A DNA stretch of 64,000 nt from IMG/VR virus record IMGVR_UViG_3300020577_005857; one strand, given 5' to 3'. Origin of the DNA: an uncultured virus (IMG/VR IMGVR_UViG_3300020577_005857). Lineage: Duplodnaviria > Heunggongvirae > Uroviricota > Caudoviricetes. Below the pieces are notes generated by a model. That model was not told the DNA's origin and did no database searches. It saw nothing but the letters and a program-made list of their open reading frames with translations. Shown one piece after another: positions 1 to 64,000 of the stretch. Position 1 is the first letter of the stretch; each line of letters begins with the position of its first letter. Made by a program: the position numbers and the translations under genes.

Positions 1-122
1 AGTATTGCGGTTGAGTATTTCTGTTGAGTATTGCGGCGGTTGAGATTGAGTATTGCGGCGGTTGAGTCTTATGTTAAGCATTGTGGGTTAGATTTAGGAT
101 GAGATTGCGGTTGAGTATTTAG
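1..122. repeat. Cluster of short direct repeats (TTGAGTATT / GCGGTTGAG)
   Basis: TTGAGTATTGCGGCGGTTGAG occurs at 24-44 and 46-66; partial copies at 1-19 and about 106-119. Truncated by the window edge. Confidence 0.75.
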
Positions 123-129
123 GTTGGGG

Positions 130-1005
130 CTATGGGTTCTGGGTGTAGGATTTAAGGGCCTGCAAGGCTGTATTACGGATGTATTCCTCATCCGAGTAAT
201 TCGCAATGTGTTGGAGGTTATAGCGGTAGCGCTCTATTTCATAGTCCTTTAGTTTGCATTGTGTAGAGTAGTGTTGCCATTTATCCAGGATATAAAATAT
301 CCCGAAGAATAATATAAGGCCTCCAGTGACTAGGGGCCAAGTTGTAGGCTCTGGGACCTCCTGGAGGGAACCGGAGAAGGTGAGGCCGAATGCATAGCGG
401 CCACGTTGCTCCACGTCGAAGCGGAGTATGTTAGTGCCTGTAGTGAGCCAGGGGGCGATATCTATGTAGGTCCAGGCCCAGCATGTGGGAGCGGTGTCGG
501 AGCAGGTGGTGTAGGCGTTGCCAAGGATTGGCGCGGCGGGAATCACTAAGGAGTTGTTGACATAGAGGGCGGCGCTGTCGTCCGCAGCGAACTGGAGTGG
601 AGCGGAAAGGACTGGTTGGGTGGTAATAATTGTCTCGTAGAAAGATACAATTGTATTGTTTGGTACGGCGAGTAATGTGGCGTGCGCGCCCGAGTCTGTG
701 TAAGATATCCATGTGGAATTTATCCAAGCTGGGTGTGGGATAATGGTTTGGACTGTGCAAGGTGCTGGGGTACAGATTTCGTTGCCATCGCTGAGGATGG
801 GCGCGGCGGGGAGGATAAGGGCGCACAGGAGGAGCGCCCACGTGCCCAGCTTGATTTCATTTGCAACAGCTTCTTTGACGCGCCGCGACAAATCAACCGT
901 AAAGCAGACACGACAATTGTCTCCCTCGTACTCGTGTGCGCCATAGATGCCGATTTTGTCGGCCATCTCTTCAACAATATCCGCAATGGTTTCTATAAAT
1001 GGCAT
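130..1005 (-). CDS. PEP-CTERM-motif membrane protein with beta-sandwich (lectin-like) domain, apparently chimeric
   Basis: Internal hydrophobic signal-like stretch WALLLCALILPAAP; LQFAADDSAALYVN-type domain; VPEP followed by TM segment TTWPLVTGGLILFFGIFYIL. Confidence 0.7.
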   Translation of the reverse strand: MPFIETIADIVEEMADKIGIYGAHEYEGDNCRVCFTVDLSRRVKEAVANEIKLGTWALLLCALILPAAPILSDGNEICTPAPCTVQTIIPHPAWINSTWISYTDSGAHATLLAVPNNTIVSFYETIITTQPVLSAPLQFAADDSAALYVNNSLVIPAAPILGNAYTTCSDTAPTCWAWTYIDIAPWLTTGTNILRFDVEQRGRYAFGLTFSGSLQEVPEPTTWPLVTGGLILFFGIFYILDKWQHYSTQCKLKDYEIERYRYNLQHIANYSDEEYIRNTALQALKSYTQNP

Positions 1006-1241
1006 TCCTGCTCTCCTTCCCGCGCGATGGTCGCGCGAATGGCCGATCTGAACTTTTCGATGGCGTAGCTATAATCGTCCCGACCCCACTGTGGGCATTC
1101 GGCAGATGTGTGCAGATGCTCCTCCGCCGCCCTCTCCGCCTCCTCCAGGCCCTCGATGTGGCCTTGGGCGCGGGCGGCGTCGAATTCATCGGCGAGCGGC
1201 ACAGAGCCGTGCGCCTTCTTCAGCGCCCATTCACTTGGCAT
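993..1241 (-). CDS. Hypothetical phage protein
   Basis: Overlaps neighbouring genes in a tightly packed minus-strand operon. Confidence 0.55.
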   Translation of the reverse strand: MPSEWALKKAHGSVPLADEFDAARAQGHIEGLEEAERAAEEHLHTSAECPQWGRDDYSYAIEKFRSAIRATIAREGEQECHL

Positions 1242-1575
1242 GCTTCCTCACTTTCTTTGCCAGCCGGGCAGCACGCGCCTTCAGTACCGCGCAGTGCGTC
1301 TCAAGAAACTCTTGGATGGCAGACTCGCAGCAATCATCGTCCGGCTGCGGATTAGGCTCGAAGTACTTCGCCAATTCCAGTAACATGGCGATCCTGCCCG
1401 CGTCGTAGGCCCGCCCGGCAATCACGCGAGGTTCGAAATGTGTAAGACTGGCGCCTTGGATGGTGCCAATTCTAATAGCCGCCTCAATCGCTTTACGTCG
1501 CGTCATACCCAATCGCCTCCCGCCAGCGCGCCCTGCGAATGCAGCCATTCCGCGCCGGATCTGTTCGTGTGTCAT
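1231..1575 (-). CDS. Hypothetical phage protein
   Basis: GGAGG RBS before ATG (MTHEQ); part of the packed operon. Confidence 0.5.
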   Translation of the reverse strand: MTHEQIRRGMAAFAGRAGGRRLGMTRRKAIEAAIRIGTIQGASLTHFEPRVIAGRAYDAGRIAMLLELAKYFEPNPQPDDDCCESAIQEFLETHCAVLKARAARLAKKVRKHAK

Positions 1576-1611
1576 CGCTTCCTCCTCCAAAGCTGCGAGA
1601 TTCTGGCAGCA

Positions 1612-1836
1612 TTAGGGTAGGATCTCCGTTACTGGGATTTGCGTGAGGTCTTTGGTCCAATCCATTGCGGCCCACTCGGTGGGGGTGTAGACGTGGCTGT
1701 AGCCGGGGAACAGTCCCTTGTTTCCGTAATGTATAACGGTGTCGCGGGAGGGGGCGTAAACAGTGGCGAAAGACTTACGGTGGACTGAGCCGAGTCCGAA
1801 AGAAACGTAGAAGAGATCTGAGGGAGAGTTTGGCAT
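1612..1836 (-). CDS. Hypothetical phage protein
   Basis: GAGG RBS, ATG start, part of the packed operon. Confidence 0.55.
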   Translation of the reverse strand: MPNSPSDLFYVSFGLGSVHRKSFATVYAPSRDTVIHYGNKGLFPGYSHVYTPTEWAAMDWTKDLTQIPVTEILP

Positions 1837-1936
1837 GTGCGTACCTCGATGGAAAGTTTTGAGATTAGGTCTACTAGTTTGCGAGTGGCTTTGCGTTGAC
1901 GCTCGCGGATTTTGCGTGAAGGGTAATGTTTACTGC

Positions 1937-2218
1937 TCATTTTCCGAACTCCTTGCGGGTAGCAGAGGGTGCGGTGGGGTCGTGGTATGGGGCTGTTAGA
2001 GACTCTAATAGGGCATAGTTGGCGATATTGATTAGGTGCTCCCGGTTGCCGGTGGCCTTGTAGCGAGTGAGTTCTGTAGCAAGGCGCTGGGTGTAGGCCT
2101 TACGCCGGTCTGGGGAACCATAGCGATGATTCCCTATGATGAGGCGGTTTATCATGCCCTGAAGGAATTCCTGCACGGCACGGGGAAAGGCTACGTGTTT
2201 AGAGGTTTTGAGTTCCAT
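1937..2218 (-). CDS. Small all-alpha protein, possibly dNTP pyrophosphohydrolase (MazG-like superfamily)
   Basis: RLIIGNHRYG...GNREHLINIANYALLE resembles phage MazG-like helical domains; weak match. Confidence 0.35.
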   Translation of the reverse strand: MELKTSKHVAFPRAVQEFLQGMINRLIIGNHRYGSPDRRKAYTQRLATELTRYKATGNREHLINIANYALLESLTAPYHDPTAPSATRKEFGK

Positions 2219-2367
2219 AATCTAGTTATTGGGGCCCACAAGAAGTGCAGCCAACACCGCCACATTCAGCCAGTGGGGCGAAATGTTGGCAAGACTCACA
2301 CGATTTCTGTACCGGCTTATAGTTCGTGAACACCTGCACAAAAGTTTGAAGTGCTGCCTTGGCTGGT

Positions 2368-2634
2368 TTAGGCTCTTTGTTCATTGAGTTGACGTTTCCT
2401 TTCTTGGATGAATGGCAGTACAGTGGTGTTGTAATAGGGCTTGGCCAAGGCTATTGCCTCCGCGTGGGTAGAGGCTGGAGGTGCTTCGAAGCTACGGTAA
2501 GCTGAGAGGTGTATCCATACGAGACAGATTTCCCCGGATAGAGTGCGATGGAATACTGCCCCGGTGTCGGCAGCCCATTCGAAGTCGGCAATGATTGCCT
2601 TGAGGTATGAGATGACTTTTTGAGGGTCTGTCAT
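2368..2634 (-). CDS. Hypothetical phage protein
   Basis: ATGA start/stop coupling with the upstream gene. Confidence 0.55.
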   Translation of the reverse strand: MTDPQKVISYLKAIIADFEWAADTGAVFHRTLSGEICLVWIHLSAYRSFEAPPASTHAEAIALAKPYYNTTVLPFIQERKRQLNEQRA

Positions 2635-2864
2635 GCGGGTTTTCTGCGTACCATGGTTATGGTGTAGTATTTGTTATTGGGACTGGTTACCTGTTTGGTG
2701 GAGATGAGACCAATGAAGGCATAGGCTGAGATGAGGTTGCGAAGAGTTGGGGCTGATATGCCAGTGACCTCCGAGAGCTTTCCTATGGAGATCCATTCTT
2801 CAGAAAGATGAGATTGGACTATGGGCCAGTCTCGCTGGGCTGATTTGTTTATTTGGGAGAACAT
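2631..2864 (-). CDS. Winged-helix DNA-binding protein
   Basis: WISIGKLSEVTGISAPTLRNLI HTH pattern followed by a beta wing. Confidence 0.6.
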   Translation of the reverse strand: MFSQINKSAQRDWPIVQSHLSEEWISIGKLSEVTGISAPTLRNLISAYAFIGLISTKQVTSPNNKYYTITMVRRKPA

Positions 2865-3142
2865 TAGGCCTCAGGTACCCCATTGGGAAGTACTATGGTT
2901 TCGTAGATTTCCTTGGCAGCAGCTACAGCGGCGAACACATCTTCAGCCCATGGACCGTAGACTATAGTCATGGATGTAGGCATACTCCAGGTTACACGAA
3001 AGCGATTGTTGATAAAGTCTGCTTCTATATAACCGTTGGTGTCGTAGAGCCATATGGCTGTGTCACGAAATGGCCGATCTTCTGTAAGATCTGGGAGTTC
3101 GTGCCAGTGGCTCCAGGGTGGATCTTGAATACGGTTTTTCAT
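2864..3142 (-). CDS. Hypothetical phage protein
   Basis: Translationally coupled ORF. Confidence 0.55.
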   Translation of the reverse strand: MKNRIQDPPWSHWHELPDLTEDRPFRDTAIWLYDTNGYIEADFINNRFRVTWSMPTSMTIVYGPWAEDVFAAVAAAKEIYETIVLPNGVPEA

Positions 3143-3324
3143 AGGTTGAATACTCTTGCTAGAGCCGTTATGGGTTTTTTGATGTTATCTTCTCCAGAAG
3201 CTTCTCCTAGGGTGTAGACTTCGCGGAGGGCTTCAGCTATGGTTTGGGTGCGGGTCTCGGGAGCGGCGTAGCCGAGGCTGTTTTCGAGTTTGGAAGCAAG
3301 GGCAAGGAAGTCGGGTTCGCTCAT
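3139..3324 (-). CDS. Hypothetical phage protein
   Basis: GGAG RBS; coupled ORF. Confidence 0.55.
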   Translation of the reverse strand: MSEPDFLALASKLENSLGYAAPETRTQTIAEALREVYTLGEASGEDNIKKPITALARVFNL

Positions 3325-3601
3325 TTTTTGCTCCTTTGTGCAATGAGACGAGCTAGTCGCAGAGCTTCATCATTGCTAATTAATAGACTAGTCCCAGATT
3401 TGAGAACTATTTCTTGGCGCTCGCTGGGATCTAGGGTGATGCTGGCTATTTCGAATGGGTCGATAAACCAGCCATTGTCCAAGTAGATTAGGCCCCACAG
3501 TCCTGGTAGGGTTGCACTGCCGAATTCAAGCTTAGCTAGTATGTCCAGCGGGTTTGGTTCTGGGGTAGGAGCTGACGGGACGGGTTTGGGCCATGGCCAG
3601 T

Positions 3602-3913
3602 TCATGATGGGTCCTGCCAAAAAGCGGTGCTGCATTTGGGACAGCGGACAATACGGGATACTGGAACAGGATTCCAATCCATAGGACTGCCTACGTACAT
3701 GACTAGAGGCTGATCTTGAGAATGGCCTTGACCAGCGGTCCAGGGTGGAGCCATGTAGGCGCAGGTTGGGTTCGGGCACTGTCCATTGCAGTTCGGTGGC
3801 ATGGGTGCGCCGAACTGGAGACGCGGCTGACAAGGGATGATGGTAGTCTGAGCTGAGGCCCAGAGGGATGAGAGGAATGCAGCGATAGTGGTGAAGAATG
3901 CTGAACGGTTCAT
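3602..3913 (-). CDS. Small secreted-type Cys-rich protein
   Basis: N-terminal MNRSAFFTTIAAFLSSLWASAQ signal-like peptide; CxxPxC and CPKC motifs. Confidence 0.5.
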   Translation of the reverse strand: MNRSAFFTTIAAFLSSLWASAQTTIIPCQPRLQFGAPMPPNCNGQCPNPTCAYMAPPWTAGQGHSQDQPLVMYVGSPMDWNPVPVSRIVRCPKCSTAFWQDPS

Positions 3914-4085
3914 ATCAGGCCTCCGGGCGGATCGTATAGGTTGAAGATCTTGGCACAGTGCTTGGGAGCTTGCAGCATTACCCCACGATAGGAGAAAAGG
4001 TAGCCTACGGATTTGGGTTTGGGTTTGGGGGCAATGATTGCCTCTATGACTGCACCCAGGAGGAAACCGAATAAGTGTAGTGTTT

Positions 4086-4346
4086 TCATAGGTTTACGGC
4101 CTTTTTCTTGGAGTGGTATCGGTTCATGACCATGTTGTCCCGATGGCGGGGGCAGCAGTAAATTTGGTTGGGCCAGCGAGGTATGAATTCTTGGTGGCAG
4201 GGTGGGTAAGCGCATTTGAGGGGTAATGATTGCGGCGATGGGAGGCAGCGCTGGTGGATGAACCCGGAGCCGTGGGGAGAGCGAGCTCCGGGTTGCTGGC
4301 AGAATATGCAGCGATGAGTTAACGGGCTGTAACCTGCACGTGGCAT
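4086..4346 (-). CDS. Zinc-finger-like hypothetical protein
   Basis: CIFC...HQRC and CAYPPC...CCPRH motifs. Confidence 0.45.
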   Translation of the reverse strand: MPRAGYSPLTHRCIFCQQPGARSPHGSGFIHQRCLPSPQSLPLKCAYPPCHQEFIPRWPNQIYCCPRHRDNMVMNRYHSKKKAVNL

Positions 4347-4347
4347 G

Positions 4348-5034
4348 TTAGATCACTGGTGGTGTTTTGGGCTTTTCGATGACAGCGAGCCGGATCATGG
4401 AGATAGCTTGCTCGTCTGTGAGGTCCAGGTCGGAGGCCAAAGTGAGTACTGCTGCCCGCATATCCTTAAGGGAGTTGACGGCAGGTTGGAATCTTTGAAT
4501 GAAATCCCGGACAGGTAGGGCGAAAAGCTCCTCACCCATGGGGAAATAGATGTGATCTGGGCGCAATTCCAGCGGATATCGTGGGTCTTTTCCGATGAAA
4601 TTGGGACTGGCTGCTTCGGCTTCTGAGAATGAAATAGTATCCAAGAATGGGGGCATTCCCTGCATTTCAAAGACCCACTTGTATTGAACCATAGTCTGCA
4701 CAGCATCCTTGTGCGCCATGGTAGGTGTGTACAGGGTGTAGAATTGCTGAGAACCGATGGGCACACGGTCGAGATTGAGGGATGCATTGCGGGCAATGAC
4801 CGTGTATTCTCGCGTAGAAGTGGGGGCGGAAAAGCCTGGAATAAGGGACTTTAGACGTTCTATTTGGGAGAGCCGTTGGACTGCGGTTGTGTCCGTCCAG
4901 AATCTTGATAGGGAATTGGTGTCTCTGGGAATATTTCCGTAGGAGATCTGGGCGCGCCAGTCGGCGGAATCAGTGTAGGTGGTGATGCCGGAAGGGGCGT
5001 GAAGTCTAGCTGGAAGTGGATTCATTCTGTGCAT
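4348..5034 (-). CDS. Hypothetical phage protein
   Basis: Long ORF; probable start at MHRMNP after an AAGG RBS. Confidence 0.55.
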   Translation of the reverse strand: MHRMNPLPARLHAPSGITTYTDSADWRAQISYGNIPRDTNSLSRFWTDTTAVQRLSQIERLKSLIPGFSAPTSTREYTVIARNASLNLDRVPIGSQQFYTLYTPTMAHKDAVQTMVQYKWVFEMQGMPPFLDTISFSEAEAASPNFIGKDPRYPLELRPDHIYFPMGEELFALPVRDFIQRFQPAVNSLKDMRAAVLTLASDLDLTDEQAISMIRLAVIEKPKTPPVI

Positions 5035-5353
5035 ACCTTTCTTGGAATTTGTAGTCTTTGAAGTACTCAATCGCTGCATGGCCTTTTGAAGTGATCGAAA
5101 GCCAACGGCGGGGAAGCCCACGATTAGAGGGATTAGCATCTCGTTCGGAGGTAATGAGCCCGAATTGCTCAAGCCGGTTCAGGGCATTGTGCTGCGGGGC
5201 TGGGTTGCTGGGTTTATGTCGTTTCGCGATGGCATCGGCTTCTTTAGCCACACGACTAGCAAAACGATCTGGGGCTGGGAGATTCAGGATGGCTAGGAGC
5301 AGGAAGTATTGCCGCTCAGTAAGAGCTAGCCGGGAGACATCAGAATTTTCCAT
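5006..5353 (-). CDS. PadR-family winged-helix transcription regulator
   Basis: LLLAIL...NALNRLEQFGLITS...PRRWLSITSKG matches the PadR pattern (LxRLExxGli...RrYxiTxxG). Confidence 0.75.
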   Translation of the reverse strand: MENSDVSRLALTERQYFLLLAILNLPAPDRFASRVAKEADAIAKRHKPSNPAPQHNALNRLEQFGLITSERDANPSNRGLPRRWLSITSKGHAAIEYFKDYKFQERYAQNESTSS

Positions 5354-5361
5354 ACGTGAAT

Positions 5362-5391
5362 AGTATAGAGGAACGAAGGCTCAAATGTCAA
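5362..5391 (-). promoter_or_regulatory. Sigma70-type promoter for the PadR-led leftward operon
   Basis: TTGACA-18 bp-TATACT, ending just upstream of the ATG at 5353 (near-leaderless). Confidence 0.65.
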
Positions 5392-5471
5392 GGAAAATTT
5401 TTTGGTTGGGGCGGGGGTGGCTAGAGGGGCCGACCCCCGATTGAGAAGCATCGTATAGGGCAGTTGAGGAA

Positions 5472-5500
5472 ATTATGCGGCAGCCGAGAGAGGAAGTCAA
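5472..5500 (-). promoter_or_regulatory. Second leftward sigma70-type promoter
   Basis: TTGACT-17 bp-CATAAT. Confidence 0.5.
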
Positions 5501-5513
5501 GAGAAAATTGAAG

Positions 5514-5756
5514 TGTAAAGAAAGGTTGGCGAATTGTAAAGTTTGGCCTAATCACTAAGCGTTCATCGATATAAAGGTAGTTCAGGGCCCGGGGGAAACT
5601 TTACAATCCGTAAAGGTTTCTTAACACTTTTAGGAACTAATATATTATAAAAAAATATTTATAGGTATGTGAAGAGAGAGGAAGAAAGGTGAGTATTGGG
5701 GGTACCTCCCTAGTTGTTTTTTCTTCCCCAATATTACTTGGCAAAATGTAAAGTTT
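5514..5756. repeat. TGTAAAG(TTT) repeated sites with an AT-rich tract
   Basis: TGTAAAGTTT at 5535 and 5747, inverted copy at 5596-5605, partial copies at 5514, 5570 and 5609; AT-rich at about 5620-5665. Confidence 0.55.
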
Positions 5757-7014
5757 CCTCCCGGTCTATGGTAAGGATCTGGGCACGTTGTAGGCGAGAG
5801 AGGAAGTCATCTGTCCAGGTGATGATAGGCTCTAGATGAGTAGTCTGCTGGAGAACTCCTAACTCTACCAGCTCTTCGACCTCGGTATAGAGTGCCGTCT
5901 TGGGGATACGTGAGGCCTTGGATAGTTCCGGACGTGTCATAGGGGTACCGTCCCAGGGAAGGGTCTCCAGAATGGTCTTACGATAATGGGGTATGGCGTC
6001 CATTAGGAGCTTTCTGACGAGCCGCAGCTCAGGGGGGCCTATGGAGGGTCGCCCCGACATGATCAAGTGGCCCTTGGCTACGTATTGCGCAGCAGCGGCC
6101 AATCTGGAGGGGAACTCTGGTTGGGCTACGAAGGTGATCCGGCCCCGGTGGTCACGTTCTACGGGGGTCTGTAGGAGGGCTACCATGTCTACGGTATGGA
6201 GAAGGGATTCTTCAAAGTCAGAGGATGTGGTCAAGACTAGGGGAGGATTCGCGCGCAGGTCTGAAATCCAGGAGGTGGAGAATAGATTCTCTACACGCTC
6301 ACGTAGGGAGGCGGATACGCTATCTCTATGCGGGGCCTGCCGAGTTACCCAGCGCATAGCTTCGATGCGGTCAGGGGGAGTTTTCCAGCGGACGTTGATG
6401 AAGCGCTCACCCAGCATGCGGAAGCGGCTCCAGTAGCGTTCTACCTGGGGAGTTCCGGCAGCGATGGTGGTGACCCTACCGCTCCAGCCGACGTTTCCCA
6501 TGCCAGTTTTCTTAGTAACGTTACCGTCCCAGACTTCGCGGAAGATTGAGGCGATCTCCATTACCTCCTGGTGGGGCTTCGATATGAGCGTGGTGAAATC
6601 CTTGAAAGCCCAGATCATTGTCTTGGAATTCTCCCCCATTTGGAGAAGTCCTTTCTCAGCATTGTCTCCTTTGTACCCACTGAGGAAGGCTGCCCGTGTA
6701 ACTTGGGATAGGATGTGCGTGCGGTAGAGATTCTTGCAGGGCTCGATGGCTAGTGCGGTTTTACCCGTGCCGGAATCTCCTAGGAGAAAGAACCATGCAG
6801 GCTTGTCCGGTATTGCGTAATGCGCGCAAATTGCGGAATAAACCAGACGTAATGCATCTAAATCTGGACAATAAAACCACTCTAATATATATTCGGCTAG
6901 GGTGTCCCAGCGGGCGGCAAGGGGCCCTTGGCCGCAAAGGCCAAATCCGCATTCTGCGGGTCCATATAAAGATTCGGCGAGTGTGATGTTTTTTTGAACG
7001 GGGGCGGGGAGCAC
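5734..7014 (-). CDS. AAA+ (MCM-like) P-loop ATPase with C-terminal winged helix; putative replicative helicase/initiator
   Basis: Walker A GDSGTGKT, Walker B-like WAFKDFTT, LGERF arginine finger, C-terminal HTH (MTRPELSKASRIPKTALY). Confidence 0.65.
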   Translation of the reverse strand: MLPAPVQKNITLAESLYGPAECGFGLCGQGPLAARWDTLAEYILEWFYCPDLDALRLVYSAICAHYAIPDKPAWFFLLGDSGTGKTALAIEPCKNLYRTHILSQVTRAAFLSGYKGDNAEKGLLQMGENSKTMIWAFKDFTTLISKPHQEVMEIASIFREVWDGNVTKKTGMGNVGWSGRVTTIAAGTPQVERYWSRFRMLGERFINVRWKTPPDRIEAMRWVTRQAPHRDSVSASLRERVENLFSTSWISDLRANPPLVLTTSSDFEESLLHTVDMVALLQTPVERDHRGRITFVAQPEFPSRLAAAAQYVAKGHLIMSGRPSIGPPELRLVRKLLMDAIPHYRKTILETLPWDGTPMTRPELSKASRIPKTALYTEVEELVELGVLQQTTHLEPIITWTDDFLSRLQRAQILTIDREETLHFAK

Positions 7015-7021
7015 AGATGGT

Positions 7022-7102
7022 ATCCTATCACAGGTTGTTATAAAATGTAAAGAAAACTTTACTTTTTGTCTTGACTGCTGCGCGTATGTGCGGTACTATA
7101 AT
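7022..7102. promoter_or_regulatory. Divergent promoter pair
   Basis: Rightward TTGACT(7071)-17 bp-TACTAT with overlapping TATAAT; leftward TTTACA-18 bp-TAGGAT (7051-7022). TGTAAAG/CTTTAC sites lie between them. Confidence 0.55.
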
Positions 7103-7105
7103 TAT

Positions 7106-7348
7106 ATGCTGGCACGAGTTAAGACAACACCATTCAATATGGCAATCGCTATCCGCGACGATCAGGGCAAATTTCTGCGTATGTTGAGAGCCGCGAACGA
7201 CTGGAACATGGAGCAAGCCGCAGCGGCAGTGAATGTGAGCCGTCAGACATGGCATTCCTGGGAGCGGGGCAAGAGCGAAATGCGCATGGAGCACTTGCGT
7301 GTCATATTAAGATTGTGGGAGACCACATTCGGCGAGGTGGCCGCATGA
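7106..7348 (+). CDS. XRE/Cro-like HTH regulator
   Basis: LRMLRAANDWNMEQAAAAVNVSRQTWHSWERGK is a classic HTH_3 pattern. Confidence 0.85.
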   Translation: MLARVKTTPFNMAIAIRDDQGKFLRMLRAANDWNMEQAAAAVNVSRQTWHSWERGKSEMRMEHLRVILRLWETTFGEVAA

Positions 7349-8157
7349 CGCGCGAGGAAAACGTGGCGATTTTCTGGAAGAGTCTTGCGGTGAATCTGCG
7401 CAAGGCCTTTCCTAAGCTGGAGTTCCTACGTGAAGTGAATCTTGGACCATTGCAGGATGAGGCGGAAATCCTTTGGCGTCATGCAGATAGGGACGATTGG
7501 TGGGCCTTTACTCCAGGCTTGAACTGGACCATAGATCAGATAGCAACGATTGCCTTCACCATTGGGAAAGGATTCAAGTTCTCTGTCGAGACAGATGTGA
7601 TGAAGGCTCATGAATGGAAGCAAAGCCTGTACGGGGAACAGAATGTAGGAGATCTGATCACGGTGAACCGGCCACGCTGCGAAGTGTGCAAGAGCCCGCA
7701 TCTAGTTGAGATTGAGCTACTGTTGGCGAGGGGCACAGGATTGAAGCAACTGGCAGGCATTATGAAATTCAGTGAGCGTACGCTGCGAAGCCATCATAAG
7801 TATTGTATGGCTGAGCGTATGGAGCGGCTGGAGGCCTCCATGGGGAATGTTTTGGACCTGGAGGCTACAATGGGAGCAGCGGGTATGCTCTCAAAGGCCT
7901 ACAATAAAGCGGATAAGCTGGCGGATCTGGCAGCGGAGCGGAGTGAACTAGGATTAGCAGGAACATTCGTTGACAAAATGAAGGAGATTGCGGTTACTAG
8001 CGCAGAACTAAGTGGAGAGAGGCAAGTGGCAGCCACCCCAACGGGAGGGGCTATGTTGCCTCAGGGTGGTGGATCAGTTAATATTGTGTACATGCCTACG
8101 GCCAAACGAAAGCCACCGGCACAGATCATTGACGGAACTGTCATTGAGGAGGAGTGA
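7345..8157 (+). CDS. Zn-finger/HTH protein, possible terminase small subunit
   Basis: CEVC...H, HTH, HHKYC, then a helical region and a variable tail; first gene of the late arm. Confidence 0.4.
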   Translation: MTREENVAIFWKSLAVNLRKAFPKLEFLREVNLGPLQDEAEILWRHADRDDWWAFTPGLNWTIDQIATIAFTIGKGFKFSVETDVMKAHEWKQSLYGEQNVGDLITVNRPRCEVCKSPHLVEIELLLARGTGLKQLAGIMKFSERTLRSHHKYCMAERMERLEASMGNVLDLEATMGAAGMLSKAYNKADKLADLAAERSELGLAGTFVDKMKEIAVTSAELSGERQVAATPTGGAMLPQGGGSVNIVYMPTAKRKPPAQIIDGTVIEEE

Positions 8158-8741
8158 TGAAGACTTTAGCGGTAATGTTTGTCCTTTGCCTTTGCGCGCT
8201 GGCGCAAGAGGGAACCCCGGTGGCATTGACTGAGGGGCCCTATCCGGGGCCAGATTATCAGCGGCTCTTTTACTACTCGGGGAGCAATCTTCAATATATG
8301 TGTGCGGCGCGAAGCGTACAGGGGCAGAACTCCAGTACTACAGTGAGTGGCATTACAGCGGCGGCTCCTGGAGTGTTCACCAGCACGGCGCATGGCTTCG
8401 ATACCGGAACCGCGCCAAGAGTGACAGTGAGCGGTGGTACTGGAGACTGGGCAGAAGTGAATGGGACTTGGATCTTGAGCCCAGTAGACGCAAATACATT
8501 CACAATACGAGATCCTACTACGGGTACGCAATTGGATACCTCTGGTAATACTGGAGGCATTGGGACGGTAGTGGTGCGGACGACGGCCCCCAAAACGGTT
8601 AGCCCTGTGTGGGCCATCCGAAAGTATACCTACGATGGGTCCAACAATCTGGTGGGGGCGTTTACGGCGTTTAGCGGGAGTGGGGGGAAGATGGGAAATC
8701 GCTGTTCGGATAGAGCAGCTACATACACTGAATGGAGATAA
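8157..8741 (+). CDS. Virion-type beta protein with signal peptide (E1-FCCH-like domain)
   Basis: MKTLAVMFVLCLCALAQ signal; ITAAAPGVFTSTAHGF...VTVSG motif typical of FCCH-like phage domains. Confidence 0.55.
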   Translation: MKTLAVMFVLCLCALAQEGTPVALTEGPYPGPDYQRLFYYSGSNLQYMCAARSVQGQNSSTTVSGITAAAPGVFTSTAHGFDTGTAPRVTVSGGTGDWAEVNGTWILSPVDANTFTIRDPTTGTQLDTSGNTGGIGTVVVRTTAPKTVSPVWAIRKYTYDGSNNLVGAFTAFSGSGGKMGNRCSDRAATYTEWR

Positions 8742-8743
8742 CG

Positions 8744-9051
8744 ATGCGCATTTTGATCACGGGCGTGCTTTGCACAGGATTACTTTTCTCTCAAGAAACA
8801 AAGAAGCTGTCACCCACAGAGGCGGCGGTAAAAACATGGGCAGAGGCGGAAGCCTTAGCGGCGCGCTTGCTCAAGGAGACTGATCAGTTGGCAGCAGAAT
8901 GGCAGAACAGACAAGTACAGGTCCGAGATGCTAGACTGAAACAGCGGGAGATGGAGCTGATCCTGCAATCAGAGCTGTGCGTTAAGGGACAGCGGATTAA
9001 GATTAATGATGGGAAGCCGGTCTGCGAGACCCCCCCGAAGGAGAACAAAGA

Positions 9052-9055
<4 letters not shown>
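8744..9055 (+). CDS. Secreted coiled-coil protein (spanin-like or chaperone)
   Basis: Signal [17 protein letters not shown] followed by a coiled coil and two Cys. Confidence 0.45.
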
Positions 9056-10931
<1,876 letters not shown>

Positions 10932-10932
<1 letters not shown>

Positions 10933-13900
10933 TGAAGATTCTTTTTGGATTCTGGTTTTCGATTGTGGCTCAGGCCGCTATCAGCAATCTGCAAGTACTG
11001 AAAACTACAGCGACTCAGGGTGCGATCTCGTATCAAGCGCCAACGATGGCGGCGTGTACAGTGGAGGTGAGTAAAAAAGCGGACTACTCTGTGCTGGCTA
11101 CGGATGTGGACCCCGCGCTGTACGCTTCGGCCAATTCTGATTCTCGTACGGGGTCGGTCGTAACCGGCCTGAACCGGATTTTTGTGATTGGCAAGCAGGG
11201 AGAGGCCGCGATTGAGACAGCTTTGAATGGGTATACCCTCAGCCGGGCTCTGCAAGCAACCACGGATTATTATGTTCGCGTGACGTGTGGCGGGGACACC
11301 GCCACTATCGTGATGCGTACCGCTAATATCCAGTGGGGAAAGTCTCGCGGCGAGCCTTTGGCCGTCAAGGCCCCTTTCCAATACAAACAAGTTACCAGGA
11401 ACAGTGTCGCAAATCCAGAATTCGCAGACCCCTACACAGGGGCTCATATCTATGCCCCGCCATATGTATTGGGTTTCGGCTACTCCAATACCACCGGGGT
11501 GAACGCGACCGGAATCTCTGGGTGCAATATTATTGTGGGATCAGAAAAAGGTGCGTGCCGGTTCACGGATGCGACCGGCCCTAATTGGGGCTTTACAAGC
11601 GGATCACTAACTGCCGCCATCCAGGCAGATGATAACAATTTCGTCACCTACAACGGTATAGCGCAGGAGAAGTTGCACATCAGATTGGGAACCAATAGGT
11701 TTCCTACTCATGGAACCTTCGGAACGATCATGGCATCGCAGAATCTACATTTTCGGGCGCTGACTTCGGATGCTACGGGAGATGGTGGGTATGCTCAGAC
11801 CTGCATCACTGAGGATGGCTCCACATGCGCGTCACCACCGAAGCGCGTGACGCTCACCACCAGCAAGGCTACCTATGTGGTCTGTAACGATTCGCCGTGC
11901 ACCGTGAAGGACAAGCCTGGGGATATCATGATCGACGCCCCACGCAGCACCTATCCGTCCCCGGCCCGACTGTACAGCGAGGCGGCGGATTATTCCATCA
12001 TGAAATTGGCGGGGGATGCGGCGGCTAGTGAGTGTGCCACGATAGCCATTGGTGAGGTGATGTGGTCGTTTAATTCGGAGACCAACGGGGATAACCCTGT
12101 GACTATCACGGTTGCATCCAAAAACTGTGGGGCCTCCCCACCGCAGTTTACAATCACGAATCCTGAGAATTTCAGTCAGAACGGCTCTACCGGCACAACG
12201 TTCTGGCGGTTCGGGGGAGTGCAGTCTTCCAATTGGAATTATGGAATTCTGATCTGGAAGGAAAGCACTACCAGCTCGTCTACGATCTCTATTGATGTCC
12301 CGCTGTGGAGAGCCACGTTTTCTATGCTCTGGCGATTCAATGCCGGGGCCGGGGGATTCGGGCGCACCTGTCAGAATGTGCCCACTCCAAGCGGCTATTA
12401 CCTGTGTATGGGGGGATTCGAGGGGAATATTATCTTCGGAATTAAGGAGCAGGATGATGGGTCACTGGATATCAAGAACTACGGATTTGCCACGTGGAGA
12501 GGGGATCAGCTCAGTGCCAATCTAATTGGCAGCCCTACCACCTACCAGAGCCCGTTTTCGTCTGCTGTGAATTTCGCGCCCTGGGATGACGAAGTCCCCG
12601 GCGTATTTTACATGCAGTACTACTGGAATGGTGGCGTTGCGAATGGCAAACCTGTGTTGGTTCGTATGGTAATGAATCTGGTGGAGAAAACTGTCACCAA
12701 TATAGATGACACAAGTGATCCGATTTTTGGATCGAATCGCGCCCCAAAAGTGGGGCTGACTTCAGCGACAATCATTACCCCTTGCTTGAATTTGTGCTCC
12801 AACACTGCCACGGACGACTACACACTCTCCTATCAGTTAGAGAGATATTCGGCCACGTGGTCTACCGTGAAGTCCATTTTCACGGGATGTGCAATCGAGG
12901 CTATCCAGGCAAAGACCCTGATCTATACCTGCGACAACGCCGGGCCGGATAGCTACGCTTGGGTGTTTTCCATTGACCTTGGAAATGGGCTGCCCATCGG
13001 AAGCGGTTTTGTGGGTTCACAGGGAGGGAACACCCAACAGGTCTACGGGGGATTTCCCACTTACGATACTCCATCTTGCCGATTCTGCGCTCTCCATACA
13101 TATCAGAGCCCGGCCTACCCAGGTGGCGCGCCTTTCGCAAATCTCGAAATGACCAATAAGTGCCAGTTGGGGGTGACGGGTTCGGCCCTTAGTGCCTGCG
13201 TCTCACACCCCACCTTAGGCACGTGTGATGCGTGCCCTGCCAATACCATACTGGACGGGTATGATTATTCGGGAAAACCGATGTGTTCAAACATCACGCT
13301 TACGTCAAGCTGGAATGGGGCGTGGGGCACGCAGCCTCCGCTATTCGAGTCAGGCGATCCGGTGGACGCGGTGTGCAGTGAAGCTCCAATTCTGTTTTGG
13401 CTGATGAAATTTCAGGTGGGAGATTTTATCAATCATACACAGTCAGGAATTGAATATGGGCGGCTGGCTAAGCGCCTAAATAATCAGGATTGGGTGATGA
13501 TTCGAGGATGGGGAGGGATTGCGGACTCCAGCACCTATGGGGCTAAGGCGCACAGTGCCGGAGGAACGTGGTTCACTAAATGTGGGAGCATTATCAAAAA
13601 TCCGCTGACCTCGACTCCCCTTCATGGGCAGGCCTTGGCGTGGTATTTCGGTAATGATCCAACCGGCCAGAATGAGAACTACGCTTTCTTGAATCCGTAC
13701 CAGAATCACGGGGTAAATATTCTGAACTATGGGGTGGCGATCGAAGGAGGCTATAATATTGCCCCATTTGATTTTACAAACCCGGCGGCGAACAAGAATT
13801 CAGTCGAAGGCTACTATCCCATCGGCAATAATTTCGCCGGCAAAACTAGTGACTGCTTAGGGAACTCCTGCGAGAGGCACCCAAGCGGCTCGCAGGTAGT

Positions 13901-14840
13901 CGCCAGTGACCGGGACAAAACATCGTTCTTCGATGTCCACCCCAGGTTAATGACTGGGGCCACTAGCTTGGCTGATGCACAATTAGCTCCAGGGAAAACC
14001 TACATTCGGATCTATTCCGGGAACCGAGTTTTGGATTTCAAGCATTACGATGTGGAAAGTTGGATGGGCATATTCCCATTGAAGAGGAAAGACACCCTTA
14101 CTGACTCGGCGTCTGAGAGTGGCTACATGTGCGCGGCTATCGTAGCTAATGATTGCTTCAGTGGGTCCGTCGCCAACAATTTGTATTTTGTGAACGAAAG
14201 TATGGACGTGGAGTACATCAGCAACACGATTGGGCGAATCTCTTGTCGCCATACGCAGTTTGCAGTGTGGATGGGGGACACGTGCAGTGCGAATCCATCT
14301 CCTGCGTCTGCGACCGTTGCGCAATACAAATTCCCTCCTACAGGAGTGTCTTACATTCCCAATGGAGGCTACAGCCGAGTGCTCAGCAAGGAGTGGCGCT
14401 ATCATCGGGAAGCTGCGACCGAAAACGCCAAGGGGAGCCCAAAAGGAAAGCATGTGCTGATGCGTGGGTTCTGGTATATTGAATTGCCCGACATAGGAGA
14501 GATAGATACTGTCAACAGAGGAACCTTTGCTGCCGTGCCGGTGAAACTAACAAGTGTTCCAGTGGGCACGGATAATGTGCTCATCCAGTTCGGTTACAAT
14601 CATCTTTTCCAGTGCAGTGGTAATAGGGACAACACCTGTTACAGCGAATCTACTGCTGTCAACATCACTACACCATTTCAGTTTGATCATCAGACGCTCA
14701 CGGGGGTTTCGTGTGCCTCTGGGTGTACTCCGATTATTCCGCTTGTGCCGGGGAGACTAGCATATTGGAGGCCCGTGTATCGCAACAGCGGCGGCACGGT
14801 GATCGCGCGGGGGGCAACGCAGTTTGCGGCAGTTAACTAG
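10932..14840 (+). CDS. Large Cys-rich beta protein with signal peptide (adhesin/receptor-binding-like)
   Basis: MKILFGFWFSIVAQA signal; about 1300 aa, rich in Thr/Gly/Cys/aromatic residues; FN3-like start (TDYYVRVTCG). Confidence 0.6.
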
Positions 14841-14878
14841 TGTAGTATTATAGAAGGTAATGATTACCAGGAGGTGTC

Positions 14879-15109
14879 ATGAACTGGAAGGCTTTACTGC
14901 AACTGGCGATTTCTGCGTTTCTACTGGGGGGTGTAAATGGCGTCCATTTATATCTTCGGGATCATCAGGACTTCAATTTCGAGCAAGGCTTTAGTGCTTT
15001 GCTAAGTGTATTCATTGTGTCCGGAGTTTCGGGCGCGGTGGCACATGCAATCAAATCTCCCCTAGTTTCGAAATCCGAGGAGACCAATGATGACACTAGT
15101 TCTAAGTAG
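14879..15109 (+). CDS. Holin-like small protein with two TM segments
   Basis: Two hydrophobic helices, charged C-terminus, GGAGG RBS. Confidence 0.55.
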   Translation: MNWKALLQLAISAFLLGGVNGVHLYLRDHQDFNFEQGFSALLSVFIVSGVSGAVAHAIKSPLVSKSEETNDDTSSK

Positions 15110-15560
15110 CCTATACCTTAAGTACGAATGGGTATTCTGGCCATTAGTGATGTTTAAGCTGCTGTCGGATTTGGGACGATATGTGTATGCTGGGATTGTC
15201 TGGTTTCCACGAATCATATTGGACCTGATTATGCAGCGGCCCTCCATAATAGTGGAACTGGTGGCCATGCTTTCGGCTATTCTGTTTGCGGTATGGACCA
15301 AGAATGCCACTGAGGTGGGACTGAGCTGGAAGGCTATTTCTACAGTATTGGGGGTGAGCCATTTGGGGGTGTTGATATCCGGGAGCTGGAGAGGTAGAGT
15401 AAAGGTAATGATTGTCTCCACGGTTTTTTGGAGCTGTCTTATGTTTGCTTATCTGCCAAAGCGCTTCGTACTGGCGCACGTTTTCTTGATTCCACTGTGC
15501 TGGGCTTATGCGGTAACTACGCTAGCACTATTACGGCACTGTGATGACAGACGAAACTAA
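15087..15560 (+). CDS. Multi-pass membrane protein
   Basis: Four to five hydrophobic segments. Confidence 0.55.
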   Translation: MMTLVLSSLYLKYEWVFWPLVMFKLLSDLGRYVYAGIVWFPRIILDLIMQRPSIIVELVAMLSAILFAVWTKNATEVGLSWKAISTVLGVSHLGVLISGSWRGRVKVMIVSTVFWSCLMFAYLPKRFVLAHVFLIPLCWAYAVTTLALLRHCDDRRN

Positions 15561-15843
15561 GGATGGGGTGATCCTGGGAATTGGTGCATCTGTATCTGCT
15601 TTGCTAGTAAAGCTGGCAGGAAATTGGATGAACCGTGCTCGCAAAGAACCTGTGGCGCTAAGCGAGCAAAACATCGAATGGGCTAAGGACATGATGTCCC
15701 GGCTGGAGAAACAGGTAGATGCCTTGAATCAGCGGGTGTCCGCTCTGGAGAATGAGTTGCAGGAAGAGCGCGAGGGTAGGCTGGACTGTGAAGAGCGGTA
15801 TAGAGAATTGCTGGGGAGAAAGAAGGAATTGCATGACAAATGA
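15544..15843 (+). CDS. Membrane-anchored coiled-coil protein (lysis-module type)
   Basis: N-terminal TM segment followed by heptad repeats. Confidence 0.55.
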   Translation: MTDETKDGVILGIGASVSALLVKLAGNWMNRARKEPVALSEQNIEWAKDMMSRLEKQVDALNQRVSALENELQEEREGRLDCEERYRELLGRKKELHDK

Positions 15844-16246
15844 GGAAAAGATTCTTGTTGAGTTGGCGCAACTGAAGGCGGGCTTAGGACTTGTGATTAA
15901 GGCTACTGCTCCGGCGCAGTGGGATAATTTTCTGGTGGCTACGGGGCAGAGTGCCACGCTTGCGCCTACGGCGGCTCAGGTGGCGCAGAACCCCGGATTG
16001 TATTATGGGACACGCTATGATTCGCTAGCGGGCTCTGTGACTCAGCCGGTGGTTGAGGTATTCCTTCCTCCTACGGAGGACGCGGAGGGCAATAAGACTT
16101 ACAAGTTCATTGGGGGTACGCTCTACGAGTGGGCCAAGGCAGATCTCGAAAGCTTCCTAGTGTACTATGCCACCCGCTATAGGGTTTCGTTGAATATGTT
16201 GGCCCTTAGCCCGGAGCAGCGTGCTAAGATGGGCCTGAATGGCTAG
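15833..16246 (+). CDS. Hypothetical protein
   Basis: Coupled ORF directly upstream of the terminase. Confidence 0.55.
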   Translation: MTNEEKILVELAQLKAGLGLVIKATAPAQWDNFLVATGQSATLAPTAAQVAQNPGLYYGTRYDSLAGSVTQPVVEVFLPPTEDAEGNKTYKFIGGTLYEWAKADLESFLVYYATRYRVSLNMLALSPEQRAKMGLNG

Positions 16247-18185
16247 AAAGCGTCCACAACGTACCGAGCAGATCTTTCATGCGGGCACTCTGGAAGCAAT
16301 TCCAGAGAATGCCCGCATCCTTATTGCTCCGCAAGAAGGCCCGCAGGAAGACTTGATGCTCCTGGAGGAGAAGGAGATTTTGTTCGGTGGGGCGAAGGGC
16401 GGAGGCAAAACTGCTGGGGCTCGGATCTGGGCGCTCAAAGGCAATCCGGACCTGCCGCAAGATGATCCGGTAAACGTAAGTTACGTCTACCATGCAGCAT
16501 ATCGCTGCCTTATCCTGAGAAAAAACTATCAGGATATGATGGACTTCATTGATAAGGCCAAAGACATCTACGGGCCTGCCTATGGAGCGGTGTGGTTTGA
16601 CGATGGGTACTTCGAGTTCCCAAGCGGGGCCAAGATGGTTGTGGGCCACATGGCTGATGAGAATGCCTACATGAAGTACATGGGGCAGGAGTGGACTCGG
16701 ATTATTGTAGAAGAGGTAACGCAGATCCGGTCCAAGGACTTGTATCTTAGGATCTATTCCTGCGCACGTACCGTGTTTAAAGAGCTGCGCACTCAGATAT
16801 TGCTCACGGCTAATCCTGAGGGACCTGGATTCTATTGGGTGCGTGAGCGCTTCATGCGCCATCCCAAGACCGGCAAGGCGGTTCCGGCGCGGACGCGCAT
16901 CGAGGAAGAGCTTCTCAATCCATTCACTGGCAAGAAGGAAATCATTACCCGCATCTTCTTGCCTAGTAAAGTCTCGGACAATAAGATTCTGTTGCAGAAT
17001 GATCCTGGGTATGTGACCATGCTGCTGAGCTTGCCGGAGAATTTGCGGCAAGCATACCTGGAGGGCAACTGGGAAGTCCTTGGCGGGAAGTACTTCCATA
17101 ATTTTAGACCGAATGGTCCATTGGCAGAGGAGCCGGAGTGGGCTAACCATGTGGTGGACTCTACGAGTGTATGGGTAATGCCATGGTTTCGCAAGTGGTG
17201 TGGGCTGGACATCGGATTCCATCACTGGATGGTGTGCCACTGGTTTGTGGAAAGCCAGGATGATGAGCGGATCTACGTGTATCGTAGTCTGCGGGCGCGG
17301 TACATGGGTATGCAGGCTTTTGGCGAGCTATGGGCTAAGAAGGCACTTCAGGATTTTGAAGCCGACGGGGACAATCAGATCACTATCTGGATGTCCCATG
17401 ATGCCTTTCATAAGAGGGATTCCAGTCCGGAGGCACGGGATATCTCGCCTGTGTCACGGTTCGTGGCTGGGGTGGAATCCGTGCTGGGAGCGCAGTCGGT
17501 ATTCGTGCCCACGCAAGAGGATATCCCTAACGAGCCCGATTTCTGGGAGCGTATCGAGATCCAAAAGAATGTGAAGGTCATTGTTCGCAAGGCTCCAATG
17601 CACAAGCAAACCAGTAGTGAGTATGTACGTGAGCTGTTGGATTGGAAGCGGCCACAACTGAATGCCGAAGCCTATGATGAAGGCTATGCCCTCAGTTTGC
17701 TGGTGCAGGAGGGCGGCGGCATAAAGTACTTGGATTACATGAAACGCCACATCGTGGCAGCCAAGGAGCCTAACCTTCCGAAGGTGCGGATATTTGGGGA
17801 TCAATGTAGTGAGCTAGTGAAGGGTATCGAGGATGCCGTCTATGACGAAGATCGGCTGAATATCGCCAAGGTAGACTGCAACGCGGACACTGGGGAAGGC
17901 GGAGATGATGACTTGCAGGCCTTCATCTATGGTCTGAGTGGATACCGCAAGCAAGTCCGTAACACCATGCCCGCGCATGTAAAGATGCAAATGAAAGTGC
18001 ATGACATGATGAAGAAGCATGGCTATCAGTTGGATGGTAGCCAGCGCATGCAGGTACAGTGGCAAGCGCTTATGGAAGCCCGCAAGGAAGACAAGTTCAA
18101 GACGGCTCACATTCCACGAAGATCTTCCCGGTGGAGGCCCAGAAATCCTAACCCCATGGATGGCTATAAGGATCTGATAAACTAA
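16239..18185 (+). CDS. terL: Terminase large subunit
   Basis: Q motif PQEGPQ, Walker A GGAKGGGKT, Walker B IIVEE, coupling motif TANP, nuclease GLDIG and C-terminal DDDLQA. Confidence 0.92.
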   Translation: MARKRPQRTEQIFHAGTLEAIPENARILIAPQEGPQEDLMLLEEKEILFGGAKGGGKTAGARIWALKGNPDLPQDDPVNVSYVYHAAYRCLILRKNYQDMMDFIDKAKDIYGPAYGAVWFDDGYFEFPSGAKMVVGHMADENAYMKYMGQEWTRIIVEEVTQIRSKDLYLRIYSCARTVFKELRTQILLTANPEGPGFYWVRERFMRHPKTGKAVPARTRIEEELLNPFTGKKEIITRIFLPSKVSDNKILLQNDPGYVTMLLSLPENLRQAYLEGNWEVLGGKYFHNFRPNGPLAEEPEWANHVVDSTSVWVMPWFRKWCGLDIGFHHWMVCHWFVESQDDERIYVYRSLRARYMGMQAFGELWAKKALQDFEADGDNQITIWMSHDAFHKRDSSPEARDISPVSRFVAGVESVLGAQSVFVPTQEDIPNEPDFWERIEIQKNVKVIVRKAPMHKQTSSEYVRELLDWKRPQLNAEAYDEGYALSLLVQEGGGIKYLDYMKRHIVAAKEPNLPKVRIFGDQCSELVKGIEDAVYDEDRLNIAKVDCNADTGEGGDDDLQAFIYGLSGYRKQVRNTMPAHVKMQMKVHDMMKKHGYQLDGSQRMQVQWQALMEARKEDKFKTAHIPRRSSRWRPRNPNPMDGYKDLIN

Positions 18186-18189
18186 AGTT

Positions 18190-18528
18190 ATGGCATTCCC
18201 AAAGCTTCCGATATTTCTGAGCAATGTTCGCAAGCCGAACATGATCGCATTTGGGATGTTCCCCACGGGGACAGACCTAACATGCTTTGATGGCACTAAT
18301 GCCGGAGGCGGCGGTGGGGTGCCGTTCTACACAGATTTTACTCCAGGCATCAATGGCTCCAATGTGAACTTCACACTAAGTGGCACACCTACGGATGTGA
18401 ACTTGGTTTCGCTTTATTGGAACGGTCTAAGGCTTACACGCGGGGTGAACTATAACATCACAGGCGCGAATATCACTATGGTGCTAGCTCCACAGATTGG
18501 TGAGACGTTGTGGGCCTACTTTTACTAA
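18190..18528 (+). CDS. Small virion beta-sandwich protein
   Basis: GINGSNVNFTLS...LYWNGLRLTRGVNYNITG...AP motif is common in phage structural proteins. Confidence 0.6.
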   Translation: MAFPKLPIFLSNVRKPNMIAFGMFPTGTDLTCFDGTNAGGGGGVPFYTDFTPGINGSNVNFTLSGTPTDVNLVSLYWNGLRLTRGVNYNITGANITMVLAPQIGETLWAYFY

Positions 18529-18538
18529 GGGGGACGAG

Positions 18539-21373
18539 ATGAAGGTAATCATTGCCGCTCTGCTGCTGACATCTGGATTGTGTGCGCAGATTAATATAAA
18601 TACTCAAACCTCAGGGACGTTGAACATCAATCGAGGGGGGTGTGGGGCCACTACGGCATCGGGTTGCCTTGCAAATCTTGGAGGGGTAGGCGTAAGTGAA
18701 GTGGCCACCCTCACGAACAAGACCATCACAAATCCTAAGATCAATGCAATCTTAGATGTCAGTAATGGATCTACTGTGGTCCAGATCTTGAGTGCAATTG
18801 GGTCTACAGAAGGGCTTAGCATTACTCCTTCGGTGGCGGCGTCTCCTGTAGTGGTGGCCACCTTTGGCGTAGGCTCCAATGTGGATTTGCAGTTGGACCC
18901 TAAGGGTACGGGTATCCTGCGGATGCCAGCGGCAGATGAGATCCTATTTGCGGATGGCTCCACTGGGCAGTTCATGCGTAAAGCTGCAAATGGCCGTATG
19001 GAGTGGGCTACTATTGCGGGTACGGGTACGGTTACCTCAGTGGGTCTAAATGGCATTGCTAGCTTCATTACGATTAGCGGAAGCCCCATCACCACTAGCG
19101 GCGCTTTCACAATGGCGCTTGCTTCGCAGAGTCAGAACTTAGTGTTTGCTGGCCCCACAAGTGGCAGTGCTGCCCCCACATTTAGGGCATTAGTGGCCGC
19201 AGACATTCCTAGTTTGGATGCGGCCAAGATCACATCAGGGCTTCTTGCTCCTGCCCGAGTCATCAGTGGAGGCGTAGTAAATAGCCGCTGTTTGCATGTG
19301 GATGGAGTGGGCGCAATCACTGTGGCGGCAGCCGATTGTGGGACTGGTGGCGGGGGCATTACCACTATCAATTCACAGACGGGTCCTGGCATCACGATTA
19401 CACAAGGTACTGCGGGGGCTGATTTTAATGTGGCCAGTGGAAGCAATATCATTACAGTGAATTGCCCTACGGCCTCAGCTTTGGTGCGTGGCTGTCTTGC
19501 CGCAGCCGAGTGGTCAGAGTTCCATGCGAAGGTAAGCGGCCCCGGATTCGCTACGGTTGTGGGAAATGTGGCAACATGGGCCAATACTACAGGTAGCCTG
19601 TTGGGTACAGGGTACCCAGTAAGCGTGCTCGGTACAGCCGATACGGTAGTATTGCGAGATAGTGGAGGAAGCGTATCGGGGGTAAATCTTTCCGCCCAGT
19701 TTTTGGTAGCTGGGGGGTTTGCAGATTTTGGCCCGCCGTCTTACGACACGCCTACAATGTCGGTTAGACGCAATAGTAGCTCGCAGGCCAACAATCTTGT
19801 ACGATTTATGACAGAGCTGGGGTCAACGATGACAGCTATCGACAAGGACGGGAACTTCACAGGTAAGGCCGTAAGGGCAGATCAGTTGAATTTCGATCCT
19901 GCGAATTGCGGAATTGCTGGACAGGCGGCTACGGGAGTGAATGAGTTTGGTGTGGCGCAAGGCTGTTTTACTCCTACGCTGAGTGGGAATGGTCTTTCCA
20001 TTTATAACGTGAAGGATGCGCCCTACAGCGCAGTAGGGGATGGCGTAAGCGATGACACGTCAAAGATTGCGGCGGCAATTACTGCCTGCGAGGATTCGGC
20101 ACGGGGCGGAATCATTTTCTTTCCGCCTGGGATCTATGGCATCACAAATATCTTGTGGCATGGAAACGGCTCTATCACAGGAGGGGGTAACCCTTCCTCA
20201 AAGGCAACCTGTAGGTTCAAGGGATCAGGGCCGGGAGACTCTTCTTACGCTACTAGCGGTGCCAACGTGCAGACTTCTGCTATCAAGTGGATCGGGTCCA
20301 ATCCTGGCAGTCCTGTTTACATGCTCACGATTGATGGGCCGGTGTTTGGTTGGGGCATGGAGGATTTGCAGCTCTGGGCAAATAGCAACAGTAATGTGTA
20401 TGGCTTGGACGCACGCCAAATCAATTATTCCCACATAAAGAATGTGGCCATCATGGACACGGGTGGTGGAGCTGGTGGCGGCTTTGCTATGAAGATCTGG
20501 CCGCAGAAGTCTGCTTTACAGTTCGCGTGCTTTAATACTCTGGAGAATCTGAGAATTCGCGTGGCGACTGGGCTAGCGGGTTCAGCACTGTGGGTAGGCG
20601 GTAACTCTTCTGTTGGTACAGCTTGTTCCATTAATATGGTGGGCGGCTATCTCAATAGGGATAATAATTACGTCTCAGGAACGAATACGGCTACGTACAG
20701 TGTGCTGCTGGACTCTTCGGATAATTTCCATGCCGCATTCACGCATTTCTCACATACGGGCGGGAATGGGTTGCGGAATGGCTGTTCGGTTGGGGCTTCT
20801 GTGGGCGCATACAGCGGGGCCGGTGTTGGGGTATACCCAGACTCCGCCAGCTTCTATGGGATCAGCTCTGAAGGCATGTGTGGCACTACTGGCAGTGGTA
20901 GGCCATTCATTGTGTGGGGCGGTGAATGCGGGGCTGGAGGACAAGGCTCCTGTGACTACCATAACGCTTTTACTGGGGGCGGAACTAAACCAATGGCTCT
21001 AACACAAGAAACTGATATGTCTCTCAAAGGCATGAAAGAGATACTGATCAGCAATGGTGGTAGCGCAGGGACTACATACTTCACGATCAAGAGCACTACG
21101 GGTACCACGCTGATGACAATTGGGCGAGGTGGCATTACAGGAGCGGGGATTGATATCAACGCCTACAATGAAGTACGTTTTTTGAATCCCAGTTTTATGG
21201 AAGCCCATCTCAAGATCAAGCCTGAGTCAGGAGCTAATCCTGGAACGTGCAGCTCTCAAAATGAAAGTTGGCTCTGGAGTAAGGCTGCCTCCAGTGGCGT
21301 GGCTACCACGCTCCTCATGTGTACTGCCAATTCAGCAGGTACTTGGGACTGGCGCCCAGTCCAGACGTTCTGA
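18539..21373 (+). CDS. Tailspike-like protein with pectate-lyase-3-type beta helix and signal peptide
   Basis: YNVKDAPYSAVGDGVSDDT...IFFPPGIY motif; fibre motif PTFRALVAADIP; N-terminal MKVIIAALLLTSGLCAQ. Confidence 0.8.
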   Translation: MKVIIAALLLTSGLCAQININTQTSGTLNINRGGCGATTASGCLANLGGVGVSEVATLTNKTITNPKINAILDVSNGSTVVQILSAIGSTEGLSITPSVAASPVVVATFGVGSNVDLQLDPKGTGILRMPAADEILFADGSTGQFMRKAANGRMEWATIAGTGTVTSVGLNGIASFITISGSPITTSGAFTMALASQSQNLVFAGPTSGSAAPTFRALVAADIPSLDAAKITSGLLAPARVISGGVVNSRCLHVDGVGAITVAAADCGTGGGGITTINSQTGPGITITQGTAGADFNVASGSNIITVNCPTASALVRGCLAAAEWSEFHAKVSGPGFATVVGNVATWANTTGSLLGTGYPVSVLGTADTVVLRDSGGSVSGVNLSAQFLVAGGFADFGPPSYDTPTMSVRRNSSSQANNLVRFMTELGSTMTAIDKDGNFTGKAVRADQLNFDPANCGIAGQAATGVNEFGVAQGCFTPTLSGNGLSIYNVKDAPYSAVGDGVSDDTSKIAAAITACEDSARGGIIFFPPGIYGITNILWHGNGSITGGGNPSSKATCRFKGSGPGDSSYATSGANVQTSAIKWIGSNPGSPVYMLTIDGPVFGWGMEDLQLWANSNSNVYGLDARQINYSHIKNVAIMDTGGGAGGGFAMKIWPQKSALQFACFNTLENLRIRVATGLAGSALWVGGNSSVGTACSINMVGGYLNRDNNYVSGTNTATYSVLLDSSDNFHAAFTHFSHTGGNGLRNGCSVGASVGAYSGAGVGVYPDSASFYGISSEGMCGTTGSGRPFIVWGGECGAGGQGSCDYHNAFTGGGTKPMALTQETDMSLKGMKEILISNGGSAGTTYFTIKSTTGTTLMTIGRGGITGAGIDINAYNEVRFLNPSFMEAHLKIKPESGANPGTCSSQNESWLWSKAASSGVATTLLMCTANSAGTWDWRPVQTF

Positions 21374-21385
21374 TAGGATATAACT

Positions 21386-21700
21386 ATGGCGAATCCATTC
21401 GAGAAAAAGCGCATACCCGGAATTCAGCGAGAACCGGCGGCAATCATTGCCGAAGAACCTCAAATGGAGGAGCCAATTGAAGAGCCCAAAGAGGAGTTAG
21501 GGGAAGAGCCGGAAGAGCTATTGAATCCGGCAAAGGTTCTCTATACGGTAGAAAAGTGTGAGACCTGCAAACACTTTGTGACTGAAGGCCAGCCCTGCCG
21601 TAAGGTATCTGGGCCTATCAGTGCGGGGGGTGTTTGCATCTTGCATGAAGTGAATGAGGCCCCAATGGAAGTTATGGAGCCAATGGAGCCTGCCGTATGA
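21386..21700 (+). CDS. Acidic protein with HiPIP-like four-Cys motif
   Basis: CETCKHF-x6-CRKVSGPISAGGVC. Confidence 0.55.
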   Translation: MANPFEKKRIPGIQREPAAIIAEEPQMEEPIEEPKEELGEEPEELLNPAKVLYTVEKCETCKHFVTEGQPCRKVSGPISAGGVCILHEVNEAPMEVMEPMEPAV

Positions 21701-21972
21701 GAGACTTCCTGATTCGATTCCTTGGACTGGATGAGTGGCAGGCCGAGATCGAGGCACAAGTAGGCATGTGCCGAATTCGCCTTCAGGACTCGGATAGGGC
21801 CTTATTGAGTGAGAATGCACATCTTCGGAATCAAGTGGAGAAGCTTACAGCCTTACTGGAGCTGAAGATGAAGACTCCAGATTCGCCGAAGCGTATGACG
21901 ATCCGGCAAGAAATAGAAGAGCGTACAAAGCTGGCATTTGAGGAAGACGCAAAGAGGGGAGCAGTTAAGTGA
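21697..21972 (+). CDS. Hypothetical coiled-coil protein
   Basis: Coupled ORF before the portal gene. Confidence 0.55.
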   Translation: MRDFLIRFLGLDEWQAEIEAQVGMCRIRLQDSDRALLSENAHLRNQVEKLTALLELKMKTPDSPKRMTIRQEIEERTKLAFEEDAKRGAVK

Positions 21973-24095
21973 TCCCAGTTGAGGATATGGGCCCCGCTAT
22001 CACGCAAGTCCTGGAAGAGTCTCAGGGTGACATCCAGAACTTTATCCATCGCTATGTAACTAGCGAGGTAGAGATCGAAAAGCAGATCCAGTTCGCCAAG
22101 CTGCGTAGGGCCTTTCTGTATTGGGATGGGAAGCAATACTTGGTGCCTGTGGTCCGGAATGGCTTGGTTACGGATTGGGAGGCGATCCTGCCCCCAGGAT
22201 ACACTACGCGGAGGGACAGCCTATCAGAGGACTATGATTCGAGAGGCCGGTATGATACTGCGATAAACGTAGTGCGGGGGGACGGAATTAAGTTTGTGGC
22301 CGTGCTAGGGAATCGAAGCCCTAATCCCAAGGCTGTACCTCTGGTAGAGTCCAATATGGATTCCCAGATGCAAGCGAACCTTGCGAATAGGGTATGTGGG
22401 GCGCTGCGTAAGATGTGGGATGTAGCGGGAGTCCATCGCAAGCTCATGTTGCATGCCTGGAGAGATGGGACATTCTTCCTGTACACGCCTTTGGAGAAAG
22501 ACTCTCAAGGCAGACCTAAGCCTGGGCTGCATCCGCACACAGCGTATACGGTTACGTTCCCATTTTACGCGGAAGAGTTCGATAGGCTGCCGTGGTTTCA
22601 GCTCCAGTACGAAGCGAACAAGGGCGAGGTCATCGAACAGTATCCACATTTGATGGAAAAGATTGACTCGGAAGAGACAAGTGATTCCAGTATTGGGCAG
22701 ACCGGATTGTGGACTCGGGCTATCATGTCTTCACAGACCGGCGACGTGCGCAAGGTATCCGCCAATCGGTGGACCTTTACACAGTTGTGGCTTGAACCCT
22801 GCATGTACAATTTCTTTGCAAGCCGCCAGTACCAGAACTTATTGCTACGGGATCTGTTCAAGAGCCTTTTTCCAAGAGGGGTAAAGCTTACCCTAGTGGG
22901 GTCCGAGATCATTGACATGGTACCGGAATCTTATCGGGATGTGTGGGCATGTGGTCAGCCTGGGGTGTCCACTACTCTCATGATGGACCCTGTATGCACG
23001 GACTTCCTTCCCATTCAGGATGTGCTGAATAATCTAACGGCACTGAATCAGGAGTCCATTGAGCGTGGGATTCCTATCGTGGCGGCAGATCCTAACGTCT
23101 TGAATGTGGACGCTATTAACTCAAGGCCTGGAGTTCCAGGTGAACTGATCGCGGCACAGCCCGGGGCGGGTGGACGGCTGAAGGATAGCGTTATCAATCT
23201 GCCTACAGCGAAGTATGAGCCGGATGTCCAGAACTTCTCCAGTATGATGTTGGAGATCGGACGGCAGCTCACTGGTGTAATGCCTCCTATCTTCGGTGGT
23301 GGGGACTCTGGTACAGCCCGCGAAGCGGATATCAACAAGACCCAAGCCTTGATGCAGCTTGGCATCATCTGGTTAGGAGCGCTTAGTGCATGGAGAGGTG
23401 CCTACACCAATGGGATCAAGACTGTGGCACAGTTCGGAGCGGACGTACTGAAGCGCTTCGGGCTCAGTGATATGGACATTCAGCGGGTACCCGGATTAGT
23501 GGATGAGACGGGAGAGCTTGCAGGCTACACGCTTGAAGTGGAGGAGTCCATTCCGTCCACTTGGGGCCAGAAGAAAGATTCTTTGATGTTCATGTTGCAG
23601 GGTGGCCCAGATGTGATGCAGGTAACCGGAGCAGCAGACCCTAGCAATGCGGATAAGGTACAGGACATCATGGGAGTCCCGGACTGGAAAACTCCCGGGA
23701 GCGGTGTCCGGAACTACATGATGATGGAGATCAAGAAGCTTTTGTCGGGTGTGCCGCAAGAGCCCCCACCGGAGATAGATCCACTTACAGGGCAACCATT
23801 GCTCCCAGATCCGGCAGCCCCACTGATGCCAAGCGTAATGCCGGATATGGTGGTTGTAGACCCCATGATAGCGTTGCAGATTGTTAGGGACTGGTTAACC
23901 TCAGATGAAGGCATCCTTCAGAGAGAGGCAGCCCCAGAGGGCTGGGATAACGTGCGGCTGTATGCGCAGCAGCTTATGATGATGGCCACTCCTCCACCGC
24001 CTCCCCCAGGTGAGGAAGGGGAACCCCCGGCTCCAGAAGAGCCACCCATGGAGGAGCCTATGCCACCTCCAGGAAGTATGGGCCCCACGGCTTAA
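21969..24095 (+). CDS. Portal protein (P22-like)
   Basis: 708 aa, helical, located between terminase and scaffold/capsid; PIQDVLN, QLTGV and SGTARE motifs; Pro-rich tail. Confidence 0.8.
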   Translation: MIPVEDMGPAITQVLEESQGDIQNFIHRYVTSEVEIEKQIQFAKLRRAFLYWDGKQYLVPVVRNGLVTDWEAILPPGYTTRRDSLSEDYDSRGRYDTAINVVRGDGIKFVAVLGNRSPNPKAVPLVESNMDSQMQANLANRVCGALRKMWDVAGVHRKLMLHAWRDGTFFLYTPLEKDSQGRPKPGLHPHTAYTVTFPFYAEEFDRLPWFQLQYEANKGEVIEQYPHLMEKIDSEETSDSSIGQTGLWTRAIMSSQTGDVRKVSANRWTFTQLWLEPCMYNFFASRQYQNLLLRDLFKSLFPRGVKLTLVGSEIIDMVPESYRDVWACGQPGVSTTLMMDPVCTDFLPIQDVLNNLTALNQESIERGIPIVAADPNVLNVDAINSRPGVPGELIAAQPGAGGRLKDSVINLPTAKYEPDVQNFSSMMLEIGRQLTGVMPPIFGGGDSGTAREADINKTQALMQLGIIWLGALSAWRGAYTNGIKTVAQFGADVLKRFGLSDMDIQRVPGLVDETGELAGYTLEVEESIPSTWGQKKDSLMFMLQGGPDVMQVTGAADPSNADKVQDIMGVPDWKTPGSGVRNYMMMEIKKLLSGVPQEPPPEIDPLTGQPLLPDPAAPLMPSVMPDMVVVDPMIALQIVRDWLTSDEGILQREAAPEGWDNVRLYAQQLMMMATPPPPPPGEEGEPPAPEEPPMEEPMPPPGSMGPTA

Positions 24096-24130
24096 CCTAA
24101 TGGTGTAAGATAGAATAAAGGACAAAGACT

Positions 24131-25408
24131 ATGCCTGATGACGCAATGATGACAACTCTGATGGGAGCTCTAGAAGGAACTCCGGAGCCTGGAGCCGAAC
24201 CTGAAGCTACGCCTGTTGCAGAAGTTCCTATTGTGGAGCCCGTGGCTGAACCCATTGCGGAAGCGCCGGTAGCCGAAGCCACTCCCGTGGCGGAAGCCGA
24301 AGCTGAAGTCGAGGAGGCTGAGCCAGAAACTCCAGAAGCCCTTCTGAAGGGCGTAATCGATCCTACCTCATCGCGAGGCAAACAGATTTGGGATGGCTAC
24401 ACTTTTGTGAAGAGTCTGGCGGAAGCACCCAAAGAAGATGGCTCAGGTGGCATTGGGCACATTCCTACGGTGGATGATATCAAGTCTTATCATTCGGACC
24501 ACATCACGCTTGGGCTTCTGATCGATGATTTTGAGTCCAATCCAGCGGCAATGATTGCCGGTCTGTCATCGGTGAATCCGGAGGCCACGGTGCAGATGAT
24601 TGAGGGGCTGCCCCAGATTTTGGATCAGCTTTCGCAGACCAACCCGCAGATCGCTAAAGCTTACGATGGCCTCTATGCTAAGGTTGTGGATGACTTGGTG
24701 AATGGAATCCTGGCCCAGTACCGTAATGCGGAAGATGCGGACACCAAGCGGTGGTATTTTGCTACGGCGCGAAACATCAAGTACTTTGTAACCAATGGGC
24801 AAAAACAGCTTACTGAAGCTGAAGCTATGGGGCGCAAACCTGAGGCTGATCCTTACGCGGAAGAGCGCGCCCGCATCGAAGCGGACAAAAAGGCGCTGCG
24901 TGATCAAGCAACCGCCCGTGAGCAGAACATTTGGAAAGGCTTCCGTGGGGCCACCTTCAAGGAGCTGGACAAGGTTATGACTTCGGCTTGTAACTGGCCG
25001 GAGGAACTGAAGGCCCAATTAGGCAAGGCCGCTGAGCCTACTCTACGTGAGGCCGAGAATCGTATCTATGAAGCAGTAAAGTCTTCACCTTCGGCTCAAC
25101 AGGAGATCTCTTTGCTGTTCAAGCGGGCCCAGCGAGCTATCGCAACTGGGGGAAATCTTGAGACCTATAAGGCTCAAATCATCAAGACATACATGAAGTA
25201 TGCAGCCCCGGTGGCGGCGCGGGTTCGCGCAGAGACTTTGAAAGATTTTAGTATTAAAGCGGTTGCCAAGCAACCTACGAAGAAAGCTGCTGCGGGGGTA
25301 CCCTCGAAGGCAGCTACTACAGTTCCCTCTCCCTCTAAACCCGTAAGACAAAAAGGAGAAACCTATGATGACTTCGCTATGCGAACCATCCTGGGAGAAA
25401 TCCAATAA
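24131..25408 (+). CDS. Capsid scaffolding protein
   Basis: Acidic Pro/Glu/Ala N-terminus and helical body; directly precedes the capsid gene. Confidence 0.65.
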   Translation: MPDDAMMTTLMGALEGTPEPGAEPEATPVAEVPIVEPVAEPIAEAPVAEATPVAEAEAEVEEAEPETPEALLKGVIDPTSSRGKQIWDGYTFVKSLAEAPKEDGSGGIGHIPTVDDIKSYHSDHITLGLLIDDFESNPAAMIAGLSSVNPEATVQMIEGLPQILDQLSQTNPQIAKAYDGLYAKVVDDLVNGILAQYRNAEDADTKRWYFATARNIKYFVTNGQKQLTEAEAMGRKPEADPYAEERARIEADKKALRDQATAREQNIWKGFRGATFKELDKVMTSACNWPEELKAQLGKAAEPTLREAENRIYEAVKSSPSAQQEISLLFKRAQRAIATGGNLETYKAQIIKTYMKYAAPVAARVRAETLKDFSIKAVAKQPTKKAAAGVPSKAATTVPSPSKPVRQKGETYDDFAMRTILGEIQ

Positions 25409-25426
25409 GTGTGAGGAGAGAGAACT

Positions 25427-26821
25427 ATGCCCGTTTCAGGTTCTAACGTAGTTGCGGCGGCGGATGCTTATTCCGCTATGATTGAGAAGGTTTCGTCGGT
25501 TACACCAGTTCTGGTGGAACAGACGGATACTCTCAGCCGCTTGATCAAGAAAGGCAAGGTGGAGCAGATTTCTGACCGCCTCTGCCGTGTGCCGCTCGTG
25601 AAGTACTACGGCGGTACCTTCCAGAAATTCGATGCTGACGGTGGAGTGATTGGTACCGGCTCCGGTATGTCCATCACGCACATGATGCTGGGATATATCT
25701 ACAGCAATTATGGCGTGGCCATCTCGAACCGCACTCGCGATACCACCAGCAACAGTGGGCAGTCCAAGATTCAGGTCTTCGCCACGCAGCAGATGCAGGC
25801 CATCAAAGAGCTTGCTGTCTACAATGACATCACGTTGCATACCGATGGCACTGGTCTTGTGACTAACGAATCCTCGGCCATCTCGGGCACCACTGGGTTG
25901 ACCTTTGCTGGCAATGCTGGTACCACCTTCCCCAATCCATACTTCGGTTCGGCCTTGCAGGATGGCCTTGGTATTAACTTGCTGCGTGAAGGTATGGCAG
26001 TGGAGGTCTTCTCTTCGGCGCTTTCCACCAAGCGCGCTAACGGTACCAAGGCTGGCTATCCGGCAATCATTACCTCTATCGACTACGATGCGCGTAGCGT
26101 AACGCTGGATTCCAGCATCACCGGCTTGACTCAGGGCGACCGCTTGAGCATTGTGGGACTTTCCACTACGCTCAATTCCGGCAGCAGCTCTTGGCCGCTG
26201 ACGGGTGACTCGTTCCGGCATGGCATGCCTTACGTAAACGGCGTCAATACCGCATGGTACTACAACGGCATCCTTCGTAGCTCGCTTCCGCAGATCAATC
26301 CCACGGTGGTCAATGCTCAGGGCCAATTCCTGACCCATAACCACATTCTGATTGCGCGTGACCGCACCTACCAGCGCCGGGATGCCAGTGTCTTCAAAGG
26401 CATGTTTGGCATCTTGAGCATGGCTCAGCGTGCGCAGCTCTTCAACATCGGTATCTCCATTTCGGAGTGGCACCGCACCAGCAAAGACAAGATGATCGAT
26501 CTGATGCCGGAAAGCATGGACTACGAAGCTGAGTTCATCGCCGCCGGTATCCCGCACTATATTTCAAAGCGCCAGCCGCGTAACCGGGTTGATTACATCA
26601 ATCCTGGCAAGAACTGGGGGCGCGCCCAGCTCTTTGACCTTCGGCCAAAGAAGTTTGGGGACAATGGTTACCTGATGCCGATGTGGAATTCCACCGGCCA
26701 GCTCGTTGCCGCAGAGCAGATGTTCTGGGAAGAGGCCTTCGACTTCTTCTGCTACGATCCTGGTGCTCAGATGGTCATCCACAATCTCGGTGTCCAAACG
26801 GGTTACACTCCTGGCACCTAG
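25427..26821 (+). CDS. Major capsid protein
   Basis: 464 aa after the scaffold, strong RBS (GAGGAG), biased codons, followed by a terminator. Confidence 0.75.
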   Translation: MPVSGSNVVAAADAYSAMIEKVSSVTPVLVEQTDTLSRLIKKGKVEQISDRLCRVPLVKYYGGTFQKFDADGGVIGTGSGMSITHMMLGYIYSNYGVAISNRTRDTTSNSGQSKIQVFATQQMQAIKELAVYNDITLHTDGTGLVTNESSAISGTTGLTFAGNAGTTFPNPYFGSALQDGLGINLLREGMAVEVFSSALSTKRANGTKAGYPAIITSIDYDARSVTLDSSITGLTQGDRLSIVGLSTTLNSGSSSWPLTGDSFRHGMPYVNGVNTAWYYNGILRSSLPQINPTVVNAQGQFLTHNHILIARDRTYQRRDASVFKGMFGILSMAQRAQLFNIGISISEWHRTSKDKMIDLMPESMDYEAEFIAAGIPHYISKRQPRNRVDYINPGKNWGRAQLFDLRPKKFGDNGYLMPMWNSTGQLVAAEQMFWEEAFDFFCYDPGAQMVIHNLGVQTGYTPGT

Positions 26822-26855
26822 TGCTTTGAGTGCTTCTTGAGGGAGAGTCAAGAAA

Positions 26856-26890
26856 GGGGAATCGGTCCCGTGTCCGGTTCCCCAATTTTT
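26856..26890 (+). terminator. Intrinsic terminator after the capsid gene
   Basis: GGGGAATCGG-loop-CCGGTTCCCC followed by AATTTTT. Confidence 0.7.
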
Positions 26891-26899
26891 GAAAAGGAT

Positions 26900-27565
26900 A
26901 TGAGCAGCCTAAGACGAGTAAAGAAGCTGGTGGCGGAATGCAATCTGCTATTGGCACGGGAGATGGGGCGTAATCCCCATGGGCTCGGAATATACGAGTG
27001 GAAATATTCCGAGGATTGGATTCGTACGAAGAGGTCCTATTCTATTCAGGATGACCAATTGATTCCGGAGTTTGAATACAAAGCGAATCGAGATGACGGC
27101 ATCATTGAAGCCCACCCTAAGTACGTGCGGGAGAAAGTGTGCGTAACGCTCCAGAATCAGTGGCTCATGTCTATCTGGCTTCCATCAGAAGACTTCGCAG
27201 AGTGGCGGGCCAAATATGGGGATTCCCTAGAATGGCCCAAGCAAGGTGAGTATTGGCCTGTAAGCCACCCTACTGGGGTAGTCTGCCTAGATCCTAATAT
27301 GGCCCCAACTTCAGACATCACATGGGAATTCATCTATCAGGCTAAGAAGGATCGTGGCCTGTCGGATGCGGATTTCGAATCAGATTACGACAAGAAAACA
27401 AAAGCCAAGGATGATGCTATGAGTGACCGCTTGATGGGAACCATTATGAATGTGCTCCCTGTGTACGAAGGCATCCCTGGCTCTCGTAGCTATCCCACAT
27501 GGCCCATCGCCGGAACACACGTGGATTCGCGCATAGCGGACCCCACAAAAATCTTTAAGGAATAA
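26900..27565 (+). CDS. Hypothetical morphogenesis protein
   Basis: Position in the late operon; AAGGA RBS. Confidence 0.55.
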   Translation: MSSLRRVKKLVAECNLLLAREMGRNPHGLGIYEWKYSEDWIRTKRSYSIQDDQLIPEFEYKANRDDGIIEAHPKYVREKVCVTLQNQWLMSIWLPSEDFAEWRAKYGDSLEWPKQGEYWPVSHPTGVVCLDPNMAPTSDITWEFIYQAKKDRGLSDADFESDYDKKTKAKDDAMSDRLMGTIMNVLPVYEGIPGSRSYPTWPIAGTHVDSRIADPTKIFKE

Positions 27566-27568
27566 CAA

Positions 27569-28408
27569 ATGCCCGCTCTTCAAAAACTCCCCAAAGCCTC
27601 AAGCATCACTCCCGGAACTGGAGTAATTCTTTCGATCTATCCCATGGAATTGGTCTCGGCCACACCCCACGCAGGGATGTTCAAGTATCTGCACCCGCCC
27701 GCCAATAGGGATAAGATCCAAACTCTGGAATGTAATCCCTTGCGCACCACGGCGTACCCGGCACAGGATGTGGATGCTTTTCTGTTCTCGGAAGAGAATA
27801 CGGAACCCGATTATGGCTACACTCAAATCCTGGTACATGATTCCTATCAGCTCACACGAGACTGGGCGCAGGATGTGGAATCCTACATCAAGCGGGACAT
27901 CCCGGCTGATGCTATTGTGAAGTCCTTGGTGCAGGAGTGGGCCTCGGGTAGAATGACCGATTCGGCGGCGGGGACTCCTGGAATCCGCGTCTATGTTCCC
28001 AGTATCTCGCTGGAAGAACAGCTTGACGAGATGCGGCGCAACCAAATGGTCTATTTCCGAGATCTAGTGTTTCAGGGGGACAAGCTTCACGATGCGAAGC
28101 AATGGGATCAGATTACGAACTTGCATCGGATTGCTGCGGGTTGGCTTCGTGAAGAAACTCGGCCTTGGTACAATCCGATCAAGGGACAGCGTATGAAGGT
28201 ATGTCCCGCCTGTGGCGAGACAATGAATCGTATGGCCATCGTGTGCAAATCTTGCTCCACGAATGTGTTCACGTTTGCGGCTACCATGAAAGAGCTGGGG
28301 GTCACCATCACCGATCCAGTCATTGACTTCTACCGTCAGGAGCAATCATTACCCCAGAATGTCCGCAAGCCGGGTGAGGCTCCCAAGGAGTCCAAAGGGG
28401 AAAAATAA
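27569..28408 (+). CDS. Hypothetical protein with zinc ribbon
   Basis: CPACGE...CKSC motif. Confidence 0.55.
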   Translation: MPALQKLPKASSITPGTGVILSIYPMELVSATPHAGMFKYLHPPANRDKIQTLECNPLRTTAYPAQDVDAFLFSEENTEPDYGYTQILVHDSYQLTRDWAQDVESYIKRDIPADAIVKSLVQEWASGRMTDSAAGTPGIRVYVPSISLEEQLDEMRRNQMVYFRDLVFQGDKLHDAKQWDQITNLHRIAAGWLREETRPWYNPIKGQRMKVCPACGETMNRMAIVCKSCSTNVFTFAATMKELGVTITDPVIDFYRQEQSLPQNVRKPGEAPKESKGEK

Positions 28409-29371
28409 GTGCCTGCCATCACCATCCAGCAAGTGATTGACGCAGCTCGGGTTAAGCTCACCGATAATGCATCGGTGAGCGCAGGCCGGATTGTGGCCGA
28501 CACAGAGATGCTTCAGTTTATGCAGTTTGCTTTACTGGAGATGAATCAGATCTTGCGGGTGGTGGATACCCCCTTCACACGGAGGGAACTATTTCTGCTG
28601 ATTACGCCCAATACAAATCATTACCCCATTGGTGTGGCCCCGTATCTTACGGATGCCTCACAGATAGGAGAAATCTTTGAGCGCAAGGTGGATAGGTTTG
28701 TGTCCGTAACCAATGTGGCCGTAATCGGGGATACCTACACCTTTACCACAGGAGCCGCACATGGGATGAACGTGGGAGACCAGTTTGAGATCATGCAGAC
28801 AGCTTTTCCGGCTGTAGACGGAAGCTATGTTGCTGCGTTAGTGCCTACAGGATCGTCGGTTACCGCAGGCCCCAATCGGCTGATTGGCTCAGTGGGGGCC
28901 ACGGCTACCGGCTACTTAGTGGTAGGCCAAGGTTCCTGGAGCCCCGTGGTGGTGGTGGACAATCTGGTGCCCTTGGAGGCTCCAGTAGAAAGTGTTTCTG
29001 CACTACAGATGGGAGATTTTGGGTTCCGATTCAATCCCGTCATTGGGTACAGAGAACTCAAGTTTGAATGCTACCCCGGGATCGCAGCGCTTCCGGCGCT
29101 GAACGATCAGATTTTGATTCCTGATTCTCTAGCCTATCTGGCGGGTAAGTGCGCCTTGGAGGCCCATAAGGCCAAGGGTGGAAATGGGGAGCGCATTTCT
29201 GCGCTGGCCCGTGAACTATACGGGATCAGTGAAGATCCTGGTAACATAGAAGGAGGCTCGGCAGGGCTCCTCCAGAGAGGATTCATTCTGCAAGCCCAAT
29301 GGAAGCGGCGGATTCGACGGCGGTTCCGGGATATCCGGCAGCCTAACTATCCGGCCTTTGTGAAATTCTAG
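28409..29371 (+). CDS. Head-tail adaptor-like protein with inserted FCCH-like domain
   Basis: TIQQVIDAARVKLTD adaptor-type N-terminus; TFTTGAAHGMNVGD insert. Confidence 0.55.
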   Translation: MPAITIQQVIDAARVKLTDNASVSAGRIVADTEMLQFMQFALLEMNQILRVVDTPFTRRELFLLITPNTNHYPIGVAPYLTDASQIGEIFERKVDRFVSVTNVAVIGDTYTFTTGAAHGMNVGDQFEIMQTAFPAVDGSYVAALVPTGSSVTAGPNRLIGSVGATATGYLVVGQGSWSPVVVVDNLVPLEAPVESVSALQMGDFGFRFNPVIGYRELKFECYPGIAALPALNDQILIPDSLAYLAGKCALEAHKAKGGNGERISALARELYGISEDPGNIEGGSAGLLQRGFILQAQWKRRIRRRFRDIRQPNYPAFVKF

Positions 29372-29390
29372 AGTGGAGGAGAACTAAAAC

Positions 29391-29834
29391 ATGCTTACAC
29401 CAGTACAATTGATTCATTCCTTGCAGGGTACAGATCTGCTTCGAATGCCGTATTACGCTAACCGGCTGGATCACTCAGTCCTTGGGATCACTCCTGCGCA
29501 AGTAAATGCGGGGCAGTACATTGTGCTCCCAAATCATTTCCAGCAATTGGTGCCCATCAGCTTTTTCATGCGAGTGAACTCTGCGGGCATTGGTGCGATT
29601 ACCACACTACGCTTGGGCACGGATGAGGCTACTCCTGTGGACATCTTTTCAATTCCGCAGGCTAACCTTACCACTGGAACCCTGTGGACACCTACCTCTG
29701 CGAACCTCACGCTGGGGGCAGGATTCCTGAATGCTTTGAAGGCTGGGGCGGGAATCAAGCTCTACAAGGTGGGCTCCGACGCAACCGGAGCCTTCACCAT
29801 CGATCTTGAGTTTGGGTTCACGGCAAAGGGGTAA
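29391..29834 (+). CDS. Virion structural protein
   Basis: Beta-rich sequence; strong GGAGGAG RBS. Confidence 0.5.
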   Translation: MLTPVQLIHSLQGTDLLRMPYYANRLDHSVLGITPAQVNAGQYIVLPNHFQQLVPISFFMRVNSAGIGAITTLRLGTDEATPVDIFSIPQANLTTGTLWTPTSANLTLGAGFLNALKAGAGIKLYKVGSDATGAFTIDLEFGFTAKG

Positions 29835-29837
29835 TCA

Positions 29838-31883
29838 ATGAGCTTGCTCGCAGGCCTGAAACCTTCAGAGCTGAGCGATTTCATGGGGGCGAACTATCGT
29901 GGGGAAACCACTGATGTACGCCCCCCATGGCTTTTGAAGGCAGACAACGTGGAGTATGAGGAGGGCTACGTCCGTAGTCGGAGAGGCTTTTACGAATTCA
30001 CAAATTGGCCGGTATCTGGTACCCCAACAGGTTTCTATCATTACATGCTGGGGCCTGTAAGCTATCTATTCACCTCACGTGAGAGTGGGGCAGGTGCAGT
30101 AAATATTGATTGGGGGCTATCTGGTGGCCCTCAATCCACGTTCACTGGCAGGGCTTCCAATGGTATGGGTACGATCTTTGCTGGTATTGGAAACCGAATG
30201 TATCATACCACATACAATTCGGCCTATGATGAGGGAACCTTCCAAGTCCTGAAGGATATGGATGGCTCTTCAAGTCTGCCAGCGGTGTGGGCACCTCCCT
30301 TGGAGCTGTCCTATACTGGTGCGTGGACGAAGACTGCTACATTTCCGGTAAGCACCGGGCTAGGTGGCGGGGCCACCTTGGGCTCGCACAAAGTAGCTAT
30401 TGCCTTCATTACCAAGACCGGATTCGTGACAAGATCTGGGCCGGTAGCTACACTTGTAAATCCAACCTATCCCGGGCTCCTGTTTACGGGTAATCCTGGG
30501 TCTGGAAATACCTTTAGGGTTACGCTCATTCCAGATGCAGGCCACCCGTGGCCGTCTTACGTGGACAAAGTGATTTTGCTGGCCACTACAACTAGGAATC
30601 TGGAACGGTACTTCATTGTGCCTGGGCAGGAGGTAACCATTATCTCTGGAACACAAACGGTGGTTCTGGATTTAGACATCTCGGATGCTGCCTTGTCCTT
30701 GGCCACACCTTTCGATACTTATGATGTGGGGCTCTACACGGGAATCTACGCTACCAATACGCAGCCCATCAAGCCCTACTATGTGTTCCCATGTGGGGAC
30801 CGGTTGGGATATTTTTTTAAGGACCCAAGCTTCGGTTATGGCATGGCTTTCTCGGAGGTTGGCGACTATGAGCGGATTACTCCAGATCGAAACTTTCGCT
30901 ACCTGCCGCAGAGGGCCAAGCCTATTGCGGCCAAGTGGACACAGAACGCTATTTACATCTTCACAGAAAATGCCACCTATGCAGCCAGCCCGTCTGGAGA
31001 GGACCCCGTTACATGGCCCGATGAGCGAGTAATCGATGGCAAGATTGGAACCTCGCAGCCTAACGCAATCACGTTGGATGCCTCAGGCAATGGATTCGTG
31101 GCACATCGTACAGGACTTTACGGATTCCGTGGGGGCGTCTACGACAGAATTCCATTATCTTATTATGTGCAGGAGTCCAAGGCAGAAGCTACATGGAACA
31201 AGATCAGTTGGGACTTTTCTCTGCTGAATTATGTGTCCATCGCAGACGATAAAGAGAACTACAGGGTAATGGTTACTGGCTCATCCCCGGCTGGGCGTGT
31301 CTGCCATACCTGGAGCTATGTGTCCGGGCTCACGCCGGATAGCGTGCGCTATTCCAAGTTCTATCACAATGATAATTCTGTACCGCTGTACTGTGGGATA
31401 ACTCAGAACAACGGGGACGCGCGATCTTCGAATCGTCGGCAGCAGTTGTGGACCTGCACAAATGTGGGGTCATGGCGGGGACAGGTTCCAGCGGATGACG
31501 TGAGCGGAGATGATGCTGTGATATTCCGGGACACCATAAACGGGGTAGCCAGTAAGGTACCAGCGGTTCTATGGCTGCCGTTTCTTCCAAGCCGTGACGA
31601 AACTGTATACATGGAGAACGAGATCTACTTTGTTATCTTGCGGATACGGGGAGCTGGAACACTTCAGGTGGAAGTGGTCAGCGTGGATGGCCTCATGACT
31701 TCAGGGGTGCTCACCCGTGGGCTATCTCCAATTCCTGGCAGGGATAGCGAGTTCCGCTTTAGCATGATTTCAAAGGCGGCGCAGGCCCGTATCTCTCTCA
31801 CGGCTGGGGCAGGTTCTTGGTTCGAGCTTAGCCACTTCTACCAGTATTGGCGAGAGTATTCTTTGCAGGGGAGGTCTACATAA
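29838..31883 (+). CDS. Tail nozzle/DNA-stabilisation protein (P22 gp10-like beta propeller)
   Basis: 681 aa; ADNV...VRSRRG N-terminal motif; beta-propeller-like repeats; position before the ejection genes. Confidence 0.6.
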   Translation: MSLLAGLKPSELSDFMGANYRGETTDVRPPWLLKADNVEYEEGYVRSRRGFYEFTNWPVSGTPTGFYHYMLGPVSYLFTSRESGAGAVNIDWGLSGGPQSTFTGRASNGMGTIFAGIGNRMYHTTYNSAYDEGTFQVLKDMDGSSSLPAVWAPPLELSYTGAWTKTATFPVSTGLGGGATLGSHKVAIAFITKTGFVTRSGPVATLVNPTYPGLLFTGNPGSGNTFRVTLIPDAGHPWPSYVDKVILLATTTRNLERYFIVPGQEVTIISGTQTVVLDLDISDAALSLATPFDTYDVGLYTGIYATNTQPIKPYYVFPCGDRLGYFFKDPSFGYGMAFSEVGDYERITPDRNFRYLPQRAKPIAAKWTQNAIYIFTENATYAASPSGEDPVTWPDERVIDGKIGTSQPNAITLDASGNGFVAHRTGLYGFRGGVYDRIPLSYYVQESKAEATWNKISWDFSLLNYVSIADDKENYRVMVTGSSPAGRVCHTWSYVSGLTPDSVRYSKFYHNDNSVPLYCGITQNNGDARSSNRRQQLWTCTNVGSWRGQVPADDVSGDDAVIFRDTINGVASKVPAVLWLPFLPSRDETVYMENEIYFVILRIRGAGTLQVEVVSVDGLMTSGVLTRGLSPIPGRDSEFRFSMISKAAQARISLTAGAGSWFELSHFYQYWREYSLQGRST

Positions 31884-31884
31884 A

Positions 31885-32145
31885 ATGCCGGAATTCAGAT
31901 TACAGGTTTTAGACCGTGATCCCAAGTCTGCGGCTAATCGTAAGTCCTCGGTGGAGAGGGCCCGCGACGTTTGGAACCGTTCCTCGCAGAAAGAATCCGA
32001 GACGGGCAAGCGTGTGGGGGCAATGATTACCCAAAGCGATTCGCTCGCCGAATATGACATGCCTGCTGCCAAGGAGACTGCGCGCAAGGCTGAACTGCTG
32101 TCCCGTGAGATAGATGAGCCTTGGTGGAAACGGGTGAAACGCTAA
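31885..32145 (+). CDS. Hypothetical protein
   Basis: GGAGG RBS; coupled ORF. Confidence 0.5.
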   Translation: MPEFRLQVLDRDPKSAANRKSSVERARDVWNRSSQKESETGKRVGAMITQSDSLAEYDMPAAKETARKAELLSREIDEPWWKRVKR

Positions 32146-32771
32146 TGCCATCCTCCCTGGAAATTCCACCGCTGCTGGAATCCGACATTCCGGTACCGCT
32201 GAACGTTGCGGCTATGATCCAACTACTGGAGAACCGTAACGATGAATTCTCTATCCGGCTAGTAGATGTGTTGCGGCAGCTCAGCTTTTCTGTTCAGGCT
32301 ATTTGGAGAATTCTGAAAACGCTTCCACCAGAGTTCGATGACATTTCAATTCTGTCTCCCACAGGAGAGGTATCTGCCTATTTTGGGCCTGAAGCGCTTA
32401 GGCTGGTTTCTGAGTCTACTCCAGGTGTGGAGCTATCCGCAACTCCCAATACCTTGGCTATGGGAGACTCTGACGAGAACATCAGCATGCTAGCGGGTGG
32501 GGATCAGTCCTACACTGGATGGTCCAGGAATGGTGCAATAGAAGTCTACATCCAGTGTGACGCATCCGGGACAATTCTGAATCTAGCTTCTGGTGCAGAG
32601 ATTAGGGTAAACAATTTGAGAGTATTGACTGATAGGCAGGCGTCATTGGCAGCGGTTACCGGAACCGCTGGGGCTACTTACACAGCCACGGAGCAAACCA
32701 TGATCAATGATCTTAAGGCTACAGTCAATGGCCTCATAACTAGACTCCAGAATCACGGTATAATAGCTTAG
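32145..32771 (+). CDS. Tail needle/fibre-like trimeric protein
   Basis: C-terminal NDLKATVNGLITRLQNHGII matches a common fibre-tip pattern. Confidence 0.5.
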   Translation: MPSSLEIPPLLESDIPVPLNVAAMIQLLENRNDEFSIRLVDVLRQLSFSVQAIWRILKTLPPEFDDISILSPTGEVSAYFGPEALRLVSESTPGVELSATPNTLAMGDSDENISMLAGGDQSYTGWSRNGAIEVYIQCDASGTILNLASGAEIRVNNLRVLTDRQASLAAVTGTAGATYTATEQTMINDLKATVNGLITRLQNHGIIA

Positions 32772-32784
32772 GGGGACATATATC

Positions 32785-34545
32785 ATGGGATGGGTACTAC
32801 CAGCAGTTCAGCTCGGGATGGCGGCGGGCTCTGCCTTCCTGGGATCTCGTGGCTCGTCCACCCCAGACTACACACGGTTAGGCCCCACACGTAATGCCAA
32901 TGTAGGGAACTGGAACTTTACAGATCCCAGATTCGACTATCGGGAAAACATGTACGACCCGATGTACTCGAATTGGTATAACGCTCAGTATGGGCCGGAT
33001 GCCACGCAGCTTGGGCAAGAGGGCCGCGATATGTGGGCAGATATGTGGGGAGACCGTTCCCGCTATCAGCAGCAGGCGGATCATGCCTACGGCTACAATG
33101 CCGGAGACGAACAGTATTACACCCCGGAAGAGCGGGAGAATATGCTGCGTACCTATGAGAGGTACGGGGCAATGACTACCCCCGAAGAGTATGCCAACAT
33201 GTGGATGACCCCTGAGGAGCAGATGGCTTCCTCCGGCGATCCCTATGCGGCCTTGAACAGATTCCATGCGGGCACGCAGAGCATGCGTAACGACATGGAC
33301 TTCCGCGAGCAGCGTAGCTTCGACACGCTTAACGAGCAGGACCGTAACATCCGGGGCATTGGAGACTCTTATAGAACAGGTGCAGGCCGAGTCCTTGATT
33401 CTGGTGCTACCGGCCTTCGGGATGCAGCCTATGCCTCTGATTTGGAGATGGACCCCAACTACTCTGGCCGTCAGGAAGGCAAGCTAAGCGGCGCAGGCTC
33501 CACCATCCGGGGAGGCTACAATGATCCCAACATTCTGGCCTCTGATGAGTTCATGCAGGATTACCGCTTTGGCCCGGAAGACACTCAGGATCTTGAGCAC
33601 CTAGCCGGAACTGCCGTAGGTACGAAGTATCAGGCTGAGGTAGGAGACATCGAGCGTAAGGCTGCCTCCAGTGGGGCAGCTAGCCCTATGGCCTTAGCTG
33701 CATTCCGCGCACGGGCCAATCAGGAAGCCGCGCGTGAAGGTGCAGACGCCGTAGTCGGAGCCCGCACGAAGGGCCGGGGCCTAGAGCTGGAAACCACGCG
33801 GGGCCGTGAAGATGTGCGCCTGGGTGCTGCCCAGAATAGGGCCAACCTCATGACACAGGCAGAGCTGAACCTATTGGATCAGGGCCTAAATGAGGGGCGC
33901 ATCGCAGAACAGTTGCGGCTCAGCGCTAATCAGCGCAGACGTGGTATGCAGATGGATGCCGAAGGCAACATCATGGATGCCAACCTGGGGAATGAGCGAG
34001 ATCAGGCGGCATTCAACGCTGACAATGAGCGCTACCTAGGTACCTCTCGCCTTGGCACCTATTCTGATATTGGGAATGCACGGCAGCGCTTTGGAGAGTT
34101 CGAATCCGGCACGGGTGCCGGGCTGGAACAAAGCGCGGATGAGATCGCAGCTCGAAGAGCATTTGATTTGGCCCAGAATCGCCAGAATACCCAGCGCTAT
34201 ACTGCGGATAATCGTTACCAACAAGGACGGCAGACAGCCTTAGATTCGGCGGGAATCAATAGAGATATCGCTAATCAGAGGCTTCAATTCAATCAGGAGC
34301 GGCGGGGATACCTCTCTGGTATGCAGGCAGGCTCACAGAGTGGGGCTCTTACTGGAATGGGTCAGCGTCAAAACCTGTTCTCTACCAGAGGCCAGCTTGC
34401 CGGAAGCGCAGCCAATACCATGAGTCAATATGATCTTGGCCGTCGTGATCGTGCAGCTAGAGACTTCGGCCTGCCAAGTAGATTTGAGCGTGGTGCTGCC
34501 GCTGGCGTAGGCGCTCTAGCCGGATTCGGACAAGGAGGAGACTAA
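32785..34545 (+). CDS. Putative DNA ejection/pilot protein
   Basis: Gly/Ala amphipathic termini (LGMAAGSAFLG; AAAGVGALAGFG) around an R/Q/A-rich helical body. Confidence 0.55.
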   Translation: MGWVLPAVQLGMAAGSAFLGSRGSSTPDYTRLGPTRNANVGNWNFTDPRFDYRENMYDPMYSNWYNAQYGPDATQLGQEGRDMWADMWGDRSRYQQQADHAYGYNAGDEQYYTPEERENMLRTYERYGAMTTPEEYANMWMTPEEQMASSGDPYAALNRFHAGTQSMRNDMDFREQRSFDTLNEQDRNIRGIGDSYRTGAGRVLDSGATGLRDAAYASDLEMDPNYSGRQEGKLSGAGSTIRGGYNDPNILASDEFMQDYRFGPEDTQDLEHLAGTAVGTKYQAEVGDIERKAASSGAASPMALAAFRARANQEAAREGADAVVGARTKGRGLELETTRGREDVRLGAAQNRANLMTQAELNLLDQGLNEGRIAEQLRLSANQRRRGMQMDAEGNIMDANLGNERDQAAFNADNERYLGTSRLGTYSDIGNARQRFGEFESGTGAGLEQSADEIAARRAFDLAQNRQNTQRYTADNRYQQGRQTALDSAGINRDIANQRLQFNQERRGYLSGMQAGSQSGALTGMGQRQNLFSTRGQLAGSAANTMSQYDLGRRDRAARDFGLPSRFERGAAAGVGALAGFGQGGD

Positions 34546-34860
34546 ATGGATTTCGGAGAATATCAGCTTACACCGCAGGATCAGCAGCAGGCCTTTCTAG
34601 AGACGAATCCACAGATGCGACCAGAGTACAGCCAAGGTGTACCTTCTTGGATTCAGCGGCTCAAGCAGCGCTTGGCTCAAGGTGGGCAGGTTATGCAGAG
34701 TGCTCTAGGCGGTCCACAGCAGCAGCAACAGATGCCACAAGCTGCCCCCATGGATTCTATGTCACAGCGTAGTGCGGCACTTCAGGGTGAGTACAATCGC
34801 GGAAGCCAGATGGGTCAGGCAGCCAGAAACGTGGCAGGCATGTTTGGCGTAGGGAGATAA
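34546..34860 (+). CDS. Gln-rich low-complexity protein (putative ejection protein)
   Basis: Q/M/G-rich; GGAGGAG RBS. Confidence 0.45.
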   Translation: MDFGEYQLTPQDQQQAFLETNPQMRPEYSQGVPSWIQRLKQRLAQGGQVMQSALGGPQQQQQMPQAAPMDSMSQRSAALQGEYNRGSQMGQAARNVAGMFGVGR

Positions 34861-34865
34861 TCATT

Positions 34866-35594
34866 ATGGAGTATGGATCTAACAATTTTGGTGCTACCGG
34901 CCAGACTGGGAATCGTATGGGATTCCAGAACTCAGGACAGGGAGGATATCAGCGAGGTCGGCAACAGGGAATGCAGCGGGGATTTGGTCAGAGCGGATTC
35001 CGCCCTTCTGCACCTCAACCTCAACCCATGCCCCGGCCACAGCCTATGCCTCAGAACTATAGGCCAATGGCAGGCCCCCCAATGGGACGTGTAGGCGGCG
35101 CTCCGCTGGGCAGCCCGCCACCCCGCACTATGGCCACCATGGATCAAAGCAATCCCGGAGCGCTGTACGGCCAAGGAAGGCAAACGGCCCAGCCAGATTA
35201 TTACAATATGATGCGGGATCGGAATCCAGGTATGCGCTACCCTGATGAGGTTCGGTTCACTCCTCCTGGAGGAAGGCAAACTGGTACGCCTCCGCCGAAC
35301 AGTTATGATACCATGCCGGAAGTCCTGCCTAATACCGCAGGACGCAATCCGCTATCTGACCTCTATACTCCTGGACGTTGGCAGCAAGGCCCGACTGCTG
35401 GTCCGAATCCATTTCAGCAGCCAGGGATGCAGGACGCTCTACGGCGTCCCATGGGAGAAATTGGCCAAGGTGGGGGGCAGCCGCGTATTGCTCCCTTATC
35501 TGATGGCACTGGCTATTCTCCCGGATTTTTCGATGAAGACATTCGCTCTGCAAGGCAGCGTAATGCAGGGTGGAATTGGCAAATAGCTTTGTAA
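34866..35594 (+). CDS. Pro/Gly/Gln-rich disordered protein
   Basis: Low complexity; lies in the ejection-gene block. Confidence 0.45.
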   Translation: MEYGSNNFGATGQTGNRMGFQNSGQGGYQRGRQQGMQRGFGQSGFRPSAPQPQPMPRPQPMPQNYRPMAGPPMGRVGGAPLGSPPPRTMATMDQSNPGALYGQGRQTAQPDYYNMMRDRNPGMRYPDEVRFTPPGGRQTGTPPPNSYDTMPEVLPNTAGRNPLSDLYTPGRWQQGPTAGPNPFQQPGMQDALRRPMGEIGQGGGQPRIAPLSDGTGYSPGFFDEDIRSARQRNAGWNWQIAL

Positions 35595-35608
35595 TAAGGT
35601 GATCTCAT

Positions 35609-36904
35609 ATGTTTCAGATGCGTGGTCCAATTCGAACTCCTCCGTTCCTTCCTGAGGACGAAGCTGAAATGCTGGCTAGACCTGCGGAATCCCCAATGCC
35701 AGAGCCGCCCTCTACGCCACTATCTGGGATGCCGCCACCGCCTGGGCCACCGGAGCTGCCAGTAGGCCCGCCTATGCGGCAATCTAGGCCTATGCCGCCA
35801 CCGCCTGAGACGATTCCTCCAGATCCTACCATGACGACGGCACGCCCGGACATTCCGCCCGATCCGGCTCGTATGCGCTGGCAGGATGATGAGGATCTAT
35901 ACAGGTCTATCCAGGGCCAGCGGCCCAAGGCTGAGAAGCCCGGGATCTGGAATCGTATTGCGGGAGCCGCCATGGGTGGCCTAGGCGGATACCTCGCCAG
36001 TTCCCCACGGGCTGGGGCCCAAGCTACCGGCCAGCGAGCTATGGGCCTAGTCCCAGAGATCTTGAATCCGGGACACCAGAAACGCATGCAGGAATGGTCC
36101 CAAGATCTGGATATGGCCAAGTCTCGCGCGGATCGCAGCAAAGGAATCGTAAAGCAAGAGGAAGACATCAAGGAAGGCGAGTCCAATCGTAAATACAAGG
36201 AAGGCCAGGGCGAATACTACAAGGCCCTTCCCGGAATCCGTTCTGAGCAAGCCGCTGCCACCAAATCAACCAAGATGGTAACCATTACCCCCGACGTGGC
36301 GAAGGAGCTTGGGTATGATGAAGATCGTATCGGAGATGAGATTTCCGTAGCTCAGTACACTGCGGACAAGAAGCAGAAAGGCTTCCGTGAGCATGATACA
36401 GCCAAGATGTCAGAACTTGAGAAGAAATTGAAAGCCTCTGAAGATCGGGAGAAAGAAGTCACCAAACGCCTTACGGATCTTGAGAAGATGAAAGGAGATA
36501 CCAAAAAGGCTACAACTCAGATTACAGCCGACTCCAAAGTCAAGGCCGCTGGTATTGCGGCTAATAAGGCGCATCCAGTAAAGCCTCTACCAAAAGGCGT
36601 GAAGCGGGGAGACAAAACTTACGTAGCCTACATGGATTCAGACGGGGATACTGTTGTCACCGAACATGAGATGGGCTCGTCAGAGGGCAAGAATTATCTA
36701 GCTGAACTCTTCGGCAAGACTCCGACTTCGCCCCCAGCACCGGCCCCTCCTAAGGCTGGAGAGCCTACCCCACCCAAAGCCGCAGTGAAGGCGAACGAGG
36801 GGCCTAAGCCAGAAGGGCGGATAAGGATTAGAGTAAAGGCTACCAACAAAACAGGCTCGATTAATGCTAGTGAGTTTAACCCAAAACTACATGAGAAAAT
36901 CTAA
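35609..36904 (+). CDS. Putative ejection protein
   Basis: Pro-rich N-terminus, RIAGAAMGGLGGYLAS segment, Lys-rich helical C-terminus. Confidence 0.5.
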   Translation: MFQMRGPIRTPPFLPEDEAEMLARPAESPMPEPPSTPLSGMPPPPGPPELPVGPPMRQSRPMPPPPETIPPDPTMTTARPDIPPDPARMRWQDDEDLYRSIQGQRPKAEKPGIWNRIAGAAMGGLGGYLASSPRAGAQATGQRAMGLVPEILNPGHQKRMQEWSQDLDMAKSRADRSKGIVKQEEDIKEGESNRKYKEGQGEYYKALPGIRSEQAAATKSTKMVTITPDVAKELGYDEDRIGDEISVAQYTADKKQKGFREHDTAKMSELEKKLKASEDREKEVTKRLTDLEKMKGDTKKATTQITADSKVKAAGIAANKAHPVKPLPKGVKRGDKTYVAYMDSDGDTVVTEHEMGSSEGKNYLAELFGKTPTSPPAPAPPKAGEPTPPKAAVKANEGPKPEGRIRIRVKATNKTGSINASEFNPKLHEKI

Positions 36905-39900
36905 TGCCTGAGAAGCCTACCAGTTTCATTCCGGACCCAGAACCATCCAGTTTCGTACCGGATGAACCGCCAGTTATGTTTCTGCCAGAACTTCCTAAAC
37001 CGAAAGTTCCTGGCTTAACTGCGCCCCGCCCCGGAGTGTCCACAGCTATTCAAGGTATGGGAGCCCGCCCAGGGGGTCCCGTAGACGCCTTGGCTAAGGT
37101 GGCAGACTGGGGCATTGAAGGCATGGAGGAGGGTCTTCCTAGGGCCTATACTGGCTATCAGACGGCCCTAGGCTGGGGCACACCTACCGCAGACGAACGA
37201 GCGCAAGGAGTGGCAGACGTTATAGGTGGAGGCATGGAAGCCTCAAGGCCAGCTATGCTGGGGCTTGGGGCCCGCTTGCCTGGGGCTATCGCGTCCCAGG
37301 GCTGGAAGCCTTTCGCAAAGAGCCTAGCGGTTGGTGCCCTAGCCCCCCCGGCTGTCCGCACGGTGGCCCCTACTTTAGGGGTGCCTAAAGGCACCACCGA
37401 AATGCTGGCAGAGGCCAGTGGAGTATTGCCGATTGCAGAAGCGGGTTCCGCCATCGTTAAGGCCAAGCCCTTCACTTGGAATGCTTCTCCCAAACTATCG
37501 AAGCTGGATGAGACTTTGGAAAAGCTCGTCAGCCCCATGCATAAGCGCTATACGGATTTCTTCAATGAGCAGCATCCGTTTTGGGAGCTGGAGAAGATCG
37601 CAGATATTCCATTGGAGCAGTCTGCCGCGCGCCAGATGGAAAGTTACGGAGGCACCACTGGTAAGATTCATGATGTCCTGCTAGAGTACCGTGATAAGAT
37701 GATGCCGTTCAAGAAGGATGGCACGTGGGAGAAGGCCAAGCCTTACGGTATCAATGAGCGCCACATAGAACGGGGTATGGATGATCCCGACTACGCTATG
37801 CCGGGGGGCAAAACCATGTTTGAGGTGGGGGAGGAAATGAATGCACTTGAGCAATCATTAACCCCTGCCGAAATGGGTAAGGTCCACATGGCACTCAAGA
37901 CTTATCGAGACATGCACCGTAAACTGCTAAATGAATTGGCAGACGAGGGGCTTATCTCCACAGAGTTTAGAGATTCTGCAAATAAGCACAATCAATCCTT
38001 CATGCCATTCCAGCGTGTGGAGTATCTGCAAAAAGAGCTGATGGAGAATAGGTTACCTGCAGGTAGGGCCAAGAGCGTACCCGGAACAGACTTCACAAAG
38101 CAGATGGTTGGCTCTGAAAAAGAAATCGTGGACCCAGATTATGGGTTTGTCCGCAATGCTTACAGAGTAAAGCACATCATCGAGCGGAACCGGATTGCCA
38201 AGAGCGTGGCGGGATACGCGGATGCTCCAGAGACGCGCGACCTTGTATTCAGAATCAATCCGCATACGCAGAATCCTGTGGACTTCGATGGGAATCCCAT
38301 CAATGTTCCCATGGACTACAAAACCATTAGCTACATGGAGGGCGGCAATGTTCGAAAGGTAGCTGTCCCAGAGTTCCTTCATAAGACGCTCGTGAACATG
38401 GACAGCAATTCCTTGAACATCATGACCAAAACCATGCAGAATGCAGGAAAGATCCTCCAGACTGGCGTGGTTTTGAGCCCTCGGTTTTGGCTCAATAACA
38501 TGGGCAGGGATTACCTAACGGCAGCAACCACGGTAGGCATCGATCCTATTACTTGGGGCATTGGCTTCATGTCATCGCTCACCCGTGGTATTCCATCCTC
38601 TAAGGTTCCCTCCTATCTCAAGAAGCTGGGGATTGGGGATGAGGTCTATAGATCTTTCTTGCGATCTGGTGGGGCTCATGGTGGGCCCTTCGAATATTCC
38701 AGCCCGTTAAATATTACCGAAGGCCTACTGGATACTTTACCGGAGAAGCTTGTCAAGAAGGCCAAGACTCCATTAAAGTCTGTAGCAGAAGGAGCGTTGA
38801 ATACCTTAAGCGAAATGGGAACCACTGCGGAACTGGTACCGCGTCTGGGAATCTTCCAAAAAAGCCGCACTCCATCCTATCGGCAGACAACGCCGACTCT
38901 TACAGGAGCAGCAGGAACAGTAGAGAAGGTGTCTCCCGGTAAGCCAGATTGGGAGGCTGGGTGGATTGCTCGAAATGCCACCGTGAATTTTCAGGTGGAG
39001 GGCGCGGCCCTCAAGCAATACAACAAAGTGACACCATTCTTGCGGGCTCGCATGGGAGCCACACGTACTGTATTAGGCTCTCTCCAGGAGAACCCTAAGG
39101 CTGTATCCATGCGGCTGGCTGGTACTCTTGGTATTCCTACAGCCTTCCTCTATTACAACAATGTTCTGAGATTCCCAGATGTTTGGGACTCAATTGATTC
39201 GGACGTGAAGCGGACCAAGATGGTGCTGATCCAGGGTCGAGAGCAAGACGAGCGGGGGCGCTATACGAATGTGAAGACCTTCCCCATGGATGGAATCCCT
39301 GCGGCTTTCGTAGGGGCAATCAATGCCTCTATGGATGCATGGCGGGGCAAGGACGCAAAAGAGTGGGCTAAGTCTGGGGTTCAGTTCCTCTCGGATTTCA
39401 GTCCAGTAGGCTTTCTTCGCAAGGGTGAATTCAGCCCTAATGAGATTATCTCATCATTGGCAAATCCCCTGATCACAGGGCCTATTGAGGCCACCACGGG
39501 AGTGGCTGCATATACTGGTAGAGATCTCCAGCGGCGTAAAGGCGTTCGCATGGATGCCTCGCCAGAAGAGCGCTACAATAACGAAGCCAAGCTTCCCTAT
39601 GTGGCCTTATCTCATAGCCTAGCCAAAGCTGGAGTGAAGTTCTCTCCACACGTGCTGGAGCATGTGTTGGGCTCTACATTCGGGGGCCACCTGGGCCGGG
39701 ATCTCAGTGAGTCCATGCCTACCGTAGGTGGTCGCGGGTGGAGCAATCAGGTCAGGGTGAATCCATTCATTGGGCCGGTAGCATCGAAGCCGGAAGAGGG
39801 CCTTGGAATGAATGATATGGAGACAGAACGTGGGAACCGGCTCCAGAACTTTCGGCGCGCTGGGGACAAGATCCTGGCCTTGGAAGGCCTTACTCCAGAG

Positions 39901-40245
39901 AAGATGCAGGCAGGGGCTATCTCGGCCCTCTCAGAACTGAAGGCCAAATATCCGGATGAAGATCCGGGTAAGATGCAGGCTGAATTTGGAGAAATGTTGA
40001 AGGGCTTAGCCGTGGCCAAGTCACGGGGGTATAACCGGCTGGAAACAGATTTGCTGCTTACACCTTCAGAGATCCGGGCCAAGGCTATGCTGAGGGCCCT
40101 AGACCGGGCCCCCAGTCAGTCCATGAGGGACAACTATATCAAGCGGTGGTCTGAGATTCGTCTGCTGACGCCGAAGGTTCAGGCTGAGATGAAACTGGAG
40201 CGAGAGAAGCAGCTTCGGCTTCAGTCTGCGCCGCAGGTGCGTTGA
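36904..40245 (+). CDS. Large internal virion/ejection protein (LPD38-like C-terminal region)
   Basis: 1113 aa; last late gene; ARNATVNF...PFLRA and PIEATTG...YTGRDL motifs typical of large polyvalent ejection proteins. Confidence 0.6.
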   Translation: MPEKPTSFIPDPEPSSFVPDEPPVMFLPELPKPKVPGLTAPRPGVSTAIQGMGARPGGPVDALAKVADWGIEGMEEGLPRAYTGYQTALGWGTPTADERAQGVADVIGGGMEASRPAMLGLGARLPGAIASQGWKPFAKSLAVGALAPPAVRTVAPTLGVPKGTTEMLAEASGVLPIAEAGSAIVKAKPFTWNASPKLSKLDETLEKLVSPMHKRYTDFFNEQHPFWELEKIADIPLEQSAARQMESYGGTTGKIHDVLLEYRDKMMPFKKDGTWEKAKPYGINERHIERGMDDPDYAMPGGKTMFEVGEEMNALEQSLTPAEMGKVHMALKTYRDMHRKLLNELADEGLISTEFRDSANKHNQSFMPFQRVEYLQKELMENRLPAGRAKSVPGTDFTKQMVGSEKEIVDPDYGFVRNAYRVKHIIERNRIAKSVAGYADAPETRDLVFRINPHTQNPVDFDGNPINVPMDYKTISYMEGGNVRKVAVPEFLHKTLVNMDSNSLNIMTKTMQNAGKILQTGVVLSPRFWLNNMGRDYLTAATTVGIDPITWGIGFMSSLTRGIPSSKVPSYLKKLGIGDEVYRSFLRSGGAHGGPFEYSSPLNITEGLLDTLPEKLVKKAKTPLKSVAEGALNTLSEMGTTAELVPRLGIFQKSRTPSYRQTTPTLTGAAGTVEKVSPGKPDWEAGWIARNATVNFQVEGAALKQYNKVTPFLRARMGATRTVLGSLQENPKAVSMRLAGTLGIPTAFLYYNNVLRFPDVWDSIDSDVKRTKMVLIQGREQDERGRYTNVKTFPMDGIPAAFVGAINASMDAWRGKDAKEWAKSGVQFLSDFSPVGFLRKGEFSPNEIISSLANPLITGPIEATTGVAAYTGRDLQRRKGVRMDASPEERYNNEAKLPYVALSHSLAKAGVKFSPHVLEHVLGSTFGGHLGRDLSESMPTVGGRGWSNQVRVNPFIGPVASKPEEGLGMNDMETERGNRLQNFRRAGDKILALEGLTPEKMQAGAISALSELKAKYPDEDPGKMQAEFGEMLKGLAVAKSRGYNRLETDLLLTPSEIRAKAMLRALDRAPSQSMRDNYIKRWSEIRLLTPKVQAEMKLEREKQLRLQSAPQVR

Positions 40246-40450
40246 ATTCAAGAATATGTCCAGGTTCTAGAGAGGCAATGCTTGCCTCGAAATTCTGTAG
40301 GCTTTCCACATACAGTTTGTGGATAGTTTTCACCCGAGGGTCAACTGCATGGCCGTGAGAAGCCCGCTGGCACTCAGTTTGCAGAAACATGATGTCTACT
40401 ATAACTGCGGCCATAAAGCTTCGATATACTTCAATGGGGAATTCGATCAT
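40139..40450 (-). CDS. Hypothetical protein, overlapping tail-to-tail with the late arm
   Basis: Coupled to the upstream minus-strand gene. Confidence 0.4.
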   Translation of the reverse strand: MIEFPIEVYRSFMAAVIVDIMFLQTECQRASHGHAVDPRVKTIHKLYVESLQNFEASIASLEPGHILEFNAPAAQTEAEAASLAPVSSQPEPSASADESQTTA

Positions 40451-40599
40451 TCTGTTAGGTCCTTTCCACAATCCTTGCAATACGTCTTTTTCTCTTTTGA
40501 ATCGTAGACGATAGAGTCTCCCTCTAGTATATCGTCATTGCACTCCCAGCATCGGCCCTTATACTTGGCCAGCACGGAGAAGAAACGTTTCATGTTCAT
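40447..40599 (-). CDS. Small zinc-finger protein
   Basis: AKYKGRCWECNDDILEGD...YCKDC. Confidence 0.55.
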   Translation of the reverse strand: MNMKRFFSVLAKYKGRCWECNDDILEGDSIVYDSKEKKTYCKDCGKDLTE

Positions 40600-41153
40600 G
40601 CTTGCCTCAATGAAGCAAGGTAAATCTCTAAGTTTTGTAGCACTGCGGCCTTGTTCCCCGCATCTTGGTGCCCAGAGTTCCAGGGTTGCGGCCATAGAGT
40701 CGCTGTGCCGCCAGCACCCCGCCACTTGTCCACGTTGACATCGTAGTCATCGACCAAGATTTTGTTTGGCCCCGCAATAAACTGCTTAGATGCGCCAAAC
40801 AGGATATTTTTCCCGAACTCTGGGAAGTACTTCTTTATGGACGCGCGTTTCTCGGGCACGCAATACTTGCTCTCACTGGGCGAGGATAGCACACAGATAT
40901 TATCTGTGTACTTGAGGCAAGTCTCTACCAGGGTACGAGCATATGGCAAAGGTTCCATATTACTCCAGAAGCCTTCATAGTTCAATGGGGCCCAAAATGC
41001 CTCAGGTGTAATGTTCCATAGCTTGGCCATATCCCAGTGCCCATAGTTGCGGGCCGCAAGGTATGGGCTAGGCCGGTTGTGCGCCCTGGAGGTAGCCGTC
41101 ACGAAATCAAATAGAACTCCATCCATGTCAATGAATACTCTAGGTCCAGTCAT
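40596..41153 (-). CDS. 5'(3')-deoxyribonucleotidase, HAD superfamily
   Basis: FIDMDGVL motif I, LSSP, EKR and LVDDY motifs. Confidence 0.85.
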   Translation of the reverse strand: MTGPRVFIDMDGVLFDFVTATSRAHNRPSPYLAARNYGHWDMAKLWNITPEAFWAPLNYEGFWSNMEPLPYARTLVETCLKYTDNICVLSSPSESKYCVPEKRASIKKYFPEFGKNILFGASKQFIAGPNKILVDDYDVNVDKWRGAGGTATLWPQPWNSGHQDAGNKAAVLQNLEIYLASLRQA

Positions 41154-41770
41154 ACCTTGCCCTCCAGAACATCTCGTTCCTGTTCCAGGTTCCGATTCCT
41201 TGCTGCCGCTTCGGTGAACTTCTTTTGGTATCGCGCGCGTAACTTGCGCACGTTCAGGAGCATGACTTCCAAATAGCTGGCGGAAACAGCATCGGCCCCA
41301 ATCCTTGCGTACCAAGAGGCATCTCCTATCTCTTCCAGTACGTGGATGTTATCTATGGGGGCTCCATAATAAACATGCTTCTTGATGATGTCTAGGAACT
41401 CACCGGCCTCCGTGGCAAGCCCTATTGCCGCGTGCAAGAGGCGCACTGTGGGTAAATATTGGAGGCGCTTCATTGCATCGGTGTAATCATGGGGCTCGGT
41501 GACCGTGGCGGTTTCTTGCAGGGCCTCCATATCTCGATGCGTTTCAAAATGCGCCTGCCGGAAATCCGTGCCATACACGGTAGACTCCGGTTGAATGGTA
41601 ATGGTTACCCCTGCGGCTGCTTTCCACGCTTCCTGGATTTGGGGCTTCAAGCCATCCCACTGGGGGAGTGCGTCACCCGTTGCAAGTGACTTTCCTCCTG
41701 TATGCTTGGAGTAGGCTTCATATAGAGCCTGCCCTACTTGATCTTTGAGCCGGTCTTCTGCGAAGGCCAT
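41150..41770 (-). CDS. MazG-like nucleotide pyrophosphohydrolase
   Basis: LLHAAIGLATEAGEFLDIIKK...EEIGD...NVRKLRARY. Confidence 0.88.
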   Translation of the reverse strand: MAFAEDRLKDQVGQALYEAYSKHTGGKSLATGDALPQWDGLKPQIQEAWKAAAGVTITIQPESTVYGTDFRQAHFETHRDMEALQETATVTEPHDYTDAMKRLQYLPTVRLLHAAIGLATEAGEFLDIIKKHVYYGAPIDNIHVLEEIGDASWYARIGADAVSASYLEVMLLNVRKLRARYQKKFTEAAARNRNLEQERDVLEGKV

Positions 41771-41890
41771 TCTTTATCATTCCTTTCAATAACTCTAACG
41801 TATCTGGTGTAGAATTCGGTTATACCCCACACAATAAGGCAGGCAAGGATTACTCCAATCACCTCCATTGTATGGTCCCGTAGTTCTCTA

Positions 41891-42160
41891 TCATCGGTGG
41901 GTTTCGAGCCACTTGGCAGCATTGGCGTCTAGCTCCTCATCACTCTTTTCTGGCCGCGCGCGTTTGAGCCGCGCCACGTTTCTGTAGTACATTCTAGAGT
42001 AAAGGCGTTCTTTACAGGTCTTGCAAGTTCCACAGATGCAGCCTTTACCCTTCATGCGAACTGGTCCATTGAGTGCTTCTGGGGGAACAACTTCTCCATA
42101 CCGCAGTCCAAGATTCCAGCCGCCTACGGTAGGCCGTCCCTTCATGCCTTTGGATTTCAT
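41891..42160 (-). CDS. Hypothetical Cys-cluster protein
   Basis: GCICGTCKTC motif; coupled ORF. Confidence 0.45.
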   Translation of the reverse strand: MKSKGMKGRPTVGGWNLGLRYGEVVPPEALNGPVRMKGKGCICGTCKTCKERLYSRMYYRNVARLKRARPEKSDEELDANAAKWLETHR

Positions 42161-42405
42161 TCGCACCTCATTGTTTCGTGCTCTAGTTCCTCCTTGCTCT
42201 GGCGGTACTCTACCACGAATGCATCTACTCCACGTGCAAAGGCTGTGGCATACTGGGCCAGTTTCCAAAAGAATGCAGCCACCCAAGTCCCTGGCCGGAA
42301 CCAACGGAACGAAATTTTCTTGGTGGCAACCATGAGTACTACACCGATGCCGGTAAGCGTCACAGTGCCACTTGCGAGGGAGAGAAAATCTTTGTCATTG
42401 AACAT
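42157..42405 (-). CDS. Small membrane protein
   Basis: N-terminal TM segment. Confidence 0.45.
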   Translation of the reverse strand: MFNDKDFLSLASGTVTLTGIGVVLMVATKKISFRWFRPGTWVAAFFWKLAQYATAFARGVDAFVVEYRQSKEELEHETMRCE

Positions 42406-42933
42406 CTATACTTTTTTCCTTTTTTGATGTGCAGCATTCCATTGTTTGTTTAGGCGTTCCAAAGATTGTTTCCAATCCTGCTTCTGCGCATGGTAGGCTT
42501 GGATATTCATGGGTGTAGTATTTATCCAATTGTCTCCAAGGTATTTCCACCACCCAGTGCGGAGTACAGACTCACTCCACCGAGGTACTTTTCTCCCCTT
42601 CAACATAGCCCAGCGCTTTTTGAAATCTTCAGGAGTGCATAGCACTACTGGACCCCACAAGGAAAGATTGTTGCGTTGCCGCCTGCGGAGTATAAGCTTT
42701 GCAGTAGTTCTACTGGTTAGCGTATCGAATGGGGTCCATATAGGCTTGTCTAGGTCCACATCCACGGCAGCTTTTAGTGGGAACTTATACCACTTACTGG
42801 CGCGCACCGCCTCGGTGGCTGGCTCACTAAATACATCTCCAGTCAGTGGCCATTCCTTGTTCTTGGAAGCCTTTGAGGCCGCTCCGGTAAGAGCGGCCCC
42901 AATTGAAGCAATGAAACCTTTTCTGGTAATCAT
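42406..42933 (-). CDS. Hypothetical protein with Tat-like leader
   Basis: MITRKGFIASIGAAL. Confidence 0.45.
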   Translation of the reverse strand: MITRKGFIASIGAALTGAASKASKNKEWPLTGDVFSEPATEAVRASKWYKFPLKAAVDVDLDKPIWTPFDTLTSRTTAKLILRRRQRNNLSLWGPVVLCTPEDFKKRWAMLKGRKVPRWSESVLRTGWWKYLGDNWINTTPMNIQAYHAQKQDWKQSLERLNKQWNAAHQKRKKV

Positions 42934-42938
42934 TATCC

Positions 42939-43880
42939 TTAGGCCTCAGGCTGTGTAGGAACCTCTACAGGGACATCAGCCTCGGCTTCCTCGGCAGCTT
43001 TAGCAGCTTTCTTGGCAGCCTTCTCAGCCTTGGCAGCAGCCTTTTTGGCTTTCTTTTCCTTCTTGGCCGCACGCTCTTTAGCCTTGGCAGCACGCTCTTT
43101 ATCATCGTTCAAGTACTGCGTGCCTCGCTCTTCACCGAACTTGATGGCCCGTTCGAGCTGGGTAGGCGTAGCACCAGCTCGGATAGCGCGTGCTACCAAA
43201 TCACCCACGCCATCCAAGTACTTCTCCTTGGGGCTCGGGGGATCAGAGAGAAGCTTCTCCAGTCCAGACTTCTGCTCAGCCTTGCTCAGCCGTGCTAGCT
43301 CATAGGCCTGCACAGTGGAGATCTGCCCGTTACACAGGGCCTCTTTCAGCTTGGGATCGGCCTTGCCAAGACGAATGAAGTTCTTGGCGGAAGCCTCACT
43401 CACGCCAAGGGCCGTGGCCACATCGTCGGCAGTCTGGTTACGGGTGGCCATACCGATAGCCTTTTCCGCCTTGGACAAGATTGCATCCGTGAGACGATGG
43501 CTATTAAGGCTGGCCCCAATAGCAATAGCGGTAGCCTCATCCTTAGACTTCTCCAGGAGCACCGGCAAGGGAAGCCCCGGCTGGCCTGCCTCGGCCAAAC
43601 GCTTATTGGCCTCACGTAGCCACCGCACGCGCTGACGGCCATCTACCACAAGATATAGACTGGCGTCCTCGGATTCCTCCACAAGGATAGGTTCCTTAAC
43701 GCCAAAAAGCATGACATTGCGAATGGCTTCCTCCTTGAGTGGCGCATGGATGCGCTCGTCGTAGAGATGATGTTCCTTGATGGATCGTACCTTGTCAAAA
43801 GGTGCGTCCAGGCCGACAATCACCACCTCATCAGGAGAGCCCTTCGAAAACGAAGATCGACTAAAACTAAACGTTGACAT
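42939..43880 (-). CDS. ParB/Srx-domain protein with HTH
   Basis: GVKEPILV...YLVVDGRQRVR ParB N-domain; HTH TADDVATALGVSE; Lys/Ala-rich tail. Confidence 0.8.
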   Translation of the reverse strand: MSTFSFSRSSFSKGSPDEVVIVGLDAPFDKVRSIKEHHLYDERIHAPLKEEAIRNVMLFGVKEPILVEESEDASLYLVVDGRQRVRWLREANKRLAEAGQPGLPLPVLLEKSKDEATAIAIGASLNSHRLTDAILSKAEKAIGMATRNQTADDVATALGVSEASAKNFIRLGKADPKLKEALCNGQISTVQAYELARLSKAEQKSGLEKLLSDPPSPKEKYLDGVGDLVARAIRAGATPTQLERAIKFGEERGTQYLNDDKERAAKAKERAAKKEKKAKKAAAKAEKAAKKAAKAAEEAEADVPVEVPTQPEA

Positions 43881-44148
43881 CAGTTGTCTGTTCCTTTCCT
43901 TCTCCAGTCTCCGCTATTTCTTGCGAAGAGTCAAGAAAATTTTCTTCAAAAACAAATTCACCCTTCAAGGTCTTGGCTGACCGGATGGTACCAGACAGCA
44001 CTTCGCTTATCTCATAGACCTTTGCCACATGCCCCTCAGGCAAGTGGCTCAGGTACATCTTGGCCACATCTCGAACATCTTTAGCATTGTCCGAGAAGGC
44101 CTGAACGGGCGGTCCTGCCACTCGGGGGATAATGATCCTAAACTTCAT
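43867..44148 (-). CDS. Hypothetical protein
   Basis: AGGAG RBS; part of the operon. Confidence 0.5.
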   Translation of the reverse strand: MKFRIIIPRVAGPPVQAFSDNAKDVRDVAKMYLSHLPEGHVAKVYEISEVLSGTIRSAKTLKGEFVFEENFLDSSQEIAETGEGKEQTTDVNV

Positions 44149-44158
44149 GTAACTCCTT

Positions 44159-47100
44159 TCAAATCTTTATTTCTTCCATATCGGCCCAGGACATGCCGGG
44201 TTTGTTGATGCTGAGTTCTGCTTCACACCAGAGGCCTTCTCCATTGGGAAGGATCAGAATCTCTGAGGGGCGTTCCATCTCACGCTTCACAGTGACCAAG
44301 CATTCATCCACATAGCGATCCGGGCACTCAAATACCAAGGCATCGTGAATCGGGATGATGAGCCCATACTTCTCTAGAAGATCCTGCTCCTGCATGCGGA
44401 TCATGGTTTCCTTGATCATTCCGAAAGCATCATTTGCTGGAGTGCAGGCAATGATTGCCTCTGCATCATCCCCAGGGCCAAAGCACCAGTGCATGCCATC
44501 CGAATGCACTCGGATGACCTCACCCGGCTTTACTCTGTAGCCAGCTTCCACAGGGAACTTATCCACGCAACAAGAGAAGCGCCGAACGAAACCATGACGG
44601 GTAATCAATATCCCATTGTTGCGATCTACGAACATTACGATCTCTTTGCGCCAGCGGCACGTAATAGGAAACTGATTGTCAAGGCCTTTGAACACGCTAT
44701 ACGCGTAATCAAGGCTGGGTAGGAATTCCTCATTCTCATGATAGAACCTAGGAGGCTGCATGCCAAAGCCATACCCAAGAATTGCAGGCTTAGCCTGCTT
44801 TCCACGGACGAACTCGAACGGAACCTTGATCCCACCGGGGCCCGGATATAGTGCCCGTTCATCCTTGCGAAAGTCCTTCAGCACTCGCATGAGGTCTTTA
44901 TCAGAAAGCTTCAGCAAGTCATCGGACTTGGCGAGATTCACAAGCTGGGTTGCAGCAATAAAGCTATGCATATCCAGCCGTGCAAGCCGCATATAGTCCG
45001 GATCATTCGCTTCAAAGCCAGTGGTCAACACATGAAATGCTTTGAAATCGGCTTCGATAATCCGATATCCAGGGCGGGGCTCGATTATGGTACGAACCAG
45101 TTTGCCCAATTCATACCGCTGGCTAGGAATCAGGCACTTATTGCACACATAATGCCCCGGCCTTGACTCTTCCCATACATGCTTGCAGCCGCGAACCTTC
45201 CCAAGCTCCTCGCCTGGACTGAAGTGAATCTTTCGCTTGAGATGCTTAGGGAAGGTAAGCGCCGCTGGATTGACCGCAGTAAGCTGGCCCGTACCGGTAT
45301 TGTCATCGTAGAATGGGTGGACCCGCATGTCCTCCTTGGGAGCCCAGCCTTCCACATACGTGGACCGCATCTTACGCAGCTCCCGAATCTCTACCGCAAG
45401 CTTCAGCACATCATCCTTGGTACTGGATGTGAGCCGATCCAATTCTTTCTTTTCCGTGGTAGGCTTCTTGCTCTTGAAGTCCATGGGAATGTACCACTTC
45501 ATGCCACGTAGGGCAGCCTTTGAGGGATTGGCCCCAAGGGAAGCTTTCTCCTCGCTTACGCGCCACCCTATATAGTTCAAGAGCTGCGGAGAGCTATTGG
45601 AATTGAAGTCTTCCAATTCGCCCCAGCGCTTCTCACTGCCAATGATTCCACCAAACTGATCCTCAATGGGGAAGAACTGGCGCACATAAATAGTTTCTCC
45701 ACAGGCCACACGATCCGGCAAGCCAGCCTCGAAGTCTGCCCTCAAACTCTTGAAGAGTTCACCAATACGTTTCTTAGTGGGCTTCTTGCCATTTGACTCA
45801 GCTTCTTGCGTGGCGGTAATGGTTGCCTCTGATTCCAGGCGGGGTTTCTCCGCATCCAGGATCTCTTTGGGGGTGCCCTTCAGGCCTTTAGCCTGTTTCG
45901 TAGGCTTCAGATGCTCAGGGACAATGACATTGATGTCATCATTGACATAGCCTTCGAGGGCCAACAGGCACTCCCGCAGCTCCAATCTTCTCTGGTCATT
46001 GATAGGAATGCCCCGCACCTGCAATGGGTCCAACACCTGAGTGTGCAAGGTATAGACTTGCCGCTGGTAGCCCCACAATACATCCTTGGCTGTGGGGCTG
46101 GTGTGCCGCATGGTTCCCATCTGCCTACTCAGGAACTCGAAGATCTTGATGGGTTCGATTACGTCACGCACGCCGTAGGTGCGCAAGTCATGCTCAAAGA
46201 GATACTTCCAGGGTCCATCCTGTGGGCTTACAAAGGAACTCACATATTGTAGACCACGGGGTAGATCCCGTTCCCAATGGCTCCACATACGCATGCCATC
46301 ATGCCATTCCCCATTGAACTTAATTCCAAGGTTCCGGATGATGTCTCGGTCGAAGCCTCGACCGTTCCAGTCCAGCTTCCGATTACCAAGTTCCATGAGC
46401 TTCTTGATGGGTCCCATGAGACTATAATCCCAACTACTCACCAGGGCATGGCCCTCGCCAAGGGAGATTTGGAACTGAGTGATACTGCCTGCGGCCTTCT
46501 CAAACTCAGACTCGTCACCCTGCAACACACTCAGGGGAGTCTCGAAATCATAGCTGATTATGAGATTAGGATTCTCCTCACACATGCGGATAGCCAGATC
46601 CCAATCGTCACGGGTTGCGAATTTCTTGACGCCAGGACCATCAACAGTCTGCGATATATCTTGTTGACTTCGCAGCATTGCCAGGGCAATATCCCGTTTC
46701 AGAACGCTATAGAAGCCCCAGCCGCCGCCGGATTGCTTTTCGGTGCGCGCACCAGACTCTACATTCTTGCGCTTTGAGCCGCGAATAATGAAGCTGGGAT
46801 GATAGGTTCCGATCACGGGGAGCCCACCGTACTCCCTGCGGGCAGGTACGATGTAGCCCCTGCCCTGTTCAATATTGGTGTGGTAAAGGCCGGTAAGCTC
46901 ATGCCACGCCACACCGCCGAGGGCTACCAAAACCCGTGGCCTATACTTCAAGATAAGCTCCGCATTCCGTGGCCTGCCATCCGCCAAGTATTCAGCTTCC
47001 CAGGGGCTTCCTTCAAGCCAATTCCTGGGAGGCTGATACCATGCAGCATTGCTGATCAGGGCCTTGCTGCGATCGATCCCAAGCTCACTGAAGGCTCGCG

Positions 47101-47368
47101 CCAATACACTACCTGCCGGGGCCCATGGCCGGAAGGGAAGGCCTGTGGCGTTCTCGTGTCCACCAGGGGCCTCACCTACAAACATGACACCTAGGCTGCC
47201 ATTGCCCTCAGGCTCCATGAGTCGAGGCATAACCCCGCCCAGCTCGTAGCCAGGGATCAAAGAGCCAAATCTCTTGGCCTCCCAAGTGGGAGCACCCCAA
47301 GGTGGGTCTGCCACCGTAGTGGGGCCTTGTGAAGGCCGCGCCAAGATATCCGCTATATTCTCAGACAT
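44159..47368 (-). CDS. Family A DNA polymerase with N-terminal UDG-like (family 4) domain and 3'-5' exonuclease
   Basis: UDG motifs VGEAPG..E...PF and TYHPS; exonuclease YDFET, WNGRGFD, YGVRD; polymerase motif A EADF, motif B RGKQAKPAILGYGFG, motif C IHDALV. Confidence 0.9.
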   Translation of the reverse strand: MSENIADILARPSQGPTTVADPPWGAPTWEAKRFGSLIPGYELGGVMPRLMEPEGNGSLGVMFVGEAPGGHENATGLPFRPWAPAGSVLARAFSELGIDRSKALISNAAWYQPPRNWLEGSPWEAEYLADGRPRNAELILKYRPRVLVALGGVAWHELTGLYHTNIEQGRGYIVPARREYGGLPVIGTYHPSFIIRGSKRKNVESGARTEKQSGGGWGFYSVLKRDIALAMLRSQQDISQTVDGPGVKKFATRDDWDLAIRMCEENPNLIISYDFETPLSVLQGDESEFEKAAGSITQFQISLGEGHALVSSWDYSLMGPIKKLMELGNRKLDWNGRGFDRDIIRNLGIKFNGEWHDGMRMWSHWERDLPRGLQYVSSFVSPQDGPWKYLFEHDLRTYGVRDVIEPIKIFEFLSRQMGTMRHTSPTAKDVLWGYQRQVYTLHTQVLDPLQVRGIPINDQRRLELRECLLALEGYVNDDINVIVPEHLKPTKQAKGLKGTPKEILDAEKPRLESEATITATQEAESNGKKPTKKRIGELFKSLRADFEAGLPDRVACGETIYVRQFFPIEDQFGGIIGSEKRWGELEDFNSNSSPQLLNYIGWRVSEEKASLGANPSKAALRGMKWYIPMDFKSKKPTTEKKELDRLTSSTKDDVLKLAVEIRELRKMRSTYVEGWAPKEDMRVHPFYDDNTGTGQLTAVNPAALTFPKHLKRKIHFSPGEELGKVRGCKHVWEESRPGHYVCNKCLIPSQRYELGKLVRTIIEPRPGYRIIEADFKAFHVLTTGFEANDPDYMRLARLDMHSFIAATQLVNLAKSDDLLKLSDKDLMRVLKDFRKDERALYPGPGGIKVPFEFVRGKQAKPAILGYGFGMQPPRFYHENEEFLPSLDYAYSVFKGLDNQFPITCRWRKEIVMFVDRNNGILITRHGFVRRFSCCVDKFPVEAGYRVKPGEVIRVHSDGMHWCFGPGDDAEAIIACTPANDAFGMIKETMIRMQEQDLLEKYGLIIPIHDALVFECPDRYVDECLVTVKREMERPSEILILPNGEGLWCEAELSINKPGMSWADMEEIKI

Positions 47369-47945
47369 TGATTACCACTCCATATCTCTAGCTCTAAAAT
47401 CCCCAAAGTCCTCGTCTTCTTCATCACCGTACCTTAGGCTTTTGTATATCTCCTCTTGTTGCTTCCTTAAGCGCATGATAGCTTCGTAGCTAGGTTTCAA
47501 GGTCCTCAATGAGTCGATGGGCACGTGCTTCCGTGAACCCAATGGGATGATTGTCAAGGAAGGTTGAGATCTGATCGCACATATTCCTGATGAATAGGGC
47601 CTGCTTTTTGGTTATGCGAGGCTTATCCACAAGGGAAGAATCATCTTTTGGAACTGAAGGGCGGGCCAATATTTCCGATTTCATGCCTAGTCACCAAGGA
47701 AAAGCCAAAAAATGAATGCGATTAGCCCCATTGCGGCCACTGCCTTAACACATTCACAGATGATTTTTATGCTTGCCTCTGACGTGAATCCTCCTAATGT
47801 AGCCATAGCCAAAGCCATCTTAGTCCGCTGATACTTACCAAGACTGTAACAGCAAACCCTATAACTACTCCTGCAAATATCATCCCATCAGTGAAGGCAT
47901 CCCAGAACATCGCAAGAAAATCTAAGATAGAATAGCGAATATCTC

Positions 47946-49445
47946 TCAAATCCATTCCTGCACCTCCGGGGCGCTTTTAATTTTGCTGGCGAGGCTGCCA
48001 GGAAGGCCATGAATAACAAGGCCCTCCGGATTGCGTGCCCTGCTTAGGGCTACATAGGCCATGTTGGCCGTCCCGAAGAATCGATCCACGGGGCAGACCT
48101 GCACGGTATTGAGGCTCAATCCCTGCACGCTGTGAACCGTGCTCGCCCAGCCTAGCTTCACTGGCAAGTGAGTTACGGAGCCAATGTAGTGTACAGCCTT
48201 AGCTGCGCCCTCATCATCGTACACCTTGCGGACTCGAACTTCAGTCCCTTTCTTACGCAGGTCGTCTACTTGCGCCTCTGGCACGTCATTGAATTTGGTA
48301 GTGAAGCCAAGAGTATGCACACCACCCGTCCGGTCTAGCTTCACCTCCACAGCATTAGGAAGAATGCTCAAGATAACACCTTGGTCCCCATTCACCCAGT
48401 CCCAATTGCGCGTGTCGTTAGAGGTAATCCTTATCCGTGCATTCGGGCACAAAGTGATTGCATCGATCTCTCGAAGCCATTCCTGCCGCTGAGTACCCCA
48501 GCGGGTGGCGTTGAAGGTACGCTCGGAGCCTTCCTGCCCTCTAAGAGTGTTGATGAAACGGGCCTGATTCCACTGATGGACTTCCCCGTTGGTAGCAAAC
48601 AGTGTGAGCAAGTCATTGCGGAGCATGGGAACAAACTGTACTCCGCACTTCTGCAAGAGCCTAACGCACTCTCTCCCATTACCTCTGCGGGCCGCATTGA
48701 TAGCGGCCACAAACTCCGGATTGTCTTGACGGTGTACCTTGGTAAGGCGCTGCACCTCAAAGTCCTTCCAAGCTTGCGCCCTAAACGCCCAGGGCGTGGC
48801 TACCTTGGCCTTCTCCACTGGAGGCAACTGGGCGAAATCCCCAACCACCACAAGCCGCAATGGAGTATTCTCGTATCGTCCCAGCCCAACGTTATAGACT
48901 TCCCTACCTTCCTCATTTAGCTGCCGGATGGCATCCACTAAGGCATCCAAACTGACAGCATGGAACATGGAGACCTCTTCCAGAACCAAGGTGCGCCTGC
49001 CTTCAAGCTTCCGTCTCAGCCGATTCTTGAGGGCCCCACTTCTATGGAGATCCAGCAAATCTTCTTTAGTCCCGAATCCCAACAGAGAATTTATGGTGAT
49101 TCCATCCGAGTTCATTGCAGCCACTCCAGTGGTGGCGCTCACAGTATAGTCATAGGGATGAGTCTCCACTGCGTGGCGTACCACCGTAGACTTACCTGTA
49201 CCAGCTTCTCCAGTCAGGAACAGAAGCAGCGGATCACGATTGAGGTCCGGGATATTCATCTTAGGCTTGGCCTCCGGCTCTTTGCCAAAGATCTCGTCCG
49301 CTTCCTCCTGTGTCACGTATTGAAAACCAGGATCGGAGATGCCGTAGGGCATGGCATGAGACACGGGCTCCATCTCACCATCACGGCCCACATTTTCCAT
49401 AGTGGGTTCGAGTTTGCTTTTGAGTTTGCTTGCAAAATCTACCAT
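47946..49445 (-). CDS. PIF1/RecD-like SF1B helicase
   Basis: GEAGTGKS, LEEVSM, GDFAQLPPV, HRQ, TVHSVQGLS, YVALSR. Confidence 0.92.
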   Translation of the reverse strand: MVDFASKLKSKLEPTMENVGRDGEMEPVSHAMPYGISDPGFQYVTQEEADEIFGKEPEAKPKMNIPDLNRDPLLLFLTGEAGTGKSTVVRHAVETHPYDYTVSATTGVAAMNSDGITINSLLGFGTKEDLLDLHRSGALKNRLRRKLEGRRTLVLEEVSMFHAVSLDALVDAIRQLNEEGREVYNVGLGRYENTPLRLVVVGDFAQLPPVEKAKVATPWAFRAQAWKDFEVQRLTKVHRQDNPEFVAAINAARRGNGRECVRLLQKCGVQFVPMLRNDLLTLFATNGEVHQWNQARFINTLRGQEGSERTFNATRWGTQRQEWLREIDAITLCPNARIRITSNDTRNWDWVNGDQGVILSILPNAVEVKLDRTGGVHTLGFTTKFNDVPEAQVDDLRKKGTEVRVRKVYDDEGAAKAVHYIGSVTHLPVKLGWASTVHSVQGLSLNTVQVCPVDRFFGTANMAYVALSRARNPEGLVIHGLPGSLASKIKSAPEVQEWI

Positions 49446-49684
49446 TACTGGCCCTCCCTATAGTCGGTCTTAAAACCCACATAGGCCATAGGCTGCCGAC
49501 TGGCAATCTTGGTCAGAATCCAACTTAGCCATCCAGGCAGCACCACCTCTTGAATAGTAAACGGATTGGGGCCTTTGCCGAAAACTCCACCCTGTACTGC
49601 ATTCCGTTCCATCGTATTATTGATCCAGGTTTCCGAGCCCTCATATAAGAGGACTCGGATAACCTGTTTCTTGGGGATATTCAT
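49445..49684 (-). CDS. Hypothetical protein
   Basis: Coupled ORF. Confidence 0.5.
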   Translation of the reverse strand: MNIPKKQVIRVLLYEGSETWINNTMERNAVQGGVFGKGPNPFTIQEVVLPGWLSWILTKIASRQPMAYVGFKTDYREGQ

Positions 49685-49977
49685 TACCCCTTACCTCGAT
49701 TGTCAAAATTCTGGCGAAGCTGTTGCAATACCTCTACCGGCAGGATATCGCCTGCCCCCTTCAACATGCGGCCAAATGCTTCCTGACGGGCCACCTTGCG
49801 ATTGTTGGTATCCTTCGGATTGCGCCGTGAGTGGCCAGCAGCCACAACATCTCGAAGGGCTCTCCCATCAGAATTGAAAATCTTGTAAAGATAACAGTAA
49901 CCTTCGCTAGGTTTAGATTTGGGCCAATCAAAAGTAACCCACAAATTCTCGCCATTGTACTCAACTGGTTTGATCAT
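49684..49977 (-). CDS. Hypothetical phage protein
   Basis: GHSRRNPKDTNNRKVARQEAFGR pattern; GGAGG RBS. Confidence 0.5.
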   Translation of the reverse strand: MIKPVEYNGENLWVTFDWPKSKPSEGYCYLYKIFNSDGRALRDVVAAGHSRRNPKDTNNRKVARQEAFGRMLKGAGDILPVEVLQQLRQNFDNRGKG

Positions 49978-49990
49978 CGGTGCCTCCTTC

Positions 49991-50017
49991 AAAAAATAGG
50001 GGACCTTGCGGTCCCCT
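49991..50017 (-). terminator. Intrinsic terminator
   Basis: AGGGGACC-GCAA-GGTCCCCT hairpin followed by ATTTTTT on the minus strand. Confidence 0.75.
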
Positions 50018-50043
50018 TCAAGGTTAAGGGAAGAAAGGCAGGC

Positions 50044-50709
50044 TTACTCGTTATCGTGGAGCGGCAGGAACTCTACCACCTCACAGCGGGCGGTGATGTG
50101 ATCCCCACCAGGGTTAAGTGGGTCCACCGGGAAACGCCATTTGGGCTTGCCGTTGTCGTCCTTCGGGAAGTTAGCCATGCCTTTGTGCAGAGTTTCGTAC
50201 TCGTCGAATCCGGCAGAATTCTTCTTGCCGGTCTTCTTGCTGATGCTCCACTCGGTCTTTACCCGGCACATGGGATTGCTGGCCAAGACTTCCTGCATAA
50301 GTTCGATCTGCCGCTGATGGGAGATAGTCTCATGCTCGATGAGGTGGCCCATGTTCAGACGCTTCAGCAAACTGATCGCAGTAGTGGTGCCACTACGTTC
50401 CTGGAACTTCGTGCTTGGTGTGACGAAGACGTGAGGGAATAGCACCTGCCCATGAACTGCCTGATTGTCAGGGTCTTCAATGACACACTGAATCTTGAAA
50501 TTCACGTGGCCATCGGTTGGGGTCTTGCCATCGTCCCCGCCGAATGCGGTAGCCTTGAATTCCCACAAAGCTTTGGCATCCTTCGGCCCCTTGATGCGAA
50601 CTGTATAGATCGCCTCAGGTACCGGAGGCAGCTCTGCATAAGCATCCGCATCCTTATTCACTGTTACAGTCTTATTGAGTAGACTGGGGTCAAACGTTTG
50701 ATTAGCCAT
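50044..50709 (-). CDS. Putative ssDNA-binding protein (DUF669-like)
   Basis: PPVPEAIYTVRI start and beta-rich body; follows the AAA recombinase and nuclease genes. Confidence 0.5.
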   Translation of the reverse strand: MANQTFDPSLLNKTVTVNKDADAYAELPPVPEAIYTVRIKGPKDAKALWEFKATAFGGDDGKTPTDGHVNFKIQCVIEDPDNQAVHGQVLFPHVFVTPSTKFQERSGTTTAISLLKRLNMGHLIEHETISHQRQIELMQEVLASNPMCRVKTEWSISKKTGKKNSAGFDEYETLHKGMANFPKDDNGKPKWRFPVDPLNPGGDHITARCEVVEFLPLHDNE

Positions 50710-50723
50710 TCGGCTCCTTTCGA

Positions 50724-50966
50724 TTATTGCAAAAATTGCATCTCATTGTGGACCTGCTGCTGCACATCATCAGATCCGGGAATCTTTCGAACGATCCCAA
50801 TGATTGTGTCTTTTTGGAAGGCAGCTAGCGTGTTGCCAAGCCTATCCACCAGGATTACCCACCCTTCGCTTTCGCGACAGTTTACGGCTTCAGCCACTAC
50901 GAACATCGCAGGTTTGGTGTAGACAAGTATTCCTTCCTGTGGCCCAGAAAACATCAATCCTTCCAT
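50724..50966 (-). CDS. Hypothetical protein
   Basis: GGAGG RBS; coupled ORF. Confidence 0.5.
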   Translation of the reverse strand: MEGLMFSGPQEGILVYTKPAMFVVAEAVNCRESEGWVILVDRLGNTLAAFQKDTIIGIVRKIPGSDDVQQQVHNEMQFLQ

Positions 50967-51940
50967 TAATCCTCCCATATTCCGTGGCGCAACTTGACCA
51001 AAACTTCTAAGCCTTGCTCCTCAAGTCCCATCGGAATGTATCCGTTAGGAAATTTCTTTTCAAGCTTGGCGGTGACAGCAGGTGGCAAGCTAACCTTGGC
51101 AGGCCATAGCATATAGCCACCGGACACAGGTCTAGACATCTCAGGATGATCCCAAAAGTACGCCCGTACCTCACGCTTGCCCGTCTTCGAATCCACCACG
51201 CGCACCATATGCAGAGTGTCTTGAAAGCGTTGTGAGGTAGAGCCTACAATGGCCTTGCCAAGAGAGGCTGGACCAAGCACGGCTCTATCCAAATCGTCAG
51301 TGCCTTCCGCTTCATGGGCGGTAACGATTACCCATGGAACTTCGCTGCCGTCCTCTCGCCGAAGACTCTTAATTCGTGGAAGAAAAGATGTGAGCATGAA
51401 CCGTTGCACCTGTCCATAGTGGCTCTGGCCAGCAGCTCCCAACAAGTAAGTTTGACTTGCTCCGCCTTCCACCTTGGCCACAACCTCAGTACGGCCCACA
51501 ACTTCTTGACTCACCTTGCGGCCTGAATCGATGTGATCCTGCAACAATAGGTCGGCAATCGTGTTGAATCCCTCGAAGGCATAGGCAATCAAGTTATTGG
51601 GTGCTCGTGTGGACTTGGTGAAGACAAGCTCATTGACTCCCTTAGCGCTCTTTTCGATCTTGAGCCAGCGGCCATCCGCAATGGAATTGACTGCCCCAAA
51701 CGGACTGTCGGGGTATCGAAACATGCTCAGGTCCACAGCCTCCACGTAGCCTTCAGGATTGGATGGGCTCTTTACGATATCGTCAATAGGACCCCAGCCG
51801 GAGTCCGCACCGACGTATCGGAATATCGGGTCTTCTACCTCGAACCTCTCTTGGTAGATTTCACGTAACGTCTTGAATATACGGCCAAGCTGGCTGGATT
51901 TTGTGGTGCCAGTTCGACCGTATCCTAGTAGTGTGTTCAT
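50966..51940 (-). CDS. AAA/RecA-like ATPase (Sak4-like recombinase)
   Basis: YGRTGTTKS Walker A variant; HYGQVQ and IVTAHE motifs. Confidence 0.7.
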   Translation of the reverse strand: MNTLLGYGRTGTTKSSQLGRIFKTLREIYQERFEVEDPIFRYVGADSGWGPIDDIVKSPSNPEGYVEAVDLSMFRYPDSPFGAVNSIADGRWLKIEKSAKGVNELVFTKSTRAPNNLIAYAFEGFNTIADLLLQDHIDSGRKVSQEVVGRTEVVAKVEGGASQTYLLGAAGQSHYGQVQRFMLTSFLPRIKSLRREDGSEVPWVIVTAHEAEGTDDLDRAVLGPASLGKAIVGSTSQRFQDTLHMVRVVDSKTGKREVRAYFWDHPEMSRPVSGGYMLWPAKVSLPPAVTAKLEKKFPNGYIPMGLEEQGLEVLVKLRHGIWED

Positions 51941-52425
51941 ATCTCTAGGGCATCACTTGCCCGTTCTGCGGCCTCATACAATTCGGAGCCTAGTTCCAAG
52001 TCCTCAACCTCACCCAAGGCGGAACTCAACTCAGATTCCCAGGAGGAGCAGGCGTCTACTTTCTCCTGAATCTCCTCCCCTGTGGGCCCTTGCTGTAAGC
52101 CCTCCGGCATATTATTCAGAGACTCTTCGTACTCCTCCCCTACCTCTTGCGCAATGTTCATGGCCTCTTCGAGCGCGGTAACGATTGCCTCTTTGTCCTC
52201 ACTCAGAATGGCCTCTGCAATACCTTCCTGGGCCGCATACAACCGCGCCAGTTTATCCGAGCTTGTCATCTCAGAGGGCCTAGGATTATGCTGCTCGCAG
52301 TACACCCGCTTAGGGCCGAAATTAAACTTGAACCAACGGTAGGGTTCTCCCTGCCCAATGGCCATGCCGCACCGGAAACAATTCCCGGGGGCCTTCCGAG
52401 CCTTATTCACAAAGTGGACTCTCAT
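51937..52425 (-). CDS. Phage protein with N-terminal Zn site and acidic helical domain
   Basis: KARK..CFRCG..I..GEPYRW; ESLNNMPEGLQ motif. Confidence 0.55.
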   Translation of the reverse strand: MRVHFVNKARKAPGNCFRCGMAIGQGEPYRWFKFNFGPKRVYCEQHNPRPSEMTSSDKLARLYAAQEGIAEAILSEDKEAIVTALEEAMNIAQEVGEEYEESLNNMPEGLQQGPTGEEIQEKVDACSSWESELSSALGEVEDLELGSELYEAAERASDALEI

Positions 52426-52609
52426 ACAGTTATCTTCTTGTATTTTTCCCAAAATTCCAGCGCGGCGTCCTTAGTCAGCTTGTAAGTGAGGCCATCCGAC
52501 AAAATAATGTCAACTGTAATGTATTGCATATCATAGAGCACCGACGCGATGAGATCCGGATTGAAAGTCCGTATGCCTACACTTGTTGAAACTGATATGT
52601 GCATATAGC

Positions 52610-53845
52610 TTACCCCCAAACACTTTCTTCCACAGGATGGTTAGGATCACGCGGCATATACAACTCAGAATTCTGGATGCTATCACCAGCGTGGCACACT
52701 TCCCACATGGAACACTTCCAGTCTCCAGTACCGCAGATGTAGCCGTTCTCGTTCCGGCTAGGAATTCTGCCGTCCTCCATATCCAGAAGCCAGCGATGCT
52801 CATCCCTAATAGTCTGAGCCTGCCAACGCTCAATCTTCTGAGGGGTAGCGCTTACCGCCGCAGGAACCCGCAGCACTTCTTCCAAGGGATCCACTTCCAA
52901 AGGCAACACAAGATCCTGTCTATCAAGAGCATCGATCCAGCCCCTTACTCCACCAGGGAAGTCCTCGAAAGTCTGGAATCCAACAGCCTTGCTGAGATTT
53001 TGAGACTTGGTTCCCGGCTTGTGATAGGCCCAGGCATATTTCCAGCTACCAGTTAGAGGGTCAATAGCCTTCCAGCCGCGTACCACATGGCTATAAGTCA
53101 CCTTATGCCCAGTCTCGGGGCTCTTACGCCGCTCTCCCTTGATCAGATAGATGTACTGGACATTGCTTACTGCTCTATCGTAGAACTGTTCCGCAGCCCA
53201 AGCCTCCCCAGCGGTTTGCATATCCAGTGGCAGTCTCTCCGCGTCGGTATCTCGCCATTGCTTTTGGGTCTTCCAGTTCAGAACTGATGCATTGCCTTGG
53301 AAGGCCATCAGTGCATCCAAGCGTCCTGCCCACAGGAATGTGACACCGCCCCTATCGTCCTCTGCGTCACCCAGCCACACCAGGACCTCTTCCTCAACCG
53401 CCAGAATCTCATAGTTCCTGAGTAGCTTACTAGCCGCTCGCCGGATTCCAATCCGGATAAGCCCATCACTGAGAGCCCGTTGCTCTTTGATAGTCCACGC
53501 TATAGGAGTGCCAATCTGGGCCCCAAGCCCGCGCGTGGTTACGATCTTATCATACTCGACTAGAGCTTCCCTCACGGCCTCATCTTCGGAGGCTCCCTGC
53601 AAATACAGCGCCAGCCCATGATGGACGACGATTCCAGTAGCGAGGGGCACCGCAGAAGGCTTGCGCATGACACCATATCCGATACCCGGCTGTCCCTCCA
53701 CCACACGCTGTACAGGCACATGATAATGCTGCCATCTCAGTTCTGGGCATTTGATCCGAGCCTCTACACGGCTCCGGTCCAGGATCACAATTCGTGCCTT
53801 TGGCGTGCGCCCATTCAAGGCGCGCTCAATCAAGGCATCCATCAT
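52610..53845 (-). CDS. PD-(D/E)XK (RecB/Cas4-like) recombination exonuclease
   Basis: GIVVHHGL, AVEEE, GRLDAL, NWKT motifs; Cys at both ends (Fe-S-like). Confidence 0.75.
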   Translation of the reverse strand: MMDALIERALNGRTPKARIVILDRSRVEARIKCPELRWQHYHVPVQRVVEGQPGIGYGVMRKPSAVPLATGIVVHHGLALYLQGASEDEAVREALVEYDKIVTTRGLGAQIGTPIAWTIKEQRALSDGLIRIGIRRAASKLLRNYEILAVEEEVLVWLGDAEDDRGGVTFLWAGRLDALMAFQGNASVLNWKTQKQWRDTDAERLPLDMQTAGEAWAAEQFYDRAVSNVQYIYLIKGERRKSPETGHKVTYSHVVRGWKAIDPLTGSWKYAWAYHKPGTKSQNLSKAVGFQTFEDFPGGVRGWIDALDRQDLVLPLEVDPLEEVLRVPAAVSATPQKIERWQAQTIRDEHRWLLDMEDGRIPSRNENGYICGTGDWKCSMWEVCHAGDSIQNSELYMPRDPNHPVEESVWG

Positions 53846-54168
53846 ATTCGTATCTCCCTTTGCTCCGGTCTCTTCATCAGCAGCTTATCCGCCAATTTGT
53901 CTACCCTACTTAGCTCTAGCCGTAGCTCCTGGCAGCGTGTCTGCGTAATCCGCTTGCCCGCGCACGCATAGTCTCTGATTCCCTCTATGAAATCGTGGCA
54001 AGCTCTGCAAACTTTGGCGGTGTACCTAGGAATCTTTATTCCATGCAGGTGCAGGATAGCCAGCGTAAGGTCGGGATACCGTCTTGGAATCCTATGATGC
54101 ACAGTTAGGTAATGCTTGCAGCCGCATGCTTCACAATAGCCAAGCTTTCCTCTTTTTCTCTTCTGCAT
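53842..54168 (-). CDS. HNH-like endonuclease
   Basis: CEACG...TVHHRIP...VCRACH. Confidence 0.65.
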   Translation of the reverse strand: MQKRKRGKLGYCEACGCKHYLTVHHRIPRRYPDLTLAILHLHGIKIPRYTAKVCRACHDFIEGIRDYACAGKRITQTRCQELRLELSRVDKLADKLLMKRPEQREIRI

Positions 54169-54299
54169 ACCTCCTCACGGATGAGAGCACGGACCAAATG
54201 GCCCATGCTCTCAAAGCCCCTAATCTCTCGGAGCCGCAGCAAGGCTGCAAGCTCTGCATCCGAAAGCCGAACTCCGATACTATTAGTGCGCCGTTTCAT
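54105..54299 (-). CDS. Ribbon-helix-helix DNA-binding protein
   Basis: SIGVRLSDAELAAL...SMGHLVRALI. Confidence 0.6.
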   Translation of the reverse strand: MKRRTNSIGVRLSDAELAALLRLREIRGFESMGHLVRALIREEVCRREKEESLAIVKHAAASIT

Positions 54300-54415
54300 T
54301 TCACTGCTGCAACATAGACTGAACAAACTGCAAAATAGCCTGCGCTTGCGCTGCGGTGAACGGGCTCAGCATTTTGGTAATGCGCCGGGCCACAACCACA
54401 GGATCAGCTTTGGCA

Positions 54416-54679
54416 TCAGGCTTCTCCTTTAATTCGGTATCCAAATGTCTCCCCTTTCTTAAACGTTACTTCTTCCAAAGTCACACCTGCTACTGTAGCA
54501 AAGTGTTTGGCAATACCATGCACTAAGCTTACGCTTAGCTTAGTAAAGGCCTCCACATCTCCAGGCTGCTGCGGACCTGCCCATATCAGGGCGAATTGCA
54601 CACCCTCGGTGGTGAAAGTGAATTCAACCCTCGCAGTATTGCCGCTGGGAGCCATGAATACGAGCCTTGGCTCGTTCAT
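54416..54679 (-). CDS. Hypothetical protein
   Basis: GGAGG RBS. Confidence 0.5.
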   Translation of the reverse strand: MNEPRLVFMAPSGNTARVEFTFTTEGVQFALIWAGPQQPGDVEAFTKLSVSLVHGIAKHFATVAGVTLEEVTFKKGETFGYRIKGEA

Positions 54680-54807
54680 TCTTTGCCCTCCAGAGCCGCG
54701 ATTTGCGCCCGCAGCTTATCCCGCTTCTCTTCCGGCGTGGCCATCGCCTCGACTCTAATAAGGGGCGCACCTCATGAGAGGTAATCAGTGCCATAGTGGC
54801 TTCTCCT

Positions 54808-56280
54808 TTAAGCATACTTTTTGAGGGGAGTGTCCATGATTTCCTGATACAGACTGTAACGGTTTACCCGCATTGTCTGAACAAGATTTCCAATGCTGTA
54901 CTCATCCACAAATCCAGTAATCGGAAACTTCTCGAAAGGGATACTAGCGGCCTCCAGCTCATGAGTGATGACATCAGTGTCCCCATTCACTCTATAGTAA
55001 TAGACCGCATCCTCACGCTTGAGCCTTGCGGTAGTCTTCCGATACTCATGGCTGAAGGCCGGGTACGTATTGTGACCACCATCCGTGATCAGGGCAATGC
55101 CATCGAAATCCAAGCCTTGTGCGTTAGCGAACTCAAGCCCAGCACCCACAGAAGTGAAGCCATGAGGATTCAGAAGCCTCGTAAGCTCCTTGATCTCAGC
55201 AAGAGTCTTGCCTGTAACCTCACGCCCAAAAGCCTTGAAATTAAAGAACACGAGCCACACTCGGCCCTTTACCATACGCGCCAGTGTAGCAGATACTAAG
55301 CGGCCTATCTCAATGCTCGTCCGCATAGAGGCCGACATATCAGCTAAGACAAGCCAGTTGCCATCGATGCTCCCAGCTCCGAGCTTCCGCTCTTGAATCT
55401 GAGCCAAGGCTTCCTTCACATCTTCCTCTTCCACCATCTCCGCCGCCTTGCCAGCCTTAAACAGGTTCGCGTTGCCTTTGCTCTTAGCCAAGGCTTCAGC
55501 ATAGGCAGCCCTCACCGCTGTGTCCTTATCCATACCCCAGTGCTTCAAGACCTTTACACTATTCACAAGGTCCGAAGCACTCATGCTTTGGATCACGGCA
55601 ATGATTGCCGACGTGTTTCCCTTGATCTGGGGCATCACTGACGTGGCTACCAGAAACGGAATCTTATAGCGCATGATAGTACCCGCAGCCTCTACCGGGT
55701 CCATATTCGGAATCAGTTTGAGGGCACCTAATGCCCCACCCACCTCAGGCAGCTCTTCCCCTTTCAGCTTGAATCCAAGCATGGCAGCAGCCAAAGGACT
55801 GGGCTTCACATGGAAATCGACATACAGCTTCCGAAGGCTGGCCCTATGCTGCAAGACTGTCCGCTCCAGTCTAACGGGACTAGCTTCGATCTTACGGATG
55901 TAGGCCTCGGCCACTCGGCCAATACCTCTCCATGAAAGCCCAGCCTTCCAAGTCTTGGCCGCAACATGCTGCTTCACCAGTGTCTTGGCAAAGGCCACCG
56001 CCCGCACCAATTCACGTGGCCCTAATGCCATCAGGTGGCCATAGCTATTGGCAACTAGTTCGGGCTCCCGCGTAGCGGTGAGCCCCAACACAGGTAGGGC
56101 CACCTTAGCATCACGTATCTGTCCCTTTATATGATTCCAGGCCAAGAAATGATGAAAGAACAACGGATCACTCTTCATGGCCTTGTCTGCGATTGGGATG
56201 TATTCACTTAGGTCTCGGTGCGGGCTCTTATTCAGGACCGCTACCAGTTCATTGATATCGAAGGAGAGTTCTTGAGTCAT
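54808..56280 (-). CDS. Ro60/TROVE-like RNA-binding protein with C-terminal vWA domain
   Basis: About 490 aa; helical N-domain (DPLFF...IRD; MSASDLVNS); vWA MIDAS LADMSASM, T and ITDG; adjacent to structured tRNA-like RNAs. Confidence 0.75.
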   Translation of the reverse strand: MTQELSFDINELVAVLNKSPHRDLSEYIPIADKAMKSDPLFFHHFLAWNHIKGQIRDAKVALPVLGLTATREPELVANSYGHLMALGPRELVRAVAFAKTLVKQHVAAKTWKAGLSWRGIGRVAEAYIRKIEASPVRLERTVLQHRASLRKLYVDFHVKPSPLAAAMLGFKLKGEELPEVGGALGALKLIPNMDPVEAAGTIMRYKIPFLVATSVMPQIKGNTSAIIAVIQSMSASDLVNSVKVLKHWGMDKDTAVRAAYAEALAKSKGNANLFKAGKAAEMVEEEDVKEALAQIQERKLGAGSIDGNWLVLADMSASMRTSIEIGRLVSATLARMVKGRVWLVFFNFKAFGREVTGKTLAEIKELTRLLNPHGFTSVGAGLEFANAQGLDFDGIALITDGGHNTYPAFSHEYRKTTARLKREDAVYYYRVNGDTDVITHELEAASIPFEKFPITGFVDEYSIGNLVQTMRVNRYSLYQEIMDTPLKKYA

Positions 56281-56289
56281 ATATTTTTG

Positions 56290-56460
56290 CCGGGACACTG
56301 AGTTATCAGAAGCTTTATTGCTATTTTGCTACCCCCCCCCCCCCCACTAAAAGCTCCCTAAGAGCCCTTAGTGGAGGGGGCCGGACTCGAACCGGCAGTC
56401 TCATTCGTGAAATGAATGTGCTTTAACCGCGCTTGTATACTCCTGAAGAAAGCGCCCCGG
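56290..56460 (-). ncRNA. Y-RNA-like element containing a circularly permuted tRNA(UUC)-like domain
   Basis: Terminal stem CCGGGGCGCU/AGUGUCCCGG; inner stem UCAGGAGU/GCUUCUGA; anticodon arm CAUUC-AUUUCAC-GAAUG; T arm GCCGG-UUCGAGU-CCGGC; acceptor closed by a long hairpin. Confidence 0.7.
56332..56345. repeat. C14 (G14 on the transcribed strand) homopolymer
   Basis: 14 consecutive C. Confidence 0.9.
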
Positions 56461-56468
56461 ATATCTAA

Positions 56469-56534
56469 TGGCCGCAGAGTGATAGGAACTTTTCTTTGCA
56501 AGGAATGGCTTGTAGGTCCCTCTCGATGCGGCCA
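56469..56534 (-). ncRNA. Short Y-RNA-like hairpin element
   Basis: UGGCCGCA/UGCGGCCA terminal stem, internal loop with 3' AUCACUC, inner stem AGGGAC/GUUCCU. Confidence 0.5.
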
Positions 56535-56552
56535 AACTCTCAACCCAGATCA

Positions 56553-56659
56553 GGGTGGGGCAATGATTACTGCTTAAGCTACCTTATCTGTCGCCAAGTT
56601 AGTAGCCAAGACCGGAGGCAAGACCGGCCCCGGACGGCAGCAATCATTCATCCCCACCC
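56553..56659 (-). ncRNA. Y-RNA-like element with a 20-bp bulged terminal stem
   Basis: GGGUGGGG-AUG-AAUGAUUGCUGC pairs with GCAGUAAUCAUU-G-CCCCACCC and encloses two hairpins. Confidence 0.6.
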
Positions 56660-56816
56660 CTCAGCCTAATGCAGTTTCGGTGTAAGGAGACACCCACGGC
56701 TGAGCGACCTAGGATTTTTACTAGGAGGCGACTCTAAAACAGGTCTGAAGCCAACCAAAGCAGGACCATATTCTAAAGTCCCCACCTAGTAGACAACAAT
56801 GTTGCCTATAGGTGAG
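56660..56816 (-). ncRNA. Run of tandem hairpins within the RNA array
   Basis: CUCACCUA-UAGGCAAC/GUUGUCUA-C-UAGGUGGG; GACUUUAGAAUA/UGUUUUAGAGUC; CCUAG/CUAGG; CUCAGCC/GGCUGAG. Confidence 0.5.
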
Positions 56817-56958
56817 TGGGCGCTGAGTAAACCGAAGATTCATCCCCCAGGGTGTTACCCCTCAAGGACAAGACAGGACTCGAACCTGTAACCCTCTGAT
56901 CCGCATTCAGATGCTCTATCCACGTGAGCTACTTGTAGCTCCGGCGAAAAGCGCCCAC
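56816..56958 (-). ncRNA. Y-RNA-like element with embedded tRNA-Arg(GCG)-like cloverleaf
   Basis: Terminal stem GUGGGCGCU/AGCGCCCAC; inner stem CCGGAG/CUUCGG; cloverleaf at 56868-56936 with D arm, UCUGA-AUGCGGA-UCAGA, ACAGG-UUCGAGU-CCUGU; 5-bp acceptor; no CCA. Confidence 0.75.
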
Positions 56959-56964
56959 AAATCG

Positions 56965-56992
56965 AGTGTAGCACATTGTTGCACAATGTCAA
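56965..56992 (-). promoter_or_regulatory. Sigma70 promoter for the RNA array/Ro60 unit, with palindromic operator
   Basis: TTGACA-16 bp-TACACT with extended TG; palindrome ACATTGT-GCA-ACAATGT overlaps the -35 and spacer; predicted +1 coincides with the first RNA. Confidence 0.75.
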
Positions 56993-57012
56993 GCGAATTT
57001 TTTCTTCGCTTT

Positions 57013-57198
57013 TTATTCGCCTTTTGGTGGTCTCCCGAGGCGCTTTCCGTTTTTGCTCAGCGACGGCACGCGCCCCTCGGCACTCTTAATCTTAAGGACT
57101 CGGATCTCGTTTTCCAAATCCTTTTGTTGCTCAAGCATAGCTTGTATACGTAGCTTGAGACCCAATAAGGCCAGTTCTTTAAGATCTAATTCTTTCAT
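57013..57198 (-). CDS. Small coiled-coil protein with AT-hook-like tail
   Basis: MKELDLKEL...KRLGRPPK; AGGA RBS. Confidence 0.5.
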   Translation of the reverse strand: MKELDLKELALLGLKLRIQAMLEQQKDLENEIRVLKIKSAEGRVPSLSKNGKRLGRPPKGE

Positions 57199-57208
57199 AT
57201 ATTCCTTT

Positions 57209-58270
57209 CTACTCGACCACCACGTAATCCGCAGCCACTTCCACAGAGTCGCCGCCCCAGTTGAACGTAATGAACATAGGATTGAATGGCAACCCATCTC
57301 CATCCCATCCAGCTATGGCTGGTGTAGCTTCACGCCCCTTAATCCGCACATAGCCCTTGCCGATCCAGGGAGCCCGATGCTGGTTTGTATAGCGGCTGGG
57401 AATCGTCCGGTAAAAGATCCGCTTCCCGTTCTTGCCCCAAGGAATTCCGGTGAAAGAAAGTGTGAGGTAATCCTTGCCCCAAGTTTTGTCCGCGCCGGTT
57501 CCGCCCAATATGAAACGTGTAATCGCCCCACCAAAATACTTGGAGAGCCGAATCATTTTCTCCGTGGTGGTCTCCTTTGGGTAGAATCTGTCATAGGCAT
57601 TCAAATAGAAATCTAGGATCTCGTCATCCAGGTTCCCATGCCATTCTGGGATATGCCCCCGAATCCAATCTCCCCGCACAGCGCTTGACCTATTCATCGC
57701 CTCAAGGATAATCGGAGAATATGTTGCCACGGCCCTCCGAAAATCACTAGAATTCATGAGGAAGTCCTCCCGCCATATGGCAGAGCCGCCACCAAACATG
57801 AGAGTTTTATGCAATTTCTGGAAGTCCCTCACATAGAGATCCGTCTTCGGAATCCAGTCATCGCCGAACATGCTCTCATCAGTCAAGTTCTCAAGCCGGA
57901 TACGAATGTCCACCCCAGGTTTGTAGTGAGCGCACACCCTCCGCTCCAGGCATTCCAGTTGCTTCAAGGCCATGACATCAGCGATATCAACGCTGCCCTC
58001 ACCCTGTTTGCTGGCACCCCAGGGAATAAGGATGGGGATAGGTGCCCCAGCATCCATAGCCTTCCGCACCACGGCGCGTATCTCCACTAAGCCCTCCGGA
58101 TCAGGCATGGGTCCATATCGCTGCTGTTTTGTGCCGATCAGCTCAGACACCACAGCCTCGAACATGACTTTCTTGTCTCCATTGACGGCCCCCGGGAACT
58201 CCAGTTCCATCATCTGAAGTATTGTACCCAGATAAGGATCATCACTATTGGCGCTCAGCTTAAGACTCAT
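57209..58270 (-). CDS. DIT1/PvcA-family (isonitrile synthase-like) enzyme
   Basis: AGAPIPILIPWGASK, DIADVMALKQLECLERRVCAHYKPGVDIRI, LTLSF and APW align by eye with PvcA AGEPIEFVLPAFPAK, DMAERLSLSFL...YAPGAKITV, RLS and TPW. Confidence 0.6.
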   Translation of the reverse strand: MSLKLSANSDDPYLGTILQMMELEFPGAVNGDKKVMFEAVVSELIGTKQQRYGPMPDPEGLVEIRAVVRKAMDAGAPIPILIPWGASKQGEGSVDIADVMALKQLECLERRVCAHYKPGVDIRIRLENLTDESMFGDDWIPKTDLYVRDFQKLHKTLMFGGGSAIWREDFLMNSSDFRRAVATYSPIILEAMNRSSAVRGDWIRGHIPEWHGNLDDEILDFYLNAYDRFYPKETTTEKMIRLSKYFGGAITRFILGGTGADKTWGKDYLTLSFTGIPWGKNGKRIFYRTIPSRYTNQHRAPWIGKGYVRIKGREATPAIAGWDGDGLPFNPMFITFNWGGDSVEVAADYVVVE

Positions 58271-58553
58271 AAGTAATCCACTCCCCTCCAACTTGAAGTT
58301 CTGCCTTCATACGGCAGCCCAGAGAGATGCCGGATTCCCGGTCTATGACATAGATGTTGTAAGACTCTGTGTCTTGCGCCACAATAGCCTTTCGGAGAAT
58401 CGTGATCACAATTACGCTTCTGGTAAACTCTACCTCCATATCATTCATGGCATAGAACTTCCCAGAAAACTTGATGTGCCCCCGGGCCCCAATATAACCA
58501 GTCTCATCCGGGTTCATCCCCGGAGGTATGCCATCCGAATCAATAATGTTCAT
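58260..58553 (-). CDS. Hypothetical protein
   Basis: Coupled ORF. Confidence 0.5.
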   Translation of the reverse strand: MNIIDSDGIPPGMNPDETGYIGARGHIKFSGKFYAMNDMEVEFTRSVIVITILRKAIVAQDTESYNIYVIDRESGISLGCRMKAELQVGGEWITYES

Positions 58554-59050
58554 AGGCCTTTAAGCCACTCCTTCCTCAGCAGTCTTCTCAATCTTTCTTG
58601 CTTCTCATCTAGCTCAGCAATAGTCTTGCCGGTGATGCGTTCTTTCATCTCATCTCCCAGCTTGCTTCGCGCAATTCGGCGCTCAATCTGGAAATTCAGG
58701 TACTTCGGAAGCTCTTCCGGAGTCTCGCCTGCGTACACTTCCAGACACCACGCAGCAAACTTACGCTTGTCCCCTGGGGCAATACTTAACGGTCGCGTCC
58801 TAGCCGCAGGCGGGATCACCCATTCAATCTCGGTTCCTCCCCGCACTGTAGGCCTCCCCAGAGTGCTCACGAATTGCATTACCTGCGGCCCCAGCAGGTC
58901 ATCCTTCCTCAATACTGGCCGCTCAGGAACCTTCCCCAATCGAGTTAGGAACCAGCGCATTGTCTGCACTTGACATTCCCGCCTATGGCAGCACGGCCAA
59001 GTGTCCGGATTCTCTATCCCTACTCCACACCAATAACAAGGCTCTCTCAT
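58550..59050 (-). CDS. Hypothetical protein with N-terminal Cys cluster
   Basis: CYWC...CCHRREC. Confidence 0.5.
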   Translation of the reverse strand: MREPCYWCGVGIENPDTWPCCHRRECQVQTMRWFLTRLGKVPERPVLRKDDLLGPQVMQFVSTLGRPTVRGGTEIEWVIPPAARTRPLSIAPGDKRKFAAWCLEVYAGETPEELPKYLNFQIERRIARSKLGDEMKERITGKTIAELDEKQERLRRLLRKEWLKGL

Positions 59051-59376
59051 CTTGGGTAAGCCTCATCCAGGCCGCGCTTCCATCCCTTTCCATGTGGCTT
59101 TGGGCCAGCTCCGGCCTTGTCTATATTCATCTCAAAGCACATACCCGGAGTAACCCATACCCTATGAGTCCAAGTCTTAGCCGTTGGCTTTCCCCATTTC
59201 TTGGGGGGCGTATTGAAATTCTTGAGGTATTCCACTTCAACCAGCAATTGAGGTTTGAAATCCACGTGAGTTCCATCACTAAACCCGTAGGGAACCGCGA
59301 TCCACATAGCCTTTCCACTGACCGCCTTAGCCGAGTATTCCCGGCCTCTACTCTTAATGTATCCTGTATAAGGCAT
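59047..59376 (-). CDS. Hypothetical basic protein
   Basis: GAGG RBS; coupled ORF. Confidence 0.5.
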   Translation of the reverse strand: MPYTGYIKSRGREYSAKAVSGKAMWIAVPYGFSDGTHVDFKPQLLVEVEYLKNFNTPPKKWGKPTAKTWTHRVWVTPGMCFEMNIDKAGAGPKPHGKGWKRGLDEAYPR

Positions 59377-59419
59377 AAGCTACCTCAGAATGCGCCCTAT
59401 AGGCGCATTCCGCGAAAGC

Positions 59420-60577
59420 CTACCACAAAGTGTTTTTGTCCGCAGAGCTGGGGCCATTCGACACATATCGAATGCTTTCACCCAGCCTATCAAAGAAAAG
59501 CTCCTCCATTTCTTTGAAATTAGTAGGAATCCAACCCTCTCCGGCGTAGTCTACCCACTTCAGATCTTTTCCTGCCACGTCCCAGTGAGTCAAAGCAAAA
59601 TTGAAATTTCGAACTTTCTTAGTTTTCACAGTAGACGCAGCACGTGCAATAGCTAGGCTATACCGCAAAGCTTGGAAGTCCAGAAAACCTTGGCGGAATG
59701 CTCCTTGAAATTGTCCCCATTGATTGTGCTTCTCAGGAATTCGCTTGTCTGGCCTCCCCGGTGGATATTCGCTTGCAAATGGTCCGTGCCCATGCCGCGT
59801 CATGTAGGTTCGCGTAACCAATACCACTTCAGCATCGTAAACACTGCCGAGGGGAACCATGTCCAAAGCCCGTCTTGGTGTGCAGTCAGTCCAAGTGTTG
59901 TGCGGGGCCGTCCCCCAGGTTTCATCCAGCAAGATACCCTGTGCGCCCTCGAACACTACCTTATCCATTCGTCCCCATGGATCGACACCACGTTGCAACC
60001 TACTCGCGTACTCCTTCATTGTTTCCAGTACTTCATCAACCGAGGGCATATATCGCAGTAAGGTTGCATAGCACTCGCGAATGTCAACCAATATATTGCG
60101 AAGATCAGAAGTCCACAGATCTTTAATCCGTAGAGTAGGACGCCCGCCTAATTCCATCTCACGTGCGGCGCCAATTCCCATCCCGCAGCTTCCATGAGCC
60201 TTACACCCCCGGCCATCCTCCACATGTTTATTCCACATGCGGTGCCAAGGGGTAACTATTACCGCATTCATACTGACCCTTAGAAGATCCCAAGGATTCC
60301 AAGGAATCTTCCCCGATAACGCTTCTGCCTCACGTAAGGCCATCTCAGGGTCTACCAGCACATATGGACCCAGGTAGGTGGGAATGCCACGCAAGGTGGC
60401 ACTCCCCCATTGGGAAAATGTGTGGTGGACTCCATCATGGATAACGTTGTGGGCAGTCTGGGCACCACCATTGAAGCGGACTACCACGTCGGCCTTCATC
60501 TGGCCTGCCAAGTAATCCACCATGGTACCCTTGCCCTCATCGCCGAATCCAGCGCCCACTACAATTTTCGAAATCAT
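59420..60577 (-). CDS. Adenylosuccinate-synthetase-like (PurA fold) ligase, divergent
   Basis: GFGDEGKG, RFNGGAQTAH, HGSCGMGIG, FEGAQGILLD, TRHGHGPF, SNGP. Confidence 0.88.
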   Translation of the reverse strand: MISKIVVGAGFGDEGKGTMVDYLAGQMKADVVVRFNGGAQTAHNVIHDGVHHTFSQWGSATLRGIPTYLGPYVLVDPEMALREAEALSGKIPWNPWDLLRVSMNAVIVTPWHRMWNKHVEDGRGCKAHGSCGMGIGAAREMELGGRPTLRIKDLWTSDLRNILVDIRECYATLLRYMPSVDEVLETMKEYASRLQRGVDPWGRMDKVVFEGAQGILLDETWGTAPHNTWTDCTPRRALDMVPLGSVYDAEVVLVTRTYMTRHGHGPFASEYPPGRPDKRIPEKHNQWGQFQGAFRQGFLDFQALRYSLAIARAASTVKTKKVRNFNFALTHWDVAGKDLKWVDYAGEGWIPTNFKEMEELFFDRLGESIRYVSNGPSSADKNTLW

Positions 60578-61551
60578 AGTCTCTGAGTCTTTCCTCCCTT
60601 CACTATAGCTCCGCCTTCGGTCTTCGCCACTTCGCCGCTTACCTTCACAAGCGCAGTGGTGTCCACTCCATCCGCACTGAGGTCTGCTACACTGGCATGA
60701 CCCTCGCTGATGGCCACAGCTCCAGCGATGGTTTCGCAGATCTTCTCTGGATTATCAAGCTTGATGACATTCTGCTGGCCTAGCAGATTCACCCAATGCC
60801 GTTCTAAACTGGCATCGTCGTAATGCTGACTCAGCTTGGGAATGATGAAGAACACGTGATAGAGTTTCTGCGCATCCTCGACCACATCCGCCAACGGCTG
60901 ATCCCCTTGCAGCGCTATACCAACTAGCTTACTAATCTGTTCGGCGCTCACTACTGGATAAGCGTGTTCGTCGCCGATCACGAACAAGTAGCCCTTCTTG
61001 CCCCGCTTTGCCATGGCATCATGACTTGTGCGGTTTGCCATGAACCACAGCGCCAGTTCATAGCTCTCTTCGTAGCTGCTCCCACCATTCCGTGTAAGCC
61101 ACAGATTCGTGAGATTGTCATCGATTTCAATGCCACTCTCGAACTGCCCCACCTGAAGGGCTCCGGCCCCACCATACACGCGCTGTGCTAGATAATCATC
61201 GACTGCCCCGATCAGAATAGCCGGGTAGGCATCGCCCAGGTACTTCTTGCCGCTCAGCTTGTCGTCCACAAGCGTCCCCATCAGCTTGGAAAGGGCCTTC
61301 TGGATAATCACAGGGACGTGCCCCATGCTTCCTGTGGTGTCACAGAAGACAGCAATCGGAAGCGTTACGGGGTGCTCCGTAGAGTCGCGGCTCTCTCGGA
61401 TGGCTCCTTTGGGATCCAGGCTAGGATGTACCTTGGCTGAAACTCGCCCCCTCCGAATGTCGTCATCATGGGCAAAGGTAGCCTTCCCTGAGGAAGCCCT
61501 GCTCCTTGTCCGGTCTTCATGTTCTCTACTGCTATAGGATGTTGATCCCAT
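60574..61551 (-). CDS. vWA-domain protein
   Basis: MIDAS-like DTTGSM, GGSSYEESYELAL, YLFVIGDE. Confidence 0.8.
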   Translation of the reverse strand: MGSTSYSSREHEDRTRSRASSGKATFAHDDDIRRGRVSAKVHPSLDPKGAIRESRDSTEHPVTLPIAVFCDTTGSMGHVPVIIQKALSKLMGTLVDDKLSGKKYLGDAYPAILIGAVDDYLAQRVYGGAGALQVGQFESGIEIDDNLTNLWLTRNGGSSYEESYELALWFMANRTSHDAMAKRGKKGYLFVIGDEHAYPVVSAEQISKLVGIALQGDQPLADVVEDAQKLYHVFFIIPKLSQHYDDASLERHWVNLLGQQNVIKLDNPEKICETIAGAVAISEGHASVADLSADGVDTTALVKVSGEVAKTEGGAIVKGGKTQRL

Positions 61552-61563
61552 TCTTTTCTCCTT

Positions 61564-62469
61564 TCAATCTAGCCACTCCACAAATCGTGGAGGGCCGTAA
61601 ACTTCTTCGGCAATTCGGGTTATGCTGTCATAAGCATCCCAGGCGTTCTGCCACCTACTCCGTGGCTGCCCCATGGTAGCCTTCTCAAACCAAGGCCGGA
61701 ACTTCTTAGGCACCTCAGCTATGCCCTCAAGGCTCTTGGCAGCCATGTAGATATCGAAATCTGGCCCCACCTTGCCCTTGCGCTTCACCTCTTTGGGATA
61801 GTATTGTTCCTGGCCGGTAACTATTGCCTTGAGTTTTTCTCCGATCTTCACGGAGTAGCACCAATCCACAATCGCCAAGCCATGATGGCGTTTGATAAAC
61901 AGCAAATGTCTCGGCAATATCGCTCCATGCACAAAACCCTTATTATGGGTCTCTGCCAGCGCCGCCATAACTCGGTGGGCCATCCACACTACATGACGAA
62001 AGTCTGTTCCAGCGCCCATATACTCAAGTGGCACCGCCAAATTACGAGGAATGTACTGGATCAAATTTGAGGCCTTGCCATCCACTTTCCTACTGTCAAC
62101 AAGCTTTGGCACAAACGACGTACGCTTCAACGCAGTGAGCCGTTCCGTCTCTATATCCAGGAGATCATTATCCCCAGGGCTCAATGCCCGTTTCAGCATA
62201 AGCGGATAGTCCTTGAACACCTCAGGCCCATCCTTCAAAAGGAAGATCTCCGCGATGTCACCGGCCTCTATCTTGATTCCGCCAATACCTCTATCCACAA
62301 TAGGAGAGTTCAAGACTTGCAGTTTGGTCATAGCCTCACCACTTCGGGGGTCAGATCCATTCAGATCTGGATGAATAGCCCGCGCCAGCTCTCGATAGTC
62401 CCCGGCCTCCCCCATCGTCCACGCCATCATCAACTTCTCATACGCAGACTGGAATCTAGTTTTCATCAC
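61564..62469 (-). CDS. J-domain-like fused to a protein-kinase-fold (pseudo)kinase
   Basis: YRELARAIHPDLN (HPD motif); LMLK, HNKGFVHGAILPRHLL, IVDWCY, YYPKEV, DIYMAA. Confidence 0.75.
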   Translation of the reverse strand: MMKTRFQSAYEKLMMAWTMGEAGDYRELARAIHPDLNGSDPRSGEAMTKLQVLNSPIVDRGIGGIKIEAGDIAEIFLLKDGPEVFKDYPLMLKRALSPGDNDLLDIETERLTALKRTSFVPKLVDSRKVDGKASNLIQYIPRNLAVPLEYMGAGTDFRHVVWMAHRVMAALAETHNKGFVHGAILPRHLLFIKRHHGLAIVDWCYSVKIGEKLKAIVTGQEQYYPKEVKRKGKVGPDFDIYMAAKSLEGIAEVPKKFRPWFEKATMGQPRSRWQNAWDAYDSITRIAEEVYGPPRFVEWLD

Positions 62470-62654
62470 AATTCCCCTCGAAAGGTTTGTATCAGTACGG
62501 GAGCCAGATCATTGAACACTGCCCACAGCTTGAAAACTCTACGCGGTTCCGTCTGGGCGAAATCCCGGCATTGCTGCCGAGTTCCCACAACACATGGAAT
62601 CGGCCCATCCGCGCCCTCATAAATCAGAACATACAAAGGATCGTGTTCCATCAA
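62466..62654 (-). CDS. Hypothetical protein
   Basis: Coupled ORF. Confidence 0.45.
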   Translation of the reverse strand: MMEHDPLYVLIYEGADGPIPCVVGTRQQCRDFAQTEPRRVFKLWAVFNDLAPVLIQTFRGEL

Positions 62655-62866
62655 GCCTCCAAGACGTTAGGCACGTCTTCCAAAATGGTGGTAACACGTT
62701 TACGCACGCGCACTACCCGCTTCAATTCGTAGATCGCCATGAGGTCATCTTCCTCGGCTTCAGCATCAAGGAATACACCGAACTCAGGCTTTTCGTTGCC
62801 AAGGCTTATCTCCTGCACATAGATAGTTTCAGGAAAGCTCTCGATTTCCTTATGCTTCACAGCCAT
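62651..62866 (-). CDS. Hypothetical protein
   Basis: Coupled ORF. Confidence 0.5.
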   Translation of the reverse strand: MAVKHKEIESFPETIYVQEISLGNEKPEFGVFLDAEAEEDDLMAIYELKRVVRVRKRVTTILEDVPNVLEA

Positions 62867-63099
62867 TTCAAATCCAGGCCCCCTCTCCTAATGAATTCAC
62901 TTACGGTGTACACACTCCCTAGCTCTCGCAGGGCTCCCCGATCCATCCAACTCAAGCTCCAGCTCAGGAGCCCAGCGGATTTCTGATGACGCCCTCGCTT
63001 GAAGCTATGAAATTTGTAGCCCTCAGGAATAAGGAAGCCTTTATTTCGAAGCCGCTTCACCAGCAGCTCCACATCACTTTCCAATCTCTTTCTTGGCAT
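62857..63099 (-). CDS. Hypothetical protein
   Basis: GGAGG RBS before MPRKR. Confidence 0.5.
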   Translation of the reverse strand: MPRKRLESDVELLVKRLRNKGFLIPEGYKFHSFKRGRHQKSAGLLSWSLSWMDRGALRELGSVYTVSEFIRRGGLDLKWL

Positions 63100-63295
63100 A
63101 TTCCTCCATCTCTCGCATAACGCATGCAAGGGCGTTTAGCACCTCTGGCAAGGATGCGCCCGTATTGAGTATCCAATCAAACGCACCCTTGATAGATTCC
63201 ATACGATCTGCTGCCCTAGCCGTTGGTAAGTCTTGCTCCCATTCAGTTTCCAGCCGCAGATCTCCGATACGTTGCATTGTATATTGTCGTAGCAT
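63074..63295 (-). CDS. Hypothetical protein
   Basis: ORF within the packed operon. Confidence 0.5.
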   Translation of the reverse strand: MLRQYTMQRIGDLRLETEWEQDLPTARAADRMESIKGAFDWILNTGASLPEVLNALACVMREMEEYAKKEIGK

Positions 63296-63347
63296 AGTAC
63301 CCTTATCTCTCTGCCCCTCTCCATAGAAAGTGGCAGAGGCTAAAGGC

Positions 63348-63746
63348 TTACTTGCTCGGTATAATCTTAAGCTTAGAATTGTCTACGAAGATCTTTGCCT
63401 TCTCTCTTCCCTTCTCCGTCAGGACCCAGACTGTCACATGGGCACGTCCCGCGCGCACTTGATTCTCAATCAAGCCCGCCACCTCCATAGCCCGTAGGCT
63501 ATTAGTCATAGCCGTCCCCTTTACTACCAGCTCTGCCTCAAGATCCGCTTGAGAGACAGGGCCGGTATACAGTGCTCGCAGAATCTCTGCCTGTAACCCT
63601 CGATGGCGCATCCGATAGGCTACCTCTTCTGGTTGCGCCTTGACTTCCGCGCCTGCTTGATGAGATAGCCCGCGCAAAAAGCCGCGAACCTCTTCTACAC
63701 TCTCACACGCCATCAAGTAGGCTAGTGCGGCCTTACTTAATTCCAT
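63348..63746 (-). CDS. MarR-like winged-helix protein
   Basis: QAEILRAL...SQADLEAEL...AMTNSLRAMEVAGLIE...LTEKG. Confidence 0.7.
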   Translation of the reverse strand: MELSKAALAYLMACESVEEVRGFLRGLSHQAGAEVKAQPEEVAYRMRHRGLQAEILRALYTGPVSQADLEAELVVKGTAMTNSLRAMEVAGLIENQVRAGRAHVTVWVLTEKGREKAKIFVDNSKLKIIPSK

Positions 63747-64000
63747 TAAGTTGTCGCTCCTTTCTTTCAATGTCTGCCTTGGCCTTCAGGCTTTTTTCCA
63801 ATTCATGCATAGCTAAAGCCAGATCAGTCACGTTTACTGCAACGCTAATTCCATCAAGCATGAGTTCTGTGCCACCGTTCACGCCATTCTTGAATGAGGC
63901 TACTGCAACTCCGTCTTCCAACACACTTCCCCCACCCACGCCCACCATAAATTTATTCTTTTTGCGCCCCTCTAGCCACTGTAGATGAATTGGGACCGTT

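Follow-up and report, generated by a model that had tools for sequence, protein, structure and literature searches.

The window, that is, the whole stretch of 64,000 nt of viral DNA that was analysed, carries genes for a PurZ-like enzyme, an exonuclease, an HNH protein and a kinase, and for this reason looks like phage DNA. On its minus strand, three RNA units end 10-680 nt upstream of a gene with a Ro fold located on the same strand. The order along the minus strand is promoter, unit 1, spacer, unit 3, unit 2 and Ro-like open reading frame (ORF), and the features are as follows, listed by rising window coordinate and with motifs written as RNA of the minus strand.

54808..56280, minus strand: ORF of a putative divergent Ro60/Rsr orthologue, 490 aa (profile search, AlphaFold model, Foldseek)
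56290..56460, minus strand: unit 2, a Y-RNA-like unit with AUACAAG at 56432-56438 and ACUC at 56300-56303 (direct reading, RNAfold)
56469..56534, minus strand: unit 3, a minimal unit made of the handle and a small hairpin only, with CUACAAG at 56509-56515 and ACUC at 56477-56480 (direct reading, RNAfold)
56535..56815, minus strand: strongly structured spacer of 281 nt between units 1 and 3, not a handle unit (folding)
56816..56958, minus strand: unit 1, a Y-RNA-like unit (direct reading, RNAfold), with a terminal stem (56950-56958 with 56816-56824), a second stem (56939-56944 with 56832-56837), a 5′ loop UUUCG (56945-56949) and a 3′ loop UUUACUC (56825-56831) that includes ACUC (56825-56828)
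56864..56939, minus strand: cargo of unit 1, an unpermuted tRNA-like cloverleaf with anticodon GCG (Rfam tRNA, ARAGORN)
56965..56992, minus strand: sigma-70-type promoter TTGACA-16-TACACT with TG extension (10/12 consensus matches)

The initial annotation of this DNA had described three units sharing a terminal stem and an ACUC-containing loop, and all of them were found on the minus strand where described. The unit boundaries stood as given; only the terminal stems (7-10 bp in all) turned out 1-3 bp longer. Written out, the two ends of the units read GU-GGGCGCU-UUUCG-CCGGAG...CUUCGG-UUUACUC-AGCGCCC-AC (unit 1), U-GGCCGCA-UCGAG-AGGGAC...GUUCCU-AUCACUC-UGCGGCC-A (unit 3) and CCG-GGGCGCU-UUCU-UCAGGAG...CUUCUGA-UAACUC-AGUGUCC-CGG (unit 2). 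The design they share comprises a terminal stem of 7-10 bp, a second stem and, between them, an internal loop with ACUC at its end. In addition, a YUACAAG motif that had previously been overlooked lies directly 3′ of the second stem in all three units (56932-56938, 56509-56515 and 56432-56438, for units 1, 3 and 2, respectively). Units 1, 2 and 3 are each closed by the terminal stem in the RNAfold structures, and their folding energies are lower than those of shuffled sequences (z = -3.47 for unit 1, -3.12 for unit 3 and -5.70 for unit 2). The stem sequences vary while pairing is kept, as had been claimed: the terminal stems of units 1 and 3 differ at two compensated pairs, and on direct reading the second stems of units 1-3 are mutually different yet all paired. 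When both strands of the window (128 kb) were scanned for the architecture (7-bp stem, ACTC and 5-bp second stem), 13 matches were obtained, among which units 1-3 were the only clustered ones, lying within 670 nt on one strand.

The cargo enclosed by the handle differs between the units. The cloverleaf of unit 1 scored 45.5 bits against the Rfam tRNA model over model positions 3-68 (gathering score 29 bits) and was assigned to Arg-GCG by ARAGORN. Its 5′ acceptor strand is the CUACAAG motif itself (56932-56938), and the acceptor stem consists of 5 pairs and 2 mismatches, lacks CCA and runs into the handle at both ends; judged by full tRNA criteria, the cloverleaf has neither a 7-bp acceptor stem nor a 3′ end free for CCA. 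An extra hairpin lies 3′ of it. Unit 2 contains an anticodon-arm-like hairpin, together with a T arm and a long closed hairpin (56338-56396) that ends in a run of G; the T arm and the sealed hairpin match the T-arm/acceptor part of permuted tmRNA models with 32.3 bits, and no clear D arm is present in the unit. The cargo of unit 3 is a small hairpin with nothing tRNA-like. As for the spacer at 56535..56815, its minimum free energy is -124.7 kcal/mol (z = -5.95), and it gave no match in Rfam and no blastn relative in the fetched loci. A divergent strain shows 0 substitutions over 56286-56671, the adjoining coding sequences differing at 26/367 and 18/317 positions. At the sequence level this invariance fits selection on the RNAs, and recombination could look identical. 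Contigs assembled from RNA libraries (two RNA-library runs vs two DNA runs) span the coding flanks and the RNAs alike and may be DNA, so that expression is neither shown nor excluded by them.

The start of the Ro-like ORF was placed at the ATG at position 56280 by reference to a 490-aa relative (P0002), and would lie 10 nt after unit 2. The predicted protein (P0001) is made up of a helical part of ~300 aa followed by a vWA domain with DMSAS (MIDAS motif) and TDGG. It matched no Pfam family at E <= 0.01, nothing in PHROGs and nothing relevant in NCBIfam. For five family members searched against NCBIfam, four gave nothing and one (P0007) a single unrelated weak match (RipC, E = 0.081). Relatives in a large protein collection numbered 168, 43 of which were aligned; D320, S322 and S324 are invariant in these 43 sequences. 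The 25 families listed for these sequences do not include Pfam TROVE, and 13 members touch PF25045 (vWA_Ro60; best E = 2.8e-4). A profile of the 43 homologues matched human Ro60 across both parts with E = 0.0094, and two TROVE chains with E ~0.1. Furthermore, the AlphaFold model (mean pLDDT 86.4) had as its 12 best PDB matches in Foldseek only Ro60/Rsr/TROVE chains, phage Ro60 included, over 500-556 columns (E 4.7e-10 to 4.6e-07; TM 0.51-0.63). The protein thus has the layout of Ro60/Rsr, a HEAT-repeat ring with a vWA domain at its C-terminal end. From the profile match to human Ro60 and these full-length structural matches of the model, we conclude that the ORF encodes a very divergent Ro60 orthologue.

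The family to which this protein belongs comprises 1328, 725 and 397 representatives at E <= 1e-3, 1e-10 and 1e-30, respectively. An alignment-based search placed it on 76 viral contigs, and the alignment was needed, as a search of the viral contigs with the single protein retrieved no relative. In 185,579 species genomes (one per species), the family was found only on 6 short MAG contigs, and a metagenome scan for close relatives yielded only a 1270-base C-terminal fragment. The clade looks phage-borne.

Units of the same design, one to eight per locus, were found in 54 of the 81 fetched loci that contain relatives of the Ro-like gene. Reading these units gave the consensus S1, YAC-UG, S2, YUACAYG, cargo, A-rich linker, S2′, CG-ACUY, S1′, and the 5′ strand of the terminal stem has a GGCG bias, as in YrlA. 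Complete units, defined by a regular expression as stem, ACUY and UACAnG, were then counted over 68 distinct loci. Upstream of the Ro-like gene, 125 were on the strand of the gene and 1 on the opposite strand; the corresponding numbers were 0 and 2 inside the gene and 6 and 2 downstream of it, and shuffled upstream regions gave 3.2 units. One to eight complete units occur in 42 of the 68 loci, and the remaining 26 have none by this definition. The handle had been put forward as a candidate Ro-binding site, and both the Ro60/Rsr fold encoded downstream and this tight linkage of the units to relatives of the gene speak in favour of that proposal. A covariance model (R1) built from 18 short units, from which a nested artefact (L030:2875-2942) was left out and in which one long stem was trimmed, gave 100 hits at E <= 0.01 in the 81 loci, all on the strand of the Ro gene. 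Of these, 96 lie upstream of it and the other 4, all in L059, downstream; its own training rows account for 17 of the 100. R1 scores unit 3 at 31.9 bits, though unit 3 belongs to the training set, and misses units 1 and 2, the cargo of which is beyond what it can span. A weak R1 hit at 49852-49907 (E = 0.64) was dismissed, as the ORF around it is coding and has a Shine-Dalgarno sequence and an ATG of its own.

In the alignment of the 18 short units, 84.6% of the cells are paired, vs 50.7% in shuffles (none of 500 reached the observed value), the covariation score is 0.861 vs at most 0.273 with slid partners, and all 12 pairs show changes on both sides. Since pairing of the terminal stem was used as a selection criterion, the second stem provides the only unbiased test of covariation; there, double changes occur in 5/5 pairs and 80% of the cells are paired. 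The design is kept in the most distant relative reached, a 595-kb phage with 26% protein identity, whose units read S1, CCRACR, S2, UUACAAAC, cargo, ACUU, S1′, one of them enclosing a tRNA of 69 bits. As a finder of further units, the DNA pattern GGGCGCTTT-gap-TACAAG was rejected: it had at least 111 matches in viral contigs, and of the 80 loci fetched none contained a Ro-like gene or ACUY together with the matching half of the stem. Animals, bacteria and a few phages are known to have Y RNAs and Ro60. Our preferred reading, to which we assign a probability of about 0.7, is that units 1-3 are Y RNAs of the YrlA kind that would bind and serve the phage's own, highly divergent Ro60-like protein.

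Two motifs recur in the handles. In a motif-free scan for any two-stem handle in the 1.5 kb preceding the gene at 64 distinct loci, the 4-mers found just before the 3′ half of the terminal stem in 898 handles were led by ACTT (51) and ACTC (21), the next commonest occurring 11 times, and no similar enrichment was detected on the opposite strand. When units were instead defined by stem and UACA, the 4-mers preceding S1′ in 314 units were ACUU (71), ACUC (20), ACAC (19), ACUA (17) and AUUU (15), and none of those in the 89 candidates on the opposite strand exceeded 3. From these counts (ACUU, ACUC, ACAC and ACUA), the invariant core is AC. The second motif, UACA-G, is invariant in all 18 aligned short units. 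The 5′ loop is UACUG in the family, CCRACR in the 595-kb phage and UUUCG, UUCU or UCGAG in the window; the units of that distant phage thus indicate clade-specific 5′ loops, as opposed to constant ACUY and YUACA. Judging from the sequences compared, ACUC is the window's form of the family-wide ACUY. The fourth base of the motif is uniform within 25 of 30 multi-unit loci and has switched at least 8 times on the protein tree, at least 4 of these switches being forced by well-supported branches. Concerted evolution could account for its uniformity within loci. No protein column tracking the fourth base emerged, there being only 4 supported independent contrasts and no column able to reach significance.

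The initial annotation had presented ACUC as a recognition motif of a new kind and had made its conservation a test. ACUY was indeed kept family-wide, the comparison being one at family level and not of ACUC at strictly homologous loci. The novelty did not hold, as ACUC is one form of ACUY, which is present in the YrlA consensus. That is, the Rfam YrlA model (RF02553) aligns over its full length to a related phage unit with 49 bits (gathering score 69; the best family unit seen), and the alignment places ACUUG of that unit on AcUuG of the model (3′ internal loop aAaAcUuG) and UUA on CUA. Given the match of ACUUG to AcUuG of a curated consensus, ACUY is not new, although published accounts emphasise the opposite strand. 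An AC-U-U in front of the closing helix is also a feature of vertebrate Y RNAs. The same observations bear on the idea that the shared ACUC is simply an inherited likeness of three recent duplicates and has no function. The 5′ stem strand GGGCGCU is identical in units 1 and 2, as such duplicates might have it. However, more than 100 units from dozens of contigs have the motif next to stems that differ and covary, and it is kept down to 26% protein identity and in the curated YrlA consensus, which makes mere duplication a highly improbable explanation.

If the units are Y RNAs of the YrlA kind, as we prefer, their cargo is expected to be presented by the handle. Alternatively, they could be cassettes for the expression or processing of tRNAs and tRNA-like RNAs, with the paired flanks forming a leader-trailer duplex that serves stability or processing by RNases, and with the Ro-like gene as a mere neighbour in a tRNA region. 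Related Ro-like genes do sit in phage tRNA clusters (106 ARAGORN tRNAs in 35 loci), and an ARAGORN-callable tRNA is present in 15 of the 106 family unit entries (14 distinct units, two entries being nested) and in unit 1 of the window. Moreover, three units (L025:1098-1228, L027:2667-2792 and L076:2556-2680) hold a tRNA of 62-67 bits that begins right after YUACA and ends in NCCA. On the other hand, most tRNAs of the same loci are devoid of a handle (in L070, 1 of 20 has one), and 18 units with no tRNA-like cargo still keep the handle and UACA-G. Most of the long units have a permuted layout with a sealed acceptor, which is unable to yield a tRNA, and the anticodons of the embedded tRNA-like elements (AAU, AAA, ACU, GCG) are unusual for decoding. 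Finally, the units cluster directly before the Ro-like gene and on its strand. We therefore consider the cassette explanation unlikely as compared with Y RNAs of a Ro-like protein.

The transcriptional layout of the locus raises another possibility. The strong promoter at 56965..56992 is the only promoter-like site in the region 54600-57400; it lies 7 nt before unit 1, and the expected transcription start (~56958) is the first base of the unit 1 stem. Given this single promoter, and nothing resembling a terminator with a real U tail separating the array from the ORF, the array might chiefly act in cis, as a leader of the Ro-like mRNA whose handles would be autoregulatory sites that titrate the Ro-like protein or gate translation of its gene, rather than being released as separate RNAs. 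The ATG, 10 nt beyond the end of unit 2, lacks a Shine-Dalgarno sequence, and in relatives the last unit often ends ~10-80 nt from the start of the protein match, both of which agree with a leader. Such a function is hard to reconcile with arrays of up to eight units carrying differing tRNA-like cargos, four units of L059 are located downstream of the gene, and known Y RNAs encoded beside rsr accumulate as separate RNAs, as described in the YrlA survey (PMC4201824). A leader as the main function thus appears rather improbable, slightly more so than the cassettes, and a leader role can coexist with the explanation as Y RNAs.

Following the Y RNA explanation, which draws on the architecture of the units, the protein fold, the linkage seen on many phage contigs, the covarying stems and the two conserved motifs, the locus might work in the following way. 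Transcription from the single promoter before unit 1 would produce an RNA containing the three units, the structured spacer and probably the Ro-like mRNA, from which the units would be processed into separate RNAs. The 5′ and 3′ ends of each unit would form a docking handle, consisting of the terminal helix, an asymmetric loop with ACUY on its 3′ side, the second helix and the YUACA junction, which the Ro-like ring would bind on its outer surface. ACUY and YUACA may be the conserved elements, either base-specific or shape-giving, while the helices would be free to vary. The handle would then expose a variable cargo to factors, of host or phage, that recognise the shape of tRNA, this cargo being predicted to range from a full tRNA-like cloverleaf (unit 1) through a T arm with a sealed acceptor-like hairpin (unit 2) to a bare hairpin (unit 3).

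What is new here is a set of probable YrlA-type Y RNAs without CGAA, tied to a phage-borne-looking Ro clade that current libraries miss. A second novelty relative to published Y RNAs is, as far as the sequences can tell, the range of cargo, from a bare hairpin to complete CCA-ended tRNAs. The RNA partners of a family of several hundred clusters (397 representatives at E <= 1e-30) would be without the one motif by which Y RNAs are found and explained in the literature. If the protein reads ACUY and YUACA, a large share of Y RNAs escapes the searches now in use, and the series of cargos on one handle (hairpin, sealed mimic, cloverleaf and CCA tRNA) amounts to a natural experiment on the role of the cargo. 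More speculatively, a large Ro60 clade of phage-borne appearance might have moved recognition from the 5′ CGAA to the 3′-loop ACUY and YUACA, turning the handle into a universal adaptor for tRNA-shaped cargos, genuine CCA-ended tRNAs included, for Ro-based shielding, delivery or decoying of tRNAs during infection. We regard this extension as doubtful; if true, the shielding, delivery or decoy would act, e.g., against host nucleases that cut tRNAs.

Among the known systems, there is a likeness to the lower stem of vertebrate Y RNAs, where the Ro site is described as a helix of 7 bp that carries a bulged C, with 3 nt bulged out on the other strand (PMC4726728). As in that stem, a terminal helix of ~7-9 bp is followed by unpaired bases on the 3′ strand. 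The initial annotation had set the handle apart from the classic bulged-C helix, a distinction that holds for units 1 and 2, which cannot form it, and not for unit 3, which can fold close to it: its alternative fold has an 8-bp helix, a UC bulge, a second helix of 3 bp (GAG/CUC) and a 4-nt bulge on the 3′ strand. Unlike the vertebrate stem, units 1 and 2 and the family consensus have an internal loop in place of a single-base bulge, and the helix sequence of the units is not conserved. The handle-plus-cargo design that had been proposed is borne out by the architecture of the units, and modularity of this kind is already a standard description of Y RNAs (Wang et al. 2018, 10.1101/312249, the source of a YrlA structure, and PMC4726728).

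Another parallel is offered by the Thermus phage phiLo, in which, according to PMC12135203, a phage-encoded Ro60 ring is likewise accompanied by two Y-like RNAs (Yrl1 and Yrl2) directly upstream. The phiLo Ro60 (PDB 9KOP, 9L5Y) includes the best structural match of the window protein (9kop), with an identity of ~14% over the structural alignment. Its RNAs were found through CGAA and depend on it, each single-base mutant of CGAA raising the KD three- to four-fold (PMC12135203), whereas CGAA is missing from the units of the window. In the limited library of literature covered, no paper dealt with this protein clade or with a Y RNA handle lacking CGAA.

The closest known relatives are the YrlA RNAs (RF02553), which were found beside Ro60 in 254 bacteria and 22 phages, and for which a 5′ GNCGAAN0-1G was proposed as the Rsr recognition motif and a YUAY reported as conserved after the stem (Chen et al. 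2014, PMC4201824). Neither CGAA nor GNCGAAN0-1G is present in the three units of the window, CGAA occurs in only 2 of 106 family units, unit 1 scores only 18.3 bits (E = 1.4) against the Rfam YrlA model, below its gathering score of 69, and the protein partner is not recognised by Pfam TROVE. On sequence grounds, the absence of the 5′ CGAA motif is the real departure from published Y RNAs, and because of it docking may differ from that in known Ro RNPs. The resemblance to YrlA is otherwise extensive. The units lie just upstream of a putative Ro60 orthologue on the same strand (the YrlA criterion being a distance within about 4 kb), their paired 5′ and 3′ ends make up a handle of two helices separated by an asymmetric internal loop, the second helix leads into YUA(Y) (CUAC, AUAC and CUAC in the window), AC-U stands in the 3′ loop before the closing helix, the cargo is tRNA-like and there is more than one RNA per locus. 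In unit 1 the cargo is arranged differently: YrlA has a permuted tRNA-like domain (T arm, sealed acceptor hairpin and D arm, with no anticodon arm), whereas this unit encloses an unpermuted cloverleaf with an anticodon arm. Also unlike YrlA, some units of the family enclose CCA-ended tRNAs, and the arrays comprise up to eight units.

Several of the related phage loci (loci with relatives of the Ro-like gene of the window) encode a full tRNA inside a handle unit, that is, within the terminal stem, ACUY-containing internal loop and second stem that enclose the variable cargo. In three such units (L025:1098-1228, L027:2667-2792 and L076:2556-2680; 62-67 bits), the 5′ end of the tRNA directly follows the YUACA motif and is UG in every case, and NCCA is encoded at the 3′ end, with an A-rich linker after it. 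The enclosed module may be a real tRNA expressed within a Y-RNA handle. The anticodons of the handle-enclosed tRNA-like modules are unusual for decoding tRNAs: AAU, AAA, ACU and UAU among loci L001-L076 (e.g. L027, L031, L044 and L063), and GCG in the module of the window; free-standing tRNAs from the same clusters are ordinary in appearance.

The fourth base of the ACUY motif has switched at least eight times on the protein tree. Within loci, a single fourth base is used throughout in 25 of the 30 that carry several units, despite differing stems (e.g. only ACUU in L018 and L025, only ACUC in L011 and L044). Such uniformity could arise because the protein of each locus recognises its own units, or through concerted evolution.

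In the window, two features lie in or next to unit 2, the handle unit immediately upstream of the Ro-like ORF:

56331-56344, minus strand: G run in unit 2, after the sealed hairpin
56278-56298, minus strand: likely start region of the Ro-like ORF

The length of the G run differs among public runs, being four bases longer in one RNA-library contig and two bases shorter in a DNA contig. The likely ATG (56280) lies 10 nt past the unit 2 terminal stem and lacks a Shine-Dalgarno sequence, and an in-frame GTG (56298) falls within that stem. With this layout, translation may be linked to the folding of the RNA or to the binding of Ro.

Two further minus-strand features of the window are:

56535-56815, minus strand: structured spacer between units 1 and 3
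59420-60577, minus strand: adenylosuccinate-synthetase-like gene (PHROG match)

The spacer is predicted to fold very strongly (MFE -124.7 kcal/mol, z = -5.95) into two large domains, one being a long stem of ~20 bp. It had no match in Rfam, and blastn found no relative of it among the fetched loci; part of it (56535-56671) shows no substitutions in a divergent strain. Since the gene at 59420-60577 matches a PHROG of PurZ-type enzymes (5.6e-62), there are hints that 2-aminoadenine may replace adenine in the phage DNA.

Two further findings on handle units come from related loci:

L196:2020-2783: array of at least four handle units (LR756511.1, a 595-kb uncultured phage)
L018:735-865: additional handle unit, adjoining a tRNA-Ser

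The Ro-like gene of L196 shares only 26% identity with that of the window. The array lies ~700-1500 nt upstream of this gene, and its units differ in the 5′ loop (CCRACR) while keeping UUACAA and ACUU. The L018 unit, ~2.1 kb upstream of its Ro-like gene, gives the strongest match to the Rfam YrlA model seen in the family (49 bits, model positions 1-114).

Follow-up and report, generated by a model that had tools for sequence, protein, structure and literature searches.

The locus described here raises the question of what a PurA-like enzyme, a vWA protein and a J-domain pseudokinase might accomplish together in the genome of an uncultured tailed phage. The window, the whole 64,000-nucleotide stretch of viral DNA that was analyzed, holds three minus-strand ORFs at 61564-62469 (gene 1; 301 amino acids, GTG start), 60574-61551 (gene 2; 325 amino acids) and 59420-60577 (gene 3; 385 amino acids), and all features given below lie on this strand. 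Gene 1 encodes a predicted J-domain plus kinase-fold protein lacking catalytic residues, gene 2 a vWA-fold protein with a MIDAS motif, as judged from an AF2 model and Foldseek, and gene 3 a putative PurA-family paralog, as judged from PF00709. A first-pass annotation had described the genes as contiguous and co-oriented, with a 12-bp gap and then a 4-bp overlap, an arrangement borne out by the ORF coordinates and by reading of both junctions. The TGA of gene 1 is followed by the 12-nt spacer AAGGAGAAAAGA (61552..61563), containing an AGGAG Shine-Dalgarno site for gene 2, and then by the gene 2 start, ATG GGA; genes 2 and 3 overlap by 4 bp (60574..60577), where ATGA contains both the vWA stop and the PurA-like start. 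Because of the 12-nt Shine-Dalgarno spacer and the ATGA overlap, the genes are regarded as translationally coupled, and the three constitute one such module, inherited together by many tailed phages and some bacteria. A consensus scan returned no excess of promoter- or terminator-like sites over shuffled sequence; one weak promoter-like site (9/12) was located within gene 1, at 62196-62167, and no terminator-like site inside the cassette. The annotation's further statement that no other purine-pathway gene is present also stood, as none was detected among 50 window ORFs scanned in Pfam, 40 of these also in PHROGs. Nor were NAD or ADP-ribose genes found among the scanned ORFs in these collections.

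PF00709 matched gene 3 strongly (3.9e-52; 177.8 bits versus a gathering threshold of 27), with residues 5-316 covering positions 1-321 of the 416 in the model, and the closest solved chains are canonical PurAs (6bs7, 4.9e-29; E. coli 1ade, 3.6e-24). The protein is shorter than PurA in its C-terminal part, and it scores below the NCBIfam PurA equivalog cut-offs (NF002223, 149.7 versus 402; TIGR00184, 137.4 versus 395.55). By NCBIfam scores, the predicted product is a PurA-family paralog outside both the PurA equivalogs and PurZ. PurZ of S-2L and phiVC8 is likewise a phage-borne PurA paralog with an altered substrate, and PHROG 1211, matched by gene 3, also holds PurZ; the window further contains a MazG-like gene at 41150-41770. 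A role in making 2-aminoadenine (Z) for a ZTGC genome nevertheless has a vanishingly small probability here. In PurZ, Ser takes the place of PurA D13, S14D abolishes selectivity, and the purZ gene sits with mazZ and datZ (10.1101/2025.10.22.683976; PMC8342488). At the D13 position, 69/69 sequences of the phage clade have Asp, as opposed to Ser in S-2L PurZ in the same alignment. Moreover, the PurZ model NF038379 yields 52.3 bits on gene 3 against a cut-off of 300, the 22 PDB matches include no PurZ chain, and the flanking genes are those for the vWA protein and J-kinase rather than mazZ and datZ, the MazG-like gene being ∼18 kb away. The scanned window ORFs also included no HD-type DatZ.

Comparison of individual residues separated retained positions from altered ones. 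The P-loop G12-D13-E14-G15-K16-G17 (60527..60544) is present, and D13, K16, and H41 are found in 69/69 phage-clade sequences, Q224 and D333 in 68/69, and T239 in 66/69; R305 (E. coli PurA) is Arg in 67 and Lys in two of the 69. We take D13, K16, H41, Q224, and D333 to be catalytic and GTP residues, following the E. coli PurA literature. Conservation of D13, Q224, T239, and R305 is equally expected of an ordinary PurA. The pocket was compared in an L-INS-i alignment that included the E. coli enzyme and, from Planctomycetota, four canonical PurAs. N38Q (68/69), T129C (60/69), V273H (69/69), and T301Q (64/69) are changed in the phage clade, R303 is variable (Arg in 7/69), and R143 is replaced, mostly by Gly, His, or Tyr. 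In PurA, V273, T301, and R303 are residues of the aspartate/ribose pocket and R143 is an inter-subunit residue; T301 and R303 contact aspartate. Both belong to a second-substrate loop that appears remade, N285...F290-Q291-G292-A293-F294-R295...D300 (59678..59725), corresponding to E. coli T300-T301-G302-R303-R304-R305, with aromatic or hydrophobic residues at positions 300 and 304; residue equivalence in this loop is alignment-dependent, the retained Arg falling at 306 in one alignment and at 305 in the L-INS-i alignment. Twenty-two bacterial cassette copies show the same pattern of kept and changed residues, while 4/4 canonical PurAs from carrier genomes have the E. coli residue at every key position compared. 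A second, canonical PurA is encoded in 5/5 carrier genomes, scoring 553-582 bits in four of them versus 187-201 for their cassette copies; the fifth genome is broken up by frameshifts.

The cassette enzyme thus resembles PurA (EC 6.3.4.4; PF00709; 1ADE/1KJX) in fold, family, the P-loop GDEGKG, and H41, Q224, T239, R305, and D333, and differs from it in N38Q, T129C, V273H, T301Q, the loss of R303 and R143, and its constant coupling to a vWA gene. The strong PF00709 match, the canonical PurAs among the closest structures, and the kept catalytic residues could indicate an ordinary auxiliary PurA that raises AMP synthesis beside two unrelated genes, but we consider this very improbable, given scores far below the equivalog cut-offs, changes of T301, R303, R143, and V273 across the clade at positions kept in host PurAs, and a near-obligate linkage to the vWA and J-kinase genes. 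It is likely that GTP-driven activation of the purine 6-oxo group is retained. Because the second-substrate pocket appears remade at the sequence level, we infer a change of substrate to an amine other than aspartate. The PurA-fold ligase of the first-pass annotation, said to join an amine to a nucleotide, therefore stands as to its fold; as to its reaction, the remade aspartate pocket would fit an amine other than aspartate.

Gene 2 had no match in Pfam, vWA models included, and matched PHROG 2971, of unknown function, at 2.7e-49. Its AF2 model (pLDDT 87.2, pTM 0.86) retrieved integrin beta-I and alpha-I domains (E 4e-6), the TFIIH p44-type vWA, and the NorD vWA in Foldseek. The MIDAS D71-x-T73-G74-S75 (DTTGS; 61327..61341) and D194-E195 of an IGDE strand (nt 60967-60972) were evaluated in two homolog alignments (A3 and A5): D71, T73, G74, D194, and E195 are invariant in both, and S75 is invariant in A3 and almost invariant in A5. 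D-x-[TS]-G-S occurs in 127/134 near-full-length cluster representatives. The protein accordingly has an intact MIDAS motif, a predicted metal site, and its identification as a vWA protein was upheld by this motif together with the Rossmann-like alpha/beta fold assigned by AF2 and Foldseek.

Gene 1 matched PHROG 3043 ("kinase") at 1.3e-28 and the Pfam Pkinase model weakly, below cut-off (E 0.0035); its AF2 model (pLDDT 92.9) has PknG 4y0x (4e-10), ASK1, and PAK1 as top Foldseek matches. Residues 1-56 (62302..62469) form the predicted J-domain; its HPD motif, residues 33-35 (nt 62365-62373), sits between modeled helices 25-32 and 41-54, corresponding to helices II and III. Homolog alignments A4 and A7 show almost no variation at H33, P34, or D35. 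PF00226 DnaJ is recorded for 6/50 homologs, and the window protein itself has no Pfam DnaJ match. In the kinase-like domain (61567..62292), the VAIK Lys, alpha-C Glu, and DFG Asp of the kinase fold are present as K93, E107, and D202; E107 does not vary in either alignment, K93 does not vary in A4 and hardly varies in A7, and D202 is nearly invariant and followed by an invariant W203. The HRDxKxxN catalytic loop (HRDLKPxN), in contrast, is absent across the family in A4 and A7: HGAILPRH stands in its place, family-wide H-G-A-I-L-P-x-H, with Asp, Lys, and Asn all replaced; H181 is invariant in A4, G182 is invariant in both alignments, and A183, P186, and H188 are nearly invariant. As read from alignments and structural models, gene 1 is predicted to encode a J-domain joined to a Hanks-kinase fold that lacks the catalytic residues. 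The designation J-domain pseudokinase is therefore kept, with HPD retained and the HRD Asp, catalytic-loop Lys, and Asn missing (alignments, AF2, Foldseek).

Linkage of the three genes extends well beyond this genome. Both partners are encoded within 5 kb and on the same strand at 69/80 IMG/VR loci with the vWA gene, and for this reason the linkage is far beyond chance. Five of the remaining loci have only the PurA-like gene, four only the J-kinase gene, and two neither; of the six loci that lack the PurA-like gene, four stop soon after the vWA gene: L037 and L064 within 170 bases, L079 at 1.3 kb, and L078 at 1.6 kb. In GenBank, 220 phage records matched the vWA gene, 202 the J-kinase, and 250 the PurA-like gene. 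By genus, the vWA gene and the PurA-like gene each matched 201 records from Mycobacterium, 10 from Rhizobium, and 6 from Vibrio. The full trio is found in about 200 matching Bixzunavirus mycobacteriophage records; phages of Vibrio and Rhizobium have the vWA/PurA-like pair. Of the phages whose gene maps were read (Cali, Va1, and TM30), Va1 and TM30 hold the vWA and PurA-like genes without the kinase. The trio also resides on Planctomycetota chromosomes encoding a canonical PurA as a separate gene, in a bacterial sample biased by a scan with two peptide patterns that returned almost only Planctomycetota. Fusions were seen as well, one of J-kinase and vWA (P0172, on four contigs) and one of vWA and PurA-like (P0171, on a single 2.5-kb contig, where an assembly error is possible). 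The similar bacterial neighborhoods that the first-pass annotation had mentioned are thus real, with the cassette conserved in other phages and in Planctomycetota, and the genes prove to be linked in other genomes, as its proposal of a dedicated system supposed.

The neighbors of the cassette in relatives suggest a link to NAD and ADP-ribose metabolism. NrtR, NAMPT, NADAR, ADP-ribosylglycohydrolase (ARH), Tpt1, and also DUF4291 recur beside it. A true NrtR (Nudix plus NrtR_WHD) is encoded immediately upstream both in jumbo phages (loci L046, L036, and L021) and in bacteria (loci L093 and L104), and the order NrtR, NAMPT, (Nudix), vWA, PurA-like, J-kinase is seen in jumbo-phage loci L021, L042, L044, L046, L047, and L060. 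When groups were dereplicated at 90% vWA identity and neighbors counted within 5 kb, a NAD/ADP-ribose neighbor was present in 9/65 viral and 12/30 bacterial groups, and NAMPT in 5/65 viral groups only. The NAD link of the cassette is therefore recurrent but not general, as 56/65 viral groups have no such neighbor within 5 kb.

Two alternative functions build on these neighborhoods. In one, the enzyme would by itself carry out NAD+ re-synthesis or another NAD-salvage step, phosphorylating with GTP an oxygen on either ADP-ribose or a hypoxanthine/NAD analog so that nicotinamide or ammonia displaces the phosphate, and thereby complementing NAMPT/NadM-type salvage. The gene order of the six jumbo-phage loci, the aromatic residues and invariant His gained by the aspartate pocket, and the changed 5'-phosphate contacts N38 and T129 together with the loss of R143 are consistent with such a role, as are the published NARP1-3 pathways, by which phages rebuild NAD+ (PMC13464706). 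We regard it as quite improbable: the chemistry is pure inference, retained D13 and Q224 argue for a purine lactam acceptor, the need for a vWA protein and a J-pseudokinase is left unexplained, and the scanned window ORFs include no NAMPT or NrtR. The cassette shares with NARP1, NARP2, and NARP3 its phage-borne nature, the NAMPT/NrtR linkage of some relatives, and possibly the same battlefield; unlike them, it has no homolog of Adps, Namat, Nampt, Nmnat, PnuC, or NadR, none of which was found among the scanned window ORFs either. The NARP3 paper does not mention the cassette proteins.

The second alternative is an anti-ADP-ribosylation conflict, defense, or exclusion module, in which the vWA and J-proteins would chaperone ADP-ribosylated proteins while the PurA-like enzyme processes the released nucleotide, in phages against rival elements or host toxins. 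Planctomycetota operons that combine the cassette with ADP-ribosylglycohydrolase, Tpt1/KptA, NADAR, and NrtR (e.g., L109, L112, L118, and L119) favor this function, and they are reminiscent of the ARG-centered NrtR/WYL operons of planctomycetes described by Iyer et al. 2022, with their Nudix-HTH NrtR regulators, ARG and NADAR partners, and nearby vWA proteins proposed as "chaperones" (PMC9503650, section 3.8). However, PurA, adenylosuccinate, DnaJ (or a J-domain), and pseudokinases do not appear in the main text of that paper, and most carriers of the cassette are lytic-type large phages, in which it occurs without ARG or Tpt1. PADLOC 2.0, TerY-P models included, returned no match for the vWA or PurA-like proteins and weak generic kinase matches for the kinase domain (best E 4e-5). 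An anti-ADP-ribosylation role is thus considered unlikely.

We tentatively favor, at somewhat short of an even chance, a GTP-driven purine-C6 ligase for a non-aspartate amine, acting together with its vWA partner and with a pseudokinase that recruits DnaK, in a NAD/ADP-ribose-linked phage-host conflict. The PurA-like enzyme keeps the GTP site as well as the residues for passing the gamma-phosphate onto the purine 6-oxo group, whereas its second-substrate pocket appears remade and the Arg supplied by the partner subunit in PurA (R143) is apparently lost; it would activate a 6-oxopurine nucleotide with GTP and join to it an amine other than free L-aspartate. The vWA protein, with its intact MIDAS, has two further conserved ends. 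Its N terminus, MG[GS][ST]x[YF]S...R...R (61498..61551), begins with MG in 126/134 representatives of 50%-identity clusters and in 111/120 close homologs, with VG in three more. Its C-terminal tail (60577..60645), predicted to be disordered (pLDDT <50 for residues 303-325 in AF2) and ending in ...QRL, has Arg at position -2 in 115/120 homologs and a hydrophobic last residue in 119/120, and in the more diverse set in 82/134 and 101/134, respectively. With its near-universal N-terminal glycine and this tail, the vWA protein may be a dedicated partner, adaptor, or substrate of the PurA-like enzyme. The J-domain pseudokinase would bind the vWA partner and, since its HPD motif is intact, bring in the host Hsp70 DnaK. 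Because relatives sit beside NrtR, NAMPT, NADAR, ADP-ribosylglycohydrolase, and Tpt1, the module may work in NAD+/ADP-ribose turnover, and in phages it could be an auxiliary or counter-defense function that guards or rebuilds the nucleotide pool during infection.

Parts of this proposed ligase system may have known analogs. MoxR AAA+/vWA pairs (CbbQ-CbbO, NorQ-NorD, and RavA-ViaA) link a vWA adaptor bearing a MIDAS to an ATP-driven remodeling machine and to one target enzyme, and the NorD vWA is among the Foldseek matches of gene 2; the cassette differs in that no AAA+ gene, MoxR included, is present in it or among the recurrent neighbor clusters, and the motor would instead be host DnaK, engaged through the J-domain on the pseudokinase. 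The TerY-P triad consists of a vWA protein, a kinase, and a PP2C phosphatase, and RB43 Rki is a phage J-protein that uses host DnaK. The cassette likewise pairs a vWA with a kinase-fold protein and includes a phage J-domain, but it has no phosphatase, its kinase is predicted to lack catalytic residues, and its J-domain is fused to the pseudokinase.

A rival, more specific reaction would be protein purinylation, in which the PurA-like enzyme would covalently couple C6 of a GTP-activated purine nucleotide to the vWA N-terminal glycine, whose free alpha-amine would replace L-aspartate after removal of Met1, and the J-pseudokinase, with DnaK, would present or release the client in a NAD/ADP-ribose-linked conflict. 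Gly at position 2 favors Met excision, which the vWA protein with its conserved MG start would share. Replacement of R303 and T301, with aromatic or hydrophobic residues at 300 and 304, is consistent with this reaction, as is the invariant core pair of vWA and PurA-like genes, retained even in Va1 and TM30 without the kinase. The glycine is internal in fusion P0172, however, unless translation also begins at the start of the vWA part; the conserved N terminus could instead serve binding or stability, and the retained R305 would suit a small carboxylate substrate no less well. Purinylation is therefore rather unlikely. A literature search retrieved no published description of the three-gene cassette or its function. 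If purinylation of the vWA glycine is true, the resulting covalent protein-N6-purine nucleotide conjugate would be a kind of modification that, to our knowledge, has not been described.

Three open reading frames were found exactly where the first-pass annotation had placed its three-gene cassette, all on the minus strand: a J-domain pseudokinase (gene 1, 62469–61564, 301 amino acids with a GTG start), a vWA protein (gene 2, 61551–60574, 325 amino acids) and a PurA-like protein (gene 3, 60577–59420, 385 amino acids). The close coupling described there was also read directly in the sequence. The 12-bp gap between genes 1 and 2 is a 12-nt spacer (TGA-AAGGAGAAAAGA-ATG) which is itself a Shine–Dalgarno site, and the 4-bp overlap between genes 2 and 3 is an ATGA stop/start overlap. 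Promoter- and terminator-like sites were no more numerous in a consensus scan than in shuffled sequence; the same scan returned a single weak promoter-like site within gene 1 and no terminator-like site within the cassette. Rfam and ARAGORN yielded one match only, a tRNA-Arg(GCG) outside the cassette.

The window is phage, encoding a large terminase (16239–18185), tail-fibre-like proteins, a Dda-like helicase, a ParB-like protein, a PD-(D/E)XK exonuclease and a UDG–PolA fusion (44159–47368, minus strand), the latter a 1069-aa DNA polymerase A with an N-terminal uracil-DNA-glycosylase-superfamily domain. The cassette lies within a minus-strand block of replication and nucleotide-metabolism genes. 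A MazG-like pyrophosphatase ORF (41150–41770, minus strand) and an NT5C-type 5'-deoxynucleotidase ORF (40596–41315, minus strand) constitute a dNTP-pool module that is, by position, unrelated to the cassette; as called, the two ORFs overlap within 40596–41770. A 496-aa protein (54808–56298, minus strand) weakly matches VWA_2 (E 0.053) and is likely a phage Ro60-like protein, since its nearest ESM Atlas clusters include TROVE and vWA_Ro60 families (scores 0.95–0.96). The tRNA-Arg(GCG) (56864–56939, minus strand) sits in a 0.9-kb gap adjoining this Ro60-like gene, an arrangement that recalls Rsr/Y-RNA modules. A 360-aa ORF (57209–58291, minus strand) has no PHROG match, and its sole Pfam match is a sub-threshold one to DIT1_PvcA (isonitrile/dityrosine synthase; E 0.083).

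The first-pass annotation mentioned similar neighbourhoods in bacteria, and the linkage does recur in GenBank phages, IMG/VR and Planctomycetota. Matches were obtained in 220 (vWA), 250 (PurA-like) and 202 (J-kinase) GenBank phage records, and the vWA and PurA-like counts agree genus by genus (Mycobacterium 201, Rhizobium 10, Vibrio 6). Phage Cali has the kinase first (gp251), then vWA (gp252), a small gp253 and 'PurA' (gp254). The kinase is missing in Vibrio phage Va1 and Rhizobium phage TM30, which have the vWA and PurA-like genes as a pair; the two phages share a Met-rich protein that belongs to no Pfam family, is encoded just upstream of the pair (5222–5935 in the Va1 locus L002, 4741–5568 in the TM30 locus L003) and may stand in for the J-pseudokinase in these two lineages. 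A relative of the vWA protein is encoded on 341 IMG/VR stretches, of which the best 80 loci were analysed (contigs of 4 kb to 513 kb). In 69 of these 80 loci the PurA-like and J-kinase genes both lie within 5 kb of the vWA gene and share its strand; the remainder have PurA-like only (5), J-kinase only (4) or neither (2). Among the six loci lacking a PurA-like gene, two (L037 and L064) stop no more than 170 bases past the vWA gene, and another two (L079 and L078) stop 1.3 and 1.6 kb past it. The kinase gene is mostly first, and lies 3' of the PurA-like gene in about 10 IMG/VR loci. Twelve ORFs that relatives have inserted between the vWA gene and the PurA-like gene were examined, five of them named by Pfam; the named inserts include a Nudix protein, a GIY-YIG endonuclease, an AdoHcy hydrolase and an aldolase. 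No mini pyruvate kinase was found among the twelve, nor in the window.

The vWA family itself is large: searching 1.84 billion cluster representatives with a profile recovered 621 relatives at E ≤ 1e-30, each representing a 50%-identity cluster, and 2022 at E ≤ 0.001. Natural fusions join the J-kinase to the vWA protein (P0172, 675 aa, on four contigs) and the vWA protein to the PurA-like enzyme (P0171, 730 aa, on one 2.5-kb contig). A further, apparent vWA/PurA-like fusion in locus L115 was not counted: in this long-read MAG the first third of the vWA part falls in a different frame, so the one-ORF fusion probably results from a frameshift. A bacterial scan with one genome per species identified 34 loci, nearly all in Planctomycetota and several on megabase contigs, a phyletic picture that is biased because the scan rests on two peptide patterns.

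Gene 3 is a clear PF00709 member (3.9e-52), and its closest solved relatives, among 22 PDB matches, are canonical bacterial PurAs, with no PurZ chain in that set. To this extent the gene resembles a plain auxiliary PurA. However, the PurA equivalog model, with a cut-off of 402, gives the window protein 149.7 bits, and the PurZ model, with a cut-off of 300, gives it 52.3. A canonical PurA is encoded elsewhere in five of five cassette-carrying genomes; in four it scores 553–582 bits versus 187–201 bits for the cassette copy, and the fifth genome is frameshift-fragmented. An alignment was made of 69 different sequences from the phage clade, 22 cassette copies from bacteria, the PurA of E. coli, the PurZ of S-2L and four canonical PurAs from cassette-carrying Planctomycetota genomes; residue roles and numbering follow E. 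coli PurA. The phage clade retains D13, K16 and H41 (each 69/69), Q224 (68/69), T239 (66/69) and D333 (68/69), with Arg (67) or Lys (2) at position 305. Substituted positions are N38Q (68/69), T129C (60/69), V273H (69/69) and T301Q (64/69), accompanied by Trp or Phe at 300 and a hydrophobic residue at 304; R143 is replaced, mostly by Gly, His or Tyr, and R303 is variable (Arg in 7/69). The 22 bacterial cassette copies show the same pattern of kept and changed residues, whereas all four canonical host PurAs have the E. coli residue at every key position, with Val and Pro at the neighbouring 300 and 304. Loss of R305 was considered and rejected: the retained Arg falls at R305 in a more careful alignment and at R306 in a cruder one.

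Gene 3 thus seems to have kept the part of PurA catalysis that transfers the phosphoryl group, whereas its second-substrate pocket and part of its 5'-phosphate site differ from those of PurA. A plain auxiliary PurA is considered very unlikely. Identity with PurZ, the PurA paralogue of Z-genome phages, can be given hardly any weight, since PurZ carries a diagnostic Ser at the D13 position (10.1101/2025.10.22.683976, PMC8342488), where the phage clade has Asp in 69 of 69 sequences; the flanking genes of the cassette also speak against it. PurZ is one re-tooled PurA; the cassette enzyme belongs to a second, larger re-tooled clade with a different pocket and two unusual obligate partners.

Gene 2 has no Pfam match, and its AF2 model is a confident vWA domain (pLDDT 87.2, pTM 0.86) whose Foldseek matches comprise integrin beta-I and alpha-I domains and the vWA domains of TFIIH and NorD. 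Among homologues, D71, T73 and S75 of the MIDAS, as well as D194 further on (part of IGDE), vary little or not at all. The strand that bears the MIDAS Asp is also where the gene is split, precisely at KGY|xIFIGDE, by an intein with a homing endonuclease in the Bixzunavirus Mycobacterium phage Quasimodo (L130:265–2082) and a metagenomic relative (P0173); the whole intein-bearing Quasimodo gene is labelled 'HNH endonuclease' in GenBank. Inteins favour sites of this kind in indispensable proteins. Both termini are conserved. The N terminus (61498–61551, minus strand; consensus MG[GS][ST]x[YF]SxDDYxAR) begins MG in 111 of 120 close homologues, with VG in three more, and in 126 of 134 (94%) near-full-length representatives of 50%-identity clusters. 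The C-terminal tail (60577–60645, minus strand) is disordered and has (E/D)-R-(L/I) as its last residues; 115 of 120 homologues, and 82 of 134 in the diverse set, have the Arg at −2. With such an N terminus, the glycine might itself be the amine that is ligated, amounting to protein purinylation, a reading that we hold to be unlikely. A complex prediction pairing the PurA-like enzyme with vWA residues 1–300, a construct that excludes the conserved C-terminal tail, returned a score of 0.00 (mark 0.32), which speaks neither for nor against a complex.

Gene 1 matches PHROG 3043 'kinase', its Pfam kinase match is below threshold, and PF00226 (DnaJ) occurs together with PF00069 in 6 of 50 homologues. 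In its AF2 model (pLDDT 92.9) a short, helical J-domain precedes a kinase fold, and PknG, ASK1 and PAK1 are the top Foldseek matches (∼4e-10). Two alignments, of 24 and 35 sequences, show an almost invariant HPD tripeptide (H33-P34-D35) and conservation of the VAIK-type Lys (K93), alpha-C Glu (E107) and DFG-type Asp (D202, within VDWCYS). In the catalytic loop HRDLKPxN is replaced by H-G-A-I-L-P-x-H, which leaves no catalytic Asp, Lys or Asn. The HPD motif, the kinase fold and the lost catalytic loop make 'J-domain pseudokinase' a fair name.

Beyond the observed coupling, folds, motifs, linkage, paralogy and context, we infer the following for cassette function. The PurA-like enzyme would use GTP to activate a 6-oxopurine nucleotide, which would then be joined to an amine other than free aspartate; the vWA protein would be its dedicated partner or substrate; and the J-pseudokinase would bind the vWA protein and recruit DnaK. 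The cassette would serve an NAD/ADP-ribose-linked nucleotide economy or counter-defence during infection. This combination, a GTP-driven 6-oxopurine ligase for a non-aspartate amine with a vWA partner or substrate, a DnaK-recruiting pseudokinase and an NAD/ADP-ribose link, is put forward tentatively, at somewhat below an even chance. PADLOC gave no match for the vWA or PurA-like protein.

The NAD/ADP-ribose link draws on gene neighbours in relatives, for which all flanking ORFs were clustered and Pfam was run on cluster representatives. A true NrtR (Nudix plus NrtR winged helix) lies directly upstream of the cassette in jumbo-phage loci L046, L036 and L021 and bacterial loci L093 and L104, and in several jumbo phages NAMPT and a Nudix protein intervene between NrtR and the cassette. 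NADAR neighbours occur in Va1, three viral groups and bacteria, and the genes upstream in TM30 encode HAD, PRTase_3, Nudix and HIRAN proteins. An example of the Planctomycetota operon (L109) reads DUF4291, Tpt1/KptA, x, ADP-ribosylglycohydrolase, J-kinase, vWA, PurA-like. DUF4291, Tpt1/KptA and ADP-ribosylglycohydrolase were seen immediately upstream of and co-directional with the cassette in two Planctomycetota MAGs (L109:3999–6741, L112:6205–6783). After dereplication at 90% vWA identity, at least one such neighbour was present in the flanks of about 9 of 65 viral and 12 of 30 bacterial groups, counts that are approximate because the 'NrtR' HMM was built from over-extended ORFs, with selected matches confirmed by Pfam. 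The theme is consistent, yet absent from most phage loci, and among the ORFs scanned in the window no NrtR, NAMPT, NADAR, ADP-ribosylglycohydrolase or Tpt1 gene was found.

These neighbours bear on two other readings. An anti-ADP-ribosylation conflict module, as proposed for operons centred on ADP-ribosylglycohydrolase (ARG), is a minor possibility. No description of the trio was found by full-text search, and the closest text (PMC9503650, section 3.8) deals with ARG operons of planctomycetes and other phyla that are under NrtR/WYL control and include vWA 'chaperones'; the main text of that article contains none of the terms PurA, adenylosuccinate, DnaJ and pseudokinase. Direct NAD-salvage chemistry by the cassette, which the NrtR and NAMPT neighbours might also suggest, is judged distinctly improbable. 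The paper on NARP3, a phage NAD+ reconstitution pathway, has PnuC/NadR as its subject (PMC13464706), and neither it nor a TIR-like NADase preprint deals with the cassette. Passages of a jumbo-phage overview mention sporadic DnaJ proteins and MoxR-vWA pairs but not the cassette (PMC7824862), and genome announcements go no further than naming a 'PurA-like adenylosuccinate synthetase'.

The cassette is common, being carried by about 200 sequenced Bixzunavirus phages of M. smegmatis, a laboratory host, many jumbo phages and Planctomycetota, and a tractable phage–host pair makes it open to direct testing. Work on PurZ has reportedly established that a re-tooled PurA is able to change the chemistry of a whole genome. 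Solving the cassette reaction would probably reveal new nucleotide-ligase chemistry together with a new phage use of Hsp70 recruitment and, if the NrtR/NAMPT/ADP-ribosylglycohydrolase neighbourhood can be relied on, a new participant in the arms race over NAD+/ADP-ribose.
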